Of a stretch of DNA of 64,000 nucleotides, positions 1-64,000 are shown piece after piece. Made by a program: the position numbers and the translations under genes. The DNA comes from Kiritimatiellia bacterium (GTDB lineage Bacteria > Verrucomicrobiota > Kiritimatiellia > CAIVKH01): contig JBDHQM010000004.1 in NCBI GenBank assembly GCA_039807095.1, positions 62,425 through 126,424 on the forward strand, in the 5' to 3' direction. The notes under the pieces are model-generated. The model saw only the letters and a list, made by a program, of their open reading frames with translations, had not been told where the DNA came from and searched no databases. Each line of letters opens with the position of its first letter. Position 1 is the first letter of the stretch.

Positions 1-890
1 AGTGTGTTGTACGCCATCAGAATGTTGTAGCCGCCGTTGACGCCGAGCCCTGCCCCGTCTGTGTCGTGAACAAAATTGTTGGCGACCTTGATGTCGTAGG
101 CCTCGAAATGAAGCCACGGGTTCGTCATGAATTCAAAGCCCGTGCCCTGCCCCGCCGTGATACCGCCGGTGCCCGCGTCATAGACCTCGTTGCCTTCGAT
201 GATAATCTGCGCAGAGCCGCCCTTCACATACATCGCCCAATCTTCGGCGTCGTGAACTTTCGACCGGACAATGTGCCCATACTGAACCGCCACAAAATCA
301 ATCGCGTTGTCGCCTGCGCTCGAGATGTCGCAATCCTCAACATAGATGTACTGGCTCTGATTCACCTTGAGTGTTTCCTGCGCATTGTTGTTGCCGCGGA
401 TGGTGCAACCGCGCAGCAAAATGTGGTTGCACAACTCCAAATGAAACGCATCGCCGCCGTTCACCGTCTTCGAGAATTCGATCCCGATGAAATAGAGATA
501 CGAGCAGTCGTAGATATTCGGATCGGACAGAATCACGCTGCCCGGCGACCCTTCCGCCTGCAGAATGATGGGATAGGTCGCAGTGCCATACCGCGATTCC
601 CAATAGTTCGGAATGTTTGTGTGAACACCCGGCATGATGCGAAGCCGGTATCCGTTGGTGAGCGTGACGCCCATCGGAATCCGGTTCCACGCCGCCGCAA
701 CTGTCCGCAACGCCTGATTCGACGTTGCGCCCGAGTTGGAGTCGTTGCCGTTGACGGCATCCACCCAGAGATCCTGTGTGACCGGATCTCCAATGTCATA
801 GCTGATCGGCTCCCACACCTGTGCCCCCGCACCGTACCCCAGCAGAACTAACACGCATAAGGACACGAACGCGCACTTCATAGTATTCCT
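1..890 (-). CDS. Partial secreted right-handed parallel beta-helix (pectate-lyase-like fold) protein; the C-terminus runs off the window edge
   Basis: Minus-strand frame open from the ATG at 888-890 to position 1; not in the ORF track because it has no in-window stop. N-terminal signal peptide MKCAFVSLCVLVLLGYGAGAQ. Repetitive PbH1-like turns (GCTIRGNNN, DCDISSAGDNAIDF, IEGNEVYDAGTGGI). Confidence 0.55.
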
Positions 891-1107
891 CCTCTTAAGC
901 GCAAAAGGATATCCCGCCCGCGAATTCTTGTTTAGGCAAAAACTAGAAGGCAATTCGCAATTCGTTTTTATCCAACGCATTACAGCAACAAAAAGATGCT
1001 CAACTCCGAATAGAACGCGGAGTGGCAACGCTGCGCTCGCGAGCCTTTTTGCTTTCGCGAGGTGAGAAACGCGGCTAGAACTACGCGTTTCCCAAGGTTC
1101 CAACGAT

Positions 1108-2787
1108 ATGAGCACAACGAACGATTCCCCGGCGACAGATGATAAGCCCTCCCACTTCATTCGCGACATCATCGCCGCGGACAAGCAGGCGGGGAAAAAC
1201 GGAGGCATCGTCGTCACGCGCTTCCCGCCTGAACCGAACGGCTATCTGCACATCGGACACGCCAAGGCGATCTGTCTGGACTTCGGCATGGCGCGCGAAT
1301 TCGGCGGCCGCTGCCATTTGCGAATGGACGACACAAACCCGGCGAAGGAATCCATGGAATACGTCGAGAGCATCAAGACCGACGTGCGCTGGCTGGGCTG
1401 GGACTGGGGCGAAAATTTTTTCTTCTCCGCGCATTATTTCGAGCGGATGTACGAAGTTGCGTGCGATCTGATCCGACGCGGCCGCGCGTATGTGTGCGAG
1501 CTGACGCAGGAGCAGTGGAAGGAATATCGCGGCGTACCCACGCGGCCGGGCAAGGAAAGTCCGTTTCGCAACCGCAGCGTTGACGAAAATCTCGACCTTT
1601 TCCGCCGTATGCGCGCGGGTGAATTTCCGGACGGTTCACTCTGCCTGCGCGCCAAGATTGATATGGCGTCGCCCAACATTCACCTGCGCGATCCGGTGCT
1701 CTACCGCATCATGCGCGAGCATCACTATTTGACGGGCAACGACTGGTGCATCTACCCGATGTACGACTATGCCCATCCGCTGGAGGATGCGTTCGAAGGC
1801 ATCACGCATTCGCTCTGCACCCTGGAGTTCGAAGTACACCGCCCGCTGTATGACTGGGTGGTGGATCAGCTCGGCGAGCTGCCCGTGCGCCCGCGTCAGA
1901 TTGAGTTTGCGCGCCTGAACTTGAGCTACACCGTGATGAGCAAGCGCAAGCTGCTCGAACTCGTGCAGAAAAAACTCGTGAGCGGTTGGGACGATCCGCG
2001 CATGCCCACGCTGTCCGGTCTGCGCCGCCGCGGCGTCCCGCCGGAGGCCATTCGCGCATTCTGCGACGAAATCGGCATCACGAAATACGAGAGCCTCACC
2101 GATGTTGCTCTCCTCGAACACTGCATTCGCAACGCGCTGAACAAGACCGCGCTGCGCCGCATGGCAGTTCTCGATCCCCTCCCCGTCACCATCGAAAACA
2201 CCGACGCTCTACCCGCCACTGTTGAGGCGGTGAACAATCCGGAAGACCCGTCGGCAGGCTCGCGCCAGATTCCGTTCGGCGCGCGCCTCTTCATCGAGCG
2301 CGACGATTTCATGGAGGTGCCGCCTCCGAAGTATTTCCGTCTCTCCCCCGGAAAATCCGTGCGCATCCGCTACGCAGGATTCCTCACCTGCACCGGCGTC
2401 CAAAAAGACGCGTCCGGCGCAGTCACCGGCATCACGTGCAAGTGGGATCCACCGTCAGCAGAGTTGAAGGTGAAGGGCACAATTCACTGGGTCCCGGCCG
2501 ACTCCGCGCACAAACTGGAAGCGCGTCTCTACGACCGGCTGTTCACTGTCGAGCAACCCGACGCCCAGGAAGGCAAAGAGTTCACTGAGCTCCTCAATCC
2601 GGACTCGCTGAAAGTCACGACCATTCAGGCGGAACCGGCACTCGCCGATGCCAAGCCCGGCGAGCAATTCCAGTTCGAGCGAATCGCGTACTTTGTCGCC
2701 GACAGCGTGGATTCAAAACCCGGCCAGCCGGTATTCACTCGCACTGCCACCCTCAAAGACGCGTGGTCCAAATCGGCGAAGAAGTAG
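1108..2787 (+). CDS. glnS: Glutaminyl-tRNA synthetase
   Basis: Class I aaRS with a HIGH motif (PEPNGYLHIGHAKA) and a KMSKS-type VMSKR motif. Full-length similarity to GlnRS, including the C-terminal anticodon-binding beta-barrels. Confidence 0.9.
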   Translation: MSTTNDSPATDDKPSHFIRDIIAADKQAGKNGGIVVTRFPPEPNGYLHIGHAKAICLDFGMAREFGGRCHLRMDDTNPAKESMEYVESIKTDVRWLGWDWGENFFFSAHYFERMYEVACDLIRRGRAYVCELTQEQWKEYRGVPTRPGKESPFRNRSVDENLDLFRRMRAGEFPDGSLCLRAKIDMASPNIHLRDPVLYRIMREHHYLTGNDWCIYPMYDYAHPLEDAFEGITHSLCTLEFEVHRPLYDWVVDQLGELPVRPRQIEFARLNLSYTVMSKRKLLELVQKKLVSGWDDPRMPTLSGLRRRGVPPEAIRAFCDEIGITKYESLTDVALLEHCIRNALNKTALRRMAVLDPLPVTIENTDALPATVEAVNNPEDPSAGSRQIPFGARLFIERDDFMEVPPPKYFRLSPGKSVRIRYAGFLTCTGVQKDASGAVTGITCKWDPPSAELKVKGTIHWVPADSAHKLEARLYDRLFTVEQPDAQEGKEFTELLNPDSLKVTTIQAEPALADAKPGEQFQFERIAYFVADSVDSKPGQPVFTRTATLKDAWSKSAKK

Positions 2788-2863
2788 CGCCACCTACACC
2801 ACAGCGCCCGAGATTCTTGGCCTGACCGATCAGTCTGATTAGTCAGATCAGTCGAATACAGTT

Positions 2864-3292
2864 TTAGCCCTTGTGGGAGTTGATCCAGTTGAGAGCGCGC
2901 TCTTTGGAGAATGCGCCTACCTTCCGATCCACGACCTTGCCGTCTTTGAAAAGCATGAAGGTCGGAATCGCTTCGATGTTGTAGCGCGACGCCAACTCGT
3001 TGTTCTCGTCCACATCCACTTTCAGCACGCGAAGGCTGCCCGATTGTTCTTCCGCGATTTCCGCAATGATCGGATTCATGATTTTGCAGGGCGGGCACCA
3101 GGTCGCCCAGAAATCCACGAGAACAAATCCTTCCGCGACGCTCTGATCAAACTGCTCGCTCGACGAAATAATGGTTTCGTTGCCGTGCTGCTCTGATCCT
3201 TCAGCAGCCCGGGTTTGGGAAGACGGCGCGCACCCCATCAAAAGCAAGGCGGCCAATGCTAGTGAACTAAATCCTATTTTCATGATTCTCAT
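2864..3292 (-). CDS. Periplasmic thioredoxin (lipoprotein signal, WCPPCK active site)
   Basis: Thioredoxin fold with a CPPC motif. N-terminus MRIMKIGFSSLALAALLLMGC is a lipobox-type signal. The ORF track extends to 3355, but the internal ATG at 3292 gives a canonical signal peptide. Confidence 0.75.
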   Translation of the reverse strand: MRIMKIGFSSLALAALLLMGCAPSSQTRAAEGSEQHGNETIISSSEQFDQSVAEGFVLVDFWATWCPPCKIMNPIIAEIAEEQSGSLRVLKVDVDENNELASRYNIEAIPTFMLFKDGKVVDRKVGAFSKERALNWINSHKG

Positions 3293-3617
3293 CCTTCCCG
3301 GGGGATAGCTCACCCCCTTCTTTCTACGTCGCCAAGCATCGGCCAAACCTGACATATTTCAAGCTGCCAATCCGACGTATTTGCACACCCCGACTGCAGC
3401 ACACGACAGCGCGCCGCAACCTGCGGCGAGGCGGTGAGGTCGGAAATAAAACGAGAGAAAGCCGGTTTAGGCCTTCTTTTGCTGACGAGCGCGCTCTTTC
3501 AGGCGCTTCTTACGGCGAAGACGGGCGGCCTGTTTGACGCGAGTGCGAAGATTTTGTCCCATAACGCGTGCGGGTGTAGCAGGTGCGGTGGCGAAGGTAA
3601 AGTGCGATTATGCGGCT

Positions 3618-4925
3618 CTACAGCTTTTCGCAGCCGAGATCCTTCTCTTCCAGCGACTCCGTGCGCGTCTGAATGGCGTTGAGGAAGCGTCCGCCCATCG
3701 CGCCGTCAATCACGCGGTGGTCAAAGGAGAAGCTCAAATACAACTGGCTCCGCACTTCCACCTTGTGATTCACGACCGCGGGCGCCTCAAAGACCGCGCC
3801 CATGCCGAGAATGGCAACTTGCGGCTGGTAGATGATCGGGGTACCGAGCAGACTGCCGAATGCACCGAAGTTCGACATCGAGAATGTGCCACCTTCAACG
3901 TCGGCGCGGGTCAACTGCTTCGAACGCGCGGCGCGGATCAAACGGTCGAGCTCCTGCGCGATTTCCGGAAAACTCAGCTTGTCGGCATTTTTGACAACCG
4001 GCACCACAAGGCTCTCGTCCTGCAGCGCAACGGCGCAGCCAATGTTCACATCCTTGCGCAACACGAGGTTATCGCCGAGGACGGATGCATTGACGGTCGG
4101 GAAGTCGCGCAGCACGCGGGACGTGACGTAAATCATTACGGCGGTGTAGGTCATCTTGACGCCATACCGCTTTTCAAAGGCAGCTTTCATGCGCTCGCGC
4201 AGGGCGACGATATGCGTCACATCCACCGCGTGCACCATGGTCACGTGGGCGCTGGTGTGAATGGATTGCACCATGTGGTCGGCGATGGTGCGGCGAATCG
4301 ATGTCATCGGAACCACTTGCCCGAGATGTTCGATGTCGCGCGGTGTAGGTTTTTGTTTGCCGGTCGCTTGTGCCAGATTTGTCGCACCGACAGGGCGCTG
4401 AGCGAGGTATTGCAACAAATCGTTTTTGGTCACGCGCCCGCCCTGACCGCTTCCGCGAATTTCCTGAAGCTCTTTGAGCGAGATATTATTGATCATCGCG
4501 AGGCGCAAGACGAAGGGCGACAGCCAGTCGCGCGTAAGCTCCGGCAATCGGGGGCCGCCGCCGTTATCGTCCCCTTCATTGATGACAGAAACCATCACCT
4601 GCTCACCGCGCGAGGCGGCGTGAGGCTGGTTGGCACGAGTCTCTTTGGGCGGTTCCACGGGCTCCGCACCTGCGGCGGCGCCCCCCTCCACCTCGAGGGT
4701 GGCAACAACTTCGCCGATTTTCGCGCGGGCGCCCTCGCCCTTCATGATCGCGGCAAGCCGGCCCGCGACGGGGCTTTCCACTTCGACGGTAATTTTGTCG
4801 CTCTCGACTTCCATCAACACTTCGTCGGCGGCAACCGCGTCGCCGACCTGTTTGCACCATTTGGTGATGGTGCCCTCGGCGACGCTCTGGCCCATCTGTG
4901 GCATCAGGATTGGAATCGTTTTCAT
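3618..4925 (-). CDS. 2-oxoacid dehydrogenase complex E2 (dihydrolipoamide acyltransferase)
   Basis: N-terminal lipoyl domain (ESDKITVEVESP), peripheral subunit-binding domain and a catalytic domain with DHRVIDGA. Lies 3' of the E1alpha/E1beta genes. Confidence 0.85.
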   Translation of the reverse strand: MKTIPILMPQMGQSVAEGTITKWCKQVGDAVAADEVLMEVESDKITVEVESPVAGRLAAIMKGEGARAKIGEVVATLEVEGGAAAGAEPVEPPKETRANQPHAASRGEQVMVSVINEGDDNGGGPRLPELTRDWLSPFVLRLAMINNISLKELQEIRGSGQGGRVTKNDLLQYLAQRPVGATNLAQATGKQKPTPRDIEHLGQVVPMTSIRRTIADHMVQSIHTSAHVTMVHAVDVTHIVALRERMKAAFEKRYGVKMTYTAVMIYVTSRVLRDFPTVNASVLGDNLVLRKDVNIGCAVALQDESLVVPVVKNADKLSFPEIAQELDRLIRAARSKQLTRADVEGGTFSMSNFGAFGSLLGTPIIYQPQVAILGMGAVFEAPAVVNHKVEVRSQLYLSFSFDHRVIDGAMGGRFLNAIQTRTESLEEKDLGCEKL

Positions 4926-5015
4926 AATTTTTCAGCGCAGTGCGCGATTGCAACCAACAGCTCGATCAACTCTTTCTGTTCGCTCGCCTCGCGCGTCTGT
5001 GTCCTCCATGCCAAC

Positions 5016-5990
5016 TCAGTATTCAATCAACTCGACCAATGCCCGCTCAATCTTGTCCGCATTGGGGCGATAAGCCGCTTCCAGTTCAGGCGCAAATGGA
5101 ACCGGGATATCCGGCGCCGTCACCCGCATCACCGGCGCATCGAGCAGGTGGAACGCGCGCTCCGCCACCAGCGCGGATAACTCCGCACCGAATCCGCACG
5201 TGCGCCATCCTTCGTGCACCACCAACACGCGATTCGTCGCCGCGACAGCCGCGATCACCGCGTCCTCGTCGTACGGCTTCAGCGTGCGCATATCTACAAC
5301 CATCACCTCGTACCCCTGTGCGGCCAAACGCGTCGCGGCGCGGATGGATTCGTGCACCATCGCGCCGTACGTCAGCACAACCGCCTCCTGGCCGGGCCGC
5401 ACAATGCGCGCGGCGCCGATGCGCACCGGCTCAATTTCATTCGGCACCAGCTCTTTGACGTGGCGATACAACAGTTTGTTTTCGAGAAAAATGACGGGGT
5501 TGGGATCCAGCACCGAGGCGTACATCAAATTGCGCGCATCGGACGGAAATGCGGGATACACCACCTTGAGACCCGGCATGTGACAGAAAATCGCCTCCAA
5601 CTCTTCCGAGTGGAACGGCCCGCCGCCCAGTCCGCCGCCGCACGGCGCGCGCACGGTCATCGGCACAGGAAAACCGGTGCGATAATAGTGCGTGCCTGCG
5701 TTGTTCAACAAATGGTGCAGCGAATTGGTGCCGAAATCCGCGAATTGCAATTCAACCACCGGCTTGAGCCCCTGCGTGGCCATGCCGATAGCGGTACCAA
5801 AAATTGCCGATTCGCTGATCGGCGTGTCAAAGCAACGATCCTCACCGAATTCCTCCTGGAACCCGAGCGTCATCTTAAAGGCGCCGCCGAACTGGCCGAT
5901 ATCCTCGCCATACAGCACGACTTCCGGGTGCGCCTTCATCACGGCGCGCAACCCCTGTCGAATCGCCTCGAGATAGGTCATCTCAAGCAT
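5016..5990 (-). CDS. 2-oxoacid dehydrogenase E1 beta subunit (transketolase-like)
   Basis: Strong E1beta homology from MLEMTYLEAIRQGL. The start at 5990 overlaps the E1alpha stop by 8 nt; the track's longer ORF to 6095 is an upstream extension. Confidence 0.85.
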   Translation of the reverse strand: MLEMTYLEAIRQGLRAVMKAHPEVVLYGEDIGQFGGAFKMTLGFQEEFGEDRCFDTPISESAIFGTAIGMATQGLKPVVELQFADFGTNSLHHLLNNAGTHYYRTGFPVPMTVRAPCGGGLGGGPFHSEELEAIFCHMPGLKVVYPAFPSDARNLMYASVLDPNPVIFLENKLLYRHVKELVPNEIEPVRIGAARIVRPGQEAVVLTYGAMVHESIRAATRLAAQGYEVMVVDMRTLKPYDEDAVIAAVAATNRVLVVHEGWRTCGFGAELSALVAERAFHLLDAPVMRVTAPDIPVPFAPELEAAYRPNADKIERALVELIEY

Positions 5991-6996
5991 GGGCGTACAC
6001 TCCATCATACATGGAAGCGGGATCCGGCGCGGGGTCGCGAAGCGCCTGCTGATAGGCCGCATCCACATTCGCCAGACACTCGGCCTCCAGCGCATCCACC
6101 TCCGCAGCGGTCAGCACGCCGTCGCCAATGAGCCGTTCGCGCGCGACTTTGATCGGGTCGCGCGCAGCATATTCCGCCAGCAAATCTTTCGGCACATACG
6201 ACGAATCGTCGTGCTCGCCGTGCCCGCGCATACGCAGCGTATCGCACTCCACCAGAACCGCGCGCGGATTCTTTCGCAGATCGTCCGCAAGCGCACGGAG
6301 GAAGAGAAAAAGCTCCACCGCGTTATTGCCGTCCTTAAAGAAACCTTCAATCCCATAGCCCGGCGCGCGATCCACAAGCCGCTTGCACTTGTACTGGTAT
6401 TTCGTCGGCGTCGAATAGGCGTAGTGATTGTTCTCAATCAGGAAAATAACCGGCACGTCATAGACCGCGGCAAAATTCACGGCTTCATGGAAATCGCCCG
6501 TGCTCGTGCCGCCATCACCGATGAAGCCAAAGCCCACCGCATCCAACCCGCGCCGCCGCTTTGCCATGATGCCGCCGACCACCACCGGCAGCATCGCGCC
6601 AAGGTGCGAAATCATCGTGTACACGCCGTTGTTCAAATTGCCGTAGTGCACATTGCCATCGCGCCCGCGCGTCGGACCATCCGCCCGGGCCAGCCACTGA
6701 CGGAAAATGTTCAGCGTCGTCTCCCCGCGCCCGATGTGTACCGTGATATTCCGAATCAGCGGCACAAAGAGGTCTTCCGGCCCGCTGGCCGATGTCGCAG
6801 ACGCGCCGATTCCCTCCTGCCCCACGCCTGTATAGACGCCGCCGTAAATCTTCGCCTGGTGATAGAGGCGGATCAGGCGTTCCTCCGTCTTCCGGGCCAG
6901 CAGCATCGTGCGCAGCAGACCCGTCAGCGCGCTCTTTGAGACATTTGTGAGATCGGATTTTGTTTCTGAAGCCATAATTCCGCCAACGATTGGCAA
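5983..6996 (-). CDS. 2-oxoacid dehydrogenase E1 alpha subunit (TPP-dependent)
   Basis: TPP-binding E1alpha family (GDGGTSTGDFHEAVNFAAVYDVPVIFLIENN). No E3 gene adjacent, so whether this is the PDH, BCKDH or acetoin type is unresolved. Confidence 0.85.
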   Translation of the reverse strand: MPIVGGIMASETKSDLTNVSKSALTGLLRTMLLARKTEERLIRLYHQAKIYGGVYTGVGQEGIGASATSASGPEDLFVPLIRNITVHIGRGETTLNIFRQWLARADGPTRGRDGNVHYGNLNNGVYTMISHLGAMLPVVVGGIMAKRRRGLDAVGFGFIGDGGTSTGDFHEAVNFAAVYDVPVIFLIENNHYAYSTPTKYQYKCKRLVDRAPGYGIEGFFKDGNNAVELFLFLRALADDLRKNPRAVLVECDTLRMRGHGEHDDSSYVPKDLLAEYAARDPIKVARERLIGDGVLTAAEVDALEAECLANVDAAYQQALRDPAPDPASMYDGVYAHA

Positions 6997-7159
6997 ACCT
7001 CAAATCTGACAGATAATCTCCACACCCGCAATGCTTTCGTATTGCGTATTGCGCCCGAAGCATCGCAGTTTGCGCATGCAACGGCGAGGCCACAGGGTTC
7101 ACATCAGCAGCGCCGGCAGACGCCCCGTTGCTGAACTCAGAAAACGCGGGGCAGAGCGA

Positions 7160-9079
7160 TTATTTCACAGATGCGCCGGGCGGAAGATCGCCATCCACAG
7201 TGACGAGGCGGAGCTGATCGCCTTGCGAGGCGGCGAGAAGCATGCCATTGGATTCGACTCCTCGAATTTTTGCGGGCTTCAGATTCACAACAACGATGAT
7301 CGTTTTGCCGATCACCTGCTCCGGAGAATAGTGCTGCGCAATGCCGGCGATGATCTGGCGCTTTTCTTCGCCCACCTGAATCTGCAACTTCAATAACTTG
7401 TCTGCGCCGGGCACTTTCTCCGCCTCCAGCACTTTTGCCGAACGCAGCTTCACCTTGGCGAAATCCGCATATTCAATCACGCCCTCCACGGGCGCAGCGA
7501 CAGGAGTCGGCGCGGGTGCCGGCGCGGATGCAGGCGTCTCCTTCTTCTTTTCGATGCGCGGGAACAGCGGGCCCGGTTCCGATACTTCACTGCCGGCGGG
7601 AAACACACCGAACACCCGGAGTTCCTCGTTCGCGCACGGCTTCTGCAAGCCGAGCGCCCTGCGGAATGCATCCATCTTCTCCGGCATCACGGGTTGCAGG
7701 AGCGAGGAGAGGATGCGCAGCGATTCCGCAGCAACGTAGAGGCAGGTGTGCAGCTCTGATTTATCGTCTTTCTTCGCGAGCGACCAGGGCTGCTTCACCT
7801 CAAAGTATTTATTCACGCGCTTCACGGCGTTCAGCACTTCGGTCAGGCCCTGATCAATCCGCATCCCGTGGATGAGCGAGAAGCACTTCTCCACAGCGGC
7901 AAGAATCGTCGCGCGCACGTCGGCGGATTCCGCATCGAGATCGCCCGGAGGCAAGGCAGGCACGTTGCCGCCGCAGAAACGACGAGTCATATTCGTCACG
8001 CGATTGAGCAGATTGCCCAAATCGTTTGCGAGATCCGCGTTATAGCGCCGGATAAACGAATCCTCGGTAAAATTGGCGTCCTGCCCGAGAATCATTTCCG
8101 CCATCAAGAAATAGCGGAACGCGTCCACACCGTAGCGATCAATCATATCCATCGGATTGACAACGTTGCCGAGCGACTTGCTCATCTTGGTGTCGCCCGA
8201 GAGCCACCACCCGTGCGCAAACACGGTGCGCGGCTGCGAAACGCCGAGCGCCTTGAGCATGGTGGGCCAATAGACGGTGTGCGTGGTCAAAATATCTTTT
8301 CCCACGAGGTGATAGCAGCCGGGCCACCACTTCGCGAACATCGCGTCGTCCGATTTATAACCCACGGCGCTTATGTAGTTAACGAGCGCGTCGAACCAAA
8401 CGTAGCAGACGTAGTCCGTATCGAACGGCAGTTCAATGCCCCAGGCCAGGCGGCTCTTCGGACGCGAGATGCAGAGGTCCTGCAGCGGTTTGCGCAAAAA
8501 CCCGAGCGTCTCGTTGCGGCGGTGGTCCGGCTGGATGAACTCGGGGTTGTCGTTGATATACTGAATGAGCCAATCCTGATAGGCGCTCATCTTGAAAAAG
8601 TAGTTCGCCTCTTTAATCCGGACGATATTCGGCATTTCCTCCGGCTTCTTCCCTTCCGGAATGTCTTTTTCCGTGACGAAGGTCTCGCTCGTCACGTCGT
8701 ACCAGCCGTCGTATTCGGCGCGATAGATTTCGCCGCGATCGTACAAGTCTTGAAGGCACGCCTGCACCACGCGCGTATGACGCGGCTCCGTTGTCCGGAT
8801 GAAGTCATCGTGCGTGATCTCCAGCCGCTTCCAAAGGTTCTGGAAGTGAACAACCGTGGCATCGGCCTGCTGTTGCGGGGTCATACCCGCTTTGTCAGCA
8901 GCGCGCTGAACCTTCTGCCCGTGCTCGTCTGTGCCAGTGAGGAAATAGGTCGGGTCGCCCGCAAGGCGATGGTAGCGAGCGAGCACGTCGGCGAGGATCG
9001 TGGTGTACGCGTGGCCGATGTGCGGCTTGTCGTTGACGTAATAGATAGGCGTCGTGATGTAGAACGGTGAAGTGCTCAT
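7160..9079 (-). CDS. metG: Methionyl-tRNA synthetase with C-terminal tRNA-binding (EMAP/Trbp111-like) domain
   Basis: HIGH motif (PIYYVNDKPHIGHAYT), KMSKS (KMSKSLGN) and a C-terminal OB-fold tRNA-binding domain. Confidence 0.9.
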   Translation of the reverse strand: MSTSPFYITTPIYYVNDKPHIGHAYTTILADVLARYHRLAGDPTYFLTGTDEHGQKVQRAADKAGMTPQQQADATVVHFQNLWKRLEITHDDFIRTTEPRHTRVVQACLQDLYDRGEIYRAEYDGWYDVTSETFVTEKDIPEGKKPEEMPNIVRIKEANYFFKMSAYQDWLIQYINDNPEFIQPDHRRNETLGFLRKPLQDLCISRPKSRLAWGIELPFDTDYVCYVWFDALVNYISAVGYKSDDAMFAKWWPGCYHLVGKDILTTHTVYWPTMLKALGVSQPRTVFAHGWWLSGDTKMSKSLGNVVNPMDMIDRYGVDAFRYFLMAEMILGQDANFTEDSFIRRYNADLANDLGNLLNRVTNMTRRFCGGNVPALPPGDLDAESADVRATILAAVEKCFSLIHGMRIDQGLTEVLNAVKRVNKYFEVKQPWSLAKKDDKSELHTCLYVAAESLRILSSLLQPVMPEKMDAFRRALGLQKPCANEELRVFGVFPAGSEVSEPGPLFPRIEKKKETPASAPAPAPTPVAAPVEGVIEYADFAKVKLRSAKVLEAEKVPGADKLLKLQIQVGEEKRQIIAGIAQHYSPEQVIGKTIIVVVNLKPAKIRGVESNGMLLAASQGDQLRLVTVDGDLPPGASVK

Positions 9080-9142
9080 AGTGGTACCGGCGCCGAGTAT
9101 AGACCCCGAAGTTGAAAGAACAACTGGGTTATATCCGGCCCG

Positions 9143-11662
9143 TTAAATTTTCAGTATCCGGGTAATATCTGCGGTTGTGTGGACACCCTGCAATTGCTGC
9201 GGCTCCTGGCGACGCAGTCGCTGATTGATGTAGCCAAAGAGCGCTTCGTGCTCGGCCAGCGTGTTATCGCTTCCGGTCACAAGCACCCAGATGTGCCAGA
9301 CCGGCTCGGTGAGGTCGCTAAAAATGATCGGATTTCGCTCGGCATTTCCAACCGCAACAAAAGAGCGAGGCTGTTCAGACGCATGAACATCAATCAGCAC
9401 AGTTCCCTGAACAATCCGAACGGAATTCGAGCGCGCAGCCTCAATCAAGCGCTCGCTGAGGTTCGCAATCGCACCGATTCCGGAAATCTGCGATGCAAGT
9501 TCCCGAATCGCGGCGTTTGCGTCGGTAGATTGCAACACCAGCGCCTGCCCGCCTGCATCCACATAGTCGCGCAAACGAGAGGGCGCATCAAATGCCTGCA
9601 GCGCATATACCGCCGAACGCTCGTTGCGGGGATAGGCGACCATGAAACTGTTTTTCGGAAAACGCGTCGCCAACAGGCGCGGCAGGCGATCGTCCTCGCG
9701 CGTCCACGCAATCGTCCCCTTTCTCGAAGCAACCAGCACAATCAAGTCGCTCGACGGACGCGCCATCTCGCGAAGTTTTGACGCCATATTCTCCCATGTG
9801 GAAATGTCCACCCACGTCACCACCACCGACGACTTGAGCTTCACCAGCACATCTTCCGCCGCAAAACGGCTGTCGCTCGGGGTGATTATGTGCAGCGCCG
9901 CGCCCAACTGCTCGCACACCGTGCACACCTCAGCCAATACACCCGGAAAGCCTGGCAGGCGGTTCGAAAACGGCGGGATCGCGAGAATCACGCGGCGGTA
10001 TTCACTGATGGGACACGCATCGCGATACACAAAAATAGTCTGCGCAGAATCTTTCAGCAAACGATCCAGCACGCTTCCGAAAATAAACTGATTCGCCGCA
10101 ATGTGCCCGTTCCAGCCGATCAGTACCGTGCGAATCCGCAGCTCCGCAATCGCCCGGTTGATGCCATCCGCGATATTGAGGTCCACGCGCGTAATCGGAA
10201 CCGCATCCAGATTCGCATCCGTCGCCAATCGCACCGCGCCCTCCAACTTCTTCTCCGCCAGGGCCACCTGCGCCTCTACATCCTCATCGGCCGCCACCAC
10301 CGTGAGCGGGAACAGCGGTTCTTCCGACTTCGGATTATGAATGAGAATCGCCATTGTCATCAGCGGGCCGATGCTCGCCGGATTCGCCAGCGGAATCAGC
10401 ATGCGCTGCGGCACCCGCGAGAGATGCACGGCCTCCGTAGCCGCCCGCATCGCCACCTTTCGCCCCCATCGCTCCGTCATCCACGGCGACATCAAACACG
10501 TCACCAGAATCAGCATAATAATGCTGTTCAGGATCGTGTGATTGAACAGGCCGATTTCATAGCCGACATAGGTCGCCGCCAGCGTTGCAGCAGCCTGCGA
10601 AACGCAGAGCCCGAAAATGAGCATCGCCTGATCTTTCGTATAGCGAAACAGACGCGCACTGCCGAATACCGCAACCGTCTTCGTCAGAAACACCGCCAGC
10701 AGAATCACACCCGCCACGCCCCACATTTTGGGATCCTTCAGCGAATTAATATCCACAATCATCCCCACAGTGATCATGAACATCGGGATAAAAAGCGCCT
10801 CTCCGGCAAAGTGCACGCGCGATGCGAGCGAAGAGCGCGCCGGCACCAAGCGGTTCATCGCAATACCAGCAAAGAACGCGCCGATGATCGCCTCCATCCG
10901 CGCCACTTCCGCCAAAAATGCGCAGAGAAAAACAATCGCCAGCAAATAAACAAATCGCTCCACGCTCCCCGCCTTGAATTTGCTGAAGCTCAAACGGCTC
11001 AACCGGGGTACGATCAAAAAGAGCGCAGCCGTATACACCGCGATGCCGACAAAAAGACTGATCCAAAACCGCGTCGTCGCCTCGCCCTGCACCACGGCAG
11101 CAATCACGGCCAACGTCATCAGCGTCATCGTGTCCGTCACGATCGTGCCGCCCACCGCCGTCGTCACAGCCGGATCCTTCATGATGTCCAGCCGCTTGAC
11201 AATCGGCTGACTCAGCAGCGTATGCGACGCAAACACACTCGCCAGCAACAGGATCGTCGGCCACAGGTGATCCGGATTCAGGTGATTGTAGAGGAAGAAA
11301 TAAATAACCCCGGAACCCAACACCATCGGGAATAAATACGACAGAATGCCGAAGATCACCGAATGGCTCCGGTTCTCCTCCAGCTCATTCATGTCAATTT
11401 CCAGCCCCGCCTGGAACATGATGTAGATCAGCCCCACCTTCCCCAGCAAATCCACCGCCCCGCTCTTTGGCAGGATATCCAGCGCGTGCGGCCCCAGCAC
11501 AATTCCCGCGATGATCAGCCCGACAATTTCCGGGATCCGCACAAGTCGGCAGATAATCGGCACGCACAGAATAATTGTCATCAGGACAGCAAACAGCCCG
11601 ACCGGGTCCACAACCGGTCGCTCAAAGACAAACGCAAGAGTAGGTATAAAAGCAAAGCTCAT
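9143..11662 (-). CDS. CPA2-family monovalent cation:proton antiporter with large C-terminal cytoplasmic domain
   Basis: N-terminal 12-13 TM Na+/H+ exchanger core (GLIIAGIVLGPHALDIL motif typical of KefB/NhaP-type CPA2), followed by ~400 aa of uncharacterized soluble sequence. Confidence 0.7.
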   Translation of the reverse strand: MSFAFIPTLAFVFERPVVDPVGLFAVLMTIILCVPIICRLVRIPEIVGLIIAGIVLGPHALDILPKSGAVDLLGKVGLIYIMFQAGLEIDMNELEENRSHSVIFGILSYLFPMVLGSGVIYFFLYNHLNPDHLWPTILLLASVFASHTLLSQPIVKRLDIMKDPAVTTAVGGTIVTDTMTLMTLAVIAAVVQGEATTRFWISLFVGIAVYTAALFLIVPRLSRLSFSKFKAGSVERFVYLLAIVFLCAFLAEVARMEAIIGAFFAGIAMNRLVPARSSLASRVHFAGEALFIPMFMITVGMIVDINSLKDPKMWGVAGVILLAVFLTKTVAVFGSARLFRYTKDQAMLIFGLCVSQAAATLAATYVGYEIGLFNHTILNSIIMLILVTCLMSPWMTERWGRKVAMRAATEAVHLSRVPQRMLIPLANPASIGPLMTMAILIHNPKSEEPLFPLTVVAADEDVEAQVALAEKKLEGAVRLATDANLDAVPITRVDLNIADGINRAIAELRIRTVLIGWNGHIAANQFIFGSVLDRLLKDSAQTIFVYRDACPISEYRRVILAIPPFSNRLPGFPGVLAEVCTVCEQLGAALHIITPSDSRFAAEDVLVKLKSSVVVTWVDISTWENMASKLREMARPSSDLIVLVASRKGTIAWTREDDRLPRLLATRFPKNSFMVAYPRNERSAVYALQAFDAPSRLRDYVDAGGQALVLQSTDANAAIRELASQISGIGAIANLSERLIEAARSNSVRIVQGTVLIDVHASEQPRSFVAVGNAERNPIIFSDLTEPVWHIWVLVTGSDNTLAEHEALFGYINQRLRRQEPQQLQGVHTTADITRILKI

Positions 11663-11804
11663 AGAGTTCGCCGGAACTGTGGTTCACTCAGCGCAATCGC
11701 GCAACCCCAAGCGACAATTATTTTCACGGCGCACACGCCGCCCCGCCCCGCCGACCCACTCCGCGCCCGGCTCGCTTCAACCACTCTGACACAGCCCCCC
11801 GCCT

Positions 11805-11844
11805 ATAAAACATCGCGGGAGCGAGCGCCGTTGCGCTCGCCCCC
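11805..11844 (-). terminator. Candidate intrinsic terminator downstream of ssb
   Basis: GC-rich hairpin (gggagcgagcgc-cgtt-gcgctcgccccc, one mismatch) ~20 nt after the ssb stop. On the minus strand it is followed by GAUGUUUUAUAGG. Confidence 0.4.
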
Positions 11845-11868
11845 GCTCTCTCACCCGCTCCCTTGCGG

Positions 11869-12294
11869 TCAGTCGCTATATTCTTCATCGCGGAAGCGGC
11901 GACTCCGCCGCTCCCCTCCCTCGCGAGCCTCCGTCTTGCGCCCGCCGTCTTTTCCCCCACCGCCGGGACGCCCCATAAACTGCACGCGGTCCGCCGACAC
12001 CTTGATCTTGTTCCGGCTCTGCCCCTCCTTGTCTTTCCACTGCGAGTATTGCAGTCGGCCTTCAACGAGGATCGGCGAACCTTTCCTTAAGTATTCCCCA
12101 CACGTCTCCGCCTGTTTATCCCACGCAATCACATCCACGAAGCACGCGTTCTCCTCGCCCTTCCCGTCTTTTCCTCCGTACCCGTCATTCACCGCCAGGC
12201 CCAGATCCGCAACCGACATTCCCTTCGATGTTTTGCGGATCACCGGATCCCGCGTCAGATTTCCCACCAGCATCACTCTGTTCATTCGTATCAT
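11869..12294 (-). CDS. ssb: Single-stranded DNA-binding protein
   Basis: OB-fold SSB (MIRMNRVMLVGNLTRDPVIRKT...VDVIAWDKQAE...ILVEGRLQYSQW), Gly-rich linker, acidic tail. The longer track ORF to 12387 overlaps the upstream KTSC gene, so the internal start at 12294 is preferred. Confidence 0.8.
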   Translation of the reverse strand: MIRMNRVMLVGNLTRDPVIRKTSKGMSVADLGLAVNDGYGGKDGKGEENACFVDVIAWDKQAETCGEYLRKGSPILVEGRLQYSQWKDKEGQSRNKIKVSADRVQFMGRPGGGGKDGGRKTEAREGGERRSRRFRDEEYSD

Positions 12295-12338
12295 GTCCGT
12301 TCTCCCTTTTTCGTTGTCGTTTCTTTTTGTGTTCTCGC

Positions 12339-12677
12339 TCATTCGCGTACCGCCCACGCAGACGGATACAGATCCAACCGCTCGCACGGATAGCTGTTGC
12401 GAATGCGGCGATTGAAATACTCGCCCTTGTTCACGATGCGCGTGAAATCCAGATACACCTCGCGATCCACGCCCGAATAGGCGTAAGCCGCCCCACTGCT
12501 GAACACGATTGTCAGCGTGCGCGACGCCGCGTCGTATCGCGCGGCATCAAATAGCCGCGATTCAATCCGGTGAAACTCCACATTCTTTCCGCGCCACGGC
12601 AGCTCGCCCGCCCAGCCCGCCGTCGCCACCATCGCCATCAGGCCCGCCACCACACTCACCATCATCGCTCGCTTCAT
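12339..12677 (-). CDS. Secreted KTSC-domain protein
   Basis: Signal peptide (MKRAMMVSVVAGLMAMVATAGWA) plus a KTSC-domain signature (YAYSGVDREVYLDF...NKGEYFNRRIRNSY). Confidence 0.6.
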   Translation of the reverse strand: MKRAMMVSVVAGLMAMVATAGWAGELPWRGKNVEFHRIESRLFDAARYDAASRTLTIVFSSGAAYAYSGVDREVYLDFTRIVNKGEYFNRRIRNSYPCERLDLYPSAWAVRE

Positions 12678-12841
12678 TTCCAGTCCTCCACATTGGGGTT
12701 TGATTCTGGAACTCTATATTCGCAAGCGCCGTGCCAAGTCGCAGAAAGGCGGATTCGCGAGATCGCAACCCGCGATTTACAAAGCACTTGCGAGATCGCC
12801 GCCGCGAACGCGCCCCTCGCAACTGACAGGGTGAAAACCAT

Positions 12842-12873
12842 CAACTGCGGTTGATGAATTTCAACCGCAGTTG
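12842..12873 (-). terminator. Perfect 13-bp inverted repeat, candidate intrinsic terminator for the sigma-54 activator transcript
   Basis: caactgcggttga-tgaatt-tcaaccgcagttg. On the minus strand the stem is followed by AUGGUUUUCACCC. Lies ~165 nt 3' of the activator stop. Confidence 0.45.
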
Positions 12874-12932
12874 CGCAGAACTGGGGACGGAGCCAACTCT
12901 ATACCGCATACCGTTGGCAGATAGAGAGGGGC

Positions 12933-12990
12933 GACTTCCAAGGATTGGAAACCGGTCGCGAACAGACTTCCAAGGGTTGGAAGTTTTTCT
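12933..12990. repeat. REP-like intergenic element copy 1: tandem pair of ACTTCCAA-N3-TTGGAA palindromes 32 bp apart
   Basis: Sites at 12936-12950 (ttccaaggattggaa) and 12968-12982 (ttccaagggttggaa), the second followed by TTTTT. The linker between sites (aaccggtcgcgaacagactt) is also conserved with the copy at 34521-34572. Confidence 0.55.
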
Positions 12991-13036
12991 CAACGCAAAA
13001 ACGGATACTCCACAGAAATGCGGAAATCGCGAGCGA

Positions 13037-14542
13037 TCAGGAGTCCGCGCGATCTGTGCTCTTTAGAAATTTATGCACGGCCTGCGGAGAAATGCCGAGT
13101 AGCCGTGCGGCGTGCGATTTATTTCCACCCGACTGTTCCAGCGCCTTCGCGATCAACGACGTCCGGATTTCGGAAAGATACGATTCGATAGAGAAGCCCG
13201 CGCCCAGTTCCGGCAGCGCACCCGCGCGCGGAGCAGCAGCAGGAAGCGGCTCAATTTGAATATCTTCCGCTTGAAGCACCGGCTTGTCGGACAGCAGCAC
13301 CGAGCGACCCAAGACGTTGGAAAGCTCGCGGATATTCCCCGGCCAGACATGCTCCTCCAATCGCTTCACCGCCGAAGCGTCCATACGGCGCGGAGTCGGC
13401 ATGGAGCGATTCAATTGCGCGAGCTGATACAGCGCCAAGAGTTTGATGTCGCTCCGTCGCGCGCGCAGCGGCGGCAGCACCAGCTGCGCATAGCCAAGCC
13501 GGAAATACAAATCTTCGCGAAACGATTTTTCCGCAACCGCCGCTCGCAAGTCGCGATGCGTTGCCGCGATCACCCGTACATTGACCGGAACCCCGCGCGC
13601 GGCACCAATCGGTTCCACCACGCCATCCTCCAACACGCGGAGCAACTTCGCCTGCAATGCCAGCGGCAGCTCCCCGATTTCATCCAGAAACAACGTGCCC
13701 CCGTCCGCCAGCACAAACTTCCCCGCCTGATCACTCGCCGCACCGGTGAACGAACCCTTGCGATGCCCAAAGAGAATGCTCTCCACCAACTGCTCCGGCA
13801 ACGCCGCGCAATTCACCGCCACAAACGGAGCGCGCCCGCGCCCGCTCATCTCGTGAATCAACGCAGCCAGCATCCCCTTCCCCGTCCCCGTTTCGCCGTG
13901 AATCAACAGCGGCACCGGATGCGGCGCAAGCCGTTCCGCCATCTCCAATACGCGCCGAAATGCGGCATCCTCACCGCGCAATCCAAGCTGCCTGCACGCG
14001 GTCATCAAATCAGGCGCGCGCAATCGCGCCGCGTCCACGCCATACGCCGCCATCGCTTCACGCGCCCGCTCTGCGGCCCGCGGCTTCTCATCCACAACCG
14101 CCAACCCCGCCCCCGCTGCGCCGCGAGCGAATTGCACCGCAACCCAGCGCACCGCCGGGGCGTCGTGCACCACGTCGCCCCACGCGGCCTGCACCGTTTC
14201 CGGCCCGCTGTTCACGCAAACCGTCAGAGACCCCACGGCAGCGCAGCGACGCAACTCGGACCCGAGCGCATCCGACAATGCCTCGCGGGAAAGCGGCGCC
14301 GAAATCCACTCGATCGCCAGCGCGGGATAGAGTCGCCGCAACTCCAGCTCCAACGCCAATGCCTGACCGGGCGTCGCCGATGTGGAAAGCAGCACCAGCC
14401 GGTCCCATTCCGCATTCGCAAGCAGCGCCAGTGTCGGCCCCAACCCGACCGACTCGCCCGTCAGGCCCGGCACATACGGATCCCACTCATCCACACATGT
14501 CAAAAGCATGTTCATGAAAACACCCGCACTCGCATCACACAT
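13037..14542 (-). CDS. Sigma-54-dependent transcriptional activator (enhancer-binding protein) with uncharacterized N-terminal sensor domain
   Basis: AAA+ sigma-54 interaction domain (GETGTGKGMLA Walker A, GSFTGA variant of the GAFTGA loop, ESILFGH), C-terminal Fis-type HTH (GNKSHAARLLGISPQAVHKFL). The ~230-aa N-terminal domain is not a receiver. The true start may be the internal MNMLLT at ~14515. Confidence 0.85.
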   Translation of the reverse strand: MCDASAGVFMNMLLTCVDEWDPYVPGLTGESVGLGPTLALLANAEWDRLVLLSTSATPGQALALELELRRLYPALAIEWISAPLSREALSDALGSELRRCAAVGSLTVCVNSGPETVQAAWGDVVHDAPAVRWVAVQFARGAAGAGLAVVDEKPRAAERAREAMAAYGVDAARLRAPDLMTACRQLGLRGEDAAFRRVLEMAERLAPHPVPLLIHGETGTGKGMLAALIHEMSGRGRAPFVAVNCAALPEQLVESILFGHRKGSFTGAASDQAGKFVLADGGTLFLDEIGELPLALQAKLLRVLEDGVVEPIGAARGVPVNVRVIAATHRDLRAAVAEKSFREDLYFRLGYAQLVLPPLRARRSDIKLLALYQLAQLNRSMPTPRRMDASAVKRLEEHVWPGNIRELSNVLGRSVLLSDKPVLQAEDIQIEPLPAAAPRAGALPELGAGFSIESYLSEIRTSLIAKALEQSGGNKSHAARLLGISPQAVHKFLKSTDRADS

Positions 14543-14742
14543 TTACCTTCTGTTTTCGAGGCATCCGGAGCGGCGTGCAAAACACCGCGCTAAATTTCTT
14601 CGCCAGCTCTCCCCGCCCCGCGCACCCGCACATTTGCGCCTGCAAAAACCGGAGGCTATCCCACCGCCCGCCATTTCTCCAACCGCAAATAAAAAGGGAC
14701 GGCCCGAGGCCGTCCCTTCCCTGCTGCCGAATTGAATATCCA

Positions 14743-16245
14743 CTATTCCTTGTGCCAGATGTCACCTTCGCCATACCGGAACCAACGCGAAGTGGTCACT
14801 TTCTGGCGCGTGTAGAACATGATGCCTTCGCGGCCCTGCAGGTGCAGGTCCCCGAAGAACGAGTAATCCCATCCGCTGAACGGGAAATAGGCCAGCGGCG
14901 CAGGCACACCGATGTTGATGCCGACCATGCCCGATTTGATTCGGTGCCGGAACTCACGCGCAGCTTTGCCCGATTGCGTATAAATGCACGCACCGTTTCC
15001 GAAGATGGTCTTGTTCGACATTTCGATTGCGGCCTCGAGGTCGTCGAAGCGCATCACGTTCAACACCGGCCCGAACACCTCGTCCTTTGCAATCGTCATG
15101 CCCTCGCGAACGTGATCCACCACAGTCGGGCCGAGATAAAAACCTTTCGGAAATTCCGGAATCTTCACCGTGCGCCCGTCCACGACGACCTTGGCTCCGT
15201 CCTTGACGCTGCTCTCCACCAGCCCCGCGACCTTGTCGCGATGCTGCTGACTGATCACCGCGCCCATCTTCGCCGACGGGTCGCGATCCGTCGGGCCCAC
15301 CTTGATCGCACGAACAGCCTCCGCAAGCGGCGGCAACAGATGATCGCCCGCCTTGCCGATTGCCACCGCCGTGGAACCGGCCATACAGCGCTGCCCGGCG
15401 CAGCCGAACGCGGCATCCACCAACCCTTTCACAGAGTTGTCGAAATCCGCATCGGGCATGACGAAGACGTAATTCTTCGCGCCACCCGCCGCCTGAACAC
15501 GTTTCCCGTTTTGTGTGCCCTTTTCGAAAATATACTTCGCAATCGGCGAGGAGCCGACAAACGAAATCGCGCGAATCTTCGGATGCGTCAGAATCGCGTC
15601 CACGCACTCCTTGCCGCCATGCACAACGTTCAACACGCCCTTCGGCAATCCGGCCTCATGCAACAACTCAATCAGACGCACGCCGGTCAGCGGGACCTTC
15701 TCGCTCGGCTTGAGGATGAACGTATTGCCGCAGATCAGCGCGAGCGGATACATCCACATCGGCACCAGCGCAGGAAAGTTGTAAGGACAAATGCCCGCGC
15801 AAATGCCGACGGGTTGCTTGATCACATCGCAGTCAATGCCGCGCGCGATATTTTCCAGCACCTCACCTTTCAGCAGCTCGGGCGCCGAACAGGCGTACTC
15901 GACAACCTCCATGCCGCGCAACACATCGCCTCGCGCCTCGACAATCGTTTTGCCGTGCTCGCGCGTAATCATCTGCGCAAGCTCTTCAAAATGTTTATCA
16001 ATCAGCGCCTTGTAGCGGAACATTACGCGAGCGCGTTCGATCGGCGGAGTCTCCGCCCAATCATACGCGGCGGCTTCGCAGGCTTGAACAGCTTGATCCA
16101 CAACGTCCGCGCCGCACATGGGCGTTTGCGCGATCACGTCGCCGGTGGACGGATTGTAGACCGGCGTGTGCGCGGCGGTTTTCGGAACGAACCACTCCCC
16201 ATTAATGCAAACGGGAACCGGCGTCAGGGCAGACTGCGTACTCAT
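14743..16245 (-). CDS. mmsA: CoA-acylating methylmalonate/malonate-semialdehyde dehydrogenase
   Basis: Aldehyde dehydrogenase superfamily with MmsA-type sequence throughout (catalytic Cys region FGCAGQRCMA). Start taken at MSTQSALTPVPVCINGEW (16245) rather than the track's upstream extension. Confidence 0.85.
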   Translation of the reverse strand: MSTQSALTPVPVCINGEWFVPKTAAHTPVYNPSTGDVIAQTPMCGADVVDQAVQACEAAAYDWAETPPIERARVMFRYKALIDKHFEELAQMITREHGKTIVEARGDVLRGMEVVEYACSAPELLKGEVLENIARGIDCDVIKQPVGICAGICPYNFPALVPMWMYPLALICGNTFILKPSEKVPLTGVRLIELLHEAGLPKGVLNVVHGGKECVDAILTHPKIRAISFVGSSPIAKYIFEKGTQNGKRVQAAGGAKNYVFVMPDADFDNSVKGLVDAAFGCAGQRCMAGSTAVAIGKAGDHLLPPLAEAVRAIKVGPTDRDPSAKMGAVISQQHRDKVAGLVESSVKDGAKVVVDGRTVKIPEFPKGFYLGPTVVDHVREGMTIAKDEVFGPVLNVMRFDDLEAAIEMSNKTIFGNGACIYTQSGKAAREFRHRIKSGMVGINIGVPAPLAYFPFSGWDYSFFGDLHLQGREGIMFYTRQKVTTSRWFRYGEGDIWHKE

Positions 16246-16289
16246 GATATTAATACCCTCTTTCCTAATCTTCTTTTCGCTAAAGCCAA

Positions 16290-17603
16290 TTACGGATGCG
16301 CGGGGATCGGCTTCATCTTCCCTGCAGCTAAACCTTCTTGATACTGCTTCCAGCTCATGTGCTTCTTCCCGGTCGGCACATCCTCCATGATGATGCAATC
16401 ATCCACCGGGCAGACCAGCGCACACAGATTGCAACCGACGCAGACGTCCTCCAGAATTTTCGGAATCATCTTGCCCGGCAGGCGGCCCGGCCCGAGGTCG
16501 TGGCCATCCGGCTTGATCAGCGCGATGGCCTGATGCGCACCATCTTCGCAGGCGATGTAGCACAAGTTGCAGTTGATGCACTTGTCATAGTCAATCGTCG
16601 CGACACGTTTGTAGTTGAGATTCAAATTCTCCCACTTGGTGACCTTGTTCACCGCCAACCCGCGCAACTCGTTGACCGACTTCATCCCCTTGCTGTCGAG
16701 GAATTCGCTCAACCCGTCCTTCATCTCCTCTACGATGCGGAAGCCGTAGTGCATGATCGCCGTGCAGACCTGCACCCCCGTCGCGCCGAGCGCGATGAAA
16801 TCGGCCGCGTCTTTCCAATTCGACACACCGCCGATACCGGAAATCGGCAGACCCGCACACTGTGGATCCGACGCAATTTCGTGCAGCATATTCAGCGCAA
16901 TCGGCTTCACCGCAGGCCCGCAATATCCGCCGTGTGTGCTCATTCCGCCCACATACGGCTCGGGGCACATCGTCTCCATATTGACCTGCGTGATGCTGTT
17001 GATGGTATTGATCAAGGACACCGCATTGGCGCCCGCCCGCTTCGCGGCGCGCGCTGGCGGCACCACGCTCGTGACATTCGGCGTGAGCTTCACGATCACC
17101 GGAATCTCCGCGACCTCCATAACCCAACCGACGATCGTCTCGATAACTTCCGGGTTCTGCCCGACAGCGGACCCCATCCCGCGCTCGCACATGCCGTGCG
17201 GACAGCCAAAGTTCAATTCGACACCATCCGCACCCGCGTCCACGGCACGCTTCATGAAGTCGTGCCAGTTCTCGCGCGTATCCGTCATCAGCGAGGCGAT
17301 AATCGCGTGGTTCGGCCACGCCTTTTTGCACTCTTTGATCTCGCGGAAGTTCGTCTCCGGTGCGCGGTCGCTGATCAGCTCAATGTTGTTGAGTCCCGCC
17401 ATGCGCATCTGACCGAGGTTCAGCGCGGAATAGCGTGAACTGACGTTGACGATCGGCGTGCCGATGGTCTTCCAGACGAACCCGCCCCACCCCGCAGCAA
17501 ACGCGTTGTGGCACTGATAGGCGGTGTTCGCGGGCGGCGCGGACGCGACCCAGAAAGGATTCGGCGATTTGATTCCGGCAAGATTGATGGAAAGGTCTGC
17601 CAT
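16290..17603 (-). CDS. preA: NAD-dependent dihydropyrimidine dehydrogenase subunit PreA (DHOD-like FMN domain plus 2x[4Fe-4S] ferredoxin domain)
   Basis: TIM-barrel DHOD/DPD family followed by C-terminal CxxCxxCxxxCP ferredoxin motifs (CINCNLCYIACEDG, CVGCNLCALVCP). Confidence 0.85.
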   Translation of the reverse strand: MADLSINLAGIKSPNPFWVASAPPANTAYQCHNAFAAGWGGFVWKTIGTPIVNVSSRYSALNLGQMRMAGLNNIELISDRAPETNFREIKECKKAWPNHAIIASLMTDTRENWHDFMKRAVDAGADGVELNFGCPHGMCERGMGSAVGQNPEVIETIVGWVMEVAEIPVIVKLTPNVTSVVPPARAAKRAGANAVSLINTINSITQVNMETMCPEPYVGGMSTHGGYCGPAVKPIALNMLHEIASDPQCAGLPISGIGGVSNWKDAADFIALGATGVQVCTAIMHYGFRIVEEMKDGLSEFLDSKGMKSVNELRGLAVNKVTKWENLNLNYKRVATIDYDKCINCNLCYIACEDGAHQAIALIKPDGHDLGPGRLPGKMIPKILEDVCVGCNLCALVCPVDDCIIMEDVPTGKKHMSWKQYQEGLAAGKMKPIPAHP

Positions 17604-17639
17604 GATTGTTCTCCTTACGTAGCGTTCTTCGAATCCCGA

Positions 17640-19097
17640 TTATTTCTGTTTTGCGTAATACTCTTCTTCAAGCTCCGGCGCGCGCACCGGATTGTCCAAC
17701 CCCGATCCATACGGCTGCTTCATCCCATAGCGCGTCTTCTGAATCGGTCCGATCGCCGTCTCGCCCGTGAGCCACTTGTGAATCCCGCGCGCGGCTTTCC
17801 GCGCCTCGCCCACGGCGTTCACCACTTCGCGACCGCCATTGGCACAATCGCCAGCAGTGAAGACGTGCTTGAGGTTCGTCTGTCCCGTGACTTCGTTGCG
17901 CGCGACGGTCCCGTCCTTGTTGAGCTTCAACTTCGGAAAGAGGCGCTTCAACAGGTCGCTGCGCGGCGCCTGGGTCAACGCCTTGATCACCATGCCGAAC
18001 GGCTCGAAGAATTCAGACCCGGGAATGATCTCCGCCTTGCCCTGATCGTTCACCTTCGTGCGCACAAGCTTGAGCCCTTCAACATGCCCATTCTTTTCAA
18101 CGACTTCGACGGGGAGCACGTTGAACATGAATTCGGCGCCGTCCACTTTCGCGCTGTCGTATTCGTGCGGATAGGCGGGCATATCCTGCTCGCGCCGACG
18201 ATACACAATGATCGCTTCTTCCGCGCCGAGTCGCTTGGCCTGCGCTACCGCGTCAATCGCGGTATTGCCGCAACCGACAACCGCCACGCGCTTCGCCAGC
18301 TTCACCTTGTGCAGCGGCTCAACGTGCAGCTCGCGAATGAAATCCAACGCCTCGACGACTTCCGGCAAATCCTCGCCCGGAATGTTCAGCCGCAAGGCAT
18401 TGCTGCTGAGACCCACACCGATGAAGATGGCATCGAACTTTTTCTCAATGTCGGCGATCTTGACGGTTTTGCCCACTTCCACGCCGGTGCGAATCTTCAC
18501 GCCGAGTTTTTTGATCATCTCGACTTCCGCAATGCTGACGTCCGGGCGCATTTTGTAGTACGCGATGCCGTACGTGTTGAGGCCGCCCGCTTCTTTGTCT
18601 TTTTCAAAGATCGTCACGTCGTAGCCGAGCTGAGCCAGCTCTGCCGCGCAACCTAGCCCGGCAGGTCCGCCGCCAATCACGGCGACCGACTTGCCGTTCT
18701 TCTTTTTCGGCGCGTGCAACACCTGAATGTCGTTCTCAAAAACGTGGTCCGTCGCATAGCGCTGGAGCCGTCCGATCTGCAGCGGCTTCTCATCGCGATC
18801 CAACATCACGCACGCGCCTTCGCAGAGCACTTCCACGGGGCACACGCGCGCACACGATGCGCCAAGCGGGTTCGATTCGAGAATCACGCGCGCGGACGAG
18901 GTGAGGTTCTTTTCCGCAATCTTCTTGATGAAGCTCGGAATATCAATGCCCGTCGGACACGCGGCAATACACGGAGCATCGAAGCAGTAAAGACAACGCT
19001 CCGCTTCGACAAGCGCCTCCTGCGGCCGGAACTTCGGCTTCTTTTCATCCATGTTCACCGCGGCCTGCTTCGCTGTAAGAAATGATTTCAACGGCAT
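17640..19097 (-). CDS. preT: Dihydropyrimidine dehydrogenase subunit PreT (glutamate-synthase small-subunit-like FAD/NAD(P) oxidoreductase)
   Basis: N-terminal Fe-S cluster cysteines (CLYCFDAPCIAACP), GltD-like Rossmann motifs (VAVIGGGPAGL, VAVVGCGNTAID). Immediately 5' of preA. Confidence 0.85.
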   Translation of the reverse strand: MPLKSFLTAKQAAVNMDEKKPKFRPQEALVEAERCLYCFDAPCIAACPTGIDIPSFIKKIAEKNLTSSARVILESNPLGASCARVCPVEVLCEGACVMLDRDEKPLQIGRLQRYATDHVFENDIQVLHAPKKKNGKSVAVIGGGPAGLGCAAELAQLGYDVTIFEKDKEAGGLNTYGIAYYKMRPDVSIAEVEMIKKLGVKIRTGVEVGKTVKIADIEKKFDAIFIGVGLSSNALRLNIPGEDLPEVVEALDFIRELHVEPLHKVKLAKRVAVVGCGNTAIDAVAQAKRLGAEEAIIVYRRREQDMPAYPHEYDSAKVDGAEFMFNVLPVEVVEKNGHVEGLKLVRTKVNDQGKAEIIPGSEFFEPFGMVIKALTQAPRSDLLKRLFPKLKLNKDGTVARNEVTGQTNLKHVFTAGDCANGGREVVNAVGEARKAARGIHKWLTGETAIGPIQKTRYGMKQPYGSGLDNPVRAPELEEEYYAKQK

Positions 19098-19189
19098 GAT
19101 GTCACCCTAGGTTTGCTGAGGAAGTGGAGTGGACGTGTACCGGTTGGCGGCCGGATCGAGAGTGTGAGTTTCTATTCATCGCGTTCTCC

Positions 19190-20287
19190 TCATTTATACT
19201 CAGTAAAAGTCAATCCGTGCGCATCCGCCACGGCTTTATAGGTCAGATGCCCTGCGTGGGTGTTCAGCCCCGGACGCAACTCCGCCACCTGCTGCAACGC
19301 CTTTTCCAAACCGAGATTTGCCAGTTTGAGCGCATACGGCAGCGTCGCGTTCGTCAACGCCTGTGTCGCCGTCCGGCAATACGCGCCGGGCATGTTCGCC
19401 ACGCAGTAGTGCAGAATATCCTCTTCGAAGAAGATCGGGTTTTCGTGCGTCGTCGCGCGCGATGTTTCAAAGCAGCCGCCCTGATCAATCGCGATATCCA
19501 CAAGCACGGAACTCTTCTTCATCAACTTAAGCATGTCGCGGCGAAGCAGCTTCGGAGCCTTGGCGCCGGGCACCAGCACTGCGCCAATCAAGAGGTCCGT
19601 GTCCGGCAGCAGCTCCAGCAGGTTGTGCTCATTCGATTGCACCATGCGCACGGAGCCACCGAGCGTCAGATCAAGGAACCGCATCCGTTCAATGTCGAGT
19701 TCCAGAATCGTTACCGTCGCGCCCAGGCCAACCGCCATGCGCGCGGCATTCACGCCCGATGCGCCGCCGCCGAGAATCACTACATTCCCCGGCATCACGC
19801 CCGGCACGCCACCCAGCAACACGCCGGATCCGCCCTGCGCCTTGCTCAGATAGAATGCGCCGACAATGGTGCTCATCCGCCCTGCGATCTCGCTCATGGG
19901 CTCGAGAAGCGGAAGGCGACGCCCCACCTGCACGGTTTCATACGCGACGGAATCCGTCTTGGACGCCATTAGACGCTCCGTGAGCTTTCGATCCGCCGCG
20001 AGATGCAGATAGGTGAACAGCAGCAAGCCGGGCCGGAGGAATTGATACTCCGGCTCGATCGGTTCCTTCACCTTGAGCACCATATCGCCCGACCACGCAT
20101 CCGCCGCCGTCGGCACAATCGTCGCGCCCGCATCGCGATACTGCTCATCGCTGAATCCGCTGCCCACGCCAGCGCTCTGCTGCACCAGCACGGTGTGCCC
20201 CGCAGAGACCAGCGCGCGCACCACGGCGGGAGTCCCCGCGACGCGGTTTTCTTTAACCTTAATTTCCTTCGGAATGCCGACTTTCAT
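19190..20287 (-). CDS. ald: Alanine dehydrogenase
   Basis: [26 protein letters not shown]... matches AlaDH/PNT N- and C-domains; Rossmann [10 protein letters not shown]. Confidence 0.85.
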
Positions 20288-20320
20288 AAAAGGCTCCGCT
20301 CCGTTTGGTTTCGAGTTGCC

Positions 20321-21670
20321 TCAAATCTCCGAAATGGCGATGTCCAGCACCTCGAGCAGGAAGTCAATGTCCGCCTCCGTCACACACATCGGCGGCGTGA
20401 TGCGGATGATGTTGCCGTGCAAGCCGCCCTTGCCAATCAATGCGCCCAACTCGCGCGCGCGCTCGAAAACCTGCGTGCAGGCCGCCTTGTTCGGCTCCTT
20501 CGTCGCGCGATCCGTCACGAACTCAAGCGCAACCAGCAGACCCGCGCCGCGCACCTCGCCGAGCACCTGATACTTCTGATGCAGCTTCTGGAGGCCCGCG
20601 AGGAAGCGATCGCCCAACACGCGGCTCCGCTCCATCATATTCTCGTTATCAATCACCTCGAGCACCGCCTTGCCGATCGCGCACGAGACCGGATTACCGC
20701 CGTAGGTGTTGAAGTGAATGCGCTGCGTGAGCGACTTGGCTATCTCCGGCGTCGTGACGACCGCCGCGAGCGGAGCGCCGTTGCCGATGCTCTTCGCCAT
20801 CGTCACAATGTCGGGAATGACCCCTTGCGACTCGAAGCCCCAGTAGTGGCGACCCGTGCGACCGAACCCGGCCTGCACCTCGTCGGCGATGCACACGCCG
20901 CCGTGCTCGCGCACCACGCGATAGGCTTCCTTCAGGTATCCATCGGGGAATACCACCACACCCCCGACGCCCTGGATCGACTCGGCGAAGAAGCCGGCGA
21001 TCTTTCCGGGCGTCGCGTTAATTATTAGATCCTTCACATCTGCCGCGTATTTCTTGCCCGCGTCCGGATCGTTGTGGCCCCACGGCCCGCGATACGGATA
21101 CGGCGCAATCGCGTGATGCACGCCGAACGAGTGCGGCACATTGAACTTCCACGTGCTGTGCGCCGTGAGCCCCATCACCGACGCCACGCCGCCGTGATAG
21201 CAGTTGCGCAGCGCGACGAGGTCATAGTTGCCGGTGTGAATGCGTGCCATCAGGATCGCGAGGTCATTCGCCTCGGAACCGGAGTTCACAAAATAAACGC
21301 ACTTCAAATTGCCCGGCATCTTCGAGGTCAGCTTCTCCGCATACTCGCAGATCGCACTGTTCAGATAGATCGTCGTCGTGTGCGAAATCTTGTTGATCTG
21401 ATCAATCGCCGCCTTGTTCACGTGCGGATGGCAGTGCCCCACCCCCACCGTTACAATGCCGCCGAACGCATCGAGATAGCGGCGGCCGGTGTCGTCATAG
21501 ACATACTGCATCTTGCCTTCGACGATCATCAGCGGCTTGTTGTAGTACAGAAACAGCGCCGGATTCAGATACTGCTTTCGCAGCGCCAGCGTCTTCTCAT
21601 ACGACAGCCCGGTGTACGGCGCAGGGGTGTGCGAAAACGCGGGCAAAACAGGTGCTTTCTTCGAACTCAT
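20321..21670 (-). CDS. Class-III (omega) aminotransferase, AGXT2-like beta-alanine/beta-aminoisobutyrate:pyruvate transaminase
   Basis: PLP fold type I class III; AGXT2-like signature [14 protein letters not shown]; the PLP-lysine region is conserved. Confidence 0.8.
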
Positions 21671-21738
21671 CTTCTTACTCCTCTACAACGCGCGGGTGTG
21701 TTTGACGAATATGCCGCACACTCTGTGCTCATGATTCG

Positions 21739-23235
21739 CTACCGCCCTCCCGCATTCACAACCTGGGGCCGGTATCCCTTCATCAGGAAATAGTACAACG
21801 CGAACGCAATGAAAAATCCGACGAACCACGCGTAGTGGTAAACACCCGTCCAGAATTCGGCAGCCGGAACCGCCACCCCCAGTGTCACGAGAAAGCCCGG
21901 CACGTTCGGCGCAATCGCCAGCACCAGCGCCACGAGCGCGCGGATGTTATAGCCGTTGGCGTAGGAGTACTCGCCGCGCGGATCATACAGCGCGCGCAGA
22001 TTCATCGTCCGCTTGCGAATCGCAAAATAGTCGCAGATCAAAATGCCGCCAATCGGCCCGAGGAGCGAAGAGTAGCCCAGCAACCACGTGAAGATGTAAC
22101 CACTCGGATCCGCCGCCAGTTTCCACGGCATCATCAAAATGCCGATGATCCCCGTAATCACGCCGCCTGCGCGCATGCTGATCGCGCGCGGAAGAAAGTT
22201 CGAGAACGCGGTCGCGGGCGCAACCACGTTCGCCGCCAGGTTCGTCGTCAGCGTTGCCAGCGACAACGCAAACATCGAGAACAGGATGATCCAGAAACTG
22301 TCGAAACGCGAAAGCAGTTCGACCGGATCCCAAATCGCCTCGCCGAAAATCACCGCCACGCCGATAAAGGCATAGAACGGCATCGTTGTGTTCAACCCGA
22401 GGAACTGCCCCCACAACTGCGCGCGCTGACTCTTCGCCTCGCGCGTGAAGTCGGGAATGTTCAGCGACAGCGTCGCCCAGAACGCCACCATCGAGGTCAA
22501 CCCCGGAATGAAAATCTTCCAGAACTCCGCCGTCGTTTTGTATTTCCCCGGCTGCGACAACATCGGCCCGAATCCATCTGCTTTGTTATACGCCCAGATG
22601 AGGAACATCAGCCCGATCCCAATCAACAGCGGCGCGCCCCAGTTCTCAATGAAGCGGATGGACTCCATCCCCCGCCAGAAAATCGCGATATTGATGAACC
22701 AGAAAACCAGGAAGGACAAAAACTGCGCCGTGTTAACCTGAATGTGCTCGTTACTGATGAACCCCCACACGGCAGTGTTCGCCAGTTCCGGCCACTTCAA
22801 TAACAGCAGCTTGTATATCGCCTCTCCGCCAATCCACGACTGGATGCCGAACCAGCCGCACGCCACAATACCGCGCAACACCGACGCGATATGTGTTCCC
22901 GCAGTTCCAAACGGCGCGCGCGCAAACACCGGGAATGTGATGCCATATTTGCAGCCCGCATGCCCGTTCAGCACAATCGGGATTAACACGATCAGATTGC
23001 CGAGCGAGACCGTCAGAATCGCCTGCCACCAGTTCATCCCCGCATGGATCAACCCGCTCGCGAGCATATACGTCGGAATGCACACCGACATGCCCACCCA
23101 GAGATTCGCGATATCTTTTGTGCCCCAGCGGCGCTTGCTAGATGGAATCGGCGCCAGATCGCCGTTGTAGAGGGGACTCGCTTCAACATACGCCAAATCT
23201 TGAGGATTCAGATCGGATTGAAGCGGGTCGGCCAT
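21739..23235 (-). CDS. NCS1-family nucleobase:cation symporter (cytosine/uracil/hydantoin permease type)
   Basis: 12-TM NCS1 signature (IPSSKRRWGTKDIANLWVGMSVCIPTYMLASGL). Start taken at MADPLQ (23235), an internal ATG of the track ORF. Confidence 0.8.
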   Translation of the reverse strand: MADPLQSDLNPQDLAYVEASPLYNGDLAPIPSSKRRWGTKDIANLWVGMSVCIPTYMLASGLIHAGMNWWQAILTVSLGNLIVLIPIVLNGHAGCKYGITFPVFARAPFGTAGTHIASVLRGIVACGWFGIQSWIGGEAIYKLLLLKWPELANTAVWGFISNEHIQVNTAQFLSFLVFWFINIAIFWRGMESIRFIENWGAPLLIGIGLMFLIWAYNKADGFGPMLSQPGKYKTTAEFWKIFIPGLTSMVAFWATLSLNIPDFTREAKSQRAQLWGQFLGLNTTMPFYAFIGVAVIFGEAIWDPVELLSRFDSFWIILFSMFALSLATLTTNLAANVVAPATAFSNFLPRAISMRAGGVITGIIGILMMPWKLAADPSGYIFTWLLGYSSLLGPIGGILICDYFAIRKRTMNLRALYDPRGEYSYANGYNIRALVALVLAIAPNVPGFLVTLGVAVPAAEFWTGVYHYAWFVGFFIAFALYYFLMKGYRPQVVNAGGR

Positions 23236-23430
23236 ATTCCTATCCCCGATATGAATCCCGGCGCCGCATCGCGCACTTCGCACGCGAGCAACACTTCTGA
23301 CGGCTCTCTCGACGCATTGTCACCTGATAAGTTTGCGCGCCAACGAAACAACCGTCAACACAAAAGGTAGGGGAAAACCTGATGCACAATTAATTGCCGA
23401 CCCATTCAGTCCGAAACGCAAAACAGAGGC

Positions 23431-23520
23431 GGGCTTGTCCGCCGGAGGCCCTGCGTAGGCGGGCTTGTCCGCCGGAGGCCCTGCGTAGGCGGGCTTGTCC
23501 GCCGGAGGCCCTGCGTAGGC
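23431..23520. repeat. Perfect tandem direct repeat, 3 x 30 bp (gggcttgtccgccggaggccctgcgtaggc)
   Basis: Three identical head-to-tail copies read directly from the sequence, with a diverged partial fourth copy following. Lies in the intergenic leader upstream of the NCS1/pyrimidine operon. Confidence 0.9.
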
Positions 23521-23567
23521 GGACCACTCTGCTGGCGGAATTATGAACCAAACAATCTCCGGGGAGC

Positions 23568-23613
23568 GCACGCGCCCTCGCGTGCTTCGGTGCGCGCCCC
23601 CGCGCACCGAAGC
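23568..23613 (-). promoter_or_regulatory. Two adjacent GC-rich hairpins in the operon leader / methyltransferase 3' region
   Basis: Hairpin 1 gcacgcg-ccct-cgcgtgc (23568-23585). Hairpin 2 is a perfect 13-bp stem gcttcggtgcgcg-cccc-cgcgcaccgaagc (23584-23613). No U-tract on either strand, so not a classic intrinsic terminator. Confidence 0.35.
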
Positions 23614-23684
23614 GGGCAACATAGGGGCTACATTCTAACGGCCGCAATTCTATGCAAAGCGTTCTGACGATCCAGCGACCGGGT

Positions 23685-24452
23685 TTACTTTCGCCGCCAT
23701 GCAGTGCCTTCGGCAATGACGAGCTCGAACTTGCGCGCGTGTTCGCGGATCAAGAACGGGATGTCCTCCCGCTTTTCCAGCGTGAAGCCGGAATCGAGAA
23801 TCTCGTGCAAGCCTTTGAGGGTAGACACGGGACCTTCCTCGCCTTCGTATCCACCGATCCAATTTTCGCGCGGCGTATAAATCTGCCGCCACGTGCTCGG
23901 CGTCGTCAGCACGAGTGTGCCACCGGGCTTCACCAGTTCAAAAGCCCGCTCGAGAAAGCGCCGGGGCTCCATCATTCGGCAGATGAGATTCGCAGCGAAC
24001 ACCACATCGAACACGCCGATATCCGCGCGCAGTTCTGCCGCGTTTCCAACCTCAAAGGAAACGCGGGTAACGTCCACATCCTTCGGCGCCCACGCGGCAA
24101 ACGGCTGACGCAATTCGCCCTGAATCGGAAGCGCGTAGAGAAGCGTCTCTCGCGCGCGCAGGCGTTGCGCGGCATCAATAAAGATCGTCGCGCGATCAAT
24201 CCCGATCACTTCGTCGCAACGACGCGCCAACTCAAATGTGGATCGCCCTACGGAACAGCCGACGTCCAACGCGCGCGCGCCGCAATCGGGTACATCGCCA
24301 ACCAACTCGTTGACGCAGCGTTCGGAAAAGTTCAACACCATGCATCCGCCGAAGCCGTTCAACAGATGCAGCTCCTCCTCGGCCGCATAATGGAGCCAGA
24401 GATACTGCGCCAACGCATCGGAAGTTTCGTAGTATGACGCAGATTTCTGCAC
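23685..24452 (-). CDS. Class I SAM-dependent methyltransferase
   Basis: Motif I VLDVGCSVGRSTFELA; Rossmann MTase fold spacing. Substrate unknown. Confidence 0.7.
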   Translation of the reverse strand: MQKSASYYETSDALAQYLWLHYAAEEELHLLNGFGGCMVLNFSERCVNELVGDVPDCGARALDVGCSVGRSTFELARRCDEVIGIDRATIFIDAAQRLRARETLLYALPIQGELRQPFAAWAPKDVDVTRVSFEVGNAAELRADIGVFDVVFAANLICRMMEPRRFLERAFELVKPGGTLVLTTPSTWRQIYTPRENWIGGYEGEEGPVSTLKGLHEILDSGFTLEKREDIPFLIREHARKFELVIAEGTAWRRK

Positions 24453-24458
24453 TACCCG

Positions 24459-25604
24459 TTATCCTTGAACCGCGCGCAAGAGGCCGAGTGAATACTCGCT
24501 GGGCATATAGTCTTTCGCGACGACGATCGTTTTGCCGTGTCGGTGCAGACGGATCTCGCAATTCGTCACCTCCGGCGTCTTGTGCGGCGCGAAGAGAATG
24601 TCATCGTGCGTGGCGTGGCTGGCATCGGCGAACTTGTCGGGCGTCAGCCCGCCGCCGAGGTGATCGCTCCGCCCCGTGGCGATATGAAACGTGCCCAACA
24701 CCTTCTCGTCCTGAATATCGCGACCGGACACCGGCAACACTTGGGTTCCCAGGCCGAGTTCGCCGATTTCGCCCGTCGCGGGATCGGCCTTAATCTTTGC
24801 CAGATGATGCTTCACCGTTTCTTCGTTTCCACTAATCAACACCGCATCCACAACCCGTCCGCCCTTCACCGTCATGAGGGCGAGCGTTCCGTCTTCTTCA
24901 TATTTAAGAGGGAACTGACCTTCCGCACCCGTCGGAACCCAGTACACCTCGCCGGCAGGCAGGTTCGCTACATCCGGCGTCGTGCCGCGACAAAGACCGT
25001 GGCTCTTCTGAGCCTCCTGCCCGCCCAACAGCAGTTTTAATGTATACGTTTTACCCGCAACCGTAAAGTCGAGCTCTGCCCAGTCTGCGCCCGTCATGCC
25101 CGCGCGCAAGGCCTCCGCATCGCGGCTCACTTCGTTGTAGTCCACTGCTAGGCCGGTTCGCAGAATGATGTCGTTCATTCCGTGCATCGTCGCGCCACGG
25201 AATCCGTACTTCTTCGCAAACGCCGTCAGCGGCGCCGTCGCCGAATACGTCGTGATAGCGAGAATCAAGTCGTACTTCGCATACACATCGCGATCGAGGC
25301 TGATCGCTTTGCCCGCCGCGTCATACGCGAGGTCCGGCAGATCGAGATTGCTCCCGCCGGTGATCTTGTAGGCGTACATCTCGCCGCCCTTGAGATTCAA
25401 AATGCCCGCTTGAAGTCCTTTGTAAATCACTTCGTAGGCGTGGCGCTGAATCGTGTAATTCGCGTTCGCGAGGAAGCGGTAGTCCTGCATATCTTTCGGA
25501 TCTTCCAAATCAATCAAAACCGCAACGCGTTCGCCTCCGGCGGGCTCGAAAACAGTCTTCAACAAACGGGCGAGGTCGAACGGCGGGAATTTTCGGTCAG
25601 TCAT
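24459..25604 (-). CDS. Hypothetical protein, possibly M29 (aminopeptidase T/S)-like metallohydrolase
   Basis: ~381 aa from MTDRKFPPFDLARLL (the track ORF extends to 26069 but overlaps the MATE gene). An ordered set of potential metal ligands (GEIGELGLG ... FHIATGRSDH ... HATHDDILF) resembles M29 family spacing. Assignment is tentative. Confidence 0.4.
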   Translation of the reverse strand: MTDRKFPPFDLARLLKTVFEPAGGERVAVLIDLEDPKDMQDYRFLANANYTIQRHAYEVIYKGLQAGILNLKGGEMYAYKITGGSNLDLPDLAYDAAGKAISLDRDVYAKYDLILAITTYSATAPLTAFAKKYGFRGATMHGMNDIILRTGLAVDYNEVSRDAEALRAGMTGADWAELDFTVAGKTYTLKLLLGGQEAQKSHGLCRGTTPDVANLPAGEVYWVPTGAEGQFPLKYEEDGTLALMTVKGGRVVDAVLISGNEETVKHHLAKIKADPATGEIGELGLGTQVLPVSGRDIQDEKVLGTFHIATGRSDHLGGGLTPDKFADASHATHDDILFAPHKTPEVTNCEIRLHRHGKTIVVAKDYMPSEYSLGLLRAVQG

Positions 25605-25675
25605 TTCTGCACTCCTTCTGATTCCATTTTGTACGCAGGGCGAGCGATGACCTTGCAAAAAACTATTCCGAAATT

Positions 25676-27016
25676 TTAAGACGCGTCCAATTTGCGCAGC
25701 GCGCGACGCCCCCACCCGAGCGTGAAGAGCGCCGCCGACCACGTCACCAGCCCGATGCCGATCCATAATCCCATCGGCCCGAAGTGCGCCGTCAGCAGTG
25801 GATACAGCGCCAGCGGCGCCGCAATCTGGCGATACAGCCCGATCCACAACGCGTACATCGGCTGCTGGATCGCCTGCAACAGCGAGGTGGTGATGAACAG
25901 AAACACGTATGCGTACAACACAAACACCGTCACGTGTAAATACCCCACCGCAATCCCGACAACCTGCGGATCGCTCGCGAACAAACCGACCGCCGGCCGC
26001 GCAAACGCAAACATCAGCGCCCCGCCAATCAGCATCACCACCAGCCCTTCGCGCAATCCCGCGCGCCACACGTCTCGCACGCGATCCACGCGGCCCGCGC
26101 CCAGACTCTGGCCCGCAATCGCAAGCGTGGCAGATGTCAATCCCAGCACCGGCAGCAGCACGACCTGCTCAATTCGCGTCGCCACGCCATACGCCGCAAC
26201 AGCAGCATCGCCAAAACGACTCGCAAAATACGTGATCGTGAAAATACCGACGCCAATGGTGACGTGATTCAGCGCCGCAGGCGCGCCTTGCCCAAAGATG
26301 CGCCGGAACGGCTCCGCGCGCGGGCGCAGCAATCCCCACGTCTCCACTGTGAACAATCCCGCGCGGCGCGCGCGCAGGATCATGTAGCACACCCCGCCCG
26401 CCTGAATCATGATTGTCGAAAGCGCCACGCCCGCCAACCCCATCGCCGGCACGCCGAACCCGCCGAACATGAACCACGGATCCAACCCCGCATTGAGCAG
26501 CGCGCCCACCGCCAGCATATTCCGCAGCGTGTGCGTATCTCCGCGCGCCACCAACCCCGCATTGACCGCATAACTGCCGACGAAAAATATCGTTCCGATG
26601 AAAATGATCCGGACGTACTGAATCGCGCTCTCCAGATACTCGCCGCTCGCGCCGAGCAACACAAACAGCGGACGCATGAACACCAGCCCCAACACCATCA
26701 GGAGCAGTCCGGCAATGATGCCGAACGAAAGCGACTGTGCGGCGAGCAATCGCGCGCGCGGCAGATCGCCGCGTCCCAGCGCGTAGGCAATCAGCGCCGT
26801 CGTCCCCGCGCTCAATCCCGCGCCGATCGCGATGATGCTGAAGAAGACCGGAAACGACGCGGAGAGCCCCGCAAGCGCGGCGGTGGACAGTTTGCCCGCG
26901 AAAAACGTGTCCGTCAGATTATAGAGTGTATTGCAAAAAATCCCGATCGCAGCGGGCATCGCCAACTGCCGCAGCAGCGGACGCACCGGTCCCGTTGTGA
27001 GATCATACGTCTGCAT
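25676..27016 (-). CDS. MATE-family multidrug/toxin efflux transporter
   Basis: 12-TM protein with a MATE (NorM/DinF) N-terminal signature (GPVRPLLRQLAMPAAIGIFCNTLYNLTDTFFAGKL). Confidence 0.85.
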   Translation of the reverse strand: MQTYDLTTGPVRPLLRQLAMPAAIGIFCNTLYNLTDTFFAGKLSTAALAGLSASFPVFFSIIAIGAGLSAGTTALIAYALGRGDLPRARLLAAQSLSFGIIAGLLLMVLGLVFMRPLFVLLGASGEYLESAIQYVRIIFIGTIFFVGSYAVNAGLVARGDTHTLRNMLAVGALLNAGLDPWFMFGGFGVPAMGLAGVALSTIMIQAGGVCYMILRARRAGLFTVETWGLLRPRAEPFRRIFGQGAPAALNHVTIGVGIFTITYFASRFGDAAVAAYGVATRIEQVVLLPVLGLTSATLAIAGQSLGAGRVDRVRDVWRAGLREGLVVMLIGGALMFAFARPAVGLFASDPQVVGIAVGYLHVTVFVLYAYVFLFITTSLLQAIQQPMYALWIGLYRQIAAPLALYPLLTAHFGPMGLWIGIGLVTWSAALFTLGWGRRALRKLDAS

Positions 27017-27104
27017 CTGGAGTCCGTCCGGCGCCGCGCGCCGGTCCTATAGAGACGAAAACGCGCGGGCGATCGTTCAATCGCCCGCGCGCTCGAAGCA
27101 ACCG

Positions 27105-28526
27105 TTAGTCCATCCACTCGGTGTGGAAGAACTGCCCGCGCGGCTTGTCCACACGCTCATACGTGTGCGCGCCGAAGAAATCGCGCTGCGCCTGCAGAAG
27201 ATTCGCCGGCAACACTTCCGAGCGGTAGCTGTCGTAATACGCCAGCGCCGCGCTGAAGCACGGAACCGGAATTCCCAGCTTCGCCGCCTGCTGAATCACG
27301 CGGCGCAAGCTGCCCTGCCCGCGGACAACGATCTTCTTAAAGGTCGGGTCCAGAAGCAGATTCGCCGGCGCTTTGCGGCGGCTGAACGCGTCGCGGATTT
27401 GCGAAAGAAACGCCGCGCGAATGATGCATCCGCCGCGCCACAACATCGCGAGCTGGCCGAGGTTCAACTTCCAGCCGTACGTCTCCGATGCAGTCTTGAG
27501 CAAGGCGAAGCCCTGCGCATACGAGCAAATCTTCGACACAAACAGCGCCTGCCGGATGGACTCGATGAACTTCGCGCGATCGCCTTTGTATGCGCTCTTC
27601 GGACCGCGCAGCTTTTTCGACGCCGCCACGCGCTCTTCCTTGTGCGCCGCCATGATTCGCGCGAACACCGACTCGGTGATCAGCGTCACCGGCACGCCCA
27701 AGTCCAGCGCGATGCTGCTTGTCCACTTGCCCGTGCCCTTCTGGCCCGCCGCGTCCAGAATCACATCCACCAGCGGCTTGCCCGTCTCCGGATCCGTCCG
27801 CGTGAACACCTTGGCGGTGATTTCGATCAGATACGAATCCAGCTCGCCCTTGTTCCAAATCGAGAAGATGTCGTGCAGCTCCTGCGCCGTCATGCCGAGC
27901 CCGCGCTTCAACAGGTCGTACGCCTCGCAGATGAGCTGCATATCGCCGTATTCGATGCCGTTGTGCACCATCTTGACGAAGTGCCCCGCGCCGTCCGAGC
28001 CCACCCAATCGCAGCACGGCTCGCCATTCACCTTCGCCGCGATCGCCTGAAAGATCGGCTTCACGTGCGGCCACGCCGCAGGCGAGCCGCCCGGCATAAT
28101 GCTCGGGCCGCGCAACGCGCCTTCTTCGCCGCCCGAAACGCCCGTGCCCATGTAGAGCAACCCGCGCGACTCCACCTGCTTCACGCGGCGCTGCGTGTCT
28201 TCAAACCACGAATTGCCGCCATCAATAATAATGTCGCCCGGCTCCAGCAGCGGAACCAACTGTTCGATAAGCTGATCCACCGCAGCACCCGCCTTCACCA
28301 TCATCATCACGCGGCGCGGCCGCTTCAGCGACGCCACAAGTTCCTGCAGCGAGTGCGCCCCCACAATCGTCTTGCCCGCCGCGCGGGTCTGCAAAAAGTC
28401 GTCCACCTTCGACACCGTCCGGTTGAACACCGCCACGGTGAACCCGTTGTTGGCCATATTAAGGACGAGGTTCTCCCCCATCACCGCCAATCCGATTAAA
28501 CCGATGTCTGCCTGCGTCGCACTCAT
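27105..28526 (-). CDS. gnd: 6-phosphogluconate dehydrogenase (decarboxylating)
   Basis: MSATQADIGLIGLAVMGENLVLNMANNGF... is canonical Gnd. Start at 28526; the track's upstream extension is not supported. Confidence 0.9.
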   Translation of the reverse strand: MSATQADIGLIGLAVMGENLVLNMANNGFTVAVFNRTVSKVDDFLQTRAAGKTIVGAHSLQELVASLKRPRRVMMMVKAGAAVDQLIEQLVPLLEPGDIIIDGGNSWFEDTQRRVKQVESRGLLYMGTGVSGGEEGALRGPSIMPGGSPAAWPHVKPIFQAIAAKVNGEPCCDWVGSDGAGHFVKMVHNGIEYGDMQLICEAYDLLKRGLGMTAQELHDIFSIWNKGELDSYLIEITAKVFTRTDPETGKPLVDVILDAAGQKGTGKWTSSIALDLGVPVTLITESVFARIMAAHKEERVAASKKLRGPKSAYKGDRAKFIESIRQALFVSKICSYAQGFALLKTASETYGWKLNLGQLAMLWRGGCIIRAAFLSQIRDAFSRRKAPANLLLDPTFKKIVVRGQGSLRRVIQQAAKLGIPVPCFSAALAYYDSYRSEVLPANLLQAQRDFFGAHTYERVDKPRGQFFHTEWMD

Positions 28527-28807
28527 ACTCTCCTCCAAACTCAAGGGAACGGGGCACAATCGCGCCAATCCCGGAAATGTCAAACAGACGTGTATATCAC
28601 GGATCACCCCCTCACGCAAGCAACCCTCAGGAGCCGCCAGGTCCATGATGTCAGCCCGGGCTTTGGACAACAGGGCGCAAACACACCGCATTTCCGGCTA
28701 TTTTTGCGTCCCGCAGCGCTCTGTCCCCCCTTCCACACAACGTGTGTTTGTCGCGCGCCTTCCAACAATTAGAATTTCTGTTTCGCCGGGCTTCCAATCC
28801 TTGTAAG

Positions 28808-29290
28808 ATGGACAACGAGACCCAGCGACGCATGAAGCTTTCCAGTCCAGCGTTCAACGATGGCGCGCCGATTCCCGCACGCTTCACGTGTAAGGGCGAA
28901 AACATCTCGCCGCAACTGGACTGGACCGGCGCACCCGCCGCCGATACGCAGAGCTTCGCGCTGCTCGTCACCGATCCCGATGCGCCGGGCGGCACATTTC
29001 TGCACTGGCTCATCTTCAACATCCCGTCCACGTGCCATCGCCTCGATGCGGGGGTCCCGAACAATTTCAAACTCGCGAATGGCGCAGTGCAGTGCGTGAA
29101 CAACTTTGGCCGACCCGGCTACGGCGGACCCTGCCCGCCGCCGGGCGAAAACCATCGCTACTTTTTTGAACTCTTCGCGCTGAGCAGCGCACTCGATCCG
29201 CGCGAAATCGCAACTGCTGCCGACCTGCGCCGCGCGATCGAAAACAAAGTACTCATCCGCGCAAGCCTCATGGGAACGTTCAAGCGCTGA
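28808..29290 (+). CDS. YbhB/YbcL-family PEBP (Raf-kinase-inhibitor-like) protein
   Basis: PEBP signature (DPDAPGGTFLHW, ...GENHRYFFELFAL). Start at MDNETQRRMKLSS. Confidence 0.75.
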   Translation: MDNETQRRMKLSSPAFNDGAPIPARFTCKGENISPQLDWTGAPAADTQSFALLVTDPDAPGGTFLHWLIFNIPSTCHRLDAGVPNNFKLANGAVQCVNNFGRPGYGGPCPPPGENHRYFFELFALSSALDPREIATAADLRRAIENKVLIRASLMGTFKR

Positions 29291-29358
29291 ATATCTCGTC
29301 CACACAACGTCGCCGCGCGCAACGTACATTCGGAGTCGTTGCCCTCGCGTTCGCCGCA

Positions 29359-31839
29359 TTGCTCACGCTCAACACGAAGGCACAAATGATCGCAGGCGAT
29401 CCGCAGCACCGCTACAACCTGCCTGGCACAATCTCGTTCGAGCACAATATCTTCTCCGGCAAGGAGGGGGAACGCATACGCGTCGAGAAAAAGGGCGGGC
29501 GCACAACTGTCATCGTGAAGCTCGATCAGGACGAGGCGATCTGGGGATTCGGCCAGCGCTTCGACGCTTTCGATCTACGCGGCCGCTCGTTCGAAATTTG
29601 GGCGGAGGACGGATGGAATCAGACACACACCAGCTACTTCGCCATCCCGTGGTTCATCAGCTCCGCAGGCTACGGCGTTTTCGTCAACTCAACGGGGCGT
29701 CTCTCCGTGGATGTTGGCGCGACGACGCCGGATGAATTGCGCATCGAAATGCCGGAGGACGGCGCAGCGGTGTATGGATTCCGCGGAACGCCGCGCGAGA
29801 TTCTCGAGGCATACACACAACTCGTGGGCCGACCGCACCCCGCACCCGACTGGGTATTCCGCCCGTGGATTTCGCGAAACTCCTATCTCGGCGCGCTCGA
29901 AATTGATCGCACCATCGAATTGATGAATCGCTACGGCCTCAAGGCTGGCGTGGTGGTACTCGAAGCGTGGGAGCAGCAGTTCCACAACTTTGCGTTTGAG
30001 GAAGACCGCTATCCGCACCCTGCGGACTGGATCAAGAGTCTGCACGATCGCGACTATCGCGTGATTTGCTGGATCACATCCAGCATCTGGCCGGCCGGCA
30101 GCACGTATGAAGAGGCGAAGCGCCGCAACTTCATCGTGAAGAACGACGACGGCACCGAATACGTGACGCGCTGGATCGAGAACGGGCGCGAGCTGGATTT
30201 CCGCATACCCGCTGTGCGCGAGTTCTGGCGCGACCTGCACCTTCCGCTCATCGCGCTGGGCGTGGACGGGATTAAGACCGATGGCGGCGAGCACATTCCC
30301 GATCCGTGGTTCCACAACGAACACCCCTTTCACTATCAGCGCGCCTCGCTCGACGCATTCGCAAAAGCCGGGCGCACCGGCGTCACCTTCGCGCGATCAG
30401 GCAACCCGCTCGTCGCGGGAAACAGCCTCTTCTGGGCGGGCGACCAATACGCGTCGTGGAGCAACCTGTACGTCGTCTTGCGCGGCGGCCTCTCCGCCGC
30501 GCTCTCCGGCCTCTTCTATTGGGGCCACGACATCGGCGGCTACAGCGGCACGCCGACCAAAGACCTCTATATCCGCTGGCTTCAGATCGGAACTTTCTCG
30601 CCGATCATGCAGCTCCACGGCGAAAGCGCGCGCGAGCCGTGGTATTACGACGAGCAAACCATCGAAATTGCGCGCCACTATTTCGGCGTGCGCGAAAAAC
30701 TTCAGCCCTATCTCATCGCGCTCGCCACCGAGGCGCGCGAACAGGGACATCCGATCTGGCGCCCGATGCCGTGGGTATTCCCCGACGATCCCGCGACGTA
30801 TCGGATCGGCGATCAATTCATGCTTGGTGACGACCTCCTTATCGCGCCGATTTTGAATGAAGCGGGCACGCGCGACATCTATCTGCCCGCAGGCGCGTGG
30901 GTGAATCTCTGGAACGGGCGCACAAACGAAGGCCCGACAACACTGTCCGTCTCCGTGGACCTCAGCATGACGCCCGTCTTCGCGCGTGCGGACGCCTACG
31001 AGCGCTGGAAAGACCTCTTCGCCAATGCGCCGCGCATCCAGCAAAAGCCCTATACCCTTGCGCTCTACGGAAAACAGAACGACCGCGGCATCGTGCCCGC
31101 CGTGCGCTATCTGCGCGGCCAGAAAACGGAAACACTCTCCTTCATCGTCAGCAACAACACCCCCGCAGATGCGCGGCTGAACGCCACGCTCAAACTGCCG
31201 CACGGCTTTACCGCAACGCCCGCCAAAATACAGTCCACCATTGCCGCAAAAGGGGCGGGTCGTCTCGATTTTGTCGTGACGATTCCCGAAGACATCGAGC
31301 CCGGCACCTACACATTCGATCTCAACAGCGCGATCAATAACACGCGCCAACCCACGTTATCCTGGCACCTCGTCCAGCCGTTGCACTGGAAGGCAGTCGG
31401 CCCGTTCAAGGGCGGCGTGGGCTCTGAACAGCCGCTCGACGGCACATCGCCCGATCTCACTGCGACATATCCGCAGGGCAACGCGGAACTGCGCTGGCAG
31501 GAGGTCCCGCTCAGCGCGATGCGCGACGATGGCTATATCGAGTTGGGAAAGTTCATTCGCGGTGAGGGCGGCACAACAACATTTGCTCTCTCCCGCTTCA
31601 CATCCCAGAAGGCACGCCGCGTGAAGCTCGCGCTCGACTCCGGCGACAGCCTCGCAGTTTGGGTGAACGGCGAACAGGTCTGCAACCGCATTGGACACCG
31701 CAACCCCTCCCCCTCGCCCATTGCACCGCAGGACGTGCCCGAAGTTAATTTGCGCGCAGGCGAAAATGAAATTCTGGTTCGCACGAGCCGCGGCCTTGCC
31801 GCGCAGGAATTTTTGGTTCGGATTATTGATTCACAATGA
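29359..31839 (+). CDS. Glycoside hydrolase family 31-like alpha-glycosidase with C-terminal beta-sandwich domains
   Basis: GH31-like (beta/alpha)8 region (RPHPAPDWVFRPWISRNSYLG, GVDGIKTDGGE, WAGDQYASW). The track start at 29359 is TTG. The in-frame upstream sequence encodes a plausible signal peptide but has no canonical start codon. Confidence 0.7.
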   Translation: MLTLNTKAQMIAGDPQHRYNLPGTISFEHNIFSGKEGERIRVEKKGGRTTVIVKLDQDEAIWGFGQRFDAFDLRGRSFEIWAEDGWNQTHTSYFAIPWFISSAGYGVFVNSTGRLSVDVGATTPDELRIEMPEDGAAVYGFRGTPREILEAYTQLVGRPHPAPDWVFRPWISRNSYLGALEIDRTIELMNRYGLKAGVVVLEAWEQQFHNFAFEEDRYPHPADWIKSLHDRDYRVICWITSSIWPAGSTYEEAKRRNFIVKNDDGTEYVTRWIENGRELDFRIPAVREFWRDLHLPLIALGVDGIKTDGGEHIPDPWFHNEHPFHYQRASLDAFAKAGRTGVTFARSGNPLVAGNSLFWAGDQYASWSNLYVVLRGGLSAALSGLFYWGHDIGGYSGTPTKDLYIRWLQIGTFSPIMQLHGESAREPWYYDEQTIEIARHYFGVREKLQPYLIALATEAREQGHPIWRPMPWVFPDDPATYRIGDQFMLGDDLLIAPILNEAGTRDIYLPAGAWVNLWNGRTNEGPTTLSVSVDLSMTPVFARADAYERWKDLFANAPRIQQKPYTLALYGKQNDRGIVPAVRYLRGQKTETLSFIVSNNTPADARLNATLKLPHGFTATPAKIQSTIAAKGAGRLDFVVTIPEDIEPGTYTFDLNSAINNTRQPTLSWHLVQPLHWKAVGPFKGGVGSEQPLDGTSPDLTATYPQGNAELRWQEVPLSAMRDDGYIELGKFIRGEGGTTTFALSRFTSQKARRVKLALDSGDSLAVWVNGEQVCNRIGHRNPSPSPIAPQDVPEVNLRAGENEILVRTSRGLAAQEFLVRIIDSQ

Positions 31840-31886
31840 CCTTTCGTGATTGTCTCGCCGCAATCGCTGCGACAAACTAATCCCCA

Positions 31887-34505
31887 ATGTCCGGATGGAT
31901 CAAAGGCGGTTTCTGGGGCGCGGTACTGATCACCGCGCTATGGCTTCTTGCGCCGCGCCACGCGATGCAGCGCGATGACGGTGTCGTCGAAATCCACTAC
32001 ATGGGCCGCGGTGGTCCGATCAAAGGCGCAATGGACGATGCCGTCCGCGAGTTCGAACGTCTCAGCCGCGAACGGCACGCAGTGGACCCGTCCTATCCGA
32101 TCTATCGCGTGATTTCAGGACAGGACGCCACGCGCAGTCAGACGGAAGACCCGACGCGCTTCCTCGTGAGCCTCGCAGGAGGGATGCCGCCCGACGTAAT
32201 TGACTTCGACCGCTTCGCCATCAGCGAGTGGGCGGCACGTGGCGCATTCACACCACTCGATGATCTCATCGCGCGCGATGCCGCGGCGTGGGCGGCGTGG
32301 CAGCAGAACCCCGATGCGCTGCCGCCGTGGCCGGGCGCTACCGAGGACCCGCCACGCGCCGCGGGCGGCCGCACCGAACCCGCCATCGAACCGCTCGCGC
32401 AAACCAACTTCTTCCCCGGCTGCTGGGACGAAGCGGTCTATCGCAATCCCGTCACCGGCACCTCCGGGCTCTACGGCATTCCGTCCGACACCGACAACCG
32501 CGTACTCCTCTACAACAAGGACATCCTCGTTCGCAACGGCTACACAAACGAGCTCGGTGAAGCGCAGCCGCCCCGCACCTGGGAAGAGCTCGAAGAAATG
32601 GCGATCCGCATGACGGAGCGCGACGAAAAGGGCCGCATCAAAACAATCGGATTCATCCCGAACTACGGAAACTCGTGGCTCTACATGTACGGCTGGCAGG
32701 CAGGCGGCGAATTCCTCAGTCCCGACGGACGCCGAATCACGCTCAACGATCCGCCCATTGTCGAGGCGCTCACCTTCATGACGCGCATTTATGAAAAACT
32801 CGGCGGCGCAAACAGCGTGTATGCGTTCCAGTCCACCTTCCAGGGCGGCGATCTCGATCCATTCGTCCTCGGCAAGGTTGCGATGAAAATTGACGGTGTC
32901 TGGGTGATGTCCGATCTCGCGTTCTACGGGCGCGATCTCAATATCGCCGCAGCCCCCGCCCCCATGCCAGCGCGCGAACTGGCGAAAGGGCGCAAACCGA
33001 TCTCGTGGCTCGCGGGTTGGGCATACGCAATTCCCTCCACCGCGCGAGAAAAGAAGGGCGCGTGGGAACTCATCCGCTTTCTCACCAGCCAGCGCGCGAT
33101 GGAAATCATGCGCGCATCCGAAAATTTCACCGCGATGAGCCAGGGCCGCCCCTACCTGCCCCGCCAATATCCGCAGCGTTCACAGAATGAGTGGGTCTTC
33201 AAAACCTACGTCGAAAACAATCCCGCGCTCGAACCGAAATTCAAGCAGGCCATGCGCGTCTATAACGACCTGCTAGACAACTCGCGATTCCGCCCCGTCA
33301 CGCCTGTCGGCCAGAAGTTGTGGAACTGCCAGATATGGGCGATGGAAGACGCCATCTTCGGCAAGAAGTCGCCGCAGGAAGCGCTCGATTACTATACCGC
33401 CATCGCCCAGCGCGATCTCGACATGGTCATCACCCCGCCTCAAGGCGTGACCATCCGGAGTTGGACCTGGTTCTTCTGGACATACGGCGCGCTCATCGTC
33501 GCGGTCATCATCCTCGTCTACCGCCGCGAGACGCGACCGGTGACGACCACCAAAAAATCGCGGAACTTCCTCGCCGGTCTCTTCACCGGTGAAAGCAAAT
33601 CGGACGCGCTCCTCCTCGGCAGCAAAGGCACCTACTTCCGCTCCCAATGGCGCGACGGCATCCTCTGCGCCCTACCCTGGCTCATCGGCTTCATCGTCTT
33701 CACCGGCGGCCCGCTCCTCTTCTCCATCGTCATCAGCTTCTGCCAATTCGATGTGCTCAACCCCGCCGTCTTCACCGGACTGCGCAACTACATCTTCATG
33801 GTCCACGGTGATGAGCTCTTCTGGAAATCGCTCTACAACACCATCTACATGGTCATCGGCATCCCGCTCGGCATGGCGGTCGGACTCGGCCTCGCCATGC
33901 TGCTCAATGTGAAAGTGCGCGGAATCGCCGTCTGGCGCACGCTCTTCTATCTCCCCAGCATCGTCCCCGCCGTCGCCTCCAGCATACTCTGGATATGGAT
34001 CTTCAACCCGCAGAGTGGCCTCTTCAACGCCATGCTCGACCTCGTCGGCATCTCCGGCCCGAACTGGCTGCAGGACGAAGCCACTAGCAAATGGTCGCTC
34101 ATCCTCATGGGCCTCTGGGGCGCAGGCGGCGGCATGATCATCTGGCTCGCCGGCCTCAAAGGCATCAGCGAAACCTACTACGAAGCCGCCGCGCTCGACG
34201 GCGCCAACGCGTGGCAGCAATTCAAATACATCACCATCCCCATGATGACGCCCTACATCTTCTTCAACCTCGTCATGGGCCTCATCGGCACATTCCAAAT
34301 CTTCACCCAAGCCTTCATCATGACCCAGGGCGGCCCCGTGAACTCCACCCTCTTCTTCGCCTATCACCTCTTCAACAACGCTTTCCGCTACATGCAAATG
34401 GGCTACGCCGCCGCCATGGCGTGGTTCCTCTTCCTCATCGTCGTCATTCTCACCGCCTTCCAAATGAAAACCTCCAAACGCTGGGTGCACTATGAAGAGG
34501 ACTGA
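31887..34505 (+). CDS. Fusion protein: N-terminal family-1 extracellular solute-binding protein fused in frame to a MalF-type carbohydrate ABC permease
   Basis: One continuous 872-aa ORF. Residues ~1-520 are SBP_bac_1-like after an N-terminal membrane anchor. Residues ~520-872 are a 6-TM permease with the EAA loop (EAAALDGANAWQQFKYITIPMM). Confidence 0.7.
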   Translation: MSGWIKGGFWGAVLITALWLLAPRHAMQRDDGVVEIHYMGRGGPIKGAMDDAVREFERLSRERHAVDPSYPIYRVISGQDATRSQTEDPTRFLVSLAGGMPPDVIDFDRFAISEWAARGAFTPLDDLIARDAAAWAAWQQNPDALPPWPGATEDPPRAAGGRTEPAIEPLAQTNFFPGCWDEAVYRNPVTGTSGLYGIPSDTDNRVLLYNKDILVRNGYTNELGEAQPPRTWEELEEMAIRMTERDEKGRIKTIGFIPNYGNSWLYMYGWQAGGEFLSPDGRRITLNDPPIVEALTFMTRIYEKLGGANSVYAFQSTFQGGDLDPFVLGKVAMKIDGVWVMSDLAFYGRDLNIAAAPAPMPARELAKGRKPISWLAGWAYAIPSTAREKKGAWELIRFLTSQRAMEIMRASENFTAMSQGRPYLPRQYPQRSQNEWVFKTYVENNPALEPKFKQAMRVYNDLLDNSRFRPVTPVGQKLWNCQIWAMEDAIFGKKSPQEALDYYTAIAQRDLDMVITPPQGVTIRSWTWFFWTYGALIVAVIILVYRRETRPVTTTKKSRNFLAGLFTGESKSDALLLGSKGTYFRSQWRDGILCALPWLIGFIVFTGGPLLFSIVISFCQFDVLNPAVFTGLRNYIFMVHGDELFWKSLYNTIYMVIGIPLGMAVGLGLAMLLNVKVRGIAVWRTLFYLPSIVPAVASSILWIWIFNPQSGLFNAMLDLVGISGPNWLQDEATSKWSLILMGLWGAGGGMIIWLAGLKGISETYYEAAALDGANAWQQFKYITIPMMTPYIFFNLVMGLIGTFQIFTQAFIMTQGGPVNSTLFFAYHLFNNAFRYMQMGYAAAMAWFLFLIVVILTAFQMKTSKRWVHYEED

Positions 34506-34520
34506 CCGCCTCCGCATAAA

Positions 34521-34572
34521 AACTTCCAAGCGTTGGAAACCCGAAACGACCGAACTTCCAATCGTTGGAACT
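34521..34572. repeat. REP-like intergenic element copy 2: tandem pair of ACTTCCAA-N3-TTGGAA palindromes 32 bp apart
   Basis: Sites at 34523-34537 (ttccaagcgttggaa) and 34555-34569 (ttccaatcgttggaa). Linker aacccgaaacgaccgaactt is similar to copy 1. Lies in the 75-nt gap between the two permease genes. Confidence 0.55.
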
Positions 34573-34580
34573 TTCTAACC

Positions 34581-36290
34581 GTGCCAACCACCGCCACACA
34601 CTCCGTCGAAGCCGATGCGAAGCAAGCGCGCGAAGCGCGGCGTCTTCGCGCCATCGCGCGTGTCCTCGTCATTTATGGACTCCTCCTCGGCGGCGCGATT
34701 CTCTTCTCCCTCCCCTTCGTCTGGATGATCGGCACCAGTTTCAAGGTGGACCGCGAAATGTTCAGCGGGAAACTCACCTTCTGGCCCATGCAACCCATCC
34801 CCGTGCGCGCCTCGCCCTATCTCGACACGCGCTACTTCGATGAACCGGACGACAGCGAATACCCCGCTATCGAACCGGAACTCCTCTCCGCAATCGCCCG
34901 CGAGAGCGCGGCCCTTCCGCCCAACATTCGCGACGAGAAAAACGTCTCCGCCATCATCGCGCCCGGCATCTATAAACGCCTGCGCGAAACCATCCCCACC
35001 ACCGCATGGAGCGGCCCGCAGGACGCACTCCTGACCGAAATCAATTCACGAATCAACTCCGAGCTCGTGGACGAAACCACGCGCAAAATCTATCGCCACC
35101 TCAGCCTCGCAGGCGTACGCGTACGCAGCCTCGACCTGCAGGAAATGGACCTCACCAGCGGACACCGCATCTCCGACTTCTGGCAGCTCGAAGGACCCGC
35201 TACCCTAGACGACGGCGAAGAAGGCGCAACCAAACTCGCCGACATCGTCTACAACTTTCCCGAAAAGAAAGGCGGTGAAATTCGCCTCACCCGCACACTC
35301 ACTCTGCCCTTCCCCGTTGACCGCCTGCACCGCATCCAACTCTTCATGCGCCCCGACGATTCGTGGCACTCCATGGATTTCTACATCGAGAAACAGGGCA
35401 AAGTCTTCAAGGGCAAACGCTCCGAATACATGGGCAACTTCCAGTGGACCATCGTCTCGCTGCAAGACTATGGACCCGACGATGAATCCACCAAAATTCG
35501 CCTCTGGGTCCCAATGGTTGAGCAGCAGGGCATCACCTCCGATATCACCGCGCCCGATCAGGTGAAGCTCACCCTCGTCCTCCGCCAGAACGACGCGCTC
35601 GGCGCGTGGTGGGCAAAAATTCAGCGCAACTATCGCGGCGCGCTCGACTACATTCCCTTCTGGCGCTACGCCGCTACCAGTGTCTTCCTCGTCATCCTCA
35701 ACATCGTCGGCACCCTCTTCTCCTGCTCACTCGTCGCCTTCGCCTTCGCGCGCCTTCAATGGCCCGGTCGCAACCTGAGCTTCGGCCTCATGATGGCGAC
35801 CATGATGATCCCCGGGCAGGTGACGATGATCCCCTACTTCCTCATCATCAAATGGCTCGGCTGGTACAACACCCTCACCCCCCTCTGGGTCATGAGCCTC
35901 TGCGGCAACGCATTCAACATCTTCCTGCTCCGCCAGTTCATGAAAGGAATCCCGCGCGACCTCGAAGACGCCGCCCGCATTGACGGCTGTAACTCGTGGC
36001 AGGTCTATCTCCACGTCATGCTCCCGCTCATCAAACCGACCCTCGCCTGCATCGCCATCTTCACCTTCATGGGCGTGTGGAACGACTTCATGGGCCCCCT
36101 CATTTATCTCAGCGACCAGCGCCTCTATCCCCTCTCCCTCGGCCTCTACGCATTCAACGTCCAGGCAGGCGGCAGCTTCGGCATGATGATGGCAGGCTCC
36201 CTCCTCATGACCCTCCCCGTCATCCTCATCTTCTTCTTCGCCCAGAAATACTTCATCCAAGGCGTCACCCTCACCGGCATGAAGGGCTAA
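34581..36290 (+). CDS. MalG-type carbohydrate ABC permease with ~300-aa periplasmic insertion between TM1 and TM2
   Basis: C-terminal 280 aa are a canonical MalG-like permease (EAA loop EDAARIDGCNSWQVYLHVMLP). Residues ~60-360 are a soluble insert with no recognisable family. Start taken at GTG 34581 because the track's ATG at 34533 overlaps the REP-like element; either is possible. Confidence 0.65.
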   Translation: MPTTATHSVEADAKQAREARRLRAIARVLVIYGLLLGGAILFSLPFVWMIGTSFKVDREMFSGKLTFWPMQPIPVRASPYLDTRYFDEPDDSEYPAIEPELLSAIARESAALPPNIRDEKNVSAIIAPGIYKRLRETIPTTAWSGPQDALLTEINSRINSELVDETTRKIYRHLSLAGVRVRSLDLQEMDLTSGHRISDFWQLEGPATLDDGEEGATKLADIVYNFPEKKGGEIRLTRTLTLPFPVDRLHRIQLFMRPDDSWHSMDFYIEKQGKVFKGKRSEYMGNFQWTIVSLQDYGPDDESTKIRLWVPMVEQQGITSDITAPDQVKLTLVLRQNDALGAWWAKIQRNYRGALDYIPFWRYAATSVFLVILNIVGTLFSCSLVAFAFARLQWPGRNLSFGLMMATMMIPGQVTMIPYFLIIKWLGWYNTLTPLWVMSLCGNAFNIFLLRQFMKGIPRDLEDAARIDGCNSWQVYLHVMLPLIKPTLACIAIFTFMGVWNDFMGPLIYLSDQRLYPLSLGLYAFNVQAGGSFGMMMAGSLLMTLPVILIFFFAQKYFIQGVTLTGMKG

Positions 36291-36379
36291 AGCCCACCCT
36301 CTCCGTAGTCTACGGTCTACAGTCTACGGTCTAAGGTCTATCATCTGCACTAAACCCAATTTGTGATACGTTCTCTTTT

Positions 36380-37648
36380 ATGCGCTTTCTCCATTTCAGC
36401 CTGATCGCGAGTCTCTCATTCGCGACATCGGCAAGTTTTGCCGACTCGCTCTCCGCACTTTCGTGGGACGATGCGCGCGAACTCGCCGCGCGCTCGAACT
36501 CCACCCTCCTCGCAGGCCGCGAGACGGTCGAGCAGGCGCGCTACAACTATCAAGCCGCGCGCGCAACCTACTGGCCCACCATCTCCGGCTCCGCAGGCTA
36601 TTCGCGGTCTGACTCCGATTCGCGCGAGGGCGGACCCTCCGACTCGACGTCGCTGGGCCTTTCCGCGCAATACAACCTCTTCTCCGGCTTCGCCGACCGC
36701 GCGCGTGTCGAGCAAACCGAAGCGGCGCTCAACCGCGCGCTTGCCGACTGGCAGGGCACGCAAGCCGATGTCAGCGCATCGCTGCGCCGCGCATTTCTCC
36801 GCCTCCTCTACGCGCAGCAGCGAGTAGACCTCTCCAAATCCATCGCCGCGCGACGCCAGCAAAACCTCGACCTCGTTCAGCTCCGCTTCGACAGCGGCAG
36901 TGAAAACAAAGGCTCCCTCCTCCGCGCCAAAGCCGTCACCAGTCAGGCCAACGCAGAAGTTGAACAGGCAACGCGCAGCATCGCCGTACAGCAGCGCGAA
37001 CTTTCCAACGCCCTTGGACAGGACCCGACCGACTCCTGGATTGTACGTGGCGAGTGGGCGCACGCCGCGCCCGACGCCGACCCGCTCTGGGCGGACCTCA
37101 TGCGCAACACGCCCGCCGTACGCGCGGCGCAGGCCAATCTCGAATCAAGCAAGGCCGCCGTCCAACTCGCCCGCGGCTCGATCTATCCCTCCCTCGCGCT
37201 CCGCGCGGGCATAGACCGTAGCGGCGAGGAATGGCCGCCCGATAACGACGCTTGGAGCGTCGGCGCAACCCTCTCCGTCCCGCTCTTCACAGGCGGACAG
37301 AACATCAACAAACTCTCCAGCGCGCAGGCGGCGCTCCGCCAGTCGGAGGCACAGCTCCACAGCGCCGAACAGGCGGCGCTCCTCGACCTCGAATCCGCAT
37401 GGACAAATCTCCGCGACGCACAACAGCGCCGCGACGTACAAGCCGCCTTCCTCGATGCCGCCGAAGTGCGCGCCGAAATTGCGCGCGAACAATACGCCAA
37501 CGGCCTGCTCAGTTTCCAAAATTGGGACCAAATCGAAGACGAACTCACCTCGAGCCAGCAGTCTCTTCTCACCAGCGACCGCGATGCCGCCATCGCCGCC
37601 GCTGAATGGGATCGGGTCCGCGGCATCTCAACCCTGGTTATGCCATGA
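36380..37648 (+). CDS. TolC-family outer-membrane efflux protein
   Basis: Signal peptide, two repeat halves with an OEP/TolC helical-barrel pattern. Overlaps the downstream adaptor gene by 4 nt. Confidence 0.8.
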   Translation: MRFLHFSLIASLSFATSASFADSLSALSWDDARELAARSNSTLLAGRETVEQARYNYQAARATYWPTISGSAGYSRSDSDSREGGPSDSTSLGLSAQYNLFSGFADRARVEQTEAALNRALADWQGTQADVSASLRRAFLRLLYAQQRVDLSKSIAARRQQNLDLVQLRFDSGSENKGSLLRAKAVTSQANAEVEQATRSIAVQQRELSNALGQDPTDSWIVRGEWAHAAPDADPLWADLMRNTPAVRAAQANLESSKAAVQLARGSIYPSLALRAGIDRSGEEWPPDNDAWSVGATLSVPLFTGGQNINKLSSAQAALRQSEAQLHSAEQAALLDLESAWTNLRDAQQRRDVQAAFLDAAEVRAEIAREQYANGLLSFQNWDQIEDELTSSQQSLLTSDRDAAIAAAEWDRVRGISTLVMP

Positions 37649-38604
37649 AAAAAGTACTCCTGCTCTTACTCGTGCTCGCCATCGCTGGCGGCGGATGGTG
37701 GTGGTGGCGCGGCCGCACCGAAAAGAAAGATGCGCCGCAATATCGCGAGATCACCGTTGAGCGCGGCAACATCCGCGAGACGGTCCTCGCCACCGGAACA
37801 CTCGAACCGCAAATCCGCCTCGAACTCGCCAGCCCCGTCGCCGGACGCCTCGAAGAAGTCCTCGTCCGCGAGGGCGACAGCGTCACCAAGGGGCAAATCG
37901 TTGCGTGGGTCAGCTCCACGGAGCGCGCAACCCTCCTCGATGCCGCCCGCGCGCGCGGCCCGGAAGAATTGGCGAAGTGGGAAAAACTCTACAACCCGAC
38001 TCCCGTCATTGCGCCGCTCGATGGCACCGTCATCGCGCGCTCGCTCGAGCCCGGCCAAACCGTCGGCTCCACCAGCGCCATCATCGTTCTCTCCGATCGC
38101 CTCATCGTTCGCGCCGATGTGGATGAAACGGATATGGCGCGAATCGCGTTGCAGCAGAAAGCCGAAGTGCGACTCGATGCCTATCCCAACCAAATCCTGC
38201 CCGCGCGCGTAGAACACATCGCCTACGAATCGGAAACCGTGAACAACGTCACCATCTACAAGATTGAGGTGCTTCCGGAAAATCCGCCCGCATTTATCCG
38301 GAGCGGAATGTCCGCCGCGGTCACCTTCATCGTCAAACAAACGAACGACGTCCTCATCCTCCCCGTGAGCGCCGTGCAAATGCAGAACGGCGGCGCAACC
38401 GTCCTCACCCCATCCCCGCATCATAAACCGGAGCCAACGGCGAAATCCGTCACGGTCGGAATGGACGACGGGCGCAACGTGCAAATCCTCGACGGGCTCA
38501 ACGAAGGCGACACGGTGCTGATTCAAAACTACGATTTCGTCACACGCGCAAGCGACAACGCGAAAAGCTCACCGCTCTCGCCCTTCGGACGACGCCGCCA
38601 CTAA
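37645..38604 (+). CDS. Efflux periplasmic adaptor (membrane-fusion protein, MacA/HlyD family)
   Basis: N-terminal anchor MKKVLLLLLVLAIAGGGWWWW, then biotinyl-like/beta-barrel MFP domains. ATGA overlap with the TolC gene stop. Confidence 0.8.
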   Translation: MKKVLLLLLVLAIAGGGWWWWRGRTEKKDAPQYREITVERGNIRETVLATGTLEPQIRLELASPVAGRLEEVLVREGDSVTKGQIVAWVSSTERATLLDAARARGPEELAKWEKLYNPTPVIAPLDGTVIARSLEPGQTVGSTSAIIVLSDRLIVRADVDETDMARIALQQKAEVRLDAYPNQILPARVEHIAYESETVNNVTIYKIEVLPENPPAFIRSGMSAAVTFIVKQTNDVLILPVSAVQMQNGGATVLTPSPHHKPEPTAKSVTVGMDDGRNVQILDGLNEGDTVLIQNYDFVTRASDNAKSSPLSPFGRRRH

Positions 38605-38623
38605 TCCGGACGCGACCTGCGCC

Positions 38624-40603
38624 ATGAATACCCCGCCCCTCATAGAAGTCAAAGACGCCACCAAGGTGTACACCCTTGGCGAAGAAAAGGTACACGCGCT
38701 GCGCGGCGTCTCGCTTTCGATTCAGGAGGGCGACTTCGTCGCCATCATGGGCGCATCCGGCTCTGGCAAATCCACGCTCATGCACATCCTCGGCCTGCTC
38801 GATGTGCCGGACAGCGGCTCCTACAAACTGCACGGCCGCGAAGTTTCCTCCTGCACGGAGGACGAACTCGCGCGCATCCGCAACGAGGAATACGGATTTG
38901 TCTTTCAACAATTCAACCTCCTCGCGCGCACCACGGCGCGCGAGAACACCGCACTCCCGCTGCTGTACAGTCCAAACGGCGTGGATATCGCGCGCGTGGA
39001 ATCGCTTCTCAAACAAGTCGGTCTCGGCGACCGGATGGGGCACAATCCGAATGAGCTGTCTGGCGGCCAGCAGCAGCGTGTCGCCATCGCCCGTGCGCTC
39101 ACAACGAACCCGCGCATCCTTTTCGCCGATGAACCGACCGGCAATCTCGACTCCGCCAGCGCGCACGACATCATGAGCCTCCTCAAACAGCTCAACGCGC
39201 AGGGCATCACCATCATCCTCGTCACGCACGAACGCGATGTCGCCGATTACGCGCGCCGCATCCTCCACATGCGCGACGGAGAGATTCAGCGCGAGGAAAC
39301 CCACGACCCGAGCCCGCTCGCCAAATCGGCCCCGCGCGACGAAGCGCAGACCGCGCGCGATGCGCGCGCATCCTGGCGACACAACCTCCGCGCATTCGGC
39401 ACCTATTTTCGCCTCGCCGGACGCGCCCTCTGGGCGCACAAAATGCGCGCCTTCCTCTCCATGCTCGGCATTCTCATCGGCGTCGCCTCCGTCATCGCCA
39501 TGCTCGGCATCGGCGCGGGCGCAAAAGAAGCGATCAGCACCCAATTCGCCAGCCTCGGCTCAAACCTGCTGATCCTCCGCCCGGGTGCCCGACAGACGGG
39601 CGCCGTCCGCACGCAAGCTGGCCAAAGCAGCCGCCTCACCCTCGACGGCGCGCACGCGATTGCCGCTTCAGTCCCCGACATCGAACTTGTTTCCGCAACG
39701 CTGTCGCGTCGCGCGCAAATCGTGTTTCAGGGAAAAAACTGGAACACCGAAATCAGCGGTGTCGAACCCGCAAACGAACAAATGCGCGCGCTGCAACCCA
39801 CCGCGGGCCGCTTCATCACCGAGGCGGATGTGCAATCCCGCGCGCGTGTCGCTCTCGTCGGCCGCACCATCGTCCGCGAAGTGTTCGGTGGGCAAAATCC
39901 CATCGGCGAGCAACTCCGCATCAACCGCGTAATCTTCCAGGTCATCGGCGTCCTCCCCGAAAAAGGCTCCTCGCCCTGGCGCGACCGCGACGACGTCGTC
40001 GTAGTACCCATCTCCACCGCCATGCACCGCCTCGCAGGTGTGGACTACGTGGACGCCATTGAAATGCAAGTCGCCAGCGCCAACCGCGTCAACGACGCGC
40101 AAGAAGCCGTGATGGCATTCATGCGCCAGCGTCTGCGCCAACCCCCATCCGCACCCGACACGGTTTCCATTCAAAATATGGCGGAAATGCTTTCCGCACT
40201 GACAGAAACCAGCCGCACGATGTCCGTCCTGCTCTCGGGGATTGCCGCCATCTCCCTCATCGTCGGCGGCATCGGCATCATGAACATCATGCTCGTCTCC
40301 GTCACCGAGCGCGTGCGCGAAATCGGCGTACGCAAAGCAGTCGGCGCGCGCCGTCGCGACATCCTCGGCCAATTCCTCGTCGAAGCCATCGCCGTAAGCG
40401 TTACCGGCGGATTATTCGGACTCCTCCTCGGCTCCGGCGCCGCCTTCGCCATGTCGCAGTTCGCAGGCTGGGTCGTCATCGTCACCCCGCGCGCCATCGC
40501 AATGGCCGTCGGCTTCTCCGCCCTCACCGGTCTGATCTTCGGCCTCTGGCCCGCCCGCAAAGCCGCCATGCTCAACCCCATTGACGCCCTTCGCTACGAA
40601 TAG
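38624..40603 (+). CDS. macB: MacB-type ABC transporter (fused ATPase + FtsX-like permease)
   Basis: Walker A GASGSGKST, signature LSGGQQQRVAIARAL, Walker B ILFADEPTGNLD; C-terminal 4-TM FtsX/MacB permease with a large periplasmic domain. Confidence 0.9.
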   Translation: MNTPPLIEVKDATKVYTLGEEKVHALRGVSLSIQEGDFVAIMGASGSGKSTLMHILGLLDVPDSGSYKLHGREVSSCTEDELARIRNEEYGFVFQQFNLLARTTARENTALPLLYSPNGVDIARVESLLKQVGLGDRMGHNPNELSGGQQQRVAIARALTTNPRILFADEPTGNLDSASAHDIMSLLKQLNAQGITIILVTHERDVADYARRILHMRDGEIQREETHDPSPLAKSAPRDEAQTARDARASWRHNLRAFGTYFRLAGRALWAHKMRAFLSMLGILIGVASVIAMLGIGAGAKEAISTQFASLGSNLLILRPGARQTGAVRTQAGQSSRLTLDGAHAIAASVPDIELVSATLSRRAQIVFQGKNWNTEISGVEPANEQMRALQPTAGRFITEADVQSRARVALVGRTIVREVFGGQNPIGEQLRINRVIFQVIGVLPEKGSSPWRDRDDVVVVPISTAMHRLAGVDYVDAIEMQVASANRVNDAQEAVMAFMRQRLRQPPSAPDTVSIQNMAEMLSALTETSRTMSVLLSGIAAISLIVGGIGIMNIMLVSVTERVREIGVRKAVGARRRDILGQFLVEAIAVSVTGGLFGLLLGSGAAFAMSQFAGWVVIVTPRAIAMAVGFSALTGLIFGLWPARKAAMLNPIDALRYE

Positions 40604-40652
40604 AGCAGTAAATAAACGATGCAATTCGCTTGGCCGCTTCCTCTGCCTCCAC

Positions 40653-41636
40653 TCAAGGCGGATAAAGCCGGGTATCATTCGTGAATAGATTCCGTTTCGG
40701 ATCAAACTCCACATTCCGGTCATTCGGCGTCGGATTCAGATAATAGGTAAAACGCCCATTTATGCGCCCGCGAATCTGCCCATACAATGCGTTTGTGATC
40801 TCGCCAACCGCATTCGTTTGCGTGCGAATGCGAAAATAATACAAATCCCTTCCATCATCGTTTGTCTCTGTAACCGCGCCATCGGATCGCTCAAAGATCA
40901 AAAGACGGTTGGTATAGCCATCCGCAGGAGCCTCATACGCCGACCAGAAGTCGCTCCCAAGCTTCGCGCGAGGATTCCCATCTGGATGTCTCGCGATCAG
41001 CCCATCTGTAGCATTCGCAAACATAAACTCACATCGCGACTCATAACGAACAGCCAGCCCCGCCGCATTCGTCTCGTCAATCGTCATGCCCCACTTGAAT
41101 ATCAAATCCGAAGCGATCCCGTTGCCGTGCGGCGCAAGAAAGTCTCCCTGAACAAAGTCGTATGCGGATACTTCCTCCATCCGGTATTCACCAACCCGCT
41201 TGAAAGGAGTAATCCATTCGTTTTCAACAGTGCGGATGAACATGGGGATTTGATTCTTTTTCCTCTTCAGCACCACCGATTTCTCTATAGACCACGCCCG
41301 CACGGATTCTCCTTTCGCGTCGAGGTCATAATTATCCGCAGCAATCTCGGTTTTCAGCGTCGTTCTGTAGTAGCCTTCTTTTTGAAAGCGGGCAAACACC
41401 CCTCCTTCAGTTTCCCCTTCAACACGATACACGCCATTGCTATCCGTCAGGCCATCGAAGAAAGATCGTTTATGTGTTGAGGAAAGCTGCAAGAACTCCC
41501 CCTTTACGGAAACGCCAGAAATCGGCAATCCTGCATCATCTCGAACTACCCATGAAACAGACGCAGGAACAACCGGTTGTGCCAACGCCGAACCCACAAG
41601 AAGTGACACCAATATGCAAACTCCACAAATCTTCAT
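40653..41636 (-). CDS. Secreted paralog A1 (signal peptide + carboxypeptidase-regulatory-like beta-sandwich + conserved C-terminal domain)
   Basis: Signal peptide MKICGVCILVSLLVGSALAQP (start at the internal ATG 41636). C-terminus YYFRIRTQTNAVGEITNALYGQIRGRINGRFTYYLNPTPNDRNVEFDPKRNLFTN is shared with A2-A5. Confidence 0.75.
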   Translation of the reverse strand: MKICGVCILVSLLVGSALAQPVVPASVSWVVRDDAGLPISGVSVKGEFLQLSSTHKRSFFDGLTDSNGVYRVEGETEGGVFARFQKEGYYRTTLKTEIAADNYDLDAKGESVRAWSIEKSVVLKRKKNQIPMFIRTVENEWITPFKRVGEYRMEEVSAYDFVQGDFLAPHGNGIASDLIFKWGMTIDETNAAGLAVRYESRCEFMFANATDGLIARHPDGNPRAKLGSDFWSAYEAPADGYTNRLLIFERSDGAVTETNDDGRDLYYFRIRTQTNAVGEITNALYGQIRGRINGRFTYYLNPTPNDRNVEFDPKRNLFTNDTRLYPP

Positions 41637-41750
41637 CGCCAATCTCGGTTTTCTACAAAACTGCTTCCAGGCCTGACGCGGCATAAATCGCTTCCCGACG
41701 CACACACCTCTAGCAGCCGCTAAAACCACTGCCAACAGTCGTCAGCCTCA

Positions 41751-42728
41751 TCACGGAACACTCACCGCTTCCAGCGGAGCGAGATTCGTGAATAGATTCT
41801 GTTTCGGATCAAACTCCACATTCCGGTCATTCGGCGTCGGATTCAGATAGTAGGTAAAGCGCCCATTAATCTGCCCGATAATTTTTCCGTACAGCGCATT
41901 CGTTACGACTCCGGCTTCGTTCGTCTGCGTCCGAATGCGGAAGTAGTACAAATCGTGGCCGTCATCATTGCTCTCGGAATTGGTGCCGTTAACTTTCCAA
42001 TAGAGAGACATTCGATTCGTGTACCCGTGTGTTGGCGCCTCATACGCTGAAAGATACGCACTACCCTCATTTCGGCTGTCGCCCTTACCGCCATCCGAAA
42101 TACCTCTACAAATCCCGTCTACACCGTTCGGCATACTGATCTCCAAATTCATCTCCATGTCGAGCGCCCTCCCGGCTTTGTTTGTAGAATAAATAACCAT
42201 ATTCCAGTTGTAGCGCAGATCGCCCACAATCCCGTCTCCATGCGGCGACACGAACTGGCCATTCAAAAGGTCATACTGCGATATCGCATGAAGGCGATAT
42301 TTACCAACGCTTTCAAAGGTGGAGATGTAGGGATTCGCAACAGCCCGGCTGTACATCGGAATCGGATGCCTCATCCTTTTCAATACAACGGGAATCGTTA
42401 TATCCCAGTGACCCACCTCCACTCCCTCGCCCGGATCAAGAGGGATACTTGTAACCGTTTCGTAGTATCCCTCCGCGCGGGCACGCACACCAACCCCAAT
42501 GAGTGCCGATCCCTTCGCAACAAACACTCCATTCGTGTCCGTCACGCCCTCAAACCGATCTCGAGCGCCCGCATTGCTCACATCCCGAAAACCACCATCG
42601 AGAGAAACGCCGCCCACCGGCTGACCGCGGTCGTCACGGACAACAATCGTTGCCGTGGTTGGCACATACGGCTGGGCAAGGCCGAGCTGGGCAAGAAGGC
42701 AAAAACAAATACAAACAATACGCTTCAT
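41751..42728 (-). CDS. Secreted paralog A2
   Basis: Signal peptide MKRIVCICFCLLAQLGLAQP; N-terminal ...VVRDDRGQPVGGVSLDG...TDTNGVF (CarbopepD_reg-like); C-terminal YYLNPTPNDRNVEFDPKQNLFTN. Confidence 0.8.
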   Translation of the reverse strand: MKRIVCICFCLLAQLGLAQPYVPTTATIVVRDDRGQPVGGVSLDGGFRDVSNAGARDRFEGVTDTNGVFVAKGSALIGVGVRARAEGYYETVTSIPLDPGEGVEVGHWDITIPVVLKRMRHPIPMYSRAVANPYISTFESVGKYRLHAISQYDLLNGQFVSPHGDGIVGDLRYNWNMVIYSTNKAGRALDMEMNLEISMPNGVDGICRGISDGGKGDSRNEGSAYLSAYEAPTHGYTNRMSLYWKVNGTNSESNDDGHDLYYFRIRTQTNEAGVVTNALYGKIIGQINGRFTYYLNPTPNDRNVEFDPKQNLFTNLAPLEAVSVP

Positions 42729-42756
42729 CTGGCTTTTCCCTCTGTCCTCCGCTCAC

Positions 42757-43740
42757 TCAAGGCGAATAGGCTCGATCATCATTCGTAAATAGATTCTGCT
42801 TCGGATCAAACTCCACATTCCGGTCATTCGGCGTCGGATTCAGATAGTAAACAAAGCCTATATGTGCCGTTTTCGAATCTCGCGCATCGAATTGGATGGG
42901 ACCCTTGATTTTGCCGTAATGCGCGTATAGCAGCCGCCCTTCTTCATCAACCACACTGCGCACACGAAAGAAATAGCCGAGGCAGTCCTGCGGTTGCGTC
43001 TGATAGTAGCCCGTTTCGGGAATATAACCGATACTGCTCGTCCAGATGTTTGAATACGATGACTGGGGAGCTGTACGCGGCAGGCGGAAAAACGACCCCT
43101 TCGGCCCTGCGTCTTGAATTATTTGGATGCCATCCGCCGGACCCGCGAACTGCAACACAAGTTGTGCTTCAAAATCCCTCCAATCGGTGACTCGTCGCGT
43201 TAACGTCAACAAAAAATCGCCAATCTCCCCGCTCCCATACGGAGCGACCCAGTCTCCGATCAGCAGGTCATACCCGACGGGCTCGCCCGCAGCAGGCAGT
43301 TCGCTTTCAATTGGGATTCGTTTCGCATACATCGGAGCCGGGGCAATAATTTTTCGCAATGTAATGGAGACCTCTGTATTCCACGGCTCCCATCGCCCTC
43401 TAACCGCATTTGTAAATACGATTTCAATTCCCTTCGTTGGGTAGTAGCCATCTTTTTGAGCAGCGCACGTCACCAACGAGTTGCCGACGGCCTCGGCAGA
43501 AAACAATCCATTCGAATCGGTTTGCCCCTGAATTGAAAACGGCCGAATGCCCCATCCCTCTCCGGCGGGAATGTTTTTACTGAATTCCACACTCGCCAAG
43601 GCGTCGGCAACCGGAGCGCCTTCCTCATCCACGACCCTTGCGACAATCCTCGCGTTTAAACGCCTAATCTGAGCCAAGGATTCGAAAGGCAATCCCGACG
43701 CAAAAACAATTGCGACAACGAGCAAGACTCTAAGTTTCAA
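42757..43740 (-). CDS. Secreted paralog A3
   Basis: Signal peptide MKLRVLLVVAIVFASGL; ARVVDEEGAPVADALASVEF...GQTDSNGLFSAEA; C-terminal YYLNPTPNDRNVEFDPKQNLFTNDDRAYSP. Confidence 0.8.
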   Translation of the reverse strand: MKLRVLLVVAIVFASGLPFESLAQIRRLNARIVARVVDEEGAPVADALASVEFSKNIPAGEGWGIRPFSIQGQTDSNGLFSAEAVGNSLVTCAAQKDGYYPTKGIEIVFTNAVRGRWEPWNTEVSITLRKIIAPAPMYAKRIPIESELPAAGEPVGYDLLIGDWVAPYGSGEIGDFLLTLTRRVTDWRDFEAQLVLQFAGPADGIQIIQDAGPKGSFFRLPRTAPQSSYSNIWTSSIGYIPETGYYQTQPQDCLGYFFRVRSVVDEEGRLLYAHYGKIKGPIQFDARDSKTAHIGFVYYLNPTPNDRNVEFDPKQNLFTNDDRAYSP

Positions 43741-43831
43741 GGTCCCTCTCCAGCCATTTGCTGTGACTTATTTCGTTTGTTCATTGGTCGTTCTGTTTTG
43801 GGGGAGATTCAATGACAGCCGGTCAAACATC

Positions 43832-44821
43832 TCACGGCGCGCGCACTTCCTCCAGCGAGGAGAGACTTGTGAGGAGATTCTGCTCCGGATCAAACTCCAC
43901 ATTCCGGTCATTCGGCGTCGGGTTCAAGTAGTACAGGAAGGAGATACGCGCATTCTCACGCGCAAGACCAGAGACCAGAAAGGCTCCATAAATCTTCCCG
44001 TACTGGGTACGAATAATGCCTCCTTTTTCGTCAACTTCTGATCGCACCCGAAAAAAGTAGTTGGGCCGAGAGTCATCTCCAACGTCTCCATACCCGCCTT
44101 CCCCGGGGGTCCGACCCCACCGAACGACAATATTGCTCCTATAGCCATCAATCGGCGGTATCGGGGACAGCCGCAGAGCGCTCCCTCCTGCAGCAATTAT
44201 ATCCGCCTCCAAGATGCCGTTCTCCACCCCCGGGACGCTGACGATCAACGTGCTCTCGTAGTCATCTTCGTTTGTAATGCGGCGCTTAAGTTCGATGACA
44301 ATGTCTGCACAAATGCCCTCCCCTCGAGGCTGAACCCAATCGCCTTTTTCCAGATCATAAGCACATGGCGCACCCACTTCCGGGATTAAAGTGTCAACAC
44401 GCTTGGCAAACATCGGGATTGGATTGCCGACCCTGTGCAACACGGCAGTTACCGCATTCTTGTCGGGATCAAATGGCTGCCAGGGGCCATTACCTTCTTC
44501 TCCCAGACGATAGAAATACAGTTGTTTCGACCACGAATAGTAGCCTTCCCTTCTCGCGCTGACCCCTATTGATCCCGCGCCTGTCGCACTTGCCCTAAAA
44601 AACCCCGCCGCGTCAGTTGTCCCCTTGATGTTTTGCCCCCTGTGATCTCCAATCCATGCGTTACCACCCTGATCAAAGCCCGCACCTATCGTCGCATTCG
44701 CAACGGGCCTCGCATCATCATCAACAACGCGAACGGTCACACTCAACCGAGCAGGTTGCTGGCCCCAGGCAAACAGCCCAACAATGAAATAGAGCAAAAT
44801 TGTGCTAACAAGTTTCTTCAC
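43832..44821 (-). CDS. Secreted paralog A4 (GTG start)
   Basis: MKKLVSTILLYFIVGLFAWGQ signal peptide; VRVVDDDARPVANATIGAGF...TDAAGFFRA; C-terminal YYLNPTPNDRNVEFDPEQNLLTSLSSLEEVRAP. Confidence 0.8.
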   Translation of the reverse strand: MKKLVSTILLYFIVGLFAWGQQPARLSVTVRVVDDDARPVANATIGAGFDQGGNAWIGDHRGQNIKGTTDAAGFFRASATGAGSIGVSARREGYYSWSKQLYFYRLGEEGNGPWQPFDPDKNAVTAVLHRVGNPIPMFAKRVDTLIPEVGAPCAYDLEKGDWVQPRGEGICADIVIELKRRITNEDDYESTLIVSVPGVENGILEADIIAAGGSALRLSPIPPIDGYRSNIVVRWGRTPGEGGYGDVGDDSRPNYFFRVRSEVDEKGGIIRTQYGKIYGAFLVSGLARENARISFLYYLNPTPNDRNVEFDPEQNLLTSLSSLEEVRAP

Positions 44822-44825
44822 TGAT

Positions 44826-44996
44826 TCACCTCTCCCACTTGGCGAAACGCATCAAACAGTTTGTAAATATAGAAGTAGGCCATGTCCTTCAAATCACTAT
44901 GGAGCCAACGGGTATCGTAGGCCCCTCTAGCACGCCCCCAGCCGTTCAGATTTCTCGCTCCATCCGCCTGCAGATAATATTCAAGCCGAAACATCA
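44826..44996 (-). pseudogene. Relic copy 3 of the 3' end of the alpha/beta-hydrolase gene (56-aa ORF)
   Basis: My translation MFRLEYYLQADGARNLNGWGRARGAYDTRWLHSDLKDMAYFYIYKLFDAFRQVGEV aligns with the hydrolase C-terminus IGWPRRDNDWRHSDIKDIAYPFTFRIFDKITQDGGLQ. Lies 4 nt 5' of A4, mirroring the hydrolase/A5 junction. Below the ORF-track size cutoff. Confidence 0.55.
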
Positions 44997-45010
44997 CTAC
45001 CGGCGAAGGA

Positions 45011-46069
45011 TTATGGTCCGCCCTCAGCCGTCTTTTCTTTCGCCGCCCTAATCACCTTTGGAAGGTCAGCCTTGTTCGGGCGATTGCCGGCCATGATTTC
45101 GGCTCTCGCCTCCTTCGTCAGTTGTTCTCGCAACTGCCACAAGGGTTCGAGTTCCGCGTTGGGTTCCAGACTCCGGTCACCATAGGGATTCGACGCCGAT
45201 TCGTAAGAGACCACACAGGAATCGGGACGGAGAGAGTAGCTCATATCAAAGCGCGTATACACCGATGGGGCTCGCGTGCGCAGATACAGGTAGCGCGGGA
45301 AGTCCTGATCGTGAACTCCGTCTAAGACATATTCCGACACATATCCGGAGGCCGGAGCCTCAAAGAGAAGCGCATTGGTCGCGATCAGTCCGTCGCCATT
45401 TTCGGACGTGCGATAGGTAACGCGCCATGCGCCAGTCGTGCCAATATTTTCAAGTCGGATTTCCAAATCGGCATAGAACGCCGACTGTGGTTGATTCGTC
45501 GCTTCGGCAATTGGCAAGGTCTTACGCCGGAAGAGGTCAAACCGCTTAGCAGCAGGATGTCCGGCCGACGATCGCGCCAATTCGGCCGCATCCGTCATCA
45601 GAAATACTGACTCCCCAGTCTTGTGCAAGCGCACAACGATGCGCCTTGTTGGTGATGTCCGGTTGTTCTTTAGGTCGTCACTTGTAATGCCTCCGAAATC
45701 CTGTTGCTTCATGCTGAACACGTAGCCGTCACGCCTTGCCTCCCGGACCGTCGCACGCATTGCCCTCTGCCTAAACTCCCACTTGCCGTGTTCGTCTGTC
45801 GTGATCCACCGCTTGCTCATCGGGCCGGGAAATGGCGTGGAAAACTCCTGCCAATGAAGTAGCACCTCAGCACCACCCACGGGTTCGTCATTCTGGTCCA
45901 CAACGGCTCCGTAGATGTGTATCTCACGCCGTTTCCATTGTTCGATTTCGGCCTCCCTCTTATCCTCTGCGACGGTGCCCAACCCCTCCGAGCGTGCTAA
46001 ATCGGCGCTTAGTGAGATCAAACCAGAAAGACAAAGAATCAGCCCAAGGTTTGCGCGCGTTATTTTCAT
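45011..46069 (-). CDS. Secreted paralog B1 (family B: signal peptide + CarbopepD_reg-like domain + C-terminal domain with Lys-rich tail)
   Basis: Signal peptide MKITRANLGLILCLSGLISLSADLA; IHIYGAVVDQNDEPVGGAEVLLHWQEF; C-terminus ...SNPYGDRSLEPNAELEP...KADLPKVIRAAKEKTAEGGP. Shares NPxxDRN[VL]E with family A. Confidence 0.75.
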   Translation of the reverse strand: MKITRANLGLILCLSGLISLSADLARSEGLGTVAEDKREAEIEQWKRREIHIYGAVVDQNDEPVGGAEVLLHWQEFSTPFPGPMSKRWITTDEHGKWEFRQRAMRATVREARRDGYVFSMKQQDFGGITSDDLKNNRTSPTRRIVVRLHKTGESVFLMTDAAELARSSAGHPAAKRFDLFRRKTLPIAEATNQPQSAFYADLEIRLENIGTTGAWRVTYRTSENGDGLIATNALLFEAPASGYVSEYVLDGVHDQDFPRYLYLRTRAPSVYTRFDMSYSLRPDSCVVSYESASNPYGDRSLEPNAELEPLWQLREQLTKEARAEIMAGNRPNKADLPKVIRAAKEKTAEGGP

Positions 46070-46093
46070 GCTCCGATCTGTTCCGTCGTCACA

Positions 46094-46309
46094 TTAGGGG
46101 TTTAGGAGCGTGGAAACAAAATTGCAATCTTTCCGAACCTGTTCCCAGAACTTCCGTTGTTCGGGTATCGAGAACCTGAATTCTTTGCTGTGGAAGTAGT
46201 ATTCTTCATCGTACAGCATCCCTCTTTTCAGATCCCAAGACTCGAACTGCCCAGAAGCAACAGGAGTCTGCCCAAGGGCTTTGGAACGTGATTCGGCGAT
46301 GTAGGACAA
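46094..46309 (-). pseudogene. Relic copy 1 of the hydrolase 3' end (71-aa ORF)
   Basis: ESRSKALGQTPVASGQFESWDLKRGMLYDEEYYFHSKEFRFSIPEQRKFWEQVRKD aligns with relic 2 (ESRSRALGTESAVNGFGIHRNLEDWGYNAAHYSHSREFRSNVADEWLFWRTFFRD) and with the hydrolase C-terminal ~80 aa. Lies 24 nt 5' of B1. Confidence 0.55.
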
Positions 46310-46708
46310 GATGGTCCACAGGTCGCGAGCCGTATTTACACTATAGACATTCCAGATATCGCCAACTACGCCTCTGACAAACCGGAATGTCCTCCACCGT
46401 TGAATCGAGCTGTCCCATTGACCAAGGCCGTCTCACATCGCCAGGCGCGCGCTCTCGTTGTTGCTCCGCACGTGCTGGAGGAAGTCGGACCTGCACCGGC
46501 GTAATTCAAGTTTTTTCGCTGCCTTCCCGCACACGTGTAGCGGTTTCCCACTTCGGGGATACATGAATTCACGGGGCTGCCTCCTTCCGTGTCGAAAGCG
46601 ATAAGGAAGCGCACGGCACCCAAAATGTCGCCGCATTTTTTCTTGGATGCGTGCGAAGCGACGTACGACGGCACGAGTCTGCGCAAGTAGGCGTAGTGCC
46701 GGAGGAGA

Positions 46709-47806
46709 TCACGGCTTGCCTTTGTCCACCTTGTCCTTTGCTTCCTTGATCAGCTTCCGAATGTCGGGTTTTGGGGGGCGTTTACTCTGACGGAAGGCCG
46801 TCTTCGTCTCGTCGGTGAGTTGCTTCGTTACCTCGTAGGGAAGGTCGGTCGCCTGCTCAAGATTCCGGTCGCCGTAGGGATTGGTAACGGACTTACCGCT
46901 GATCCGAAAGAACCGCTCGTTCGCGTTGATGTGCTCGATCTCAAGGCGCGTGTAAATGGCCGGATCACGGCTCTTGATATAGACATACTTCGCCGCCACG
47001 GGTTTTCGATCCTGGGGCGTGAAGGTGTATTCCGGCTGATAGCCCACATCCGGTGCTTCGTACAGCAACTGTTCGGATACGAGGATTCCGCCGTCGGTGT
47101 CCCCCGGCGACAGAATGACGGTCCACATTATATCGTTCGTGTTGAGTGTAGCCTTGACTTGAAGGTCACAGACGAGAACCTCGTCATTTAAGACAGGCTT
47201 TGCCAGATCGCGCAGTGGTTCTTGACGAATAAAATCGTATCCCCGCAGCCTCCCGGAGTCCTTCATCAAAACCTGAGAGTCCCAGTACCTCACCTCGAGA
47301 CAGAAGGTTGGTTCGCCTTGCTTTCTCAAGCGGAAAATGACGGGCGAATCTTTCGCGGGAGTAAAGGGACGTTGAATGACCCCCTCACGCACAGAATACA
47401 CAAATGCGTTATTTCCATTCTGTGATCTAATGTATTCGTATCCCGTTTTTGATACTCCCTTGATGTAAACACTTCGCCCCTTTTCGCCTTTGAGCACAAA
47501 TGATCCTGCCACGTCTGTCTGGATATTAACGGATTTGGCCTTCCCGAACAACTCGTCCATGGCCGGACTGAACTGAGTAATCTGAATATCAACCGATGCT
47601 CCTTCGACTGGCATGTTGTATTGATCCAGGACTTTACCATAGAACACGATGTCCATATCCTGTTTTCGGAGCACTTCTTTCATCCGTAACATCTTGTCCT
47701 CGTCTGCTTTGCGATCTATAACCGCATGGTCGCTTTGAGCAAAGACCGATACAGCCAGAACGAGAGAACATAGAAAACCAACTGCGTAAGTTCGTTGTTT
47801 CATCAT
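46709..47806 (-). CDS. Secreted paralog B2
   Basis: Signal peptide MMKQRTYAVGFLCSLVLAVSVFAQ; IVFYGKVLDQYNMPVEGASVDIQITQF; C-terminus ...TNPYGDRNLEQATDLPYEV...KPDIRKLIKEAKDKVDKGKP. Paralogous to B1. Confidence 0.75.
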   Translation of the reverse strand: MMKQRTYAVGFLCSLVLAVSVFAQSDHAVIDRKADEDKMLRMKEVLRKQDMDIVFYGKVLDQYNMPVEGASVDIQITQFSPAMDELFGKAKSVNIQTDVAGSFVLKGEKGRSVYIKGVSKTGYEYIRSQNGNNAFVYSVREGVIQRPFTPAKDSPVIFRLRKQGEPTFCLEVRYWDSQVLMKDSGRLRGYDFIRQEPLRDLAKPVLNDEVLVCDLQVKATLNTNDIMWTVILSPGDTDGGILVSEQLLYEAPDVGYQPEYTFTPQDRKPVAAKYVYIKSRDPAIYTRLEIEHINANERFFRISGKSVTNPYGDRNLEQATDLPYEVTKQLTDETKTAFRQSKRPPKPDIRKLIKEAKDKVDKGKP

Positions 47807-48138
47807 GGGTGCTCCATTGACCCGGTAAGGCTAGCATCGCGAAAAAAAGTACGCCAAAACAACCATTCATCAGCGACGTTTGATCGAAACTCCCTGCTGT
47901 GGGAATAGTGTGCAGCGTTGTATCCCCAGTCCTCTAGATTTCTGTGGATCCCAAAGCCGTTCACTGCCGATTCCGTCCCCAACGCTCTAGATCGTGACTC
48001 CACGATTTGGGCAAAGATTTCAAATCGATTAGCGGGAATGACCAACGTACGCTCGTCAAACGGCAGCAGGCTGTCGTAATAGAAACGGTCGCCAGAGGCG
48101 GGAGCGTCCGACGCGAGTGAGAGTAAGCGACCAAGCAT
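47803..48138 (-). pseudogene. Relic copy 2 of the hydrolase 3' end (111-aa ORF)
   Basis: Aligns along ~100 aa with the hydrolase C-terminus (DSAIYRRLLADAIPALSNPMGRNALSGFG...HSDIKDIAYPFTFRIFD vs DRFYYDSLLPFD...RSRALGTESAVNGFG...HSREFRSNVADEWLFWRTFFRD). Overlaps the B2 start by 4 nt (ATGA), as the hydrolase does with A5. Confidence 0.55.
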
Positions 48139-48167
48139 AACGAACGACTAACGGGAGCAGAGACACG

Positions 48168-49157
48168 TCACGGCGCCCGCACTTCCTCCAGCGCGGAGAG
48201 ATTCGTGAAGAGGTTCCTCGTCGGATCAAATTCGACGTTTCGATCATTGGGCGTCGGATTCAGATAGTAGGTGAACGTCAGGCTGCCATAGTCGAATCTG
48301 GAGAAGTCGCCATGGATTTTCCCATACAGGGCGTTGACGATGTTTCCATTGTCGTCCTTCTTCGTGCGCACGCGGAAAAAGTAGTTCTGGTCTTCACTGG
48401 TTCCTGTTGACGACCTTTCCGGGTGTTCAAAGGCATTCTTGACGAGATTGGCCATGTAGCCTGTTTCGGGCGCTTCTCGCGGTAGCCGCAACGCGCTTCC
48501 GCGAGAGGGTGGAACCAGAATGGATTGAATACCGTCCCCATCATTGGAAAAGGTGATTGTCAGCGTCGTGTCGTGGATCTGATATCCGCTCGCAGTCTTA
48601 CCTCCAACTTGACGATGGAGCGTCATGATAAAGTCCGGCGTTGCGCCACGACCGTTTGGCACAACCCAGTCGCCCTTCATCAAGTCGAACCCGATCGGCT
48701 GTCCGTCGGCTGGCATTCTGGCATCACGGATCCATTTGGCATACATCGGTATCGGTTTGCCGATGCGCTTCAACAGAACCTCCACAGTAGGATTCCACGG
48801 CTCCCATCTTTGCTTGAGTGTTCCAACGTAGTTCGTGAAGAGGAGTTTGTAACCGCTACTCCAGTAGTAACCGTCTTTGCCCACCGCGACTCCCGCCTCG
48901 CCCTGGCATGTTTCCTGAACAATACAAAGCCCGTTCGTACCGGTGACGCCTTGCCACTTCTTTTCCCTCCCTCCACCCCAACCCCAACCCGGCTTGATTG
49001 ACTCCACGAAACCCGCGTGAACCTCGGCGTTCGTCACGAGCGAGCCGGTCTCATCTATCACTCGAACGGTGAACATCGCTTTCGGTTCTGCTCGCGAGTT
49101 TAGGGAAAAGACAACAAAGCAAATCAAGCCAAGGCTTGCCCTTGTAAAAAAGCTCAT
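48168..49157 (-). CDS. Secreted paralog A5 (translationally coupled to the upstream hydrolase gene)
   Basis: Signal peptide MSFFTRASLGLICFVVFSLNSRA; C-terminus YFFRVRTKKDDNGNIVNALYGKIHGDF...FTYYLNPTPNDRNVEFDPTRNLFTNLSALEEVRAP. Start overlaps the hydrolase stop by 4 nt. Confidence 0.8.
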   Translation of the reverse strand: MSFFTRASLGLICFVVFSLNSRAEPKAMFTVRVIDETGSLVTNAEVHAGFVESIKPGWGWGGGREKKWQGVTGTNGLCIVQETCQGEAGVAVGKDGYYWSSGYKLLFTNYVGTLKQRWEPWNPTVEVLLKRIGKPIPMYAKWIRDARMPADGQPIGFDLMKGDWVVPNGRGATPDFIMTLHRQVGGKTASGYQIHDTTLTITFSNDGDGIQSILVPPSRGSALRLPREAPETGYMANLVKNAFEHPERSSTGTSEDQNYFFRVRTKKDDNGNIVNALYGKIHGDFSRFDYGSLTFTYYLNPTPNDRNVEFDPTRNLFTNLSALEEVRAP

Positions 49158-52039
49158 TGCAGGCCTCCATCTTGGGTGATCTTGTCAAAAATCCGGAAAG
49201 TGAAGGGATAGGCAATATCCTTGATGTCGCTGTGTCTCCAGTCATTGTCTCTGCGAGGCCATCCGATCGGGTAGACGGCGCGCTGATAATCCATGAAGTC
49301 AACATTTGCCCGTCCAAATCCGCTCAGGGCATTGCGCCCCATCGGATTTGAAAGCGCCGGAATAGCATCGGCAAGAAGCCGTCGATAGATAGCCGAGTCA
49401 CGGACATTGGAGTGTCCATCAAGCAAAAAATCGCTTCCCGTCATAGGAGCATAGAGTTCTTCATTGTCAAAGTGTCGGAAAAATGAGTTTGTTTTTAGGG
49501 TCGCCTCCGACAGCGCCTTCGCCTGTACAGGCGGCATCCTAGCATAGACAGGAAGTTCGGTTTGCAGGTCATAGCCGATTATCACATCATAATCCGAGTT
49601 GAAACCCCATCCGGCCTCACAGTTGCCAGGCGCAAGCCACATGAGAGTTGTGCCTTTGCGCATCTCCTGATTGACCCATGCCTGAGTACGGCCAATCGAA
49701 GGAACGGAACCGTCAGAATTCTCCAGCACGTCTTCGGTGGAAGAAAAATAGTTGTAGGCAAAGGAAATATTCTGGAACCGATCACGCCAGGTCAGAGAGT
49801 TCCTTCCGTCGCCGGAATCAAACAGTTGATACCATTCGGTGGCCCAAAGACGGTTGCTGTAGTTCTGCCAATCAGGGTGCCGCATAGTGGCCGTATCAAG
49901 GGCGCTTGCTTTGTATGCTTCCGTCGCAACCGCCGCATTCAGCATGAAGTAGGTGTTGACACTCAGGCGGTTGTCCTTGATCGCGCTGGAGACGACCATG
50001 TTTCCCAAGCTGTGACCCGCAATGTACTTCGTGCCAGGCAGTCCATTGACGGCCGCTGCGAGATTCGATGAAGACTCAAACGCATTGACGACATTTCTGT
50101 AATAATCCGGTGTCTTACCACCACCGAGCCACCAGGGAAGCCATTCCGTGACTTGGCCTTCATTCCCGAACCACGTCACCGCTGTGAACATGGCGCGCGA
50201 ACCAGCCTGATACAAGCGCTTGAACATCTCGGCATTCCACCCGCGGGCACCAGCTTCGCTGACGCTGTAACCGTGGACAAAGATGAAGTGCTTGTCGTTA
50301 CAGTGGGCGTCGGGATTGTTGGCCGGATCGCCGGGCCTACTGTCCCTCTGTCGGCCCGGCCGCAAGTTGATCCAGCGGTACATCTTTTCCACGCCGTCAA
50401 TGCGCATAGGTAGTCTAGCTTCGGTGACTACTTTGCCGTCTAGTCGGACTTCTAATACCAGCGGATTTTGTGTGGTTGCGCGCCCTTCGAAGAGCAGAAC
50501 TCCCTTGCTGGGATCGCTTTTGATTTTGTTTACAAATTCTTCGCTGAGTTTTACGCCTCCTGCCGTCACCCTGAACACGGGCGCGCTGTACGAATCCTTG
50601 TCAAAGGAAGGCCCATAACTTTTGCTATCTACGATGAGAAAGTCTCCCGCGTTCCCCTTCGACAAATCGGTATATACCGCATTCAATGCGTCATCCGCTT
50701 GTTTTAGATAGCACTCAACCTGCGTGTCGTCCGGCATTTGGCGTAGTATTTGCCCCACGTCCAACCAGACCGGAAAGAAGTCGGTCAAATCGCTGCGTCC
50801 GTCAATTTTATCGTTTTTGCAATTTGCCTTCCTGCCCTGCTCGGGAACATCACTGTCTCCGTCGGAGATATCGCCGTCATCCGCATCGTCATTGATCCAG
50901 AACCGGAATGGATTATTCGTACTCGCTTGATTTGCGTCTTCGTCATCAATCCGACGATTATGATTCCAATCCGGTGTCAAAGCTGCCTTCAGCACGGTGT
51001 ATTTTAATTTATCTCGCGCCCCACTTTGGGGATGTTGGGCAGTGAGTGTGTATTCACCGGGGGCTGCGCCCTCCAGGTAGAGTGTCAGGCCTTCACGCAC
51101 GCACTCCATGGTGTAACTGGATGCCGCATTGGTCATCTTCCGCCGGTCTTCATAGCAATTTTCGATCCCGGACAATGTGATCACCTCGTCGTCCGGCAAA
51201 TCCGACGGCCACACCGAAATTGTGACGGGGACCAGATCGGGATCCTCCGAAAGGAGAGGCGCTTCGGTGTTGTCCGGCTCGCCACTTTCATCACTGTCAT
51301 TGTCGTTCACGCCAATGAACATACCCGGCTCTTCTTCATCTTCTTCGGCAATTCCAGCCTGAATATCCACCTTCACCACTGTAAAGGGGCGTGCATCTGA
51401 GCATCCAGCCGCTGTGACGCTCACGGTTTCTCCGCGAAATGTCGCGCTGGGCCGCCCAGTCTCTTTTACCACAGCTTCGGCGCCATGCGGCGGGTTCGGA
51501 TCAAACACCGTACCGGCAGAACCGTACAAGCCCCAAGCAACCGATCCAGCGGTTGCCCACGCCGTGGCTGTAAGCCGGTCAACTTCATGCGCATCGGTCA
51601 GATCAATTCCCAGCCACGATTTGGAAATATTGAGTGCCGTCTCATTCACGGTGAAGGAATGTGAAATCGTATAGATTTGTGGACACGGATCACATACAGA
51701 CGCGACCGCATGCAGCGAAAACATAACAACGGCTTCTCCTGCAGACCCGACAACAAAATCGGCGCAAGACCCCGGCCCGTTGCTTGGACTGGCGTCCACG
51801 CCGGTTACTTCCCACTTCCATGTTAGCTGATCGTAAGAATAGCTGCTCCCATCTTTGCATTGTCCCGGAATGCGCTCCACCTCCGCACATACAGAGACGC
51901 CGTCACCTTTACACACTGCAGTTGGCGCGGGTTCTTGAATGACTAGATTAACGGATGGACAGGTCTGGGCGAGGAGCGAGATGGGTCCGCCCAGAAAGAC
52001 GGCGGCAAGCAAGAGAAGACACGCGGGGAGAATTTTCAT
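49154..52039 (-). CDS. Sec-secreted 961-aa multidomain alpha/beta-hydrolase (lipase/esterase-like, GHSLG nucleophile motif)
   Basis: Signal peptide MKILPACLLLLAAVFLGGPISLLAQ; Cys-rich N-terminal region; Asp/Glu-rich low-complexity stretches; alpha/beta-hydrolase core with HFIFVHGYSVSEAGARGW (oxyanion region) and IAGHSLGNMVVSSAI (GxSxG). The ~100-aa C-terminal domain is the part duplicated as relics 1-3. Confidence 0.75.
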   Translation of the reverse strand: MKILPACLLLLAAVFLGGPISLLAQTCPSVNLVIQEPAPTAVCKGDGVSVCAEVERIPGQCKDGSSYSYDQLTWKWEVTGVDASPSNGPGSCADFVVGSAGEAVVMFSLHAVASVCDPCPQIYTISHSFTVNETALNISKSWLGIDLTDAHEVDRLTATAWATAGSVAWGLYGSAGTVFDPNPPHGAEAVVKETGRPSATFRGETVSVTAAGCSDARPFTVVKVDIQAGIAEEDEEEPGMFIGVNDNDSDESGEPDNTEAPLLSEDPDLVPVTISVWPSDLPDDEVITLSGIENCYEDRRKMTNAASSYTMECVREGLTLYLEGAAPGEYTLTAQHPQSGARDKLKYTVLKAALTPDWNHNRRIDDEDANQASTNNPFRFWINDDADDGDISDGDSDVPEQGRKANCKNDKIDGRSDLTDFFPVWLDVGQILRQMPDDTQVECYLKQADDALNAVYTDLSKGNAGDFLIVDSKSYGPSFDKDSYSAPVFRVTAGGVKLSEEFVNKIKSDPSKGVLLFEGRATTQNPLVLEVRLDGKVVTEARLPMRIDGVEKMYRWINLRPGRQRDSRPGDPANNPDAHCNDKHFIFVHGYSVSEAGARGWNAEMFKRLYQAGSRAMFTAVTWFGNEGQVTEWLPWWLGGGKTPDYYRNVVNAFESSSNLAAAVNGLPGTKYIAGHSLGNMVVSSAIKDNRLSVNTYFMLNAAVATEAYKASALDTATMRHPDWQNYSNRLWATEWYQLFDSGDGRNSLTWRDRFQNISFAYNYFSSTEDVLENSDGSVPSIGRTQAWVNQEMRKGTTLMWLAPGNCEAGWGFNSDYDVIIGYDLQTELPVYARMPPVQAKALSEATLKTNSFFRHFDNEELYAPMTGSDFLLDGHSNVRDSAIYRRLLADAIPALSNPMGRNALSGFGRANVDFMDYQRAVYPIGWPRRDNDWRHSDIKDIAYPFTFRIFDKITQDGGLQ

Positions 52040-54267
52040 GGCAGCCGTTTGAGATCGCCCGCGACGCGGCGATCAAAGTTTTCCCAATCCGAACGAGAAT
52101 ATTTCTTTTCCTGTGCTGCCGCCCGCTCGATGTTACGGTCGTATTGGAGCAAGAGCGCCTTACCCACGACCGCGCCATCGCGCGGCAAAAGGCTTTTCGA
52201 TCCGAGGGCCAGGTGCAGGCATTGTACGCAACGATCGCGTTCGGTCGTATTGCCATGCTTATAGGCTTGAAGGGCTTTCCAATACCAAGCCGTGACGCAT
52301 AGGATATGTGTCGGCGATTCTACGACGAGTTGATCGAATATCGGCAGCGCTTCGGTCGCGCGCTCGCAATTCATTAGCCAGCGACAATACGGAATGCCGA
52401 CGTGTACCCGACCAAGTGGCGGCGTGGCGGGATCGTCCAACCAGTCGCGCGCGAAGGCGTCTCCTGCCCCTTGTGGTCCCGATAGACTGTATGCTTCCAC
52501 CAACAGTCCCAAGTACGCCCAGAAACTTTCGCGAGGGGACCACAACCATTCCCGTTTCTGCGCGTCGAGGCTCTCCCAAAGATGAAGCGCTTTCGCCGAT
52601 TGTCCAAAGTCGTAAATCTGCCGACGAGCCAGGTGAAACAGGATATCTATCGCGACCGAGGGGTGCTCCTCCCTATAAAATCGTTCCAGCGCTATCCCCG
52701 ATCCGCGCCCAAACAATGTCTCTGCCCAGGGCCGCAGTGTTTGTGATGCAGCAGCAAGCTGGCGAGCAAAGTCCATCAGCACAATCGGATCAGTCTCGTC
52801 GCGCAGTAGTTCTTCGATTTCAGGGCGCGCTTCAAGCAGCGCATCGCCCTGCCCCGCAGCGACCAACTCTTTTGCCCACAAGAGTTTTGCCTGCAACTTG
52901 AATCGAAGTGGAACGTCGTCGCTTCCGCCGATCTGCTTATACAGGGCTGCGGCCTCAACATGCCGCTTTGCTGACGATTCGACGCGAGCGAGCGACCATA
53001 GCGATTTTGACCACAGCTGGTGGTCCGGCTTCAGTGTTCGGACGTTCTTCGCAAGCAATTCTCTCGCACGCTCTGTACGCTTGGCCTTGGCACACACGAG
53101 CGCGAGCGCGTGTGTGATGCGCGGCGCATACCGCTCCCCATAGCGCGCAACGGCTTCGGCAATCAACTTCTCTTCCCCTGCCGATTCTCCGTTTTGCAAT
53201 CGCATTTCCACTACGGTTTTCGCGGCGGCAAGCCATTCGGTTGCACTAAGTCCTTGCGTTTCGAGCAGCACGCCAGCCAACTCTTCGCACCGACTCTCCT
53301 GCTGCGGCGCAGCGGTACTGGCCAATAGCATCTTGCGCATTTCCGTTTCAACGACGGGAAAGAGTGATCCCTCTTCTTGCATCCACTTTTGCGCAACGAC
53401 CTGCCACTGGCGCATGTCATTCTTGCGCAATTCGCGCACGATGCTCAGCACGGTGCGCGCCCGAAGAGGCGCACTCGTTCGACGCAGCCCATCGAGTAGT
53501 TTTTCGCTGATCTGCCAACCGCCCAAGTTTCGACGCGCGGCGATCAGCGTATTCCACGACTCGACGGTCTTGGCCGTATAGCGCCCGATGCGGATTGCCT
53601 GCCCGGCCATCTCCAGCGCACGCGTGTGCTCGCCCCGGGCCAGCGCGATTTGTGCCAACCCCTCGCGCGCCCGACACGCGCCGCGCTTGCTGGCCTGCAG
53701 TGCGCACTCAAAGAATTCCTGCGCGCAGCCAAGCTCACCCTCGCGAAGAAACAGAAATCCAAGTCGCGTCGCCACCACACTCACGCGTGGCGGCGCCATC
53801 GGCACCATCACCTCGCCATCTTCGGCAAGTCGCCGGTTGGCGCTACGGACCTCCTCGTCGAATTGCTGGAATTTGGCCTTCGCCACCGCGAACGTATGGC
53901 GGGCGATCAGAAGCGCGTCGTCAACCTGCGCCATCTTTATATACGCACGCACCTGGCCCAGTAGCGGACGCAACCAGAGCAAATGATGCCCCAGGCAGAG
54001 CGTCGCAGCCTGCTGATAAATACCGATAGCCGATGTATACGCCCCGCGCTTGTATTCGCTATCGCCAACCAACGCCAGCACGCGCCCCTTGTCGTGACGC
54101 GCCAGCGCCGGATTGGCGAGCAAACGGTTTGCCCCGTCCAGCGATGCGACAAATTCCCGCCGCTGCACCGACTCGCTCACGCGACGCAACGACGACGCCA
54201 GCGGGTCTCTATCCGCCGGCGCAGTGTACACCTTCTTCCGAAACCGCTCTCTCTCGGTTCTCCTCAC
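52036..54267 (-). CDS. Cytoplasmic TPR-repeat protein (743 aa), translationally coupled to the hydrolase gene
   Basis: Many TPR-like helical hairpins (e.g. GEHTRALEMAGQAIRIG, AALYKQIGGSDDVPLRFKLQAKLLWAKEL); no signal peptide; stop overlaps the hydrolase start (ATGA). Confidence 0.65.
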   Translation of the reverse strand: MRRTERERFRKKVYTAPADRDPLASSLRRVSESVQRREFVASLDGANRLLANPALARHDKGRVLALVGDSEYKRGAYTSAIGIYQQAATLCLGHHLLWLRPLLGQVRAYIKMAQVDDALLIARHTFAVAKAKFQQFDEEVRSANRRLAEDGEVMVPMAPPRVSVVATRLGFLFLREGELGCAQEFFECALQASKRGACRAREGLAQIALARGEHTRALEMAGQAIRIGRYTAKTVESWNTLIAARRNLGGWQISEKLLDGLRRTSAPLRARTVLSIVRELRKNDMRQWQVVAQKWMQEEGSLFPVVETEMRKMLLASTAAPQQESRCEELAGVLLETQGLSATEWLAAAKTVVEMRLQNGESAGEEKLIAEAVARYGERYAPRITHALALVCAKAKRTERARELLAKNVRTLKPDHQLWSKSLWSLARVESSAKRHVEAAALYKQIGGSDDVPLRFKLQAKLLWAKELVAAGQGDALLEARPEIEELLRDETDPIVLMDFARQLAAASQTLRPWAETLFGRGSGIALERFYREEHPSVAIDILFHLARRQIYDFGQSAKALHLWESLDAQKREWLWSPRESFWAYLGLLVEAYSLSGPQGAGDAFARDWLDDPATPPLGRVHVGIPYCRWLMNCERATEALPIFDQLVVESPTHILCVTAWYWKALQAYKHGNTTERDRCVQCLHLALGSKSLLPRDGAVVGKALLLQYDRNIERAAAQEKKYSRSDWENFDRRVAGDLKRLP

Positions 54268-54433
54268 TGCGATCTCACCCTCCTTGAGTGGAATCCCACG
54301 TATCCAACTGTAAAATTCGGCCGGTTAGCGCGATCCCCGCAGAGACCTTTGCCTCACGGCCATCGTCGATAGGGAACTGGAGCTGTATTCAGCGCTCCGC
54401 CTATCAACGATACGTTCAAATTTTTATGACTCT

Positions 54434-54691
54434 CTATCCGCGATAAATCACAGCCGCCACACCGCGCCGCGCGGTAGCTCTCATTGCGTCGGCTGCGGTC
54501 GAAAAGCGCGCGTGCCTGAAGTACTCCGCATCGGCGGGTCTGATTGTCGCCGACGGATGCGGCTTGACCCGCACAACCTTCGGCAGACGTTTCGCCCGTC
54601 CGGCACCGCCCGCAGGCAGTGCGAGAAATGCACACGCGACCGATGCGGCCCCGAGCATTTTGACGAAATTTCTACGCGAAAGAGAAGTCAT
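54434..54691 (-). CDS. Small (~85 aa) twin-arginine-signal secreted protein
   Basis: MTSLSRRNFVKMLGAASVACAFLALPAG matches the Tat consensus S-R-R-x-F-[LV]-K followed by an h-region. The track ORF starts further upstream at 54742. Confidence 0.45.
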   Translation of the reverse strand: MTSLSRRNFVKMLGAASVACAFLALPAGGAGRAKRLPKVVRVKPHPSATIRPADAEYFRHARFSTAADAMRATARRGVAAVIYRG

Positions 54692-54977
54692 ACGCTCTAA
54701 TAAAACGGTATATCGCGCAAAATCAATCTCTTTTCCGGACAAATTTATTTCTTTTTGTTACCTCCTTGGCAACAGCGCGTTACTACGCATTATCGAGCGA
54801 CGATTTCAAGAAATTTCGCAAATTTCAGGCTCGATTACGTAGACGCGCTTCAGCATTTTGACGAAAACCATAGCCATCATGATGCACGGGAGAAGCAGCC
54901 TCCTCCGTGTCGCCCGCAGCCGATATTCGGAGCAGAACCCGCCAGAGGCGGGCGGAAGAATGCGTCGCAGCTCCGCT

Positions 54978-55394
54978 CTCCCGCGCAGCGGAGTGCGCGG
55001 GCCACCTATGCGCGGTTATTCGTGTCTGTCGCCGCCCTGTTGAAGGCGGTGGTGGATTGATGAGGACGAGTCGCGATCGCGATTGCGATCGGGATAAAAC
55101 AATGCGCTGTGTATTCGCTTTCCCGCGCAGCGGAGTGCGCGGGCCACCTATGCACGATTATTCGCGCCTGGCGTCGCCCTCGCCGAGGGCAGAGGTGGAT
55201 TTGAGTCGCGATCGCGATTGCGATCGGGATAAAACAATGCGCTGTGTATTCGCCTTCCCGCGCAGCGGAGTGCGCGGGCCACCTACGCGCGATTATTCGC
55301 GCCTGGAGCCGCCCTCGCTGAGGGCGGTGGTAGATTGACGGAGACGAGTCGCGAGTCGCGATCGCGATTGCGATCGTGATAAAACAATGCGCTG
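54978..55394. repeat. Three tandem ~135-142-bp direct repeats, each containing two GC-rich hairpins
   Basis: Units start at 54978, 55120 and 55255 (cccgcgcagcggagtgcgcgggccacctatgc...), ~90% identical. Conserved hairpins cccgcgc-agcggagt-gcgcggg and ccgccct-cgctg-agggcgg, and a conserved tail cgcgatcgcgattgcgatcgggataaaacaatgcgctgtgtattcgc. ORFs 55006..55494(-) and 54907..55338(+) are repeat artefacts. Confidence 0.85.
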
Positions 55395-55496
55395 TAGATC
55401 CGCTTGTCTGCCGTATTTCGCACAGCGCTGAAGGCAAAGAAATTCTTAGACTAAAACGCTTCACCTTCGAAACTCGTCGCGCTATACTCTGCACTT

Positions 55497-58400
55497 ATGC
55501 AGAGGGGTGTACGACATGGTTTGTTCGTTCTGCTGAGCTGTCTGGTTGCGTGGGCCGCACCGGCGAAGGCACAGTCATATTTCCCATCGCCCGATGACTG
55601 GCGCGATCAAAACTTCTACTTCATCTTCACCGACCGCTTCAATGATGGCGACCCATCCAACAACAACGCCAATCCCCAATCGAGTTCAAGCCCTGCGAAC
55701 AGCCGACGCATCCACGGTGGGGACTTCAAGGGGATACAGGACAAGCTGCACTACATAAAAGCGCTCGGCGCGACTGCGCTCTGGATCACGCCGATTCCCC
55801 AAAATTACGGAAACGCCGGCTACCACGGCTACGGCGCGGACGACTTTTATACGCTTCAGCCAAACTGGGGTACGACGAACGACCTCAAAAACCTCGTCAA
55901 CGCCGCGCACGAACTCGGCATCTATGTCTGTCTCGACATCGTTCTAAACCATCAGGGCGACCGGATTGACAGCGCGAATAACGCGTGGAACACGACCTTC
56001 AACATAAACGGCTATACACCGCGTTGGCGAAGCGGCAAGGCGTATCCCGCTCCGTTCAACCTGCTCACTAACTTCCACAACAACGGGATCATTAAAAACT
56101 ACACCGACCCGGAGCAAATCCTCGGCGAGCTGAGCGGCCTCGACGATCTGCGCACGGAGACGGAATACGTCCGAACCAACCTCGTCGAAATCTACAAACA
56201 CTGGATCGCGGTCGCGGACTTCGACGGATTCCGCCTCGACACCGTCAAGCACGTGGATATCGGCGCGTGGCAACACTTCAATCCAGCGATTCGCGCGTAC
56301 GCCAACTCGATTGGCAAAACGAACTTCTTCCAGTTCGGCGAAGTATTCGATGGCGACGACAACAAGACGGGGTACTACACCGGAACGAAGGCCGGCGGCG
56401 CATTCGCAAACGATTCCGTTCTCGATTATCCACTCTACTTCCGCGTCAACAGTGTCTTTGCCGAAGTGTCGGGCAACACGAAGCAGATCGAAGACCGCTA
56501 CAACGCCATCGCGAGCAAATACGACCCTTACGCGCAGTCCCGCCTGGTCACCTTCCTCGACAATCACGACCAGTCGCGCTTCATGAATAAGGCGGCCAAC
56601 GACACAAACCGTCTCGCCCTCGCCCTCTCCTGGCTCTACACCAGCCGCGGCATCCCCTGCCTCTACTACGGCACGGAACAGAACTTCAACGGCAGTGGCG
56701 ATCCAAACAACCGCGAGGACATGTTTGCGGGCCGCTTCGAACCATCCGCACCCTCCGTCGGCGACAACTTCAACATGACGCAGGGCTCCTTCCTTCACAT
56801 CGCGCGACTGAACAACCTGCGTCGCCTCTACCCGAGTCTGCGCCGGGGCGATCACCACAACCTCTGGGCCAACTCGTCCGGCCCCGGCCTCTTCGCGTAT
56901 GCGCGGCGCCTTGGAGACGAAGAAGTGTTCATTGCCTTCAACACGGCCGCCGCAACCCAAACTCTCCCGCAGCGGCCAACCTATTATTCAGCAGGCACCG
57001 TGATGGTGAATCTCTTCAACACAAATGAAACCCTCATCGTCCTCTCCGGCAACGACGGAATGCCGTCCATGTCCATCCCCGCGCGCGGCTATAAGATATT
57101 TTTGCCGAAGACTCGCGTCTTGCCGATGGACCCGCTTGTGATTCAACAGGCGCCTGCGCACGACTCAACCAACATCGTCGCCACCACGCCCATCACGCTG
57201 ACATTCAGCGAGCCGATGGACACGAATGCCACTCAATCGGCGTTTTCCGTGACACCGTCTGCTTCGGGCTCGTTTGCATGGGCTTCCAACAACACAGTGA
57301 TGACGTTCACGCCCAGCCCCGGACTTGCGGGCAAAACATCCATTGTCGTGCGCGTGAGTACCAACGCGTTCGCCGCAGAATCCGGAAATCATCTCTTCGG
57401 CGCCTTCGAGACGCGTTTCTTCACTTCATCCGCTGTCTACACCGATGCTGTTCCGCCCACCATCCTCGTACAGGCACCCGGCAACGGCACACTCACGAAT
57501 GGCATCTTCTCCGTCACCGGCACCGCAACGGACAATGTCGCAATTGCCTCCGTCGAGATTCAAATAGACGGTGGCGACTGGTATCCCGCCACCGGCACCA
57601 CCTCCTGGACTTACACCCTCGACTCCCGGAACTTCCTCAATGGAATGCGCCACATCGCTGCGCGCGCGCGCGACTCATCGGGAAATCTCTCGCCGATCAG
57701 CTCTATTGATCTCCGCTTTTTCAATATCCCCGGCAGCTACGAAGTGCGCATCAATGCAGGCAGCGCCACCGCCGCCACAAACTGTGACAGCCTTGTTTGG
57801 CAAGCCGATCAGACATGGAGCCCCGGCTCGTTCGGCTATGTCAACGGCGACGTCGGCTTCATCGGCAACACCATTTCGAACATCTGCGCAAGTGCGCAAC
57901 AAATGTATCAGAGCGAACGCTATAGCCCGGCGGACGGCACGCTCGACTATCGCTTCGATGTCCCCGAAGGCTTCTACGAAATCACACTCCTTCAAGCTGA
58001 AACCTGGGTAGACGCCCCGGGCGAGCGCGTCTTTGATGTATACATTGAAAACGAACGCGTTCTCCCCGATTTCGACATCTTCGCAGCCGCTGGCGGCAAA
58101 AACCTCGCCATCCAGCTCGTCGTCACCAGTGTGGTCAGCGACGCACATCTCGACATCGAGTTCAAACCCTGGACCGACAACGCGCGCATTTCCGGCATCG
58201 CTGTAAAGAAAACCGGCGATATTGACACCGACGGCGACGGCATTCCTGACTGGTGGCTGCGCGGCTGGTTCGATCACCCCACCGGTCAGGACGCGGATCA
58301 ATCAAAGGCGCACCAGGATGCGGATGGCGACGGCTATAGCAACTTTGAAGAGTACATCGCCGGATCCTCACCCATTAACGACGGCAGCCTCCCGGCCATC

Positions 58401-58610
58401 AGCGCCATTACCGCGAACCAGCACCCCGCTGTTACGGCTCCCGGGATCAGTGGCCGCCTCTACGATCTTCAATGGAAAGCCGACCTCTCCACCACCGATG
58501 ATTGGATCACCGTTCGCAGCGGTCAGCCCGGCCTCGGCTCGCCCCTTCTCATCGAAGACACCAACGCTCCGCCCCACGGCGCCTATCGCCTGCGCATCCG
58601 CCTGCCCTGA
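55497..58610 (+). CDS. Secreted GH13 alpha-amylase-family enzyme with Ig-like domains, a malectin-like carbohydrate-binding domain and a C-terminal TSP3-type calcium-binding repeat region
   Basis: Signal peptide. GH13 conserved regions (GGDFKGIQDKLHYIKALGATALWITP, LDIVLNHQG, GFRLDTVKH, EVFDGD, FLDNHD). Malectin-like segment (INAGSATAATNCDSLVWQADQTW...YRFDVPEGFYEITLLQAETW...RVFDVYIE). DTDGDGIPD / DADGDGYSN repeats. Confidence 0.85.
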   Translation: MQRGVRHGLFVLLSCLVAWAAPAKAQSYFPSPDDWRDQNFYFIFTDRFNDGDPSNNNANPQSSSSPANSRRIHGGDFKGIQDKLHYIKALGATALWITPIPQNYGNAGYHGYGADDFYTLQPNWGTTNDLKNLVNAAHELGIYVCLDIVLNHQGDRIDSANNAWNTTFNINGYTPRWRSGKAYPAPFNLLTNFHNNGIIKNYTDPEQILGELSGLDDLRTETEYVRTNLVEIYKHWIAVADFDGFRLDTVKHVDIGAWQHFNPAIRAYANSIGKTNFFQFGEVFDGDDNKTGYYTGTKAGGAFANDSVLDYPLYFRVNSVFAEVSGNTKQIEDRYNAIASKYDPYAQSRLVTFLDNHDQSRFMNKAANDTNRLALALSWLYTSRGIPCLYYGTEQNFNGSGDPNNREDMFAGRFEPSAPSVGDNFNMTQGSFLHIARLNNLRRLYPSLRRGDHHNLWANSSGPGLFAYARRLGDEEVFIAFNTAAATQTLPQRPTYYSAGTVMVNLFNTNETLIVLSGNDGMPSMSIPARGYKIFLPKTRVLPMDPLVIQQAPAHDSTNIVATTPITLTFSEPMDTNATQSAFSVTPSASGSFAWASNNTVMTFTPSPGLAGKTSIVVRVSTNAFAAESGNHLFGAFETRFFTSSAVYTDAVPPTILVQAPGNGTLTNGIFSVTGTATDNVAIASVEIQIDGGDWYPATGTTSWTYTLDSRNFLNGMRHIAARARDSSGNLSPISSIDLRFFNIPGSYEVRINAGSATAATNCDSLVWQADQTWSPGSFGYVNGDVGFIGNTISNICASAQQMYQSERYSPADGTLDYRFDVPEGFYEITLLQAETWVDAPGERVFDVYIENERVLPDFDIFAAAGGKNLAIQLVVTSVVSDAHLDIEFKPWTDNARISGIAVKKTGDIDTDGDGIPDWWLRGWFDHPTGQDADQSKAHQDADGDGYSNFEEYIAGSSPINDGSLPAISAITANQHPAVTAPGISGRLYDLQWKADLSTTDDWITVRSGQPGLGSPLLIEDTNAPPHGAYRLRIRLP

Positions 58611-58911
58611 AAACCTACGAGCGACACCCACATCGCCCAGCCACCGGCGACAGCGCGTCCACAGAGTGCCCCGCCTACAGCGCTGCGCGCAATATGGCAG
58701 GCAGGCGGAGCTACAGCACACTCAACATTTTCGTTGTAGTTCCGCCACTCCGCTGGCGGAATGAGGAAGCAATCCATTTCCGGCCACGACAGAGCGCGGC
58801 CTTCCAGTGCACAGAACGGATCGGCCACCTCTGCACGGCCAAACGCGGGTGGCACGGGCACTCCGTGCACGTGCATAAAGCTGAACGTACCCACGCCCGG
58901 CGCCGACGAGA

Positions 58912-58935
58912 ATCAACCTCGTTGATCTCTTTTTA
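58912..58935 (+). terminator. Weak candidate intrinsic terminator
   Basis: atcaac-ctc-gttgat stem followed by ctcTTTTTact. The stem is short and AT-rich, and it lies ~300 nt after the amylase stop. Confidence 0.25.
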
Positions 58936-59352
58936 CTCGCCGATAATTTTGACGAGGACACGCTTGTCGCGAAGGCCGTCGAACTCGCCGTAAAATATTT
59001 GTTCCCACGGACCGAAATCCAGGCGGCCCGCCGTCACGGCAACCACAACCTCGCGCCCCATCACGGTGCGCTTCAAATGCGCATCGGCGTTGTCTTCGCC
59101 GGTATCATTATGATCGTACTGCCCGTGCGGACGTTCGGGCGCAAGCTGCTCCAGCCAGCGCTCGAAATCGGCGTGCAGCCCGCTTTCGTTGTCGTTGATG
59201 AAGACACTCGCGGTGATGTGCATCGCATTGACGAGGCACAGGCCTTCGCGAATCCCGCTCTCGCGCAAACACGATTCAATCTGCGGCGTGATGTTCACAA
59301 ATCCGCGGCGCGCGGGAACCTTGAACCACAATTCTTTTCGAAACGATTTCAT
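58933..59352 (-). CDS. yjbQ: YjbQ/UPF0047-family secondary thiamine-phosphate synthase enzyme
   Basis: Full-length match to the YjbQ family ([55 protein letters not shown]...[20 protein letters not shown]). Confidence 0.8.
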
Positions 59353-59374
59353 CCCGCGCTCCTTCTAGTCCGGC

Positions 59375-61138
59375 TCAGGCTGGTACGCCGTCGCGAAACT
59401 GCATGTCGTACAGGCGCTTGTATGCGCCGCCGGATGCGAGAAGCTCGCGATGCGTACCGCGCTCGACGACACGTCCGTTCTCCAGAACCAAAATCAGATC
59501 GGCGTGCTGAATGGTCGAAAGACGATGCGCGATGGCAAATACAGTGCGCCCGCTCATCAAGGTATCGAGCGCATCCTGCACAAGCCGCTCGCTCTCGGTA
59601 TCCAGCGCACTGGTGGCTTCGTCGAGAATCAGAATCGGCGCATTGCGAAGCAGCGCACGCGCGATGGCGAGGCGCTGACGCTGTCCGCCGGAAAGGCGTC
59701 CTCCGCGCTCGCCGATCTTTGTGTCATACCCCTCCGGCATCGCGGCGATGAACTCGTGCGCGTTGGCGCGGCGCGCGGCGTCTTCAATCTCGGCCGGACT
59801 CGCGTTGGGTGTGCCATACGCGATGTTGTTCGCCACCGTATCGTTGAAGAGAATGGTCTCCTGCGTGACGAGCCCAATCTGCTTGCGCAGCGTTTCGAGA
59901 GTGAAGTCGCGAATGTCGGTCCCGTTGATGAGAATGCGGCCCTCTGTCACGTCGTAGAAGCGCGGCAACAGACTCACAAGCGTGGTCTTGCCCGATCCCG
60001 ACCCGCCGACGAACGCAACACATGCGCCGCGCCGCGCTTCAAACGCAACATCGCGCAGCACGAGGCGCTCGTCATAGGCAAAGCTCACGCTGTCAAACGT
60101 GACGCGGGCAACAGGCTCTGTGAGGGGCCGTGCGCTGGACCGGTCTTTCACGCGGACCGGCTGGTCCAACAGTTCAAAGATGCGGTCGGCCGCGGCCGAA
60201 CTCTGCTGAATGCTCAAATGAATCTTGCTCAACTTCTTGACCGGTTCATACATCGCAACCAGCGCCGCGCCGAAGGTGAAGAACTCAGCAAAACTCATGT
60301 GCCGCCAGCGCGCATAAAGCAGAATCAGGGCGAACCCGACCATCGAGATCAGCACAATGATCGGCTCGACGGATGCGCGCGCACGGGTCACCTTCATGGC
60401 GCGCGAAAACACCGCCTGGCAGCGATTGAGAAAGCGCGCAATTTCGTGCGCCTCCATTCCAAACGCCTTCACAATCCGCGCGCCCACAGAGTTCTCCTCC
60501 AAAATATCCACAAGATCGGCCATCTTCTCCTGCCCCTCGCGCGCGGAGCGCCGCACTTTCCGGCCAAACGTCGCAACGGGCACGATGCAGATCGGGAACA
60601 GAACGAGACTGATCACCGCCAGTCGCCAATCGAGATAAATCAACGTGCCGATCATGCCGAGAAGGGTGAAGGGCTGCTTCGCCAGATCGCTCAAAACGCC
60701 AGACACGGATTGCTGCACCATCTGCGTGTCATTCGTCGTGCGCGAAATCAAATCGCCGGTCCGGCTCGTGCCATAGAAGGAAATCGAAAGTTCCTGCAGA
60801 TGCTTGAAGAGCGCGAGGCGGATATCGAGAACCACGCGATTGCCGACCCACTCGAGCAGATAGGTGCTGAAATAGTCGCCCAATCCGCGCGCGAGCCCGA
60901 ACAGCGGCAGCAGCGCGGCGACGGCAATCACGCCGGCAAGCGGAAACTCATCCGGATTGAAGACACCCGCTAGAGTTTCCTTCAGCGCCAGGAGCGCACC
61001 GGTAGTGGACCCGCCGAAAATCACGCCGAAAATCACGCCGCCGACAATACGCAGCGTGTACGGTCGGGCAAAACGGAGGAGCCGCCGATAGGTCTCCCAC
61101 TCTTTTCTCAGCTTGGGCCCACCAACAGTCTTTGTCAT
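59375..61138 (-). CDS. MsbA-like ABC exporter (6-TM domain fused to ATPase)
   Basis: N-terminal 6-TM ABC exporter domain; Walker A GGSGSGKTT, signature LSGGQRQRLAIARAL, Walker B ILILDEATSALD. Start at MTKTVGGPKL (61138), overlapping the trxB stop. Confidence 0.85.
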   Translation of the reverse strand: MTKTVGGPKLRKEWETYRRLLRFARPYTLRIVGGVIFGVIFGGSTTGALLALKETLAGVFNPDEFPLAGVIAVAALLPLFGLARGLGDYFSTYLLEWVGNRVVLDIRLALFKHLQELSISFYGTSRTGDLISRTTNDTQMVQQSVSGVLSDLAKQPFTLLGMIGTLIYLDWRLAVISLVLFPICIVPVATFGRKVRRSAREGQEKMADLVDILEENSVGARIVKAFGMEAHEIARFLNRCQAVFSRAMKVTRARASVEPIIVLISMVGFALILLYARWRHMSFAEFFTFGAALVAMYEPVKKLSKIHLSIQQSSAAADRIFELLDQPVRVKDRSSARPLTEPVARVTFDSVSFAYDERLVLRDVAFEARRGACVAFVGGSGSGKTTLVSLLPRFYDVTEGRILINGTDIRDFTLETLRKQIGLVTQETILFNDTVANNIAYGTPNASPAEIEDAARRANAHEFIAAMPEGYDTKIGERGGRLSGGQRQRLAIARALLRNAPILILDEATSALDTESERLVQDALDTLMSGRTVFAIAHRLSTIQHADLILVLENGRVVERGTHRELLASGGAYKRLYDMQFRDGVPA

Positions 61139-62061
61139 GTAGCGTCCTGCGCCTCGAGATATCGCTCGGCCTCTAGCGCCGCCATGCACCCTGTTCCCGC
61201 AGCGGTGATCGCCTGCCGATAGGTGGGGTCCTGCACGTCGCCGGCTGCAAAGACTCCGGGAATCTTCGTCTTTGTATTGTTCGTGATCAAGTAGCCGTGT
61301 TTATCCATATCCAGTTGACCGACAAACGGAGCGGTGTTCGGCTGATGCCCGATTGCAGCGAAAAACGCCTTCACTTCGAGTGTGGAAACTTCGTTCGTTT
61401 TGACGTTCCGCAGCTTCACGCCGCTGACTTCGTTCTTCGTCACATCGAGCACGTCCTCCACCACGGTGTTCCAGATGACGTTGATTTTGGGGTTCTTCAA
61501 TACGCGCTGCGCCATGATTTTGGATGCGCGAAACTCGTCGCGCCGGTGGATCAGGTGAACAGTGGACGCAAATCGCGTGAGAAAACTTGCCTCTTCCATC
61601 GCAGTGTCGCCGCCGCCGACAACGGCAACGGGGACGTTCCGGTAAAAGGCGCCATCGCAGGTGGCGCATGCGGAAACGCCGCGGCCGATCAGCTTCTGTT
61701 CATTCGGAAGGCCGATATATTTCGCCGTCGCACCGGTCGCAATGATCAGCGTCCGCGTCTCAAGCGTTTTCCCGTCGTCGAGCGTGATGCGGATCGGCTT
61801 GCCGGCCAGCTCCGCCTTCTCGACCACATTGAACTGGAATCGCGCGCCAAACCGCTCGGCCTGCGCGCGCATCCGGCTCATCAAATCGTTGCCATCCACA
61901 CCCTCGGGAAAACCGGGATAGTTTTCAACTTCGGTCGTGGTGGTGAGCTGGCCGCCGGGCTGAATGCCATCCAGCAGCAGCGGCTTCAATCCCGCGCGCG
62001 CGGAATAGATGGCTGCCGTCAGTCCCGCCGCACCCGTACCCAAAATAATCAAGTCTTCCAT
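61135..62061 (-). CDS. trxB: Thioredoxin reductase
   Basis: FAD motif ILGTGAAGLTAAIYSARAG, redox-active CATCDG, NADPH Rossmann VAVVGGGDTAMEEA. Confidence 0.9.
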   Translation of the reverse strand: MEDLIILGTGAAGLTAAIYSARAGLKPLLLDGIQPGGQLTTTTEVENYPGFPEGVDGNDLMSRMRAQAERFGARFQFNVVEKAELAGKPIRITLDDGKTLETRTLIIATGATAKYIGLPNEQKLIGRGVSACATCDGAFYRNVPVAVVGGGDTAMEEASFLTRFASTVHLIHRRDEFRASKIMAQRVLKNPKINVIWNTVVEDVLDVTKNEVSGVKLRNVKTNEVSTLEVKAFFAAIGHQPNTAPFVGQLDMDKHGYLITNNTKTKIPGVFAAGDVQDPTYRQAITAAGTGCMAALEAERYLEAQDAT

Positions 62062-62187
62062 GCGTCTCTCCGGTCAAACCATTTGTTTATCAAAAACGCG
62101 CTGAGTTGCCACACCTCAATTGACGCACTTTTGAGCGGGGTCTATTCTGGCTTCCGCGCGTTTTTCAGAAGCGCAGAGGAGTGAACG

Positions 62188-62592
62188 ATGTCGGAACCTG
62201 ATATGTTGCGGGAAATGTTTCGGATGCAAGAGCTGCTGAATAAGCGCATCGGCATTCGCGAAGCGGGGCAGATGACGGAGGAGGAGCAGCATAAGTGGGT
62301 GCTCAACTATTGCCGCGCAATGTCGCAGGAAATTGCGGAACTGACCGACAGCATTCCGTGGAAATGGTGGGCAAAATATCAGAAGTTCGATCTCCAGAAC
62401 GCCCGCGTCGAAGTGGTGGACCTTTTCCACTTTCTCATCTCTGTCGCCGAAATCCTGGGTATGTCGGCCGACGACGTGTTCAACTATTACCGCGACAAGA
62501 ACAAAGTGAACCTGCAGCGACAGGACAGCGGCTATACGACGAAGGATGAATCCGACAATCGCGAGGTCGGACGGAACAACGGCAACGGCTGA
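62188..62592 (+). CDS. All-alpha NTP pyrophosphohydrolase, dimeric dUTPase (dUTPase_2)-like
   Basis: Characteristic ...AELTDSIPWKWWAKYQK...EVVDLFHFLISVAEILG... pattern of the dimeric dUTPase/MazG-like all-alpha NTP-PPase family. Confidence 0.55.
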   Translation: MSEPDMLREMFRMQELLNKRIGIREAGQMTEEEQHKWVLNYCRAMSQEIAELTDSIPWKWWAKYQKFDLQNARVEVVDLFHFLISVAEILGMSADDVFNYYRDKNKVNLQRQDSGYTTKDESDNREVGRNNGNG

Positions 62593-62595
62593 ACG

Positions 62596-63330
62596 CTACC
62601 GGCCCGCCCGCGCAGCGCGGTAGGCGGGGATTGATTCGGAAAGTCGCTTCACCAGCTCCGCGCTCGAAAGCTGGCCCGGCGCACTTTCTGCATCCAGAAA
62701 ACCGTAGACGAGGGCCGATCCCAAACCCGCAAGGCGAAGTCGCGACGCCGCGCCGTGCGGCCCCATTCCCATCAACGCCAGCGGAACGTGTACAGGCGGG
62801 TCGCGCAGAATGGCCTCCAGTCTCTGTACAGCGCTCTCGGTCGCCGTCCAGACGGCCAGCTTCACAATGTCAGCGCCCGCCGCTGCACCGCGCTCAATCA
62901 AGGCACGCAGGCGCATATCGTCCGGCATCGAATGAAAATCGTGAAACGAGCCGACCACCAGGCGCCCCTCTTTCTTCGCGAGTGGCGCAACAGCCGAAAA
63001 TGCGTCGGATTCCAACTCGATATCCACCGCATGAACAAACGGAAGCAGTGCGGCATAGCGCTCGATTCGCGCGGCCTCGGATTCACCCCACTTCCCTCCC
63101 TCGCGGGCAGAACGAATGGTCAATAGCAACGGCGGGCACTCCGCGCCTCCGACCCGGCTCCTCAACCACGCGTCGGCTTCTGTGCCGATCAAGTCGGCAC
63201 GCACCTCAATCCAATCGCATGCCTCGCGGAACTCGCTCGCGCGCGATAGCGTCTCAAAACAACTCGCCACGCCCACCACGCGCAACGCGGCGGGCCTTGA
63301 AAGAGAATCACTCTGATGTTGAGCGGACAT
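62596..63330 (-). CDS. aroD: 3-dehydroquinate dehydratase, type I
   Basis: Aligns with E. coli AroD across its length: IEVRAD, PLLLTIRSAREGGK, SFHDFHSMP, active-site Lys in ADIVKLAVW, SAPGQLS. Confidence 0.85.
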   Translation of the reverse strand: MSAQHQSDSLSRPAALRVVGVASCFETLSRASEFREACDWIEVRADLIGTEADAWLRSRVGGAECPPLLLTIRSAREGGKWGESEAARIERYAALLPFVHAVDIELESDAFSAVAPLAKKEGRLVVGSFHDFHSMPDDMRLRALIERGAAAGADIVKLAVWTATESAVQRLEAILRDPPVHVPLALMGMGPHGAASRLRLAGLGSALVYGFLDAESAPGQLSSAELVKRLSESIPAYRAARAGR

Positions 63331-63390
63331 GCGGCCAGTCTATTGACTGACCGCTCACTTCGCAACGCTGCACGCGCGCAGCAGCTCTGA

Positions 63391-63696
63391 TCACTTCTTC
63401 TTCGTGCCCTTTCGCTGAACAGGCGATTTCTTCGTCACCGCGCGCGCGGTGCGCGGCGCGGCTTTTTGGGGGGTCGGAGCACGCGGCTCTGCACCGGACG
63501 CTCCCCGCGCGGTCGCGCGGGATGCATCGGCCTTGAGCGTGGTTTCGTAGTGGTGGATATAAAAGGCGTTGTTGTAGCCCTCACACTGTCGCTCTTTCCA
63601 TTTGAGTGACGGGTGGTGGAAAATCGCGCAAGTTGCGCCCAGATTCAGCGCGCAACCACGACACTGCCGAACCGGCTTACTGCCCAATATAGCCAT
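63391..63696 (-). CDS. Hypothetical small protein: N-terminal Cys/His-rich segment plus Ala/Pro/Lys-rich basic tail
   Basis: ORF only. CRGC...C...HH...C could be a small zinc-binding knuckle; the C-terminal tail (RAPTPQKAAPRTARAVTKKSPVQRKGTKKK) is histone-H1-like. No family recognised. Confidence 0.3.
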   Translation of the reverse strand: MAILGSKPVRQCRGCALNLGATCAIFHHPSLKWKERQCEGYNNAFYIHHYETTLKADASRATARGASGAEPRAPTPQKAAPRTARAVTKKSPVQRKGTKKK

Positions 63697-63829
63697 TGAT
63701 ACGCCCCTTTTACGCTAAAGCACAGACTACCAAGTATAACTCTCGATTCCAAGCAGGATTGCGGTAGAGCGCAAGATTGCATCGCACATGCGCAATTTCC
63801 TAGAATGGCCGCCATTCGCATCGAGCCCA

Positions 63830-64000
63830 ATGAAGAGACCCTCCGCAGACACAACCGAGATCGCACCGCACGACATGCAGAACATTCGCGTTCTCGTACT
63901 CGATGACGAAGAGCCTGTACGCAGGCTGGTCGAACTCCTGCTCACCCGGCACGGATGCATCGTCGAAACGGCCGACGACGGCCGCGAAGGGCTCCGCCTT
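63830..64000 (+). CDS. Response-regulator receiver domain protein (partial, runs off the 3' edge)
   Basis: ...MQNIRVLVLDDEEPVRRLVELLLTRHGCIVETADDGREGL is a CheY-like receiver N-terminus (acidic pocket DDEE). Reading frame open to the window end. Confidence 0.55.
   Translation, partial: MKRPSADTTEIAPHDMQNIRVLVLDDEEPVRRLVELLLTRHGCIVETADDGREGLRL

Follow-up and report, generated by a model that had tools for sequence, protein, structure and literature searches.

A six-gene operon of a probable split reductive pyrimidine catabolic pathway in an uncultured Kiritimatiellia bacterium

Introduction

Thymine and uracil are catabolised in mammals by DPYD, DPYS, UPB1, AGXT2 and ALDH6A1. Pseudomonas has a split organisation, in which pydXA-dht-pydC makes up the upper pathway and bauABCD serves beta-alanine catabolism. 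The extended Pyd clusters of Bacillales (Yin et al., 2019, J Biol Chem; Zhu et al., 2020, Appl Environ Microbiol; both via PMC7332683) comprise, in the account given by that source, PydA1/PydA2, PydB, PydC, the PydD aminotransferase, and either PydE or MSDH.

Here, a 64,000-nucleotide stretch of Kiritimatiellia DNA (the window) was analysed. Six co-oriented minus-strand genes at positions 14743-23235, coding for an NCS1 permease, an AGXT2-like class-III aminotransferase, alanine dehydrogenase, PreT, PreA, and MmsA, form a real operon for uracil and thymine breakdown, and there is good reason for confidence that they are one operon of a reductive pyrimidine catabolic pathway whose genes are split between loci. 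The cluster adds one more example to the extended reductive pyrimidine pathway already known. Its host, an uncultured Kiritimatiellia bacterium (PVC), is known from MAGs only.

Like the Bacillales clusters, as far as PMC7332683 describes them, the locus combines a two-subunit NAD(P)H dihydropyrimidine dehydrogenase with a presumed beta-alanine aminotransferase and, beside it, a CoA-acylating malonic-semialdehyde dehydrogenase, and uracil would be taken to acetyl-CoA, which is a prediction from the genes here. Going by the same account, it differs in that the aminotransferase is AGXT2-like, alanine dehydrogenase is added, PydB very probably lies elsewhere, together with PrpB and PrpC, PydC is unlinked, and the host is an uncultured PVC bacterium.

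The mammalian pathway shares the enzyme families of steps 1, 4, and 5, in that an AGXT2-type aminotransferase, presumably pyruvate-dependent here, precedes a CoA-acylating methylmalonate-semialdehyde dehydrogenase. Unlike in mammals, the dehydrogenase is divided into PreT and PreA, a bacterial operon groups the genes with those for an NCS1 permease and alanine dehydrogenase, and propionyl-CoA would be handled by methylcitrate-cycle genes beside the dihydropyrimidinase. As in Pseudomonas, at least two loci are devoted to pyrimidine catabolism, and a presumably pyruvate-dependent beta-alanine transaminase occurs together with an MmsA-type dehydrogenase; unlike in Pseudomonas, one operon unites the first step with the last ones and the middle steps are encoded elsewhere, and the aminotransferase is of a different subfamily.

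Results

Gene content and conservation of the operon

Profile matches to all six products (Table 1) confirmed the gene content, order, strand, and coordinates given in a preliminary description of this DNA, which had called the cluster the lower half of the pathway; that title is imprecise, as the operon covers step 1 (PreTA) as well as steps 4 and 5. Intergenic gaps inside the operon measure 33-92 nt. The ORFs for the aminotransferase, PreA, and MmsA are exact matches to gene calls on record, and the MmsA start at 16245 was set by tblastn together with the exact 500-aa call. The NCS1 gene has an ATG at 23235, preceded by GGGGATAGGAAT, and the tblastn alignment with the NCS1 protein of a related locus (L060) begins at the same position. 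Between the window and its closest relative (L001, see below), dN/dS is 0.02-0.07 for all six core genes at a dS of 0.7-1.2: strong purifying selection acts on every one of them.

Table 1. Features of the operon and its upstream neighbours.
Feature	Coordinates	Strand	Basis
NCS1-family nucleobase:cation symporter, first operon gene	21739..23235	-	PF02133 1e-111; TIGR00800 367.6 bits, cut-off 353
AGXT2-like class-III (PLP) aminotransferase	20321..21670	-	PF00202 1e-92
NAD-dependent L-alanine dehydrogenase	19190..20287	-	TIGR00518 equivalog 511.1 bits, cut-off 391.85
PreT / PydA1, FAD- and NAD(P)H-binding 2x[4Fe-4S] dihydropyrimidine dehydrogenase subunit	17640..19097	-	PF14691, PF07992
PreA / PydA2, FMN and 2x[4Fe-4S] catalytic dihydropyrimidine dehydrogenase subunit	16290..17603	-	NF006183 equivalog
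CoA-acylating malonate/methylmalonate-semialdehyde dehydrogenase (MmsA/MSDH), last operon gene	14743..16245	-	TIGR01722 638.4 bits, cut-off 448.5
M29-like hydrolase ORF	25604..24459		AlphaFold model and Foldseek
Methyltransferase	24452..23685		OvoA C-terminal model TIGR04345, 197 bits, cut-off 170
Leader / intergenic region upstream of operon	23236..23684	-	repeat and hairpin analysis

The dihydropyrimidine dehydrogenase is present as separate PreT and PreA subunits by profile matches (PreT: PF14691, DPD domain II or Fer4_20, 5.7e-37, and PF07992, Pyr_redox_2, 5.7e-27; PreA: NF006183, 641.6 bits against a cut-off of 335), and the profiles likewise place a class-III aminotransferase and a TIGR01722 methylmalonate-semialdehyde dehydrogenase in the same operon. 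In every related locus PreT immediately precedes PreA, and the PreA of the window is 75-96% identical to PreA in MAGs of Kiritimatiellia, Lentisphaerae, and Verrucomicrobia.

Among solved structures, the closest homologue of the aminotransferase is human ethanolamine-phosphate phospho-lyase (AGXT2L1; 6tor, E 5e-104) with 352 bits, compared with ~170-200 bits for GabT-type and omega-transaminases. Its orthologues (63-97% identity) are found in Pyd clusters at many of the loci whose length allows neighbours to be seen, and from this context the protein is presumed to be a beta-alanine / beta-aminoisobutyrate:pyruvate transaminase. The B. megaterium enzyme of Zhu et al. is reportedly a beta-alanine:pyruvate aminotransferase too. 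Alanine dehydrogenase adjoins the aminotransferase in all Kiritimatiellia-type loci and presumably regenerates pyruvate and frees NH3, and the NCS1 permease, judged by the same context, is presumed to import uracil and thymine.

Ring-opening hydrolases in the window and in related loci

The preliminary description had found neither dihydropyrimidinase nor beta-ureidopropionase in the window, and this was upheld: among the large ORFs of the 64 kb, Pfam scans gave no Amidohydro_1, Peptidase_M20, or CN_hydrolase protein, and tblastn with a relative's dihydropyrimidinase and M20 amidase gave nothing at E <= 1e-2. A canonical dihydropyrimidinase follows the same core in 22 of 28 related loci, counting those that hold aminotransferase, PreA, and MmsA. 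It is lacking in six: the window itself and L068, which copies the window's DNA at 100% identity; L001; L062 and L063, two contigs carrying the same protein; and L086, where the contig stops at MmsA. The relatives' order is NCS1, aminotransferase, alanine dehydrogenase, PreT, PreA, and MmsA, then a 460-aa dihydropyrimidinase (532-556 bits on TIGR02033, cut-off 393), after which Kiritimatiellia-type loci continue with PrpB, PrpC, and often PrpD. The window represents a minority lineage in which the dihydropyrimidinase-PrpB-PrpC block stands at a separate locus.

The chemistry proposed earlier fits these comparative data, with the aminotransferase family occurring at many loci in complete Pyd clusters that hold PreT, PreA, dihydropyrimidinase, M20 amidase, MmsA, and NCS1. 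That methylcitrate-cycle genes continue the Kiritimatiellia-type clusters fits propionyl-CoA arising from thymine.

A second locus with dihydropyrimidinase, PrpB, and PrpC

One full-length relative was found among reference genomes, the Kiritimatiellia MAG locus L001, whose PreA is 96% identical to that of the window (83.8% identity of the core DNA) and whose core likewise has no adjacent dihydropyrimidinase. Accession MCO5044787.1 matches its PreA exactly, and MCO5044784.1 falls within its aminotransferase. The same accession run includes a dihydropyrimidinase (MCO5044922.1), PrpB (MCO5044921.1), and PrpC (MCO5044920.1), numbered 133-135 protein accessions after PreA, and three further runs pair a PreA of the window's 90% cluster with this dihydropyrimidinase type; for MAG proteins, membership of the same genome is read from consecutive NCBI protein accession numbering. 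L156 (JAMLJE010000002.1) carries the dihydropyrimidinase-PrpB-PrpC block on its own, with no core nearby.

Sequencing run SRR19427039, which holds the exact sequence of the window (SRR19427039_6554), also contains a 23,265-bp contig (SRR19427039_19340, L157) on which a dihydropyrimidinase, P0241 (530.5 bits on TIGR02033, cut-off 393), is encoded with PrpB and PrpC. P0241 is 93.5-93.9% identical to its counterparts in sister MAGs, the PreA of the window 95.4-96.1%; GC in the L157/window comparison is 0.592 vs 0.585, and the DNA of L157 is 85.8% identical to L156. Shared run, matching divergence, and matching GC, rather than a common contig or bin, suggest that L157 belongs to the organism of the window. 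The contig could instead come from another Kiritimatiellia strain, with the window's organism having lost dihydropyrimidinase altogether: its link to the window is one of sample, divergence, and composition, and its tetranucleotide correlation with the window (0.93) is lower than that of L001 (0.98). This reading is distinctly unlikely, given that four accession runs of the lineage pair a PreA of the dihydropyrimidinase-less core type with this type of dihydropyrimidinase, that proteins of L157 and of the window share an unusual source pattern (NCBI plus Logan, no protein accession), and that, against gene loss, the core is under purifying selection.

A dihydropyrimidinase was found in the closest MAG and in the same run, and the window's organism very probably encodes its own elsewhere in the genome, which makes this an ordinary split gene cluster. 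The preliminary description had allowed for hydrolases encoded elsewhere and a merely split cluster; this is supported for the dihydropyrimidinase, which very probably lies at a separate locus, and leaves the beta-ureidopropionase, which was not located. The core and dihydropyrimidinase loci may be co-regulated, and no promoter or regulator common to the two was identified.

The carbamoylase step

A beta-ureidopropionase of any type was not located for the lineage of the window, being absent from the window, L001, L156, and L157, and none lies within 10 kb of the ~12 Kiritimatiellia-type loci examined, L060 excepted. In L060 and more than 15 distant loci, an M20 hydantoinase/carbamoylase-family amidase adjoins the cluster (290.8 bits on TIGR01879, cut-off 204), and the carbamoylase of the lineage is probably of this M20 type. 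It is unlikely that in most Kiritimatiellia-type clusters N-carbamoyl-beta-amino acids are hydrolysed by an enzyme unrelated to the M20- and nitrilase-type beta-ureidopropionases.

The two-subunit architecture is shared with E. coli PreT/PreA (YeiT/YeiA), which is an orphan NADH dihydropyrimidine dehydrogenase, and the PreA of the window passes the NCBIfam PreA equivalog model; here, unlike in E. coli, the pair sits inside a catabolic operon and the lineage encodes dihydropyrimidinase. According to what PMC7332683 reports, E. coli PreTA exists without PydB or PydC. The pathway could similarly be interrupted, with PreTA acting only as a uracil-reducing electron sink, a role proposed for E. coli, and the aminotransferase, alanine dehydrogenase, and MmsA catabolising imported beta-amino acids, and the two hydrolases missing from the window and the unlocated carbamoylase would agree with that. 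Such an interruption is nevertheless very unlikely, as gene order and spacing are those of complete clusters, the six genes are under strong purifying selection as a block, both the genome of the sister MAG and the same run contain a dihydropyrimidinase, and the permease encoded by the first gene is an NCS1 protein of the nucleobase type and not a carrier of amino acids. An orphan PreTA of the E. coli type, in a genome devoid of PydB and PydC, was considered and set aside on account of that dihydropyrimidinase.

The neighbouring M29-like gene and methyltransferase

Upstream of the operon lie an M29-like ORF and a methyltransferase gene. The ORF scored 19.8 bits on PF02073, below the gathering cut-off of 27, and gave no PDB sequence match at E <= 1, and most of its full-length relatives have no Pfam match. 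Its AlphaFold model (pLDDT 96.6) has the M29 fold, matching PepS (4icr, Foldseek E 1.7e-11, TM 0.55) and AmpS (1zjc, E 1.4e-10). Peptidase M29 binds its metals with a Glu, Glu, His, His-x-Asp pattern. The candidate ligands E219, E282, H307, H333, and D335 show no or almost no variation across the family alignment. Going by the model, the protein is probably a metallohydrolase.

This hydrolase and the methyltransferase had been proposed as possible non-orthologous replacements for dihydropyrimidinase and beta-ureidopropionase. The predicted metallohydrolase with its PepS/AmpS matches, the distance of less than 8 kb from the core in both the window and L001, and the unlocated carbamoylase of the lineage could be taken to favour this. 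However, no replacement is needed at the dihydropyrimidinase step, because both the closest MAG and the same sample contain the canonical enzyme. Moreover, in L001 the M29-like gene is on the other side of the core from where it is in the window, and no other core locus has it, not even L062/L063, where an adjacent dihydropyrimidinase is likewise missing. Relatives of the M29-like protein exist as fusions with a SAM methyltransferase (P0334) or an FGE-sulfatase domain (P0474), which together with the neighbouring methyltransferase's match to the OvoA C-terminal model TIGR04345 points to different chemistry. The replacement is therefore highly improbable, and the pair was rejected as pyrimidine enzymes: it is a separate unit, fused in relatives, that accompanies the core only in the window and L001.

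Proposed pathway

With a dihydropyrimidinase at the second locus, the base would be imported via NCS1 and reduced to the 5,6-dihydropyrimidine by PreT/PreA at the expense of NADH, and the ring would be opened by the canonical dihydropyrimidinase encoded with prpB and prpC. A carbamoylase, probably of the M20 type, would release beta-alanine or beta-aminoisobutyrate with NH3 and CO2, the AGXT2-like aminotransferase would pass the amino group to pyruvate, and alanine dehydrogenase would restore pyruvate and yield a second NH3 and NADH. MmsA would convert malonate or methylmalonate semialdehyde to acetyl-CoA or propionyl-CoA, the latter entering the methylcitrate cycle. The substrates and the amino acceptor in this scheme are predicted, that of NCS1 from gene context.

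The leader upstream of the operon

In the leader (Table 1), no sigma-54 -24/-12 motif, Rfam element, or promoter was identified. Homology between the window and L001 stops at 23379. Beyond this point, at 23427-23522, lies a perfect tandem repeat (30 bp x 3.2) that forms hairpins with a T-run after the last, and these probably terminate the upstream methyltransferase transcript.

The six-gene operon and its missing step

The six-gene operon at 14743-23235 is real and had been read correctly, and the apparent gap in its pathway is that of a split cluster. Pfam and NCBIfam profiles returned the same genes, order, and minus-strand orientation as the preliminary description, with four of the six core proteins (alanine dehydrogenase, PreA, MmsA, and NCS1) passing curated NCBIfam cut-offs, and since the genes are spaced by only 33-92 nt they most likely constitute a single operon. 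The nearest solved homologue of the aminotransferase was human AGXT2L1 (6tor, E 5e-104), with GabT-type enzymes and omega-transaminases far below, so that the label "AGXT2-like" is fair. Among the large ORFs of the entire window, Pfam scans detected no protein with an Amidohydro_1, Peptidase_M20, or CN_hydrolase domain, and tblastn of the window with the dihydropyrimidinase (DHP, pydB) and M20 amidase of a relative gave no match, confirming that DHP and beta-ureidopropionase (pydC) are absent from the window.

Genes of the pyrimidine operon and the profiles that they match
Gene	Position	Strand	Profile evidence
NCS1 permease	23235..21739	-	TIGR00800, 368 bits vs cut-off 353
Class-III aminotransferase	21670..20321	-	PF00202
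Alanine dehydrogenase	20287..19190	-	TIGR00518, 511 bits vs cut-off 392
PreT	19097..17640	-	PF14691 (dihydropyrimidine-dehydrogenase domain II) and pyridine-nucleotide oxidoreductase domain
PreA	17603..16290	-	NF006183, 642 bits vs cut-off 335
MmsA, CoA-acylating (methyl)malonate-semialdehyde dehydrogenase	16245..14743	-	TIGR01722, 638 bits vs cut-off 448.5

Complete clusters in other loci

Around homologues of PreA, other loci carry the identical six-gene core, directly followed by a 460-aa amidohydrolase that passes the dihydropyrimidinase equivalog TIGR02033 (532-556 bits vs a cut-off of 393), and then by methylisocitrate lyase PrpB, 2-methylcitrate synthase PrpC, and usually PrpD. The methylcitrate genes beside DHP fit the release of propionyl-CoA from thymine. 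One locus, L060, has a divergent amidase of the M20 hydantoinase/carbamoylase family before the core (TIGR01879, 291 bits vs 204).

Metagenome contigs were scanned with an alignment of the aminotransferase, and all loci were scored with a tblastn panel. The aminotransferase subfamily also turned out to be regularly present in complete Pyd clusters of more distant bacteria, with the gene order M20-NCS1-aminotransferase-PreT-PreA-MmsA-DHP in L074 and L075, and M20 / PreT-PreA-MmsA-DHP-NCS1-aminotransferase in L108, L129, and L137. DHP was present in 22 of the 28 loci with aminotransferase, PreA, and MmsA; the other six were the window, its Logan copy L068 (100% identical DNA), the closest Kiritimatiellia MAG locus L001, L062 and L063 (two contigs carrying the same protein), and L086, whose contig stops at MmsA. 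This synteny with complete clusters supports the coherent pyrimidine catabolism that had been proposed for the core.

Location of the dihydropyrimidinase

For the missing ring-opening steps, the preliminary description had left two alternatives, enzymes encoded elsewhere or non-orthologous replacements, with the adjacent M29-like gene and methyltransferase as the nearest candidates. For DHP, the evidence points to the former. The PreA of L001 is identical to MCO5044787.1 and its aminotransferase contains MCO5044784.1; because the two differ by three, the accession numbers track gene order. The same accession run also holds DHP MCO5044922.1, PrpB MCO5044921.1, and PrpC MCO5044920.1, and the nearest relative of the window thus carries both a truncated core and, judging by this consecutive NCBI numbering, a separate DHP-PrpB-PrpC locus ~135 genes away. 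Three more accession runs show the same pairing (MCO5061625/MCO5061177, MCO6400487/MCO6401404, and MBW7909253/MBW7908041), and MCO5069491/MCO5067761 may be a fifth.

A DHP that is 93.5-93.9% identical to those of these MAGs (P0241; TIGR02033, 530.5 bits) is encoded together with PrpB and PrpC on Logan contig SRR19427039_19340 (L157), and the same sequencing run contains the exact sequence of the window (SRR19427039_6554, L068). Composition and divergence also match: GC is 0.592 vs 0.585 in the comparison of L157 with the window, and DNA identity is 85.8% between L157 and L156, a stand-alone DHP-PrpB-PrpC block, and 83.8% between the window and L001. Proteins of the window and of L157 further share a record pattern, in NCBI and Logan without an accession. 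Given the closest MAG with both loci and this matching same-run contig, pydB is not missing but very probably present in the lineage, relocated together with prpBC, and I infer that L157 belongs to the organism of the window.

A close orthologue of the DHP of L071, a related full cluster, was considered as the enzyme of the window lineage and rejected. A protein search with the L071 DHP found none on record more than ~86-87% identical to it, and it is the sole member of its 90% cluster; five of its six best matches were confirmed in full clusters after MmsA or as L071 itself, while the sixth, P0138, was assigned by the matching length of its contig only. The lineage type is instead that of P0245 and P0241, 78-80% identical to the L071 enzyme. 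P0245 (78%) is encoded in the L156 block (JAMLJE010000002.1) of a Kiritimatiellia MAG, with no core nearby.

Relatives of the core and selection on it

A scan of reference-genome contigs with a single PreA query yielded one real relative and 58 ferredoxin-domain matches. This sole full-length relative among reference genomes, L001 (JAMLJG010000008.1), has a PreA 96% identical to that of the window, while homologues with 75-82% identity come from MAGs of Kiritimatiellia, Lentisphaerae, and Verrucomicrobia. In a neighbour-joining tree of concatenated aminotransferase, PreT, and MmsA, the window groups with L001, followed by L071 and by L062, which has a truncated core. Homology between the window and L001 is confined to 14741-23379, bounded exactly by the MmsA stop codon on one side and ending ~145 nt upstream of NCS1 on the other, with differing flanks, and the core therefore moved as a unit. 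All six genes show a dN/dS of 0.02-0.07 at a dS of 0.7-1.2 between these two loci, both without an adjoining DHP, and the operon has thus been kept functional since its split from DHP. A dN/dS of PreA against L071 was discarded as artefactual, owing to an in-frame TAA in the L071 contig.

This TAA replaces the codon of conserved Ser59 (TCC in the window) in the PreA of an otherwise complete cluster (L071 7180-8490, JABLTH010014377.1) and reflects either a recent pseudogene or an error in the assembly; the L071 lineage also has an intact 437-aa PreA on record (P0317). Downstream of MmsA, the two other truncated-core lineages carry a HIBADH-family dehydrogenase gene in convergent orientation (L001 12883-13710 and L062 12882-13706; 67% identical to each other) and a methionine sulfoxide reductase gene, a pair that is absent from the window. 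The HIBADH-family gene might provide a (methyl)malonate-semialdehyde reductase branch.

The carbamoylase step and the neighbouring genes

The beta-ureidopropionase of this lineage was not located in the loci examined. Among Kiritimatiellia-type loci, only L060 had an M20- or nitrilase-type gene within 10 kb, so that having pydC unlinked is typical of the group and not peculiar to the window; that the group uses a non-orthologous carbamoylase is improbable. Isochorismatase superfamily members include carbamoyl-amidohydrolases, and a 309-aa protein directly upstream of the stand-alone DHP in L156 (8954-9883) has a weak match to this family (PF00857, E 4e-4). It was rejected as a carbamoylase given the weak match and its absence from L157 and every other fetched locus.

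Replacement by the adjacent genes was not borne out. The M29-like ORF (25604..24459, 381 aa, an exact gene call on record) stays under the Pfam M29 threshold (19.8 bits vs 27) and has no PDB sequence match; its AlphaFold model (pLDDT 96.6) has an M29 aminopeptidase fold, matching PepS 4icr (E 1.7e-11), AmpS 1zjc (E 1.4e-10), and CgnE. The methyltransferase follows 7 nt on (24452..23685; the pair spans 23685-25604, minus strand) and passes the OvoA C-terminal model TIGR04345 (197 bits vs 170). The M29-fold family is small and divergent (768 representatives at E <= 1e-3) and includes fusions to a SAM methyltransferase (P0334) and an FGE-sulfatase domain (P0474), the remaining two domain types of the ovothiol synthase OvoA; the pair may thus represent a so far undescribed system related to thiohistidines. 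In L001, the MatE-M29-like block sits on the opposite flank of the core, and no further core locus carries it. The M29-like gene and the methyltransferase are therefore a separate functional unit, and this placement, together with the fusions and the TIGR04345 match, argues against a ring-opening role.

Implications

According to PMC7332683 and the papers cited there, the Pyd pathway of Bacillales has been described before in a form extended by an aminotransferase and a malonic-semialdehyde dehydrogenase. The operon is a new member of this extended reductive pyrimidine pathway, with an AGXT2-type aminotransferase, alanine dehydrogenase, and a link to the methylcitrate cycle as lineage-typical traits, and it extends the version leading from uracil and thymine to acetyl- and propionyl-CoA to uncultured Kiritimatiellia and other PVC bacteria. 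The aminotransferase and alanine dehydrogenase are predicted to act as a built-in deaminating pair. By its stoichiometry, the route would give a net gain of NADH plus acetyl-CoA, and nucleobases could therefore be a fermentable source of carbon, nitrogen, and energy for these polysaccharide degraders. The absence of a pathway step from a 64-kb window counts as weak support for non-orthologous replacement; in this case, a gene block was relocated.

Regulation and other features of the window

The downstream sigma-54 enhancer-binding protein (14542..13037) was rejected as the operon's regulator: no -24/-12 motif was found upstream of NCS1, and the gene is beside the core in no relative. The only good motif, a near-consensus promoter (TGGCACGGCGCTTGCG, 12736..12721), lies after the enhancer-binding protein gene and before the KTSC and SSB genes (11869-14542, minus strand). 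This arrangement is RtcR-like and unrelated to the pyrimidine operon; the enhancer-binding protein has an uncharacterised N-terminal domain. An Rfam scan of 12300-27200 found no RNA elements. Just outside the L001 homology block, a perfect 30-bp tandem repeat (23427-23522, 3.2 copies) carries a GGCGG-N6-CCGCC hairpin per unit and a T-run after the last, and occurs nowhere else in the window or in any of the 157 fetched loci.

Elsewhere in the window, a region of lower GC content (40653-49157, minus strand; 0.52-0.55 vs ~0.59 elsewhere) encodes seven secreted proteins of 325-365 aa, with only a weak CarboxypepD_reg-like Pfam match in one. All carry an apparent signal sequence at the N-terminus and belong to two sets of paralogues, with five and two members and 25-51% identity within a set.

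Follow-up and report, generated by a model that had tools for sequence, protein, structure and literature searches.

A three-unit palindromic array between divergent genes of a Kiritimatiellae MAG, probably a cluster of GTGG-tagged REP sequences

The spacer between two divergent loci of a Kiritimatiellae MAG, one of them headed by a Tat-signal ORF and the other encoding a GH13 amylase, carries three head-to-tail, non-coding repeats that are probably a REP cluster: a GTGG-tagged REP singleton that has been reiterated three times along with the palindrome-rich DNA adjoining it. Such clusters are a long-known class of repeat and this one is new only as a family member in the Kiritimatiellae, for which the literature that we searched contains no description of repeats of this kind. 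The main value of the assignment is that it guards against misreading hairpin-bearing units between two carbohydrate-related loci as tandem regulatory RNAs. It also documents a GTGG-tagged REP family with in-frame gene insertions in uncultured Kiritimatiellae and Lentisphaeria-like PVC bacteria, and the array itself would be an example of a REP singleton amplified head-to-tail together with a long linker.

Results

Within the window, by which we mean the whole 64-kb stretch of DNA that was analysed, the array occupies positions 54974-55395 and consists of 2.9-3.1 copies of a unit of 135-150 bp with pairwise identities of 84-92%. Tandem Repeats Finder (TRF) delimits it as 54974-55368 (period 135, 2.9 copies, 84% matches, 5% indels, score 543). 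A three-way alignment puts the unit bounds at about 54974-55112, 55113-55246 and 55247-55395, with a mean column identity of 89% and pairwise identities of 84%, 84% and 92%; the units measure 142, 135 and about 150 nt, and their starts are 142 and 135 nt apart. Both a 29-mer around hairpin 1 and a 40-mer covering hairpin 4 and the tail occur exactly three times in the 64-kb window, and neither was matched in any of 100 shuffles (0/100 each). TRF, alignment and motif counts thus bear out the preliminary description of this DNA, which had reported three tandem, structured units of ~135 bp and ~90% identity. It had also stated that the repeats fill the intergenic region, which is not the case: the array covers only 54974-55395 of 54692-55496, and about 280 nt of non-repeated intergenic DNA lie to its left and 100 nt to its right. 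Homology to the tail of the unit continues a little beyond the array, for ~20 nt leftward (54956-54979, the left junction, where a diverged tail-like AAGAATGCGTCGCAGCTCCGCTCT precedes the first REP copy) and for ~25 nt rightward (55396-55420). The Logan contig L003 begins within unit 3, an instance of how arrays of this kind can break up an assembly from short reads.

There are four GC-rich palindromes in each unit (H1 to H4); the two GC hairpins and the tail originally reported are all present, but the number of palindromes had been underestimated. H1 has the sequence CCCGCGCAGCGGAGTGCGCGGG. H2 (GCGCGATTATTCGCGC) has the perfect form GCGCGA-TTAT-TCGCGC, which is that of unit 3 (55287-55302), while unit 1 (GCGCGGTTATTCGTGT, 55010-55025) has a G-T wobble at three positions and unit 2 (55152-55167) a single A-C mismatch. 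H3 (CCGCCCTCGCTGAGGGCGG) is found at 55031-55049, 55174-55192 and 55309-55327, the last with the arms CCGCCCTC and GAGGGCGG around the loop GCT. H4 (CGATCGCGATTGCGATCG), which can be written as the hairpin CGATCGC-GATT-GCGATCG, is a degenerate (TCGCGA)4 hexanucleotide run (TRF period 6) that includes a 12-bp palindrome, TCGCGATCGCGA; it lies at 55071-55095 in unit 1, 55206-55230 in unit 2 and 55349-55380 in unit 3, where it has an additional copy of the 7-mer GAGTCGC, as the alignment also shows. After the hairpins of the unit comes GGATAAAACAATGCGCTGTGTATTCGC. The A+T-containing tail is GGGATAAAACAATGCGCTGTGTATTCGC, with the version GTGATAAAACAATGCGCTGTAGATCCGC in unit 3. In unit 1 (GATAAAACAATGCGCTGTGTATTCGCTTT, 55093-55121) it runs into the next REP, in unit 2 it occupies 55228-55256, and in unit 3 (55378-55420) it passes into the degenerate start of a fourth unit, which is the right duplication junction.

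The conservation of these parts is strongly uneven (Fisher p = 1.6e-9). The block formed by the REP and its tag has no variable column (0/29) and that of H4 and the tail only one (1/29), as against 31/68 in the middle portion of H2, H3 and linker. In other words, the units have diverged by 8-16% while their REP and (TCGCGA)n-tail blocks have stayed near-invariant. Each unit has one TCGCGATCGCGA palindrome, and the rest of the window has none; when up to one mismatch is allowed, the window has 7 matches against 1.6 expected, and 6 of the 7 are within the array.

Taken with its 3' flank, H1 reads AGGTGG-CCCGCGCA-CTCCGC-TGCGCGGG on the minus strand, a 28-nt sequence with an 8-bp stem and a 6-nt loop. 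Its three copies, at 54980-55007, 55122-55149 and 55257-55284 (all minus strand), are identical. The hallmark of REP sequences is a GC-rich palindrome whose foot is preceded, on its 5' side, by the tetranucleotide GT(A/G)G (PMC3333891, PMC3733652), and 3/3 copies in the window have this tag. Folded as DNA, the 28-mer gives -10.7 kcal/mol (z = -2.7), as befits a stem-loop palindrome in the REP size range of 20-40 nt. The preliminary description had set REPs aside on grounds of length; this is correct for the 135-bp unit as a whole, but the unit contains a 28-nt GTGG-tagged REP. GTAG-type REPs have been reported in the PVC superphylum, with a GTGG tag in the Opitutus terrae family GTAG-20, and a type of cluster in which a singleton is repeated in tandem along with its flanks has been described (PMC3733652). 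REPs are typically extragenic, and the copies in the window and at loci L002 and L006 are intergenic; those at locus L010 are intragenic and in frame, as has been reported for O. terrae (PMC3733652).

The array also has the tandem multiplication of a mosaic unit, with well-conserved copies, that is characteristic of BIMEs (2.9 copies, 84-92% identity). A classical BIME would have REPs of alternating orientation separated by linkers, but here all three lie on one strand. Within the 64-kb window there is no further copy of the REP outside the array; REPs usually have more than 100 dispersed copies in one genome, and the dispersal of this one is observed across other contigs only. A genome with REPs would be expected to encode a cognate RAYT (REP-associated tyrosine transposase, of the Y1/HUH class), as a rule with REPs on either side of the gene. 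No RAYT or Y1 transposase was detected when six-frame translations of the window (~64 kb of the genome) and of the REP loci were searched by phmmer for relatives of E. coli RayT and of a Kiritimatiellae Y1_Tnp fragment. A truncated Y1_Tnp is carried by the relative L019.

Copies at other loci were sought in 185,579 species genomes and in the JGI metagenomes, with the 22-nt hairpin alone as the query. This gave two matches in the species genomes and ten metagenome loci, and 10/12 of these independent external matches continue with the CCACC tag, which was absent from the query; past the tag the flanks are unrelated. The full 28-mer is identical in L002, L006-L013 and L015, and L014 has a 27-mer. 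The Kitasatospora match (L001) is without the CCACC tag and lies within a longer unrelated palindrome, so we have treated it as a chance match. At L008, L009, L010, L013 and L014 an inverted partner, AGGTGGCCCG...CGGG, is situated 15-60 nt from the exact copy. The Ga0316226 contigs (1.6-5.4 kb) have 2-4 members of the REP family each, and it is only there that the orientations alternate. At L010 the REP is in frame at two sites within a PBP1C gene and encodes RAAECAGH twice; at one site the REP is beside its inverted partner and at the other there is a head-to-tail pair. The nearest PBP1C homologue in the search (77% alignment identity) is gapped at both of these sites. The best named relatives of the L010 protein come from Lentisphaeria, Verrucomicrobia and Kiritimatiellaeota MAGs, which indicates that the REP family lives in PVC bacteria; across distinct PVC lineages (58-71% G+C) the 28-nt REP is 100% conserved. 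The 28-mer is, to judge from these sequences, an apparently mobile, dispersed palindrome family with presence/absence differences inside a conserved gene.

More than the REP is shared with locus L006. This contig of 56 kb, which belongs to the metagenome assembly that also contains the 81%-identical amylase homologue, has REP, H2 and H3 once (nhmmer E = 4e-17; 86% identity over 78 nt), in a version nearest to unit 1, in particular to the H3 of that unit, with a second H3-like hairpin ~100 nt upstream and both in a 640-nt spacer. Locus L002 has GCGCTGTG-N10-REP in common with the window. In the viral contigs and the loci fetched around the REP matches, neither H4 nor the tail occurs elsewhere, and the same is true of H2 beyond L006; consequently, most of the unit is without a demonstrated link to a mobile element. 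A phage origin of the array was rejected, since the viral contigs have no match to the REP, H4 or the tail. A GTAG-tagged hairpin forms another tandem array in the window, at 23427-23522 (30 nt x 3.2, 100% identical), and a relative of this hairpin occurs in L002 beside the REP of that locus.

The genes on either side of the array are those that had been described: on the minus strand the Tat-signal ORF, the TPR protein and the alpha/beta-hydrolase, and on the plus strand the GH13 amylase. The 85-aa Tat-signal ORF (54434-54691, minus), the first gene of the TPR/hydrolase operon, is conserved in L017 (5588-5845). The GH13 alpha-amylase (55497-58610, plus) has Big_5, Big_7 and Malectin domains. 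In front of it, at 55454-55496 (plus) and outside the array, stands the promoter-like AAAACGC TTCACC-17-TATACT, 8 nt before the ATG. The arrangement AAAACGCTTCACC-17-TATACT-8-ATG is common to the amylase homologues L004 and L005 (81% and 78% identity), whose repeat-free upstream spacers are just 132 and 60 nt long. The presence of this promoter-like sequence within short spacers free of repeats places the amylase promoter close to the gene and the array upstream of its -35, and the amylase mRNA is probably leaderless. On the other side a promoter-like TTGATT-17-TTATTA (54698-54726, minus), read by eye and below the threshold of the promoter scan, ends 6 nt before the ATG of the Tat ORF. Its proximal part is conserved in L017, where the upstream spacer is only about 100 nt and the shared sequence is ...CCG(T/C)TTTATT(A/C)GAGCG(T/C)ATGACTTC. 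The conservation of these start-adjacent sequences points to leaderless transcription of the genes on both sides.

In L017 and L019 the divergent neighbour of the TPR operon is PNP_UDP_1, with neither an amylase nor an array, and a search of the window for a remnant of PNP_UDP_1 found none. The ~700 nt between the two promoter-like sites are thus best seen as lineage-specific extra DNA. The suggestion that the repeats occupy both promoter regions is not upheld: the array lies between the two start-adjacent promoter-like sites and outside both, and the relatives have no array. As far as sequence can show, the array does not regulate its neighbours.

The repeats had been put forward as a structured RNA with compensatory-looking changes, and neither point was sustained. 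The Rfam check that had been proposed for this reading gave no match at gathering score in the window, and at E <= 10 nothing in the region 54600-55600 rose above noise (E > 4, with scores well short of the gathering threshold). Scans found no tRNA or tmRNA in the window, and within the units neither strand has a site resembling a promoter or a terminator; terminator-like elements of hairpin and T-run are present elsewhere in the window. The folding z-scores of units 1-3 (-1.5, -1.6 and -3.2 for the plus strand; -1.9, -2.5 and -3.5 for the minus strand) are alike on both strands, as expected for DNA palindromes. The supposedly compensatory H2 variants prove to be G-U pairs in unit 1 and an A-C mismatch in unit 2. 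When pairs were counted over the three units and L006, H1 was invariant and three both-sided changes appeared, all of them from the L006 row and two of the three in H4, where the alignment of L006 is doubtful; none separates the local units. With only four sequences in this count, the absence of compensatory changes is weak negative evidence only. A riboswitch or 5' leader was rejected because the conserved amylase promoter-like sequence is downstream of the array.

Several other classes of element were rejected as well. Coding potential was dismissed, since Pfam has no match to the ORFs at 55006-55494 (minus), 54907-55338 (plus) and 54755-55060 (plus) and a start-to-start distance of 142 nt does not preserve the reading frame, and the original view of the repeats as non-coding and palindrome-rich is supported. 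The array is not a CRISPR, for the entire 135-bp unit is homologous between copies and there are no unique spacers; the middles of the units align with each other, just as the claimed lack of CRISPR-like variable spacers implied. Iterons were rejected on anatomy (whole unit homologous between copies), as were integron attC sites (no cassettes, unit homologous throughout) and a diversity-generating retroelement (differences between copies not adenine-specific). The alternative of a MITE-like element, also raised in the preliminary description, pointed in the right direction insofar as the core of the unit is a dispersed palindrome of REP type, but terminal inverted repeats were not found: an inverted-repeat scan of 54693-55496 recovered only internal palindromes matching themselves. 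One weak inverted pair (16 nt, 81%), at 54791-54806 and 55471-55486, overlaps the amylase promoter.

Discussion

If the array is a REP cluster, as seems probable, the segment that was repeated would be the 28-nt REP with about 107 nt of neighbouring palindrome-rich DNA. A REP-bearing segment may have landed in, or already occupied, a neutral zone between the back-to-back promoters and would then have been amplified, either by slipped-strand or unequal recombination or by strand transfer by a REP transposase. The hexamer run and the duplicated 7-mer make slippage or unequal recombination plausible here, and strand transfer by RAYTs has been proposed for tandem BIMEs (PMC3333891). The copies may have been homogenised with one another, or the REP may be constrained, for example through recognition by a RAYT or a host protein; either could explain the invariance of the REP and H4-tail blocks. 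If the array affects its host at all, it would probably do so as REPs and BIMEs do in general, with hairpin- or cruciform-prone DNA that binds gyrase or nucleoid proteins and buffers supercoiling, in this instance between divergent promoters; binding of this kind and supercoil buffering are the generic effects described for such elements (PMC2817692, PMC3333891). A dedicated RNA regulator at the array is not indicated. The H4-tail block could have a function of its own, one that the REP-cluster explanation does not name, because the conservation is so uneven (1/29 versus 31/68 variable columns). Several further points count against a REP cluster: the window has no copy of the REP outside the array, no RAYT was detected in the window or the REP loci, the three REPs share one orientation, most of the unit is unlinked to any mobile element, and the location is between divergent genes, whereas REP clusters are usually downstream of genes.

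One opposing possibility, that of tandem sRNA genes or a structured cis-regulatory RNA with a four-hairpin transcript per unit regulating the amylase and/or the hydrolase operon, appears very unlikely to us. Such a transcript would account for the four stable hairpins of each unit (with a plus-strand z of -3.2 in unit 3), for the plus-strand pairing of the unit 1 H2 variant, which is kept on that strand only by means of G-U, and for two invariant blocks in an otherwise diverged unit; moreover, a sigma-70-like match upstream (54766-54793, plus) could read through the array. It is at odds, however, with an Rfam search that gave nothing beyond noise at E <= 10, with folding that is equal or better on the minus strand, and with units devoid of promoter- or terminator-like sites in DNA where hairpin-plus-T-run sites are used elsewhere. 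Nor do the local copies show a both-sided change, and the H2 change of unit 2 breaks a plus-strand pair. Finally, the apparently leaderless amylase, with its promoter-like site downstream, means that the array is not the 5' UTR of this gene, homologous loci are without the array, and hairpin 1 also exists in frame inside a protein-coding gene, the PBP1C of L010.

Two further readings leave the array as DNA. One is a plain local minisatellite (VNTR), in which replication slippage would have duplicated a piece of unique intergenic DNA; hairpins and REP match would then be coincidental, and neither a mobile element nor a function would be involved. This reading is unlikely, though it fits the lack of further copies, even partial ones, in the 64-kb window, the fact that H2, H4 and the tail are unmatched elsewhere in the DNA searched, the relatives without an array, and a locus made prone to slippage by its (TCGCGA)n run and the additional 7-mer of unit 3. 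What tells against it is that the 28-mer and its tag are identical at about ten unrelated loci, with REP-style inverted pairing and insertion polymorphism, so the REP is not incidental unique DNA; REP, H2 and H3 are shared with L006, and the conservation along the unit is far from uniform. The other reading is an array of protein-binding sites, in which a transcription factor, gyrase or a nucleoid protein would attach to, for example, TCGCGATCGCGA or the REP, and selection would have favoured the array as a control element or insulator for the divergent promoters. It draws on the perfect TCGCGATCGCGA in every unit and its excess of near-matches, on the invariant blocks, on the position between back-to-back promoter-like sites and on the precedent of E. 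coli, where BIME-2 arrays are binding sites for DNA gyrase and BIME-1 linkers for IHF (PMC2817692, PMC3333891). We nevertheless consider it distinctly improbable: no regulator gene was found beside the array, the homologous promoters of the relatives have no such array, and the 135-150 nt spacing has no simple phasing with the DNA helix. Furthermore, it overlaps the generic role that REPs would have within the explanation that we prefer. A bolder version, for which we see a similarly slim chance, would make the invariant blocks a selected protein-binding or transcribed module and the 28-nt REP the mark either of a REP system that spreads by horizontal transfer or of a conserved site for a host factor, co-opted in the Kiritimatiellae as an insulator or regulator between leaderless divergent promoters.

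As a REP cluster, the array most resembles the O. terrae families GTAG-17 to GTAG-20 (Di Nocera et al. 2013, PMC3733652). Like it, they have a GC-rich 8-bp stem-loop with a GT(A/G)G tag at its foot, they occur as singletons, inverted dimers and groups with in-frame intragenic insertions, and their clusters are singletons in tandem with flanking DNA. The differences are that the host of the array is a Kiritimatiellae MAG, that its REP could be assigned to none of the published O. terrae families by a search of the supplements of that paper, which hold no matching DNA or peptide, and that it has no copy outside the array in 64 kb. With BIME-2 and the atypical BIMEs of E. coli (Bachellier / Gilson; Ton-Hoang 2012, PMC3333891) the array shares a mosaic of REP and linker in tandem at one locus, an extragenic position and well-conserved copies that are candidate sites for gyrase or nucleoid proteins. 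However, BIME units have two opposed REPs and recur every 70-100 nt, whereas the unit here has one REP and 107 nt of palindromes with a period of 135-150 nt; BIMEs are also usually downstream of genes, and the array is between divergent ones. The REPs of the Ga0316226 contigs, inverted doublets 15-60 nt apart, have the layout of REPINs (Bertels & Rainey 2011, PMC3116915; Nunvar 2010, PMC2817692). Unlike REPINs and doublets mobilised by RAYTs, the array in the window has no inverted partner, and there is no RAYT in the window or the REP loci.

There is, lastly, a likeness to the MIRU-VNTRs of mycobacteria, since the array too is intergenic, head-to-tail, non-coding and absent from relatives. 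MIRU-VNTRs are non-coding units of 40-150 bp that stand head-to-tail between genes and that relatives lack or have in variable form. To our knowledge, MIRUs are not built around a GTAG/GTGG-tagged palindrome common to other genomes, whereas the Kiritimatiellae array is.

REP insertions within a penicillin-binding protein gene

The same REP that recurs in the array is also found within a coding sequence, the PBP1C gene of contig L010 (144-2708, minus strand; product P0121), where it makes two in-frame insertions and gives rise to the residues ...RAAECAGH...; one of the two is a REP pair arranged head-to-tail. The closest homologue of this product, P0122 (alignment identity 77%), has gaps at both insertion sites, and AAECAG is present at the second of them in P0124.

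Promoter-like sites flanking the array

Both genes that flank the array, as well as their homologues, have a -10-like hexamer just 6-8 nt ahead of the ATG and no Shine-Dalgarno sequence. These promoter-like sites lie at 55454-55496 and 54692-54726 in the window, at L004 9940-10000 and L005 9940-9984 for the amylase homologues, and at L017 5540-5590 for a homologue of the TPR operon; a AAAACGCTTCAC motif is kept 5' of all three amylase homologues. Because the hexamer is so close to a start codon that has no Shine-Dalgarno sequence, the arrangement suggests leaderless mRNAs in these Kiritimatiellae.

Other repeats and possible mobile elements

The amylase-bearing short-read contig L003 (Logan SRR19427039) starts within REP copy 3, at window position 55256, and thus the short-read assembly broke in the array. 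In the Kiritimatiellae relative L019, a truncated IS200/RAYT-like Y1_Tnp gene (9863-10473; Pfam E = 1.5e-5) lies immediately 3' of the TPR-operon homologue; its 5' end is partially duplicated and its flanks carry repeated GAAGAGTAGGGC motifs.

The window has another tandem array at 23427-23522, consisting of 3.2 copies of a 30-nt unit that are 100% identical, each a GTAG-tagged hairpin (GTAG GCGGGC TTGT CCGCC GGAGGCCCTGC). This array sits between two minus-strand genes, next to the 3' end of one for a methyltransferase (23685-24452) and the start of one for a cytosine/purine permease (21739-23283). A relative of this unit (L002 441-505) adjoins the GTGG REP copy of L002. Elsewhere on that contig, a tmRNA 3' fragment (1013-1075, minus; Rfam RF00023, E = 6e-11, under the gathering score) adjoins a putative tyrosine-integrase ORF from 1217 onward, and the upstream spacer is rich in repeats, including 205-nt direct repeats. 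This region looks like a mobile-element integration site. L002 is labelled Sandaracinaceae, yet it has two repeat families in common with the Kiritimatiellae window, and its binning may therefore be wrong.

A 115-nt segment occurs five times within 40637-48275 (72-77% identity), at the ends of a series of paralogous minus-strand genes of ~330 aa, which form a tandem gene family with no relation to the REP array. A weak 16-nt inverted repeat (81%; 54791-54806 / 55471-55486), whose right arm is inside the amylase promoter spacer, encloses the entire non-promoter spacer and is probably due to chance.

Finally, a family of terminator-like hairpins, CTTCCAAGGGTTGGAAG followed by TTTTT, is dispersed in both orientations (12935-12988, 28759-28807 and 34518-34538). 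The source genome thus has conventional hairpin and T-run sites, and from these the array hairpins differ.
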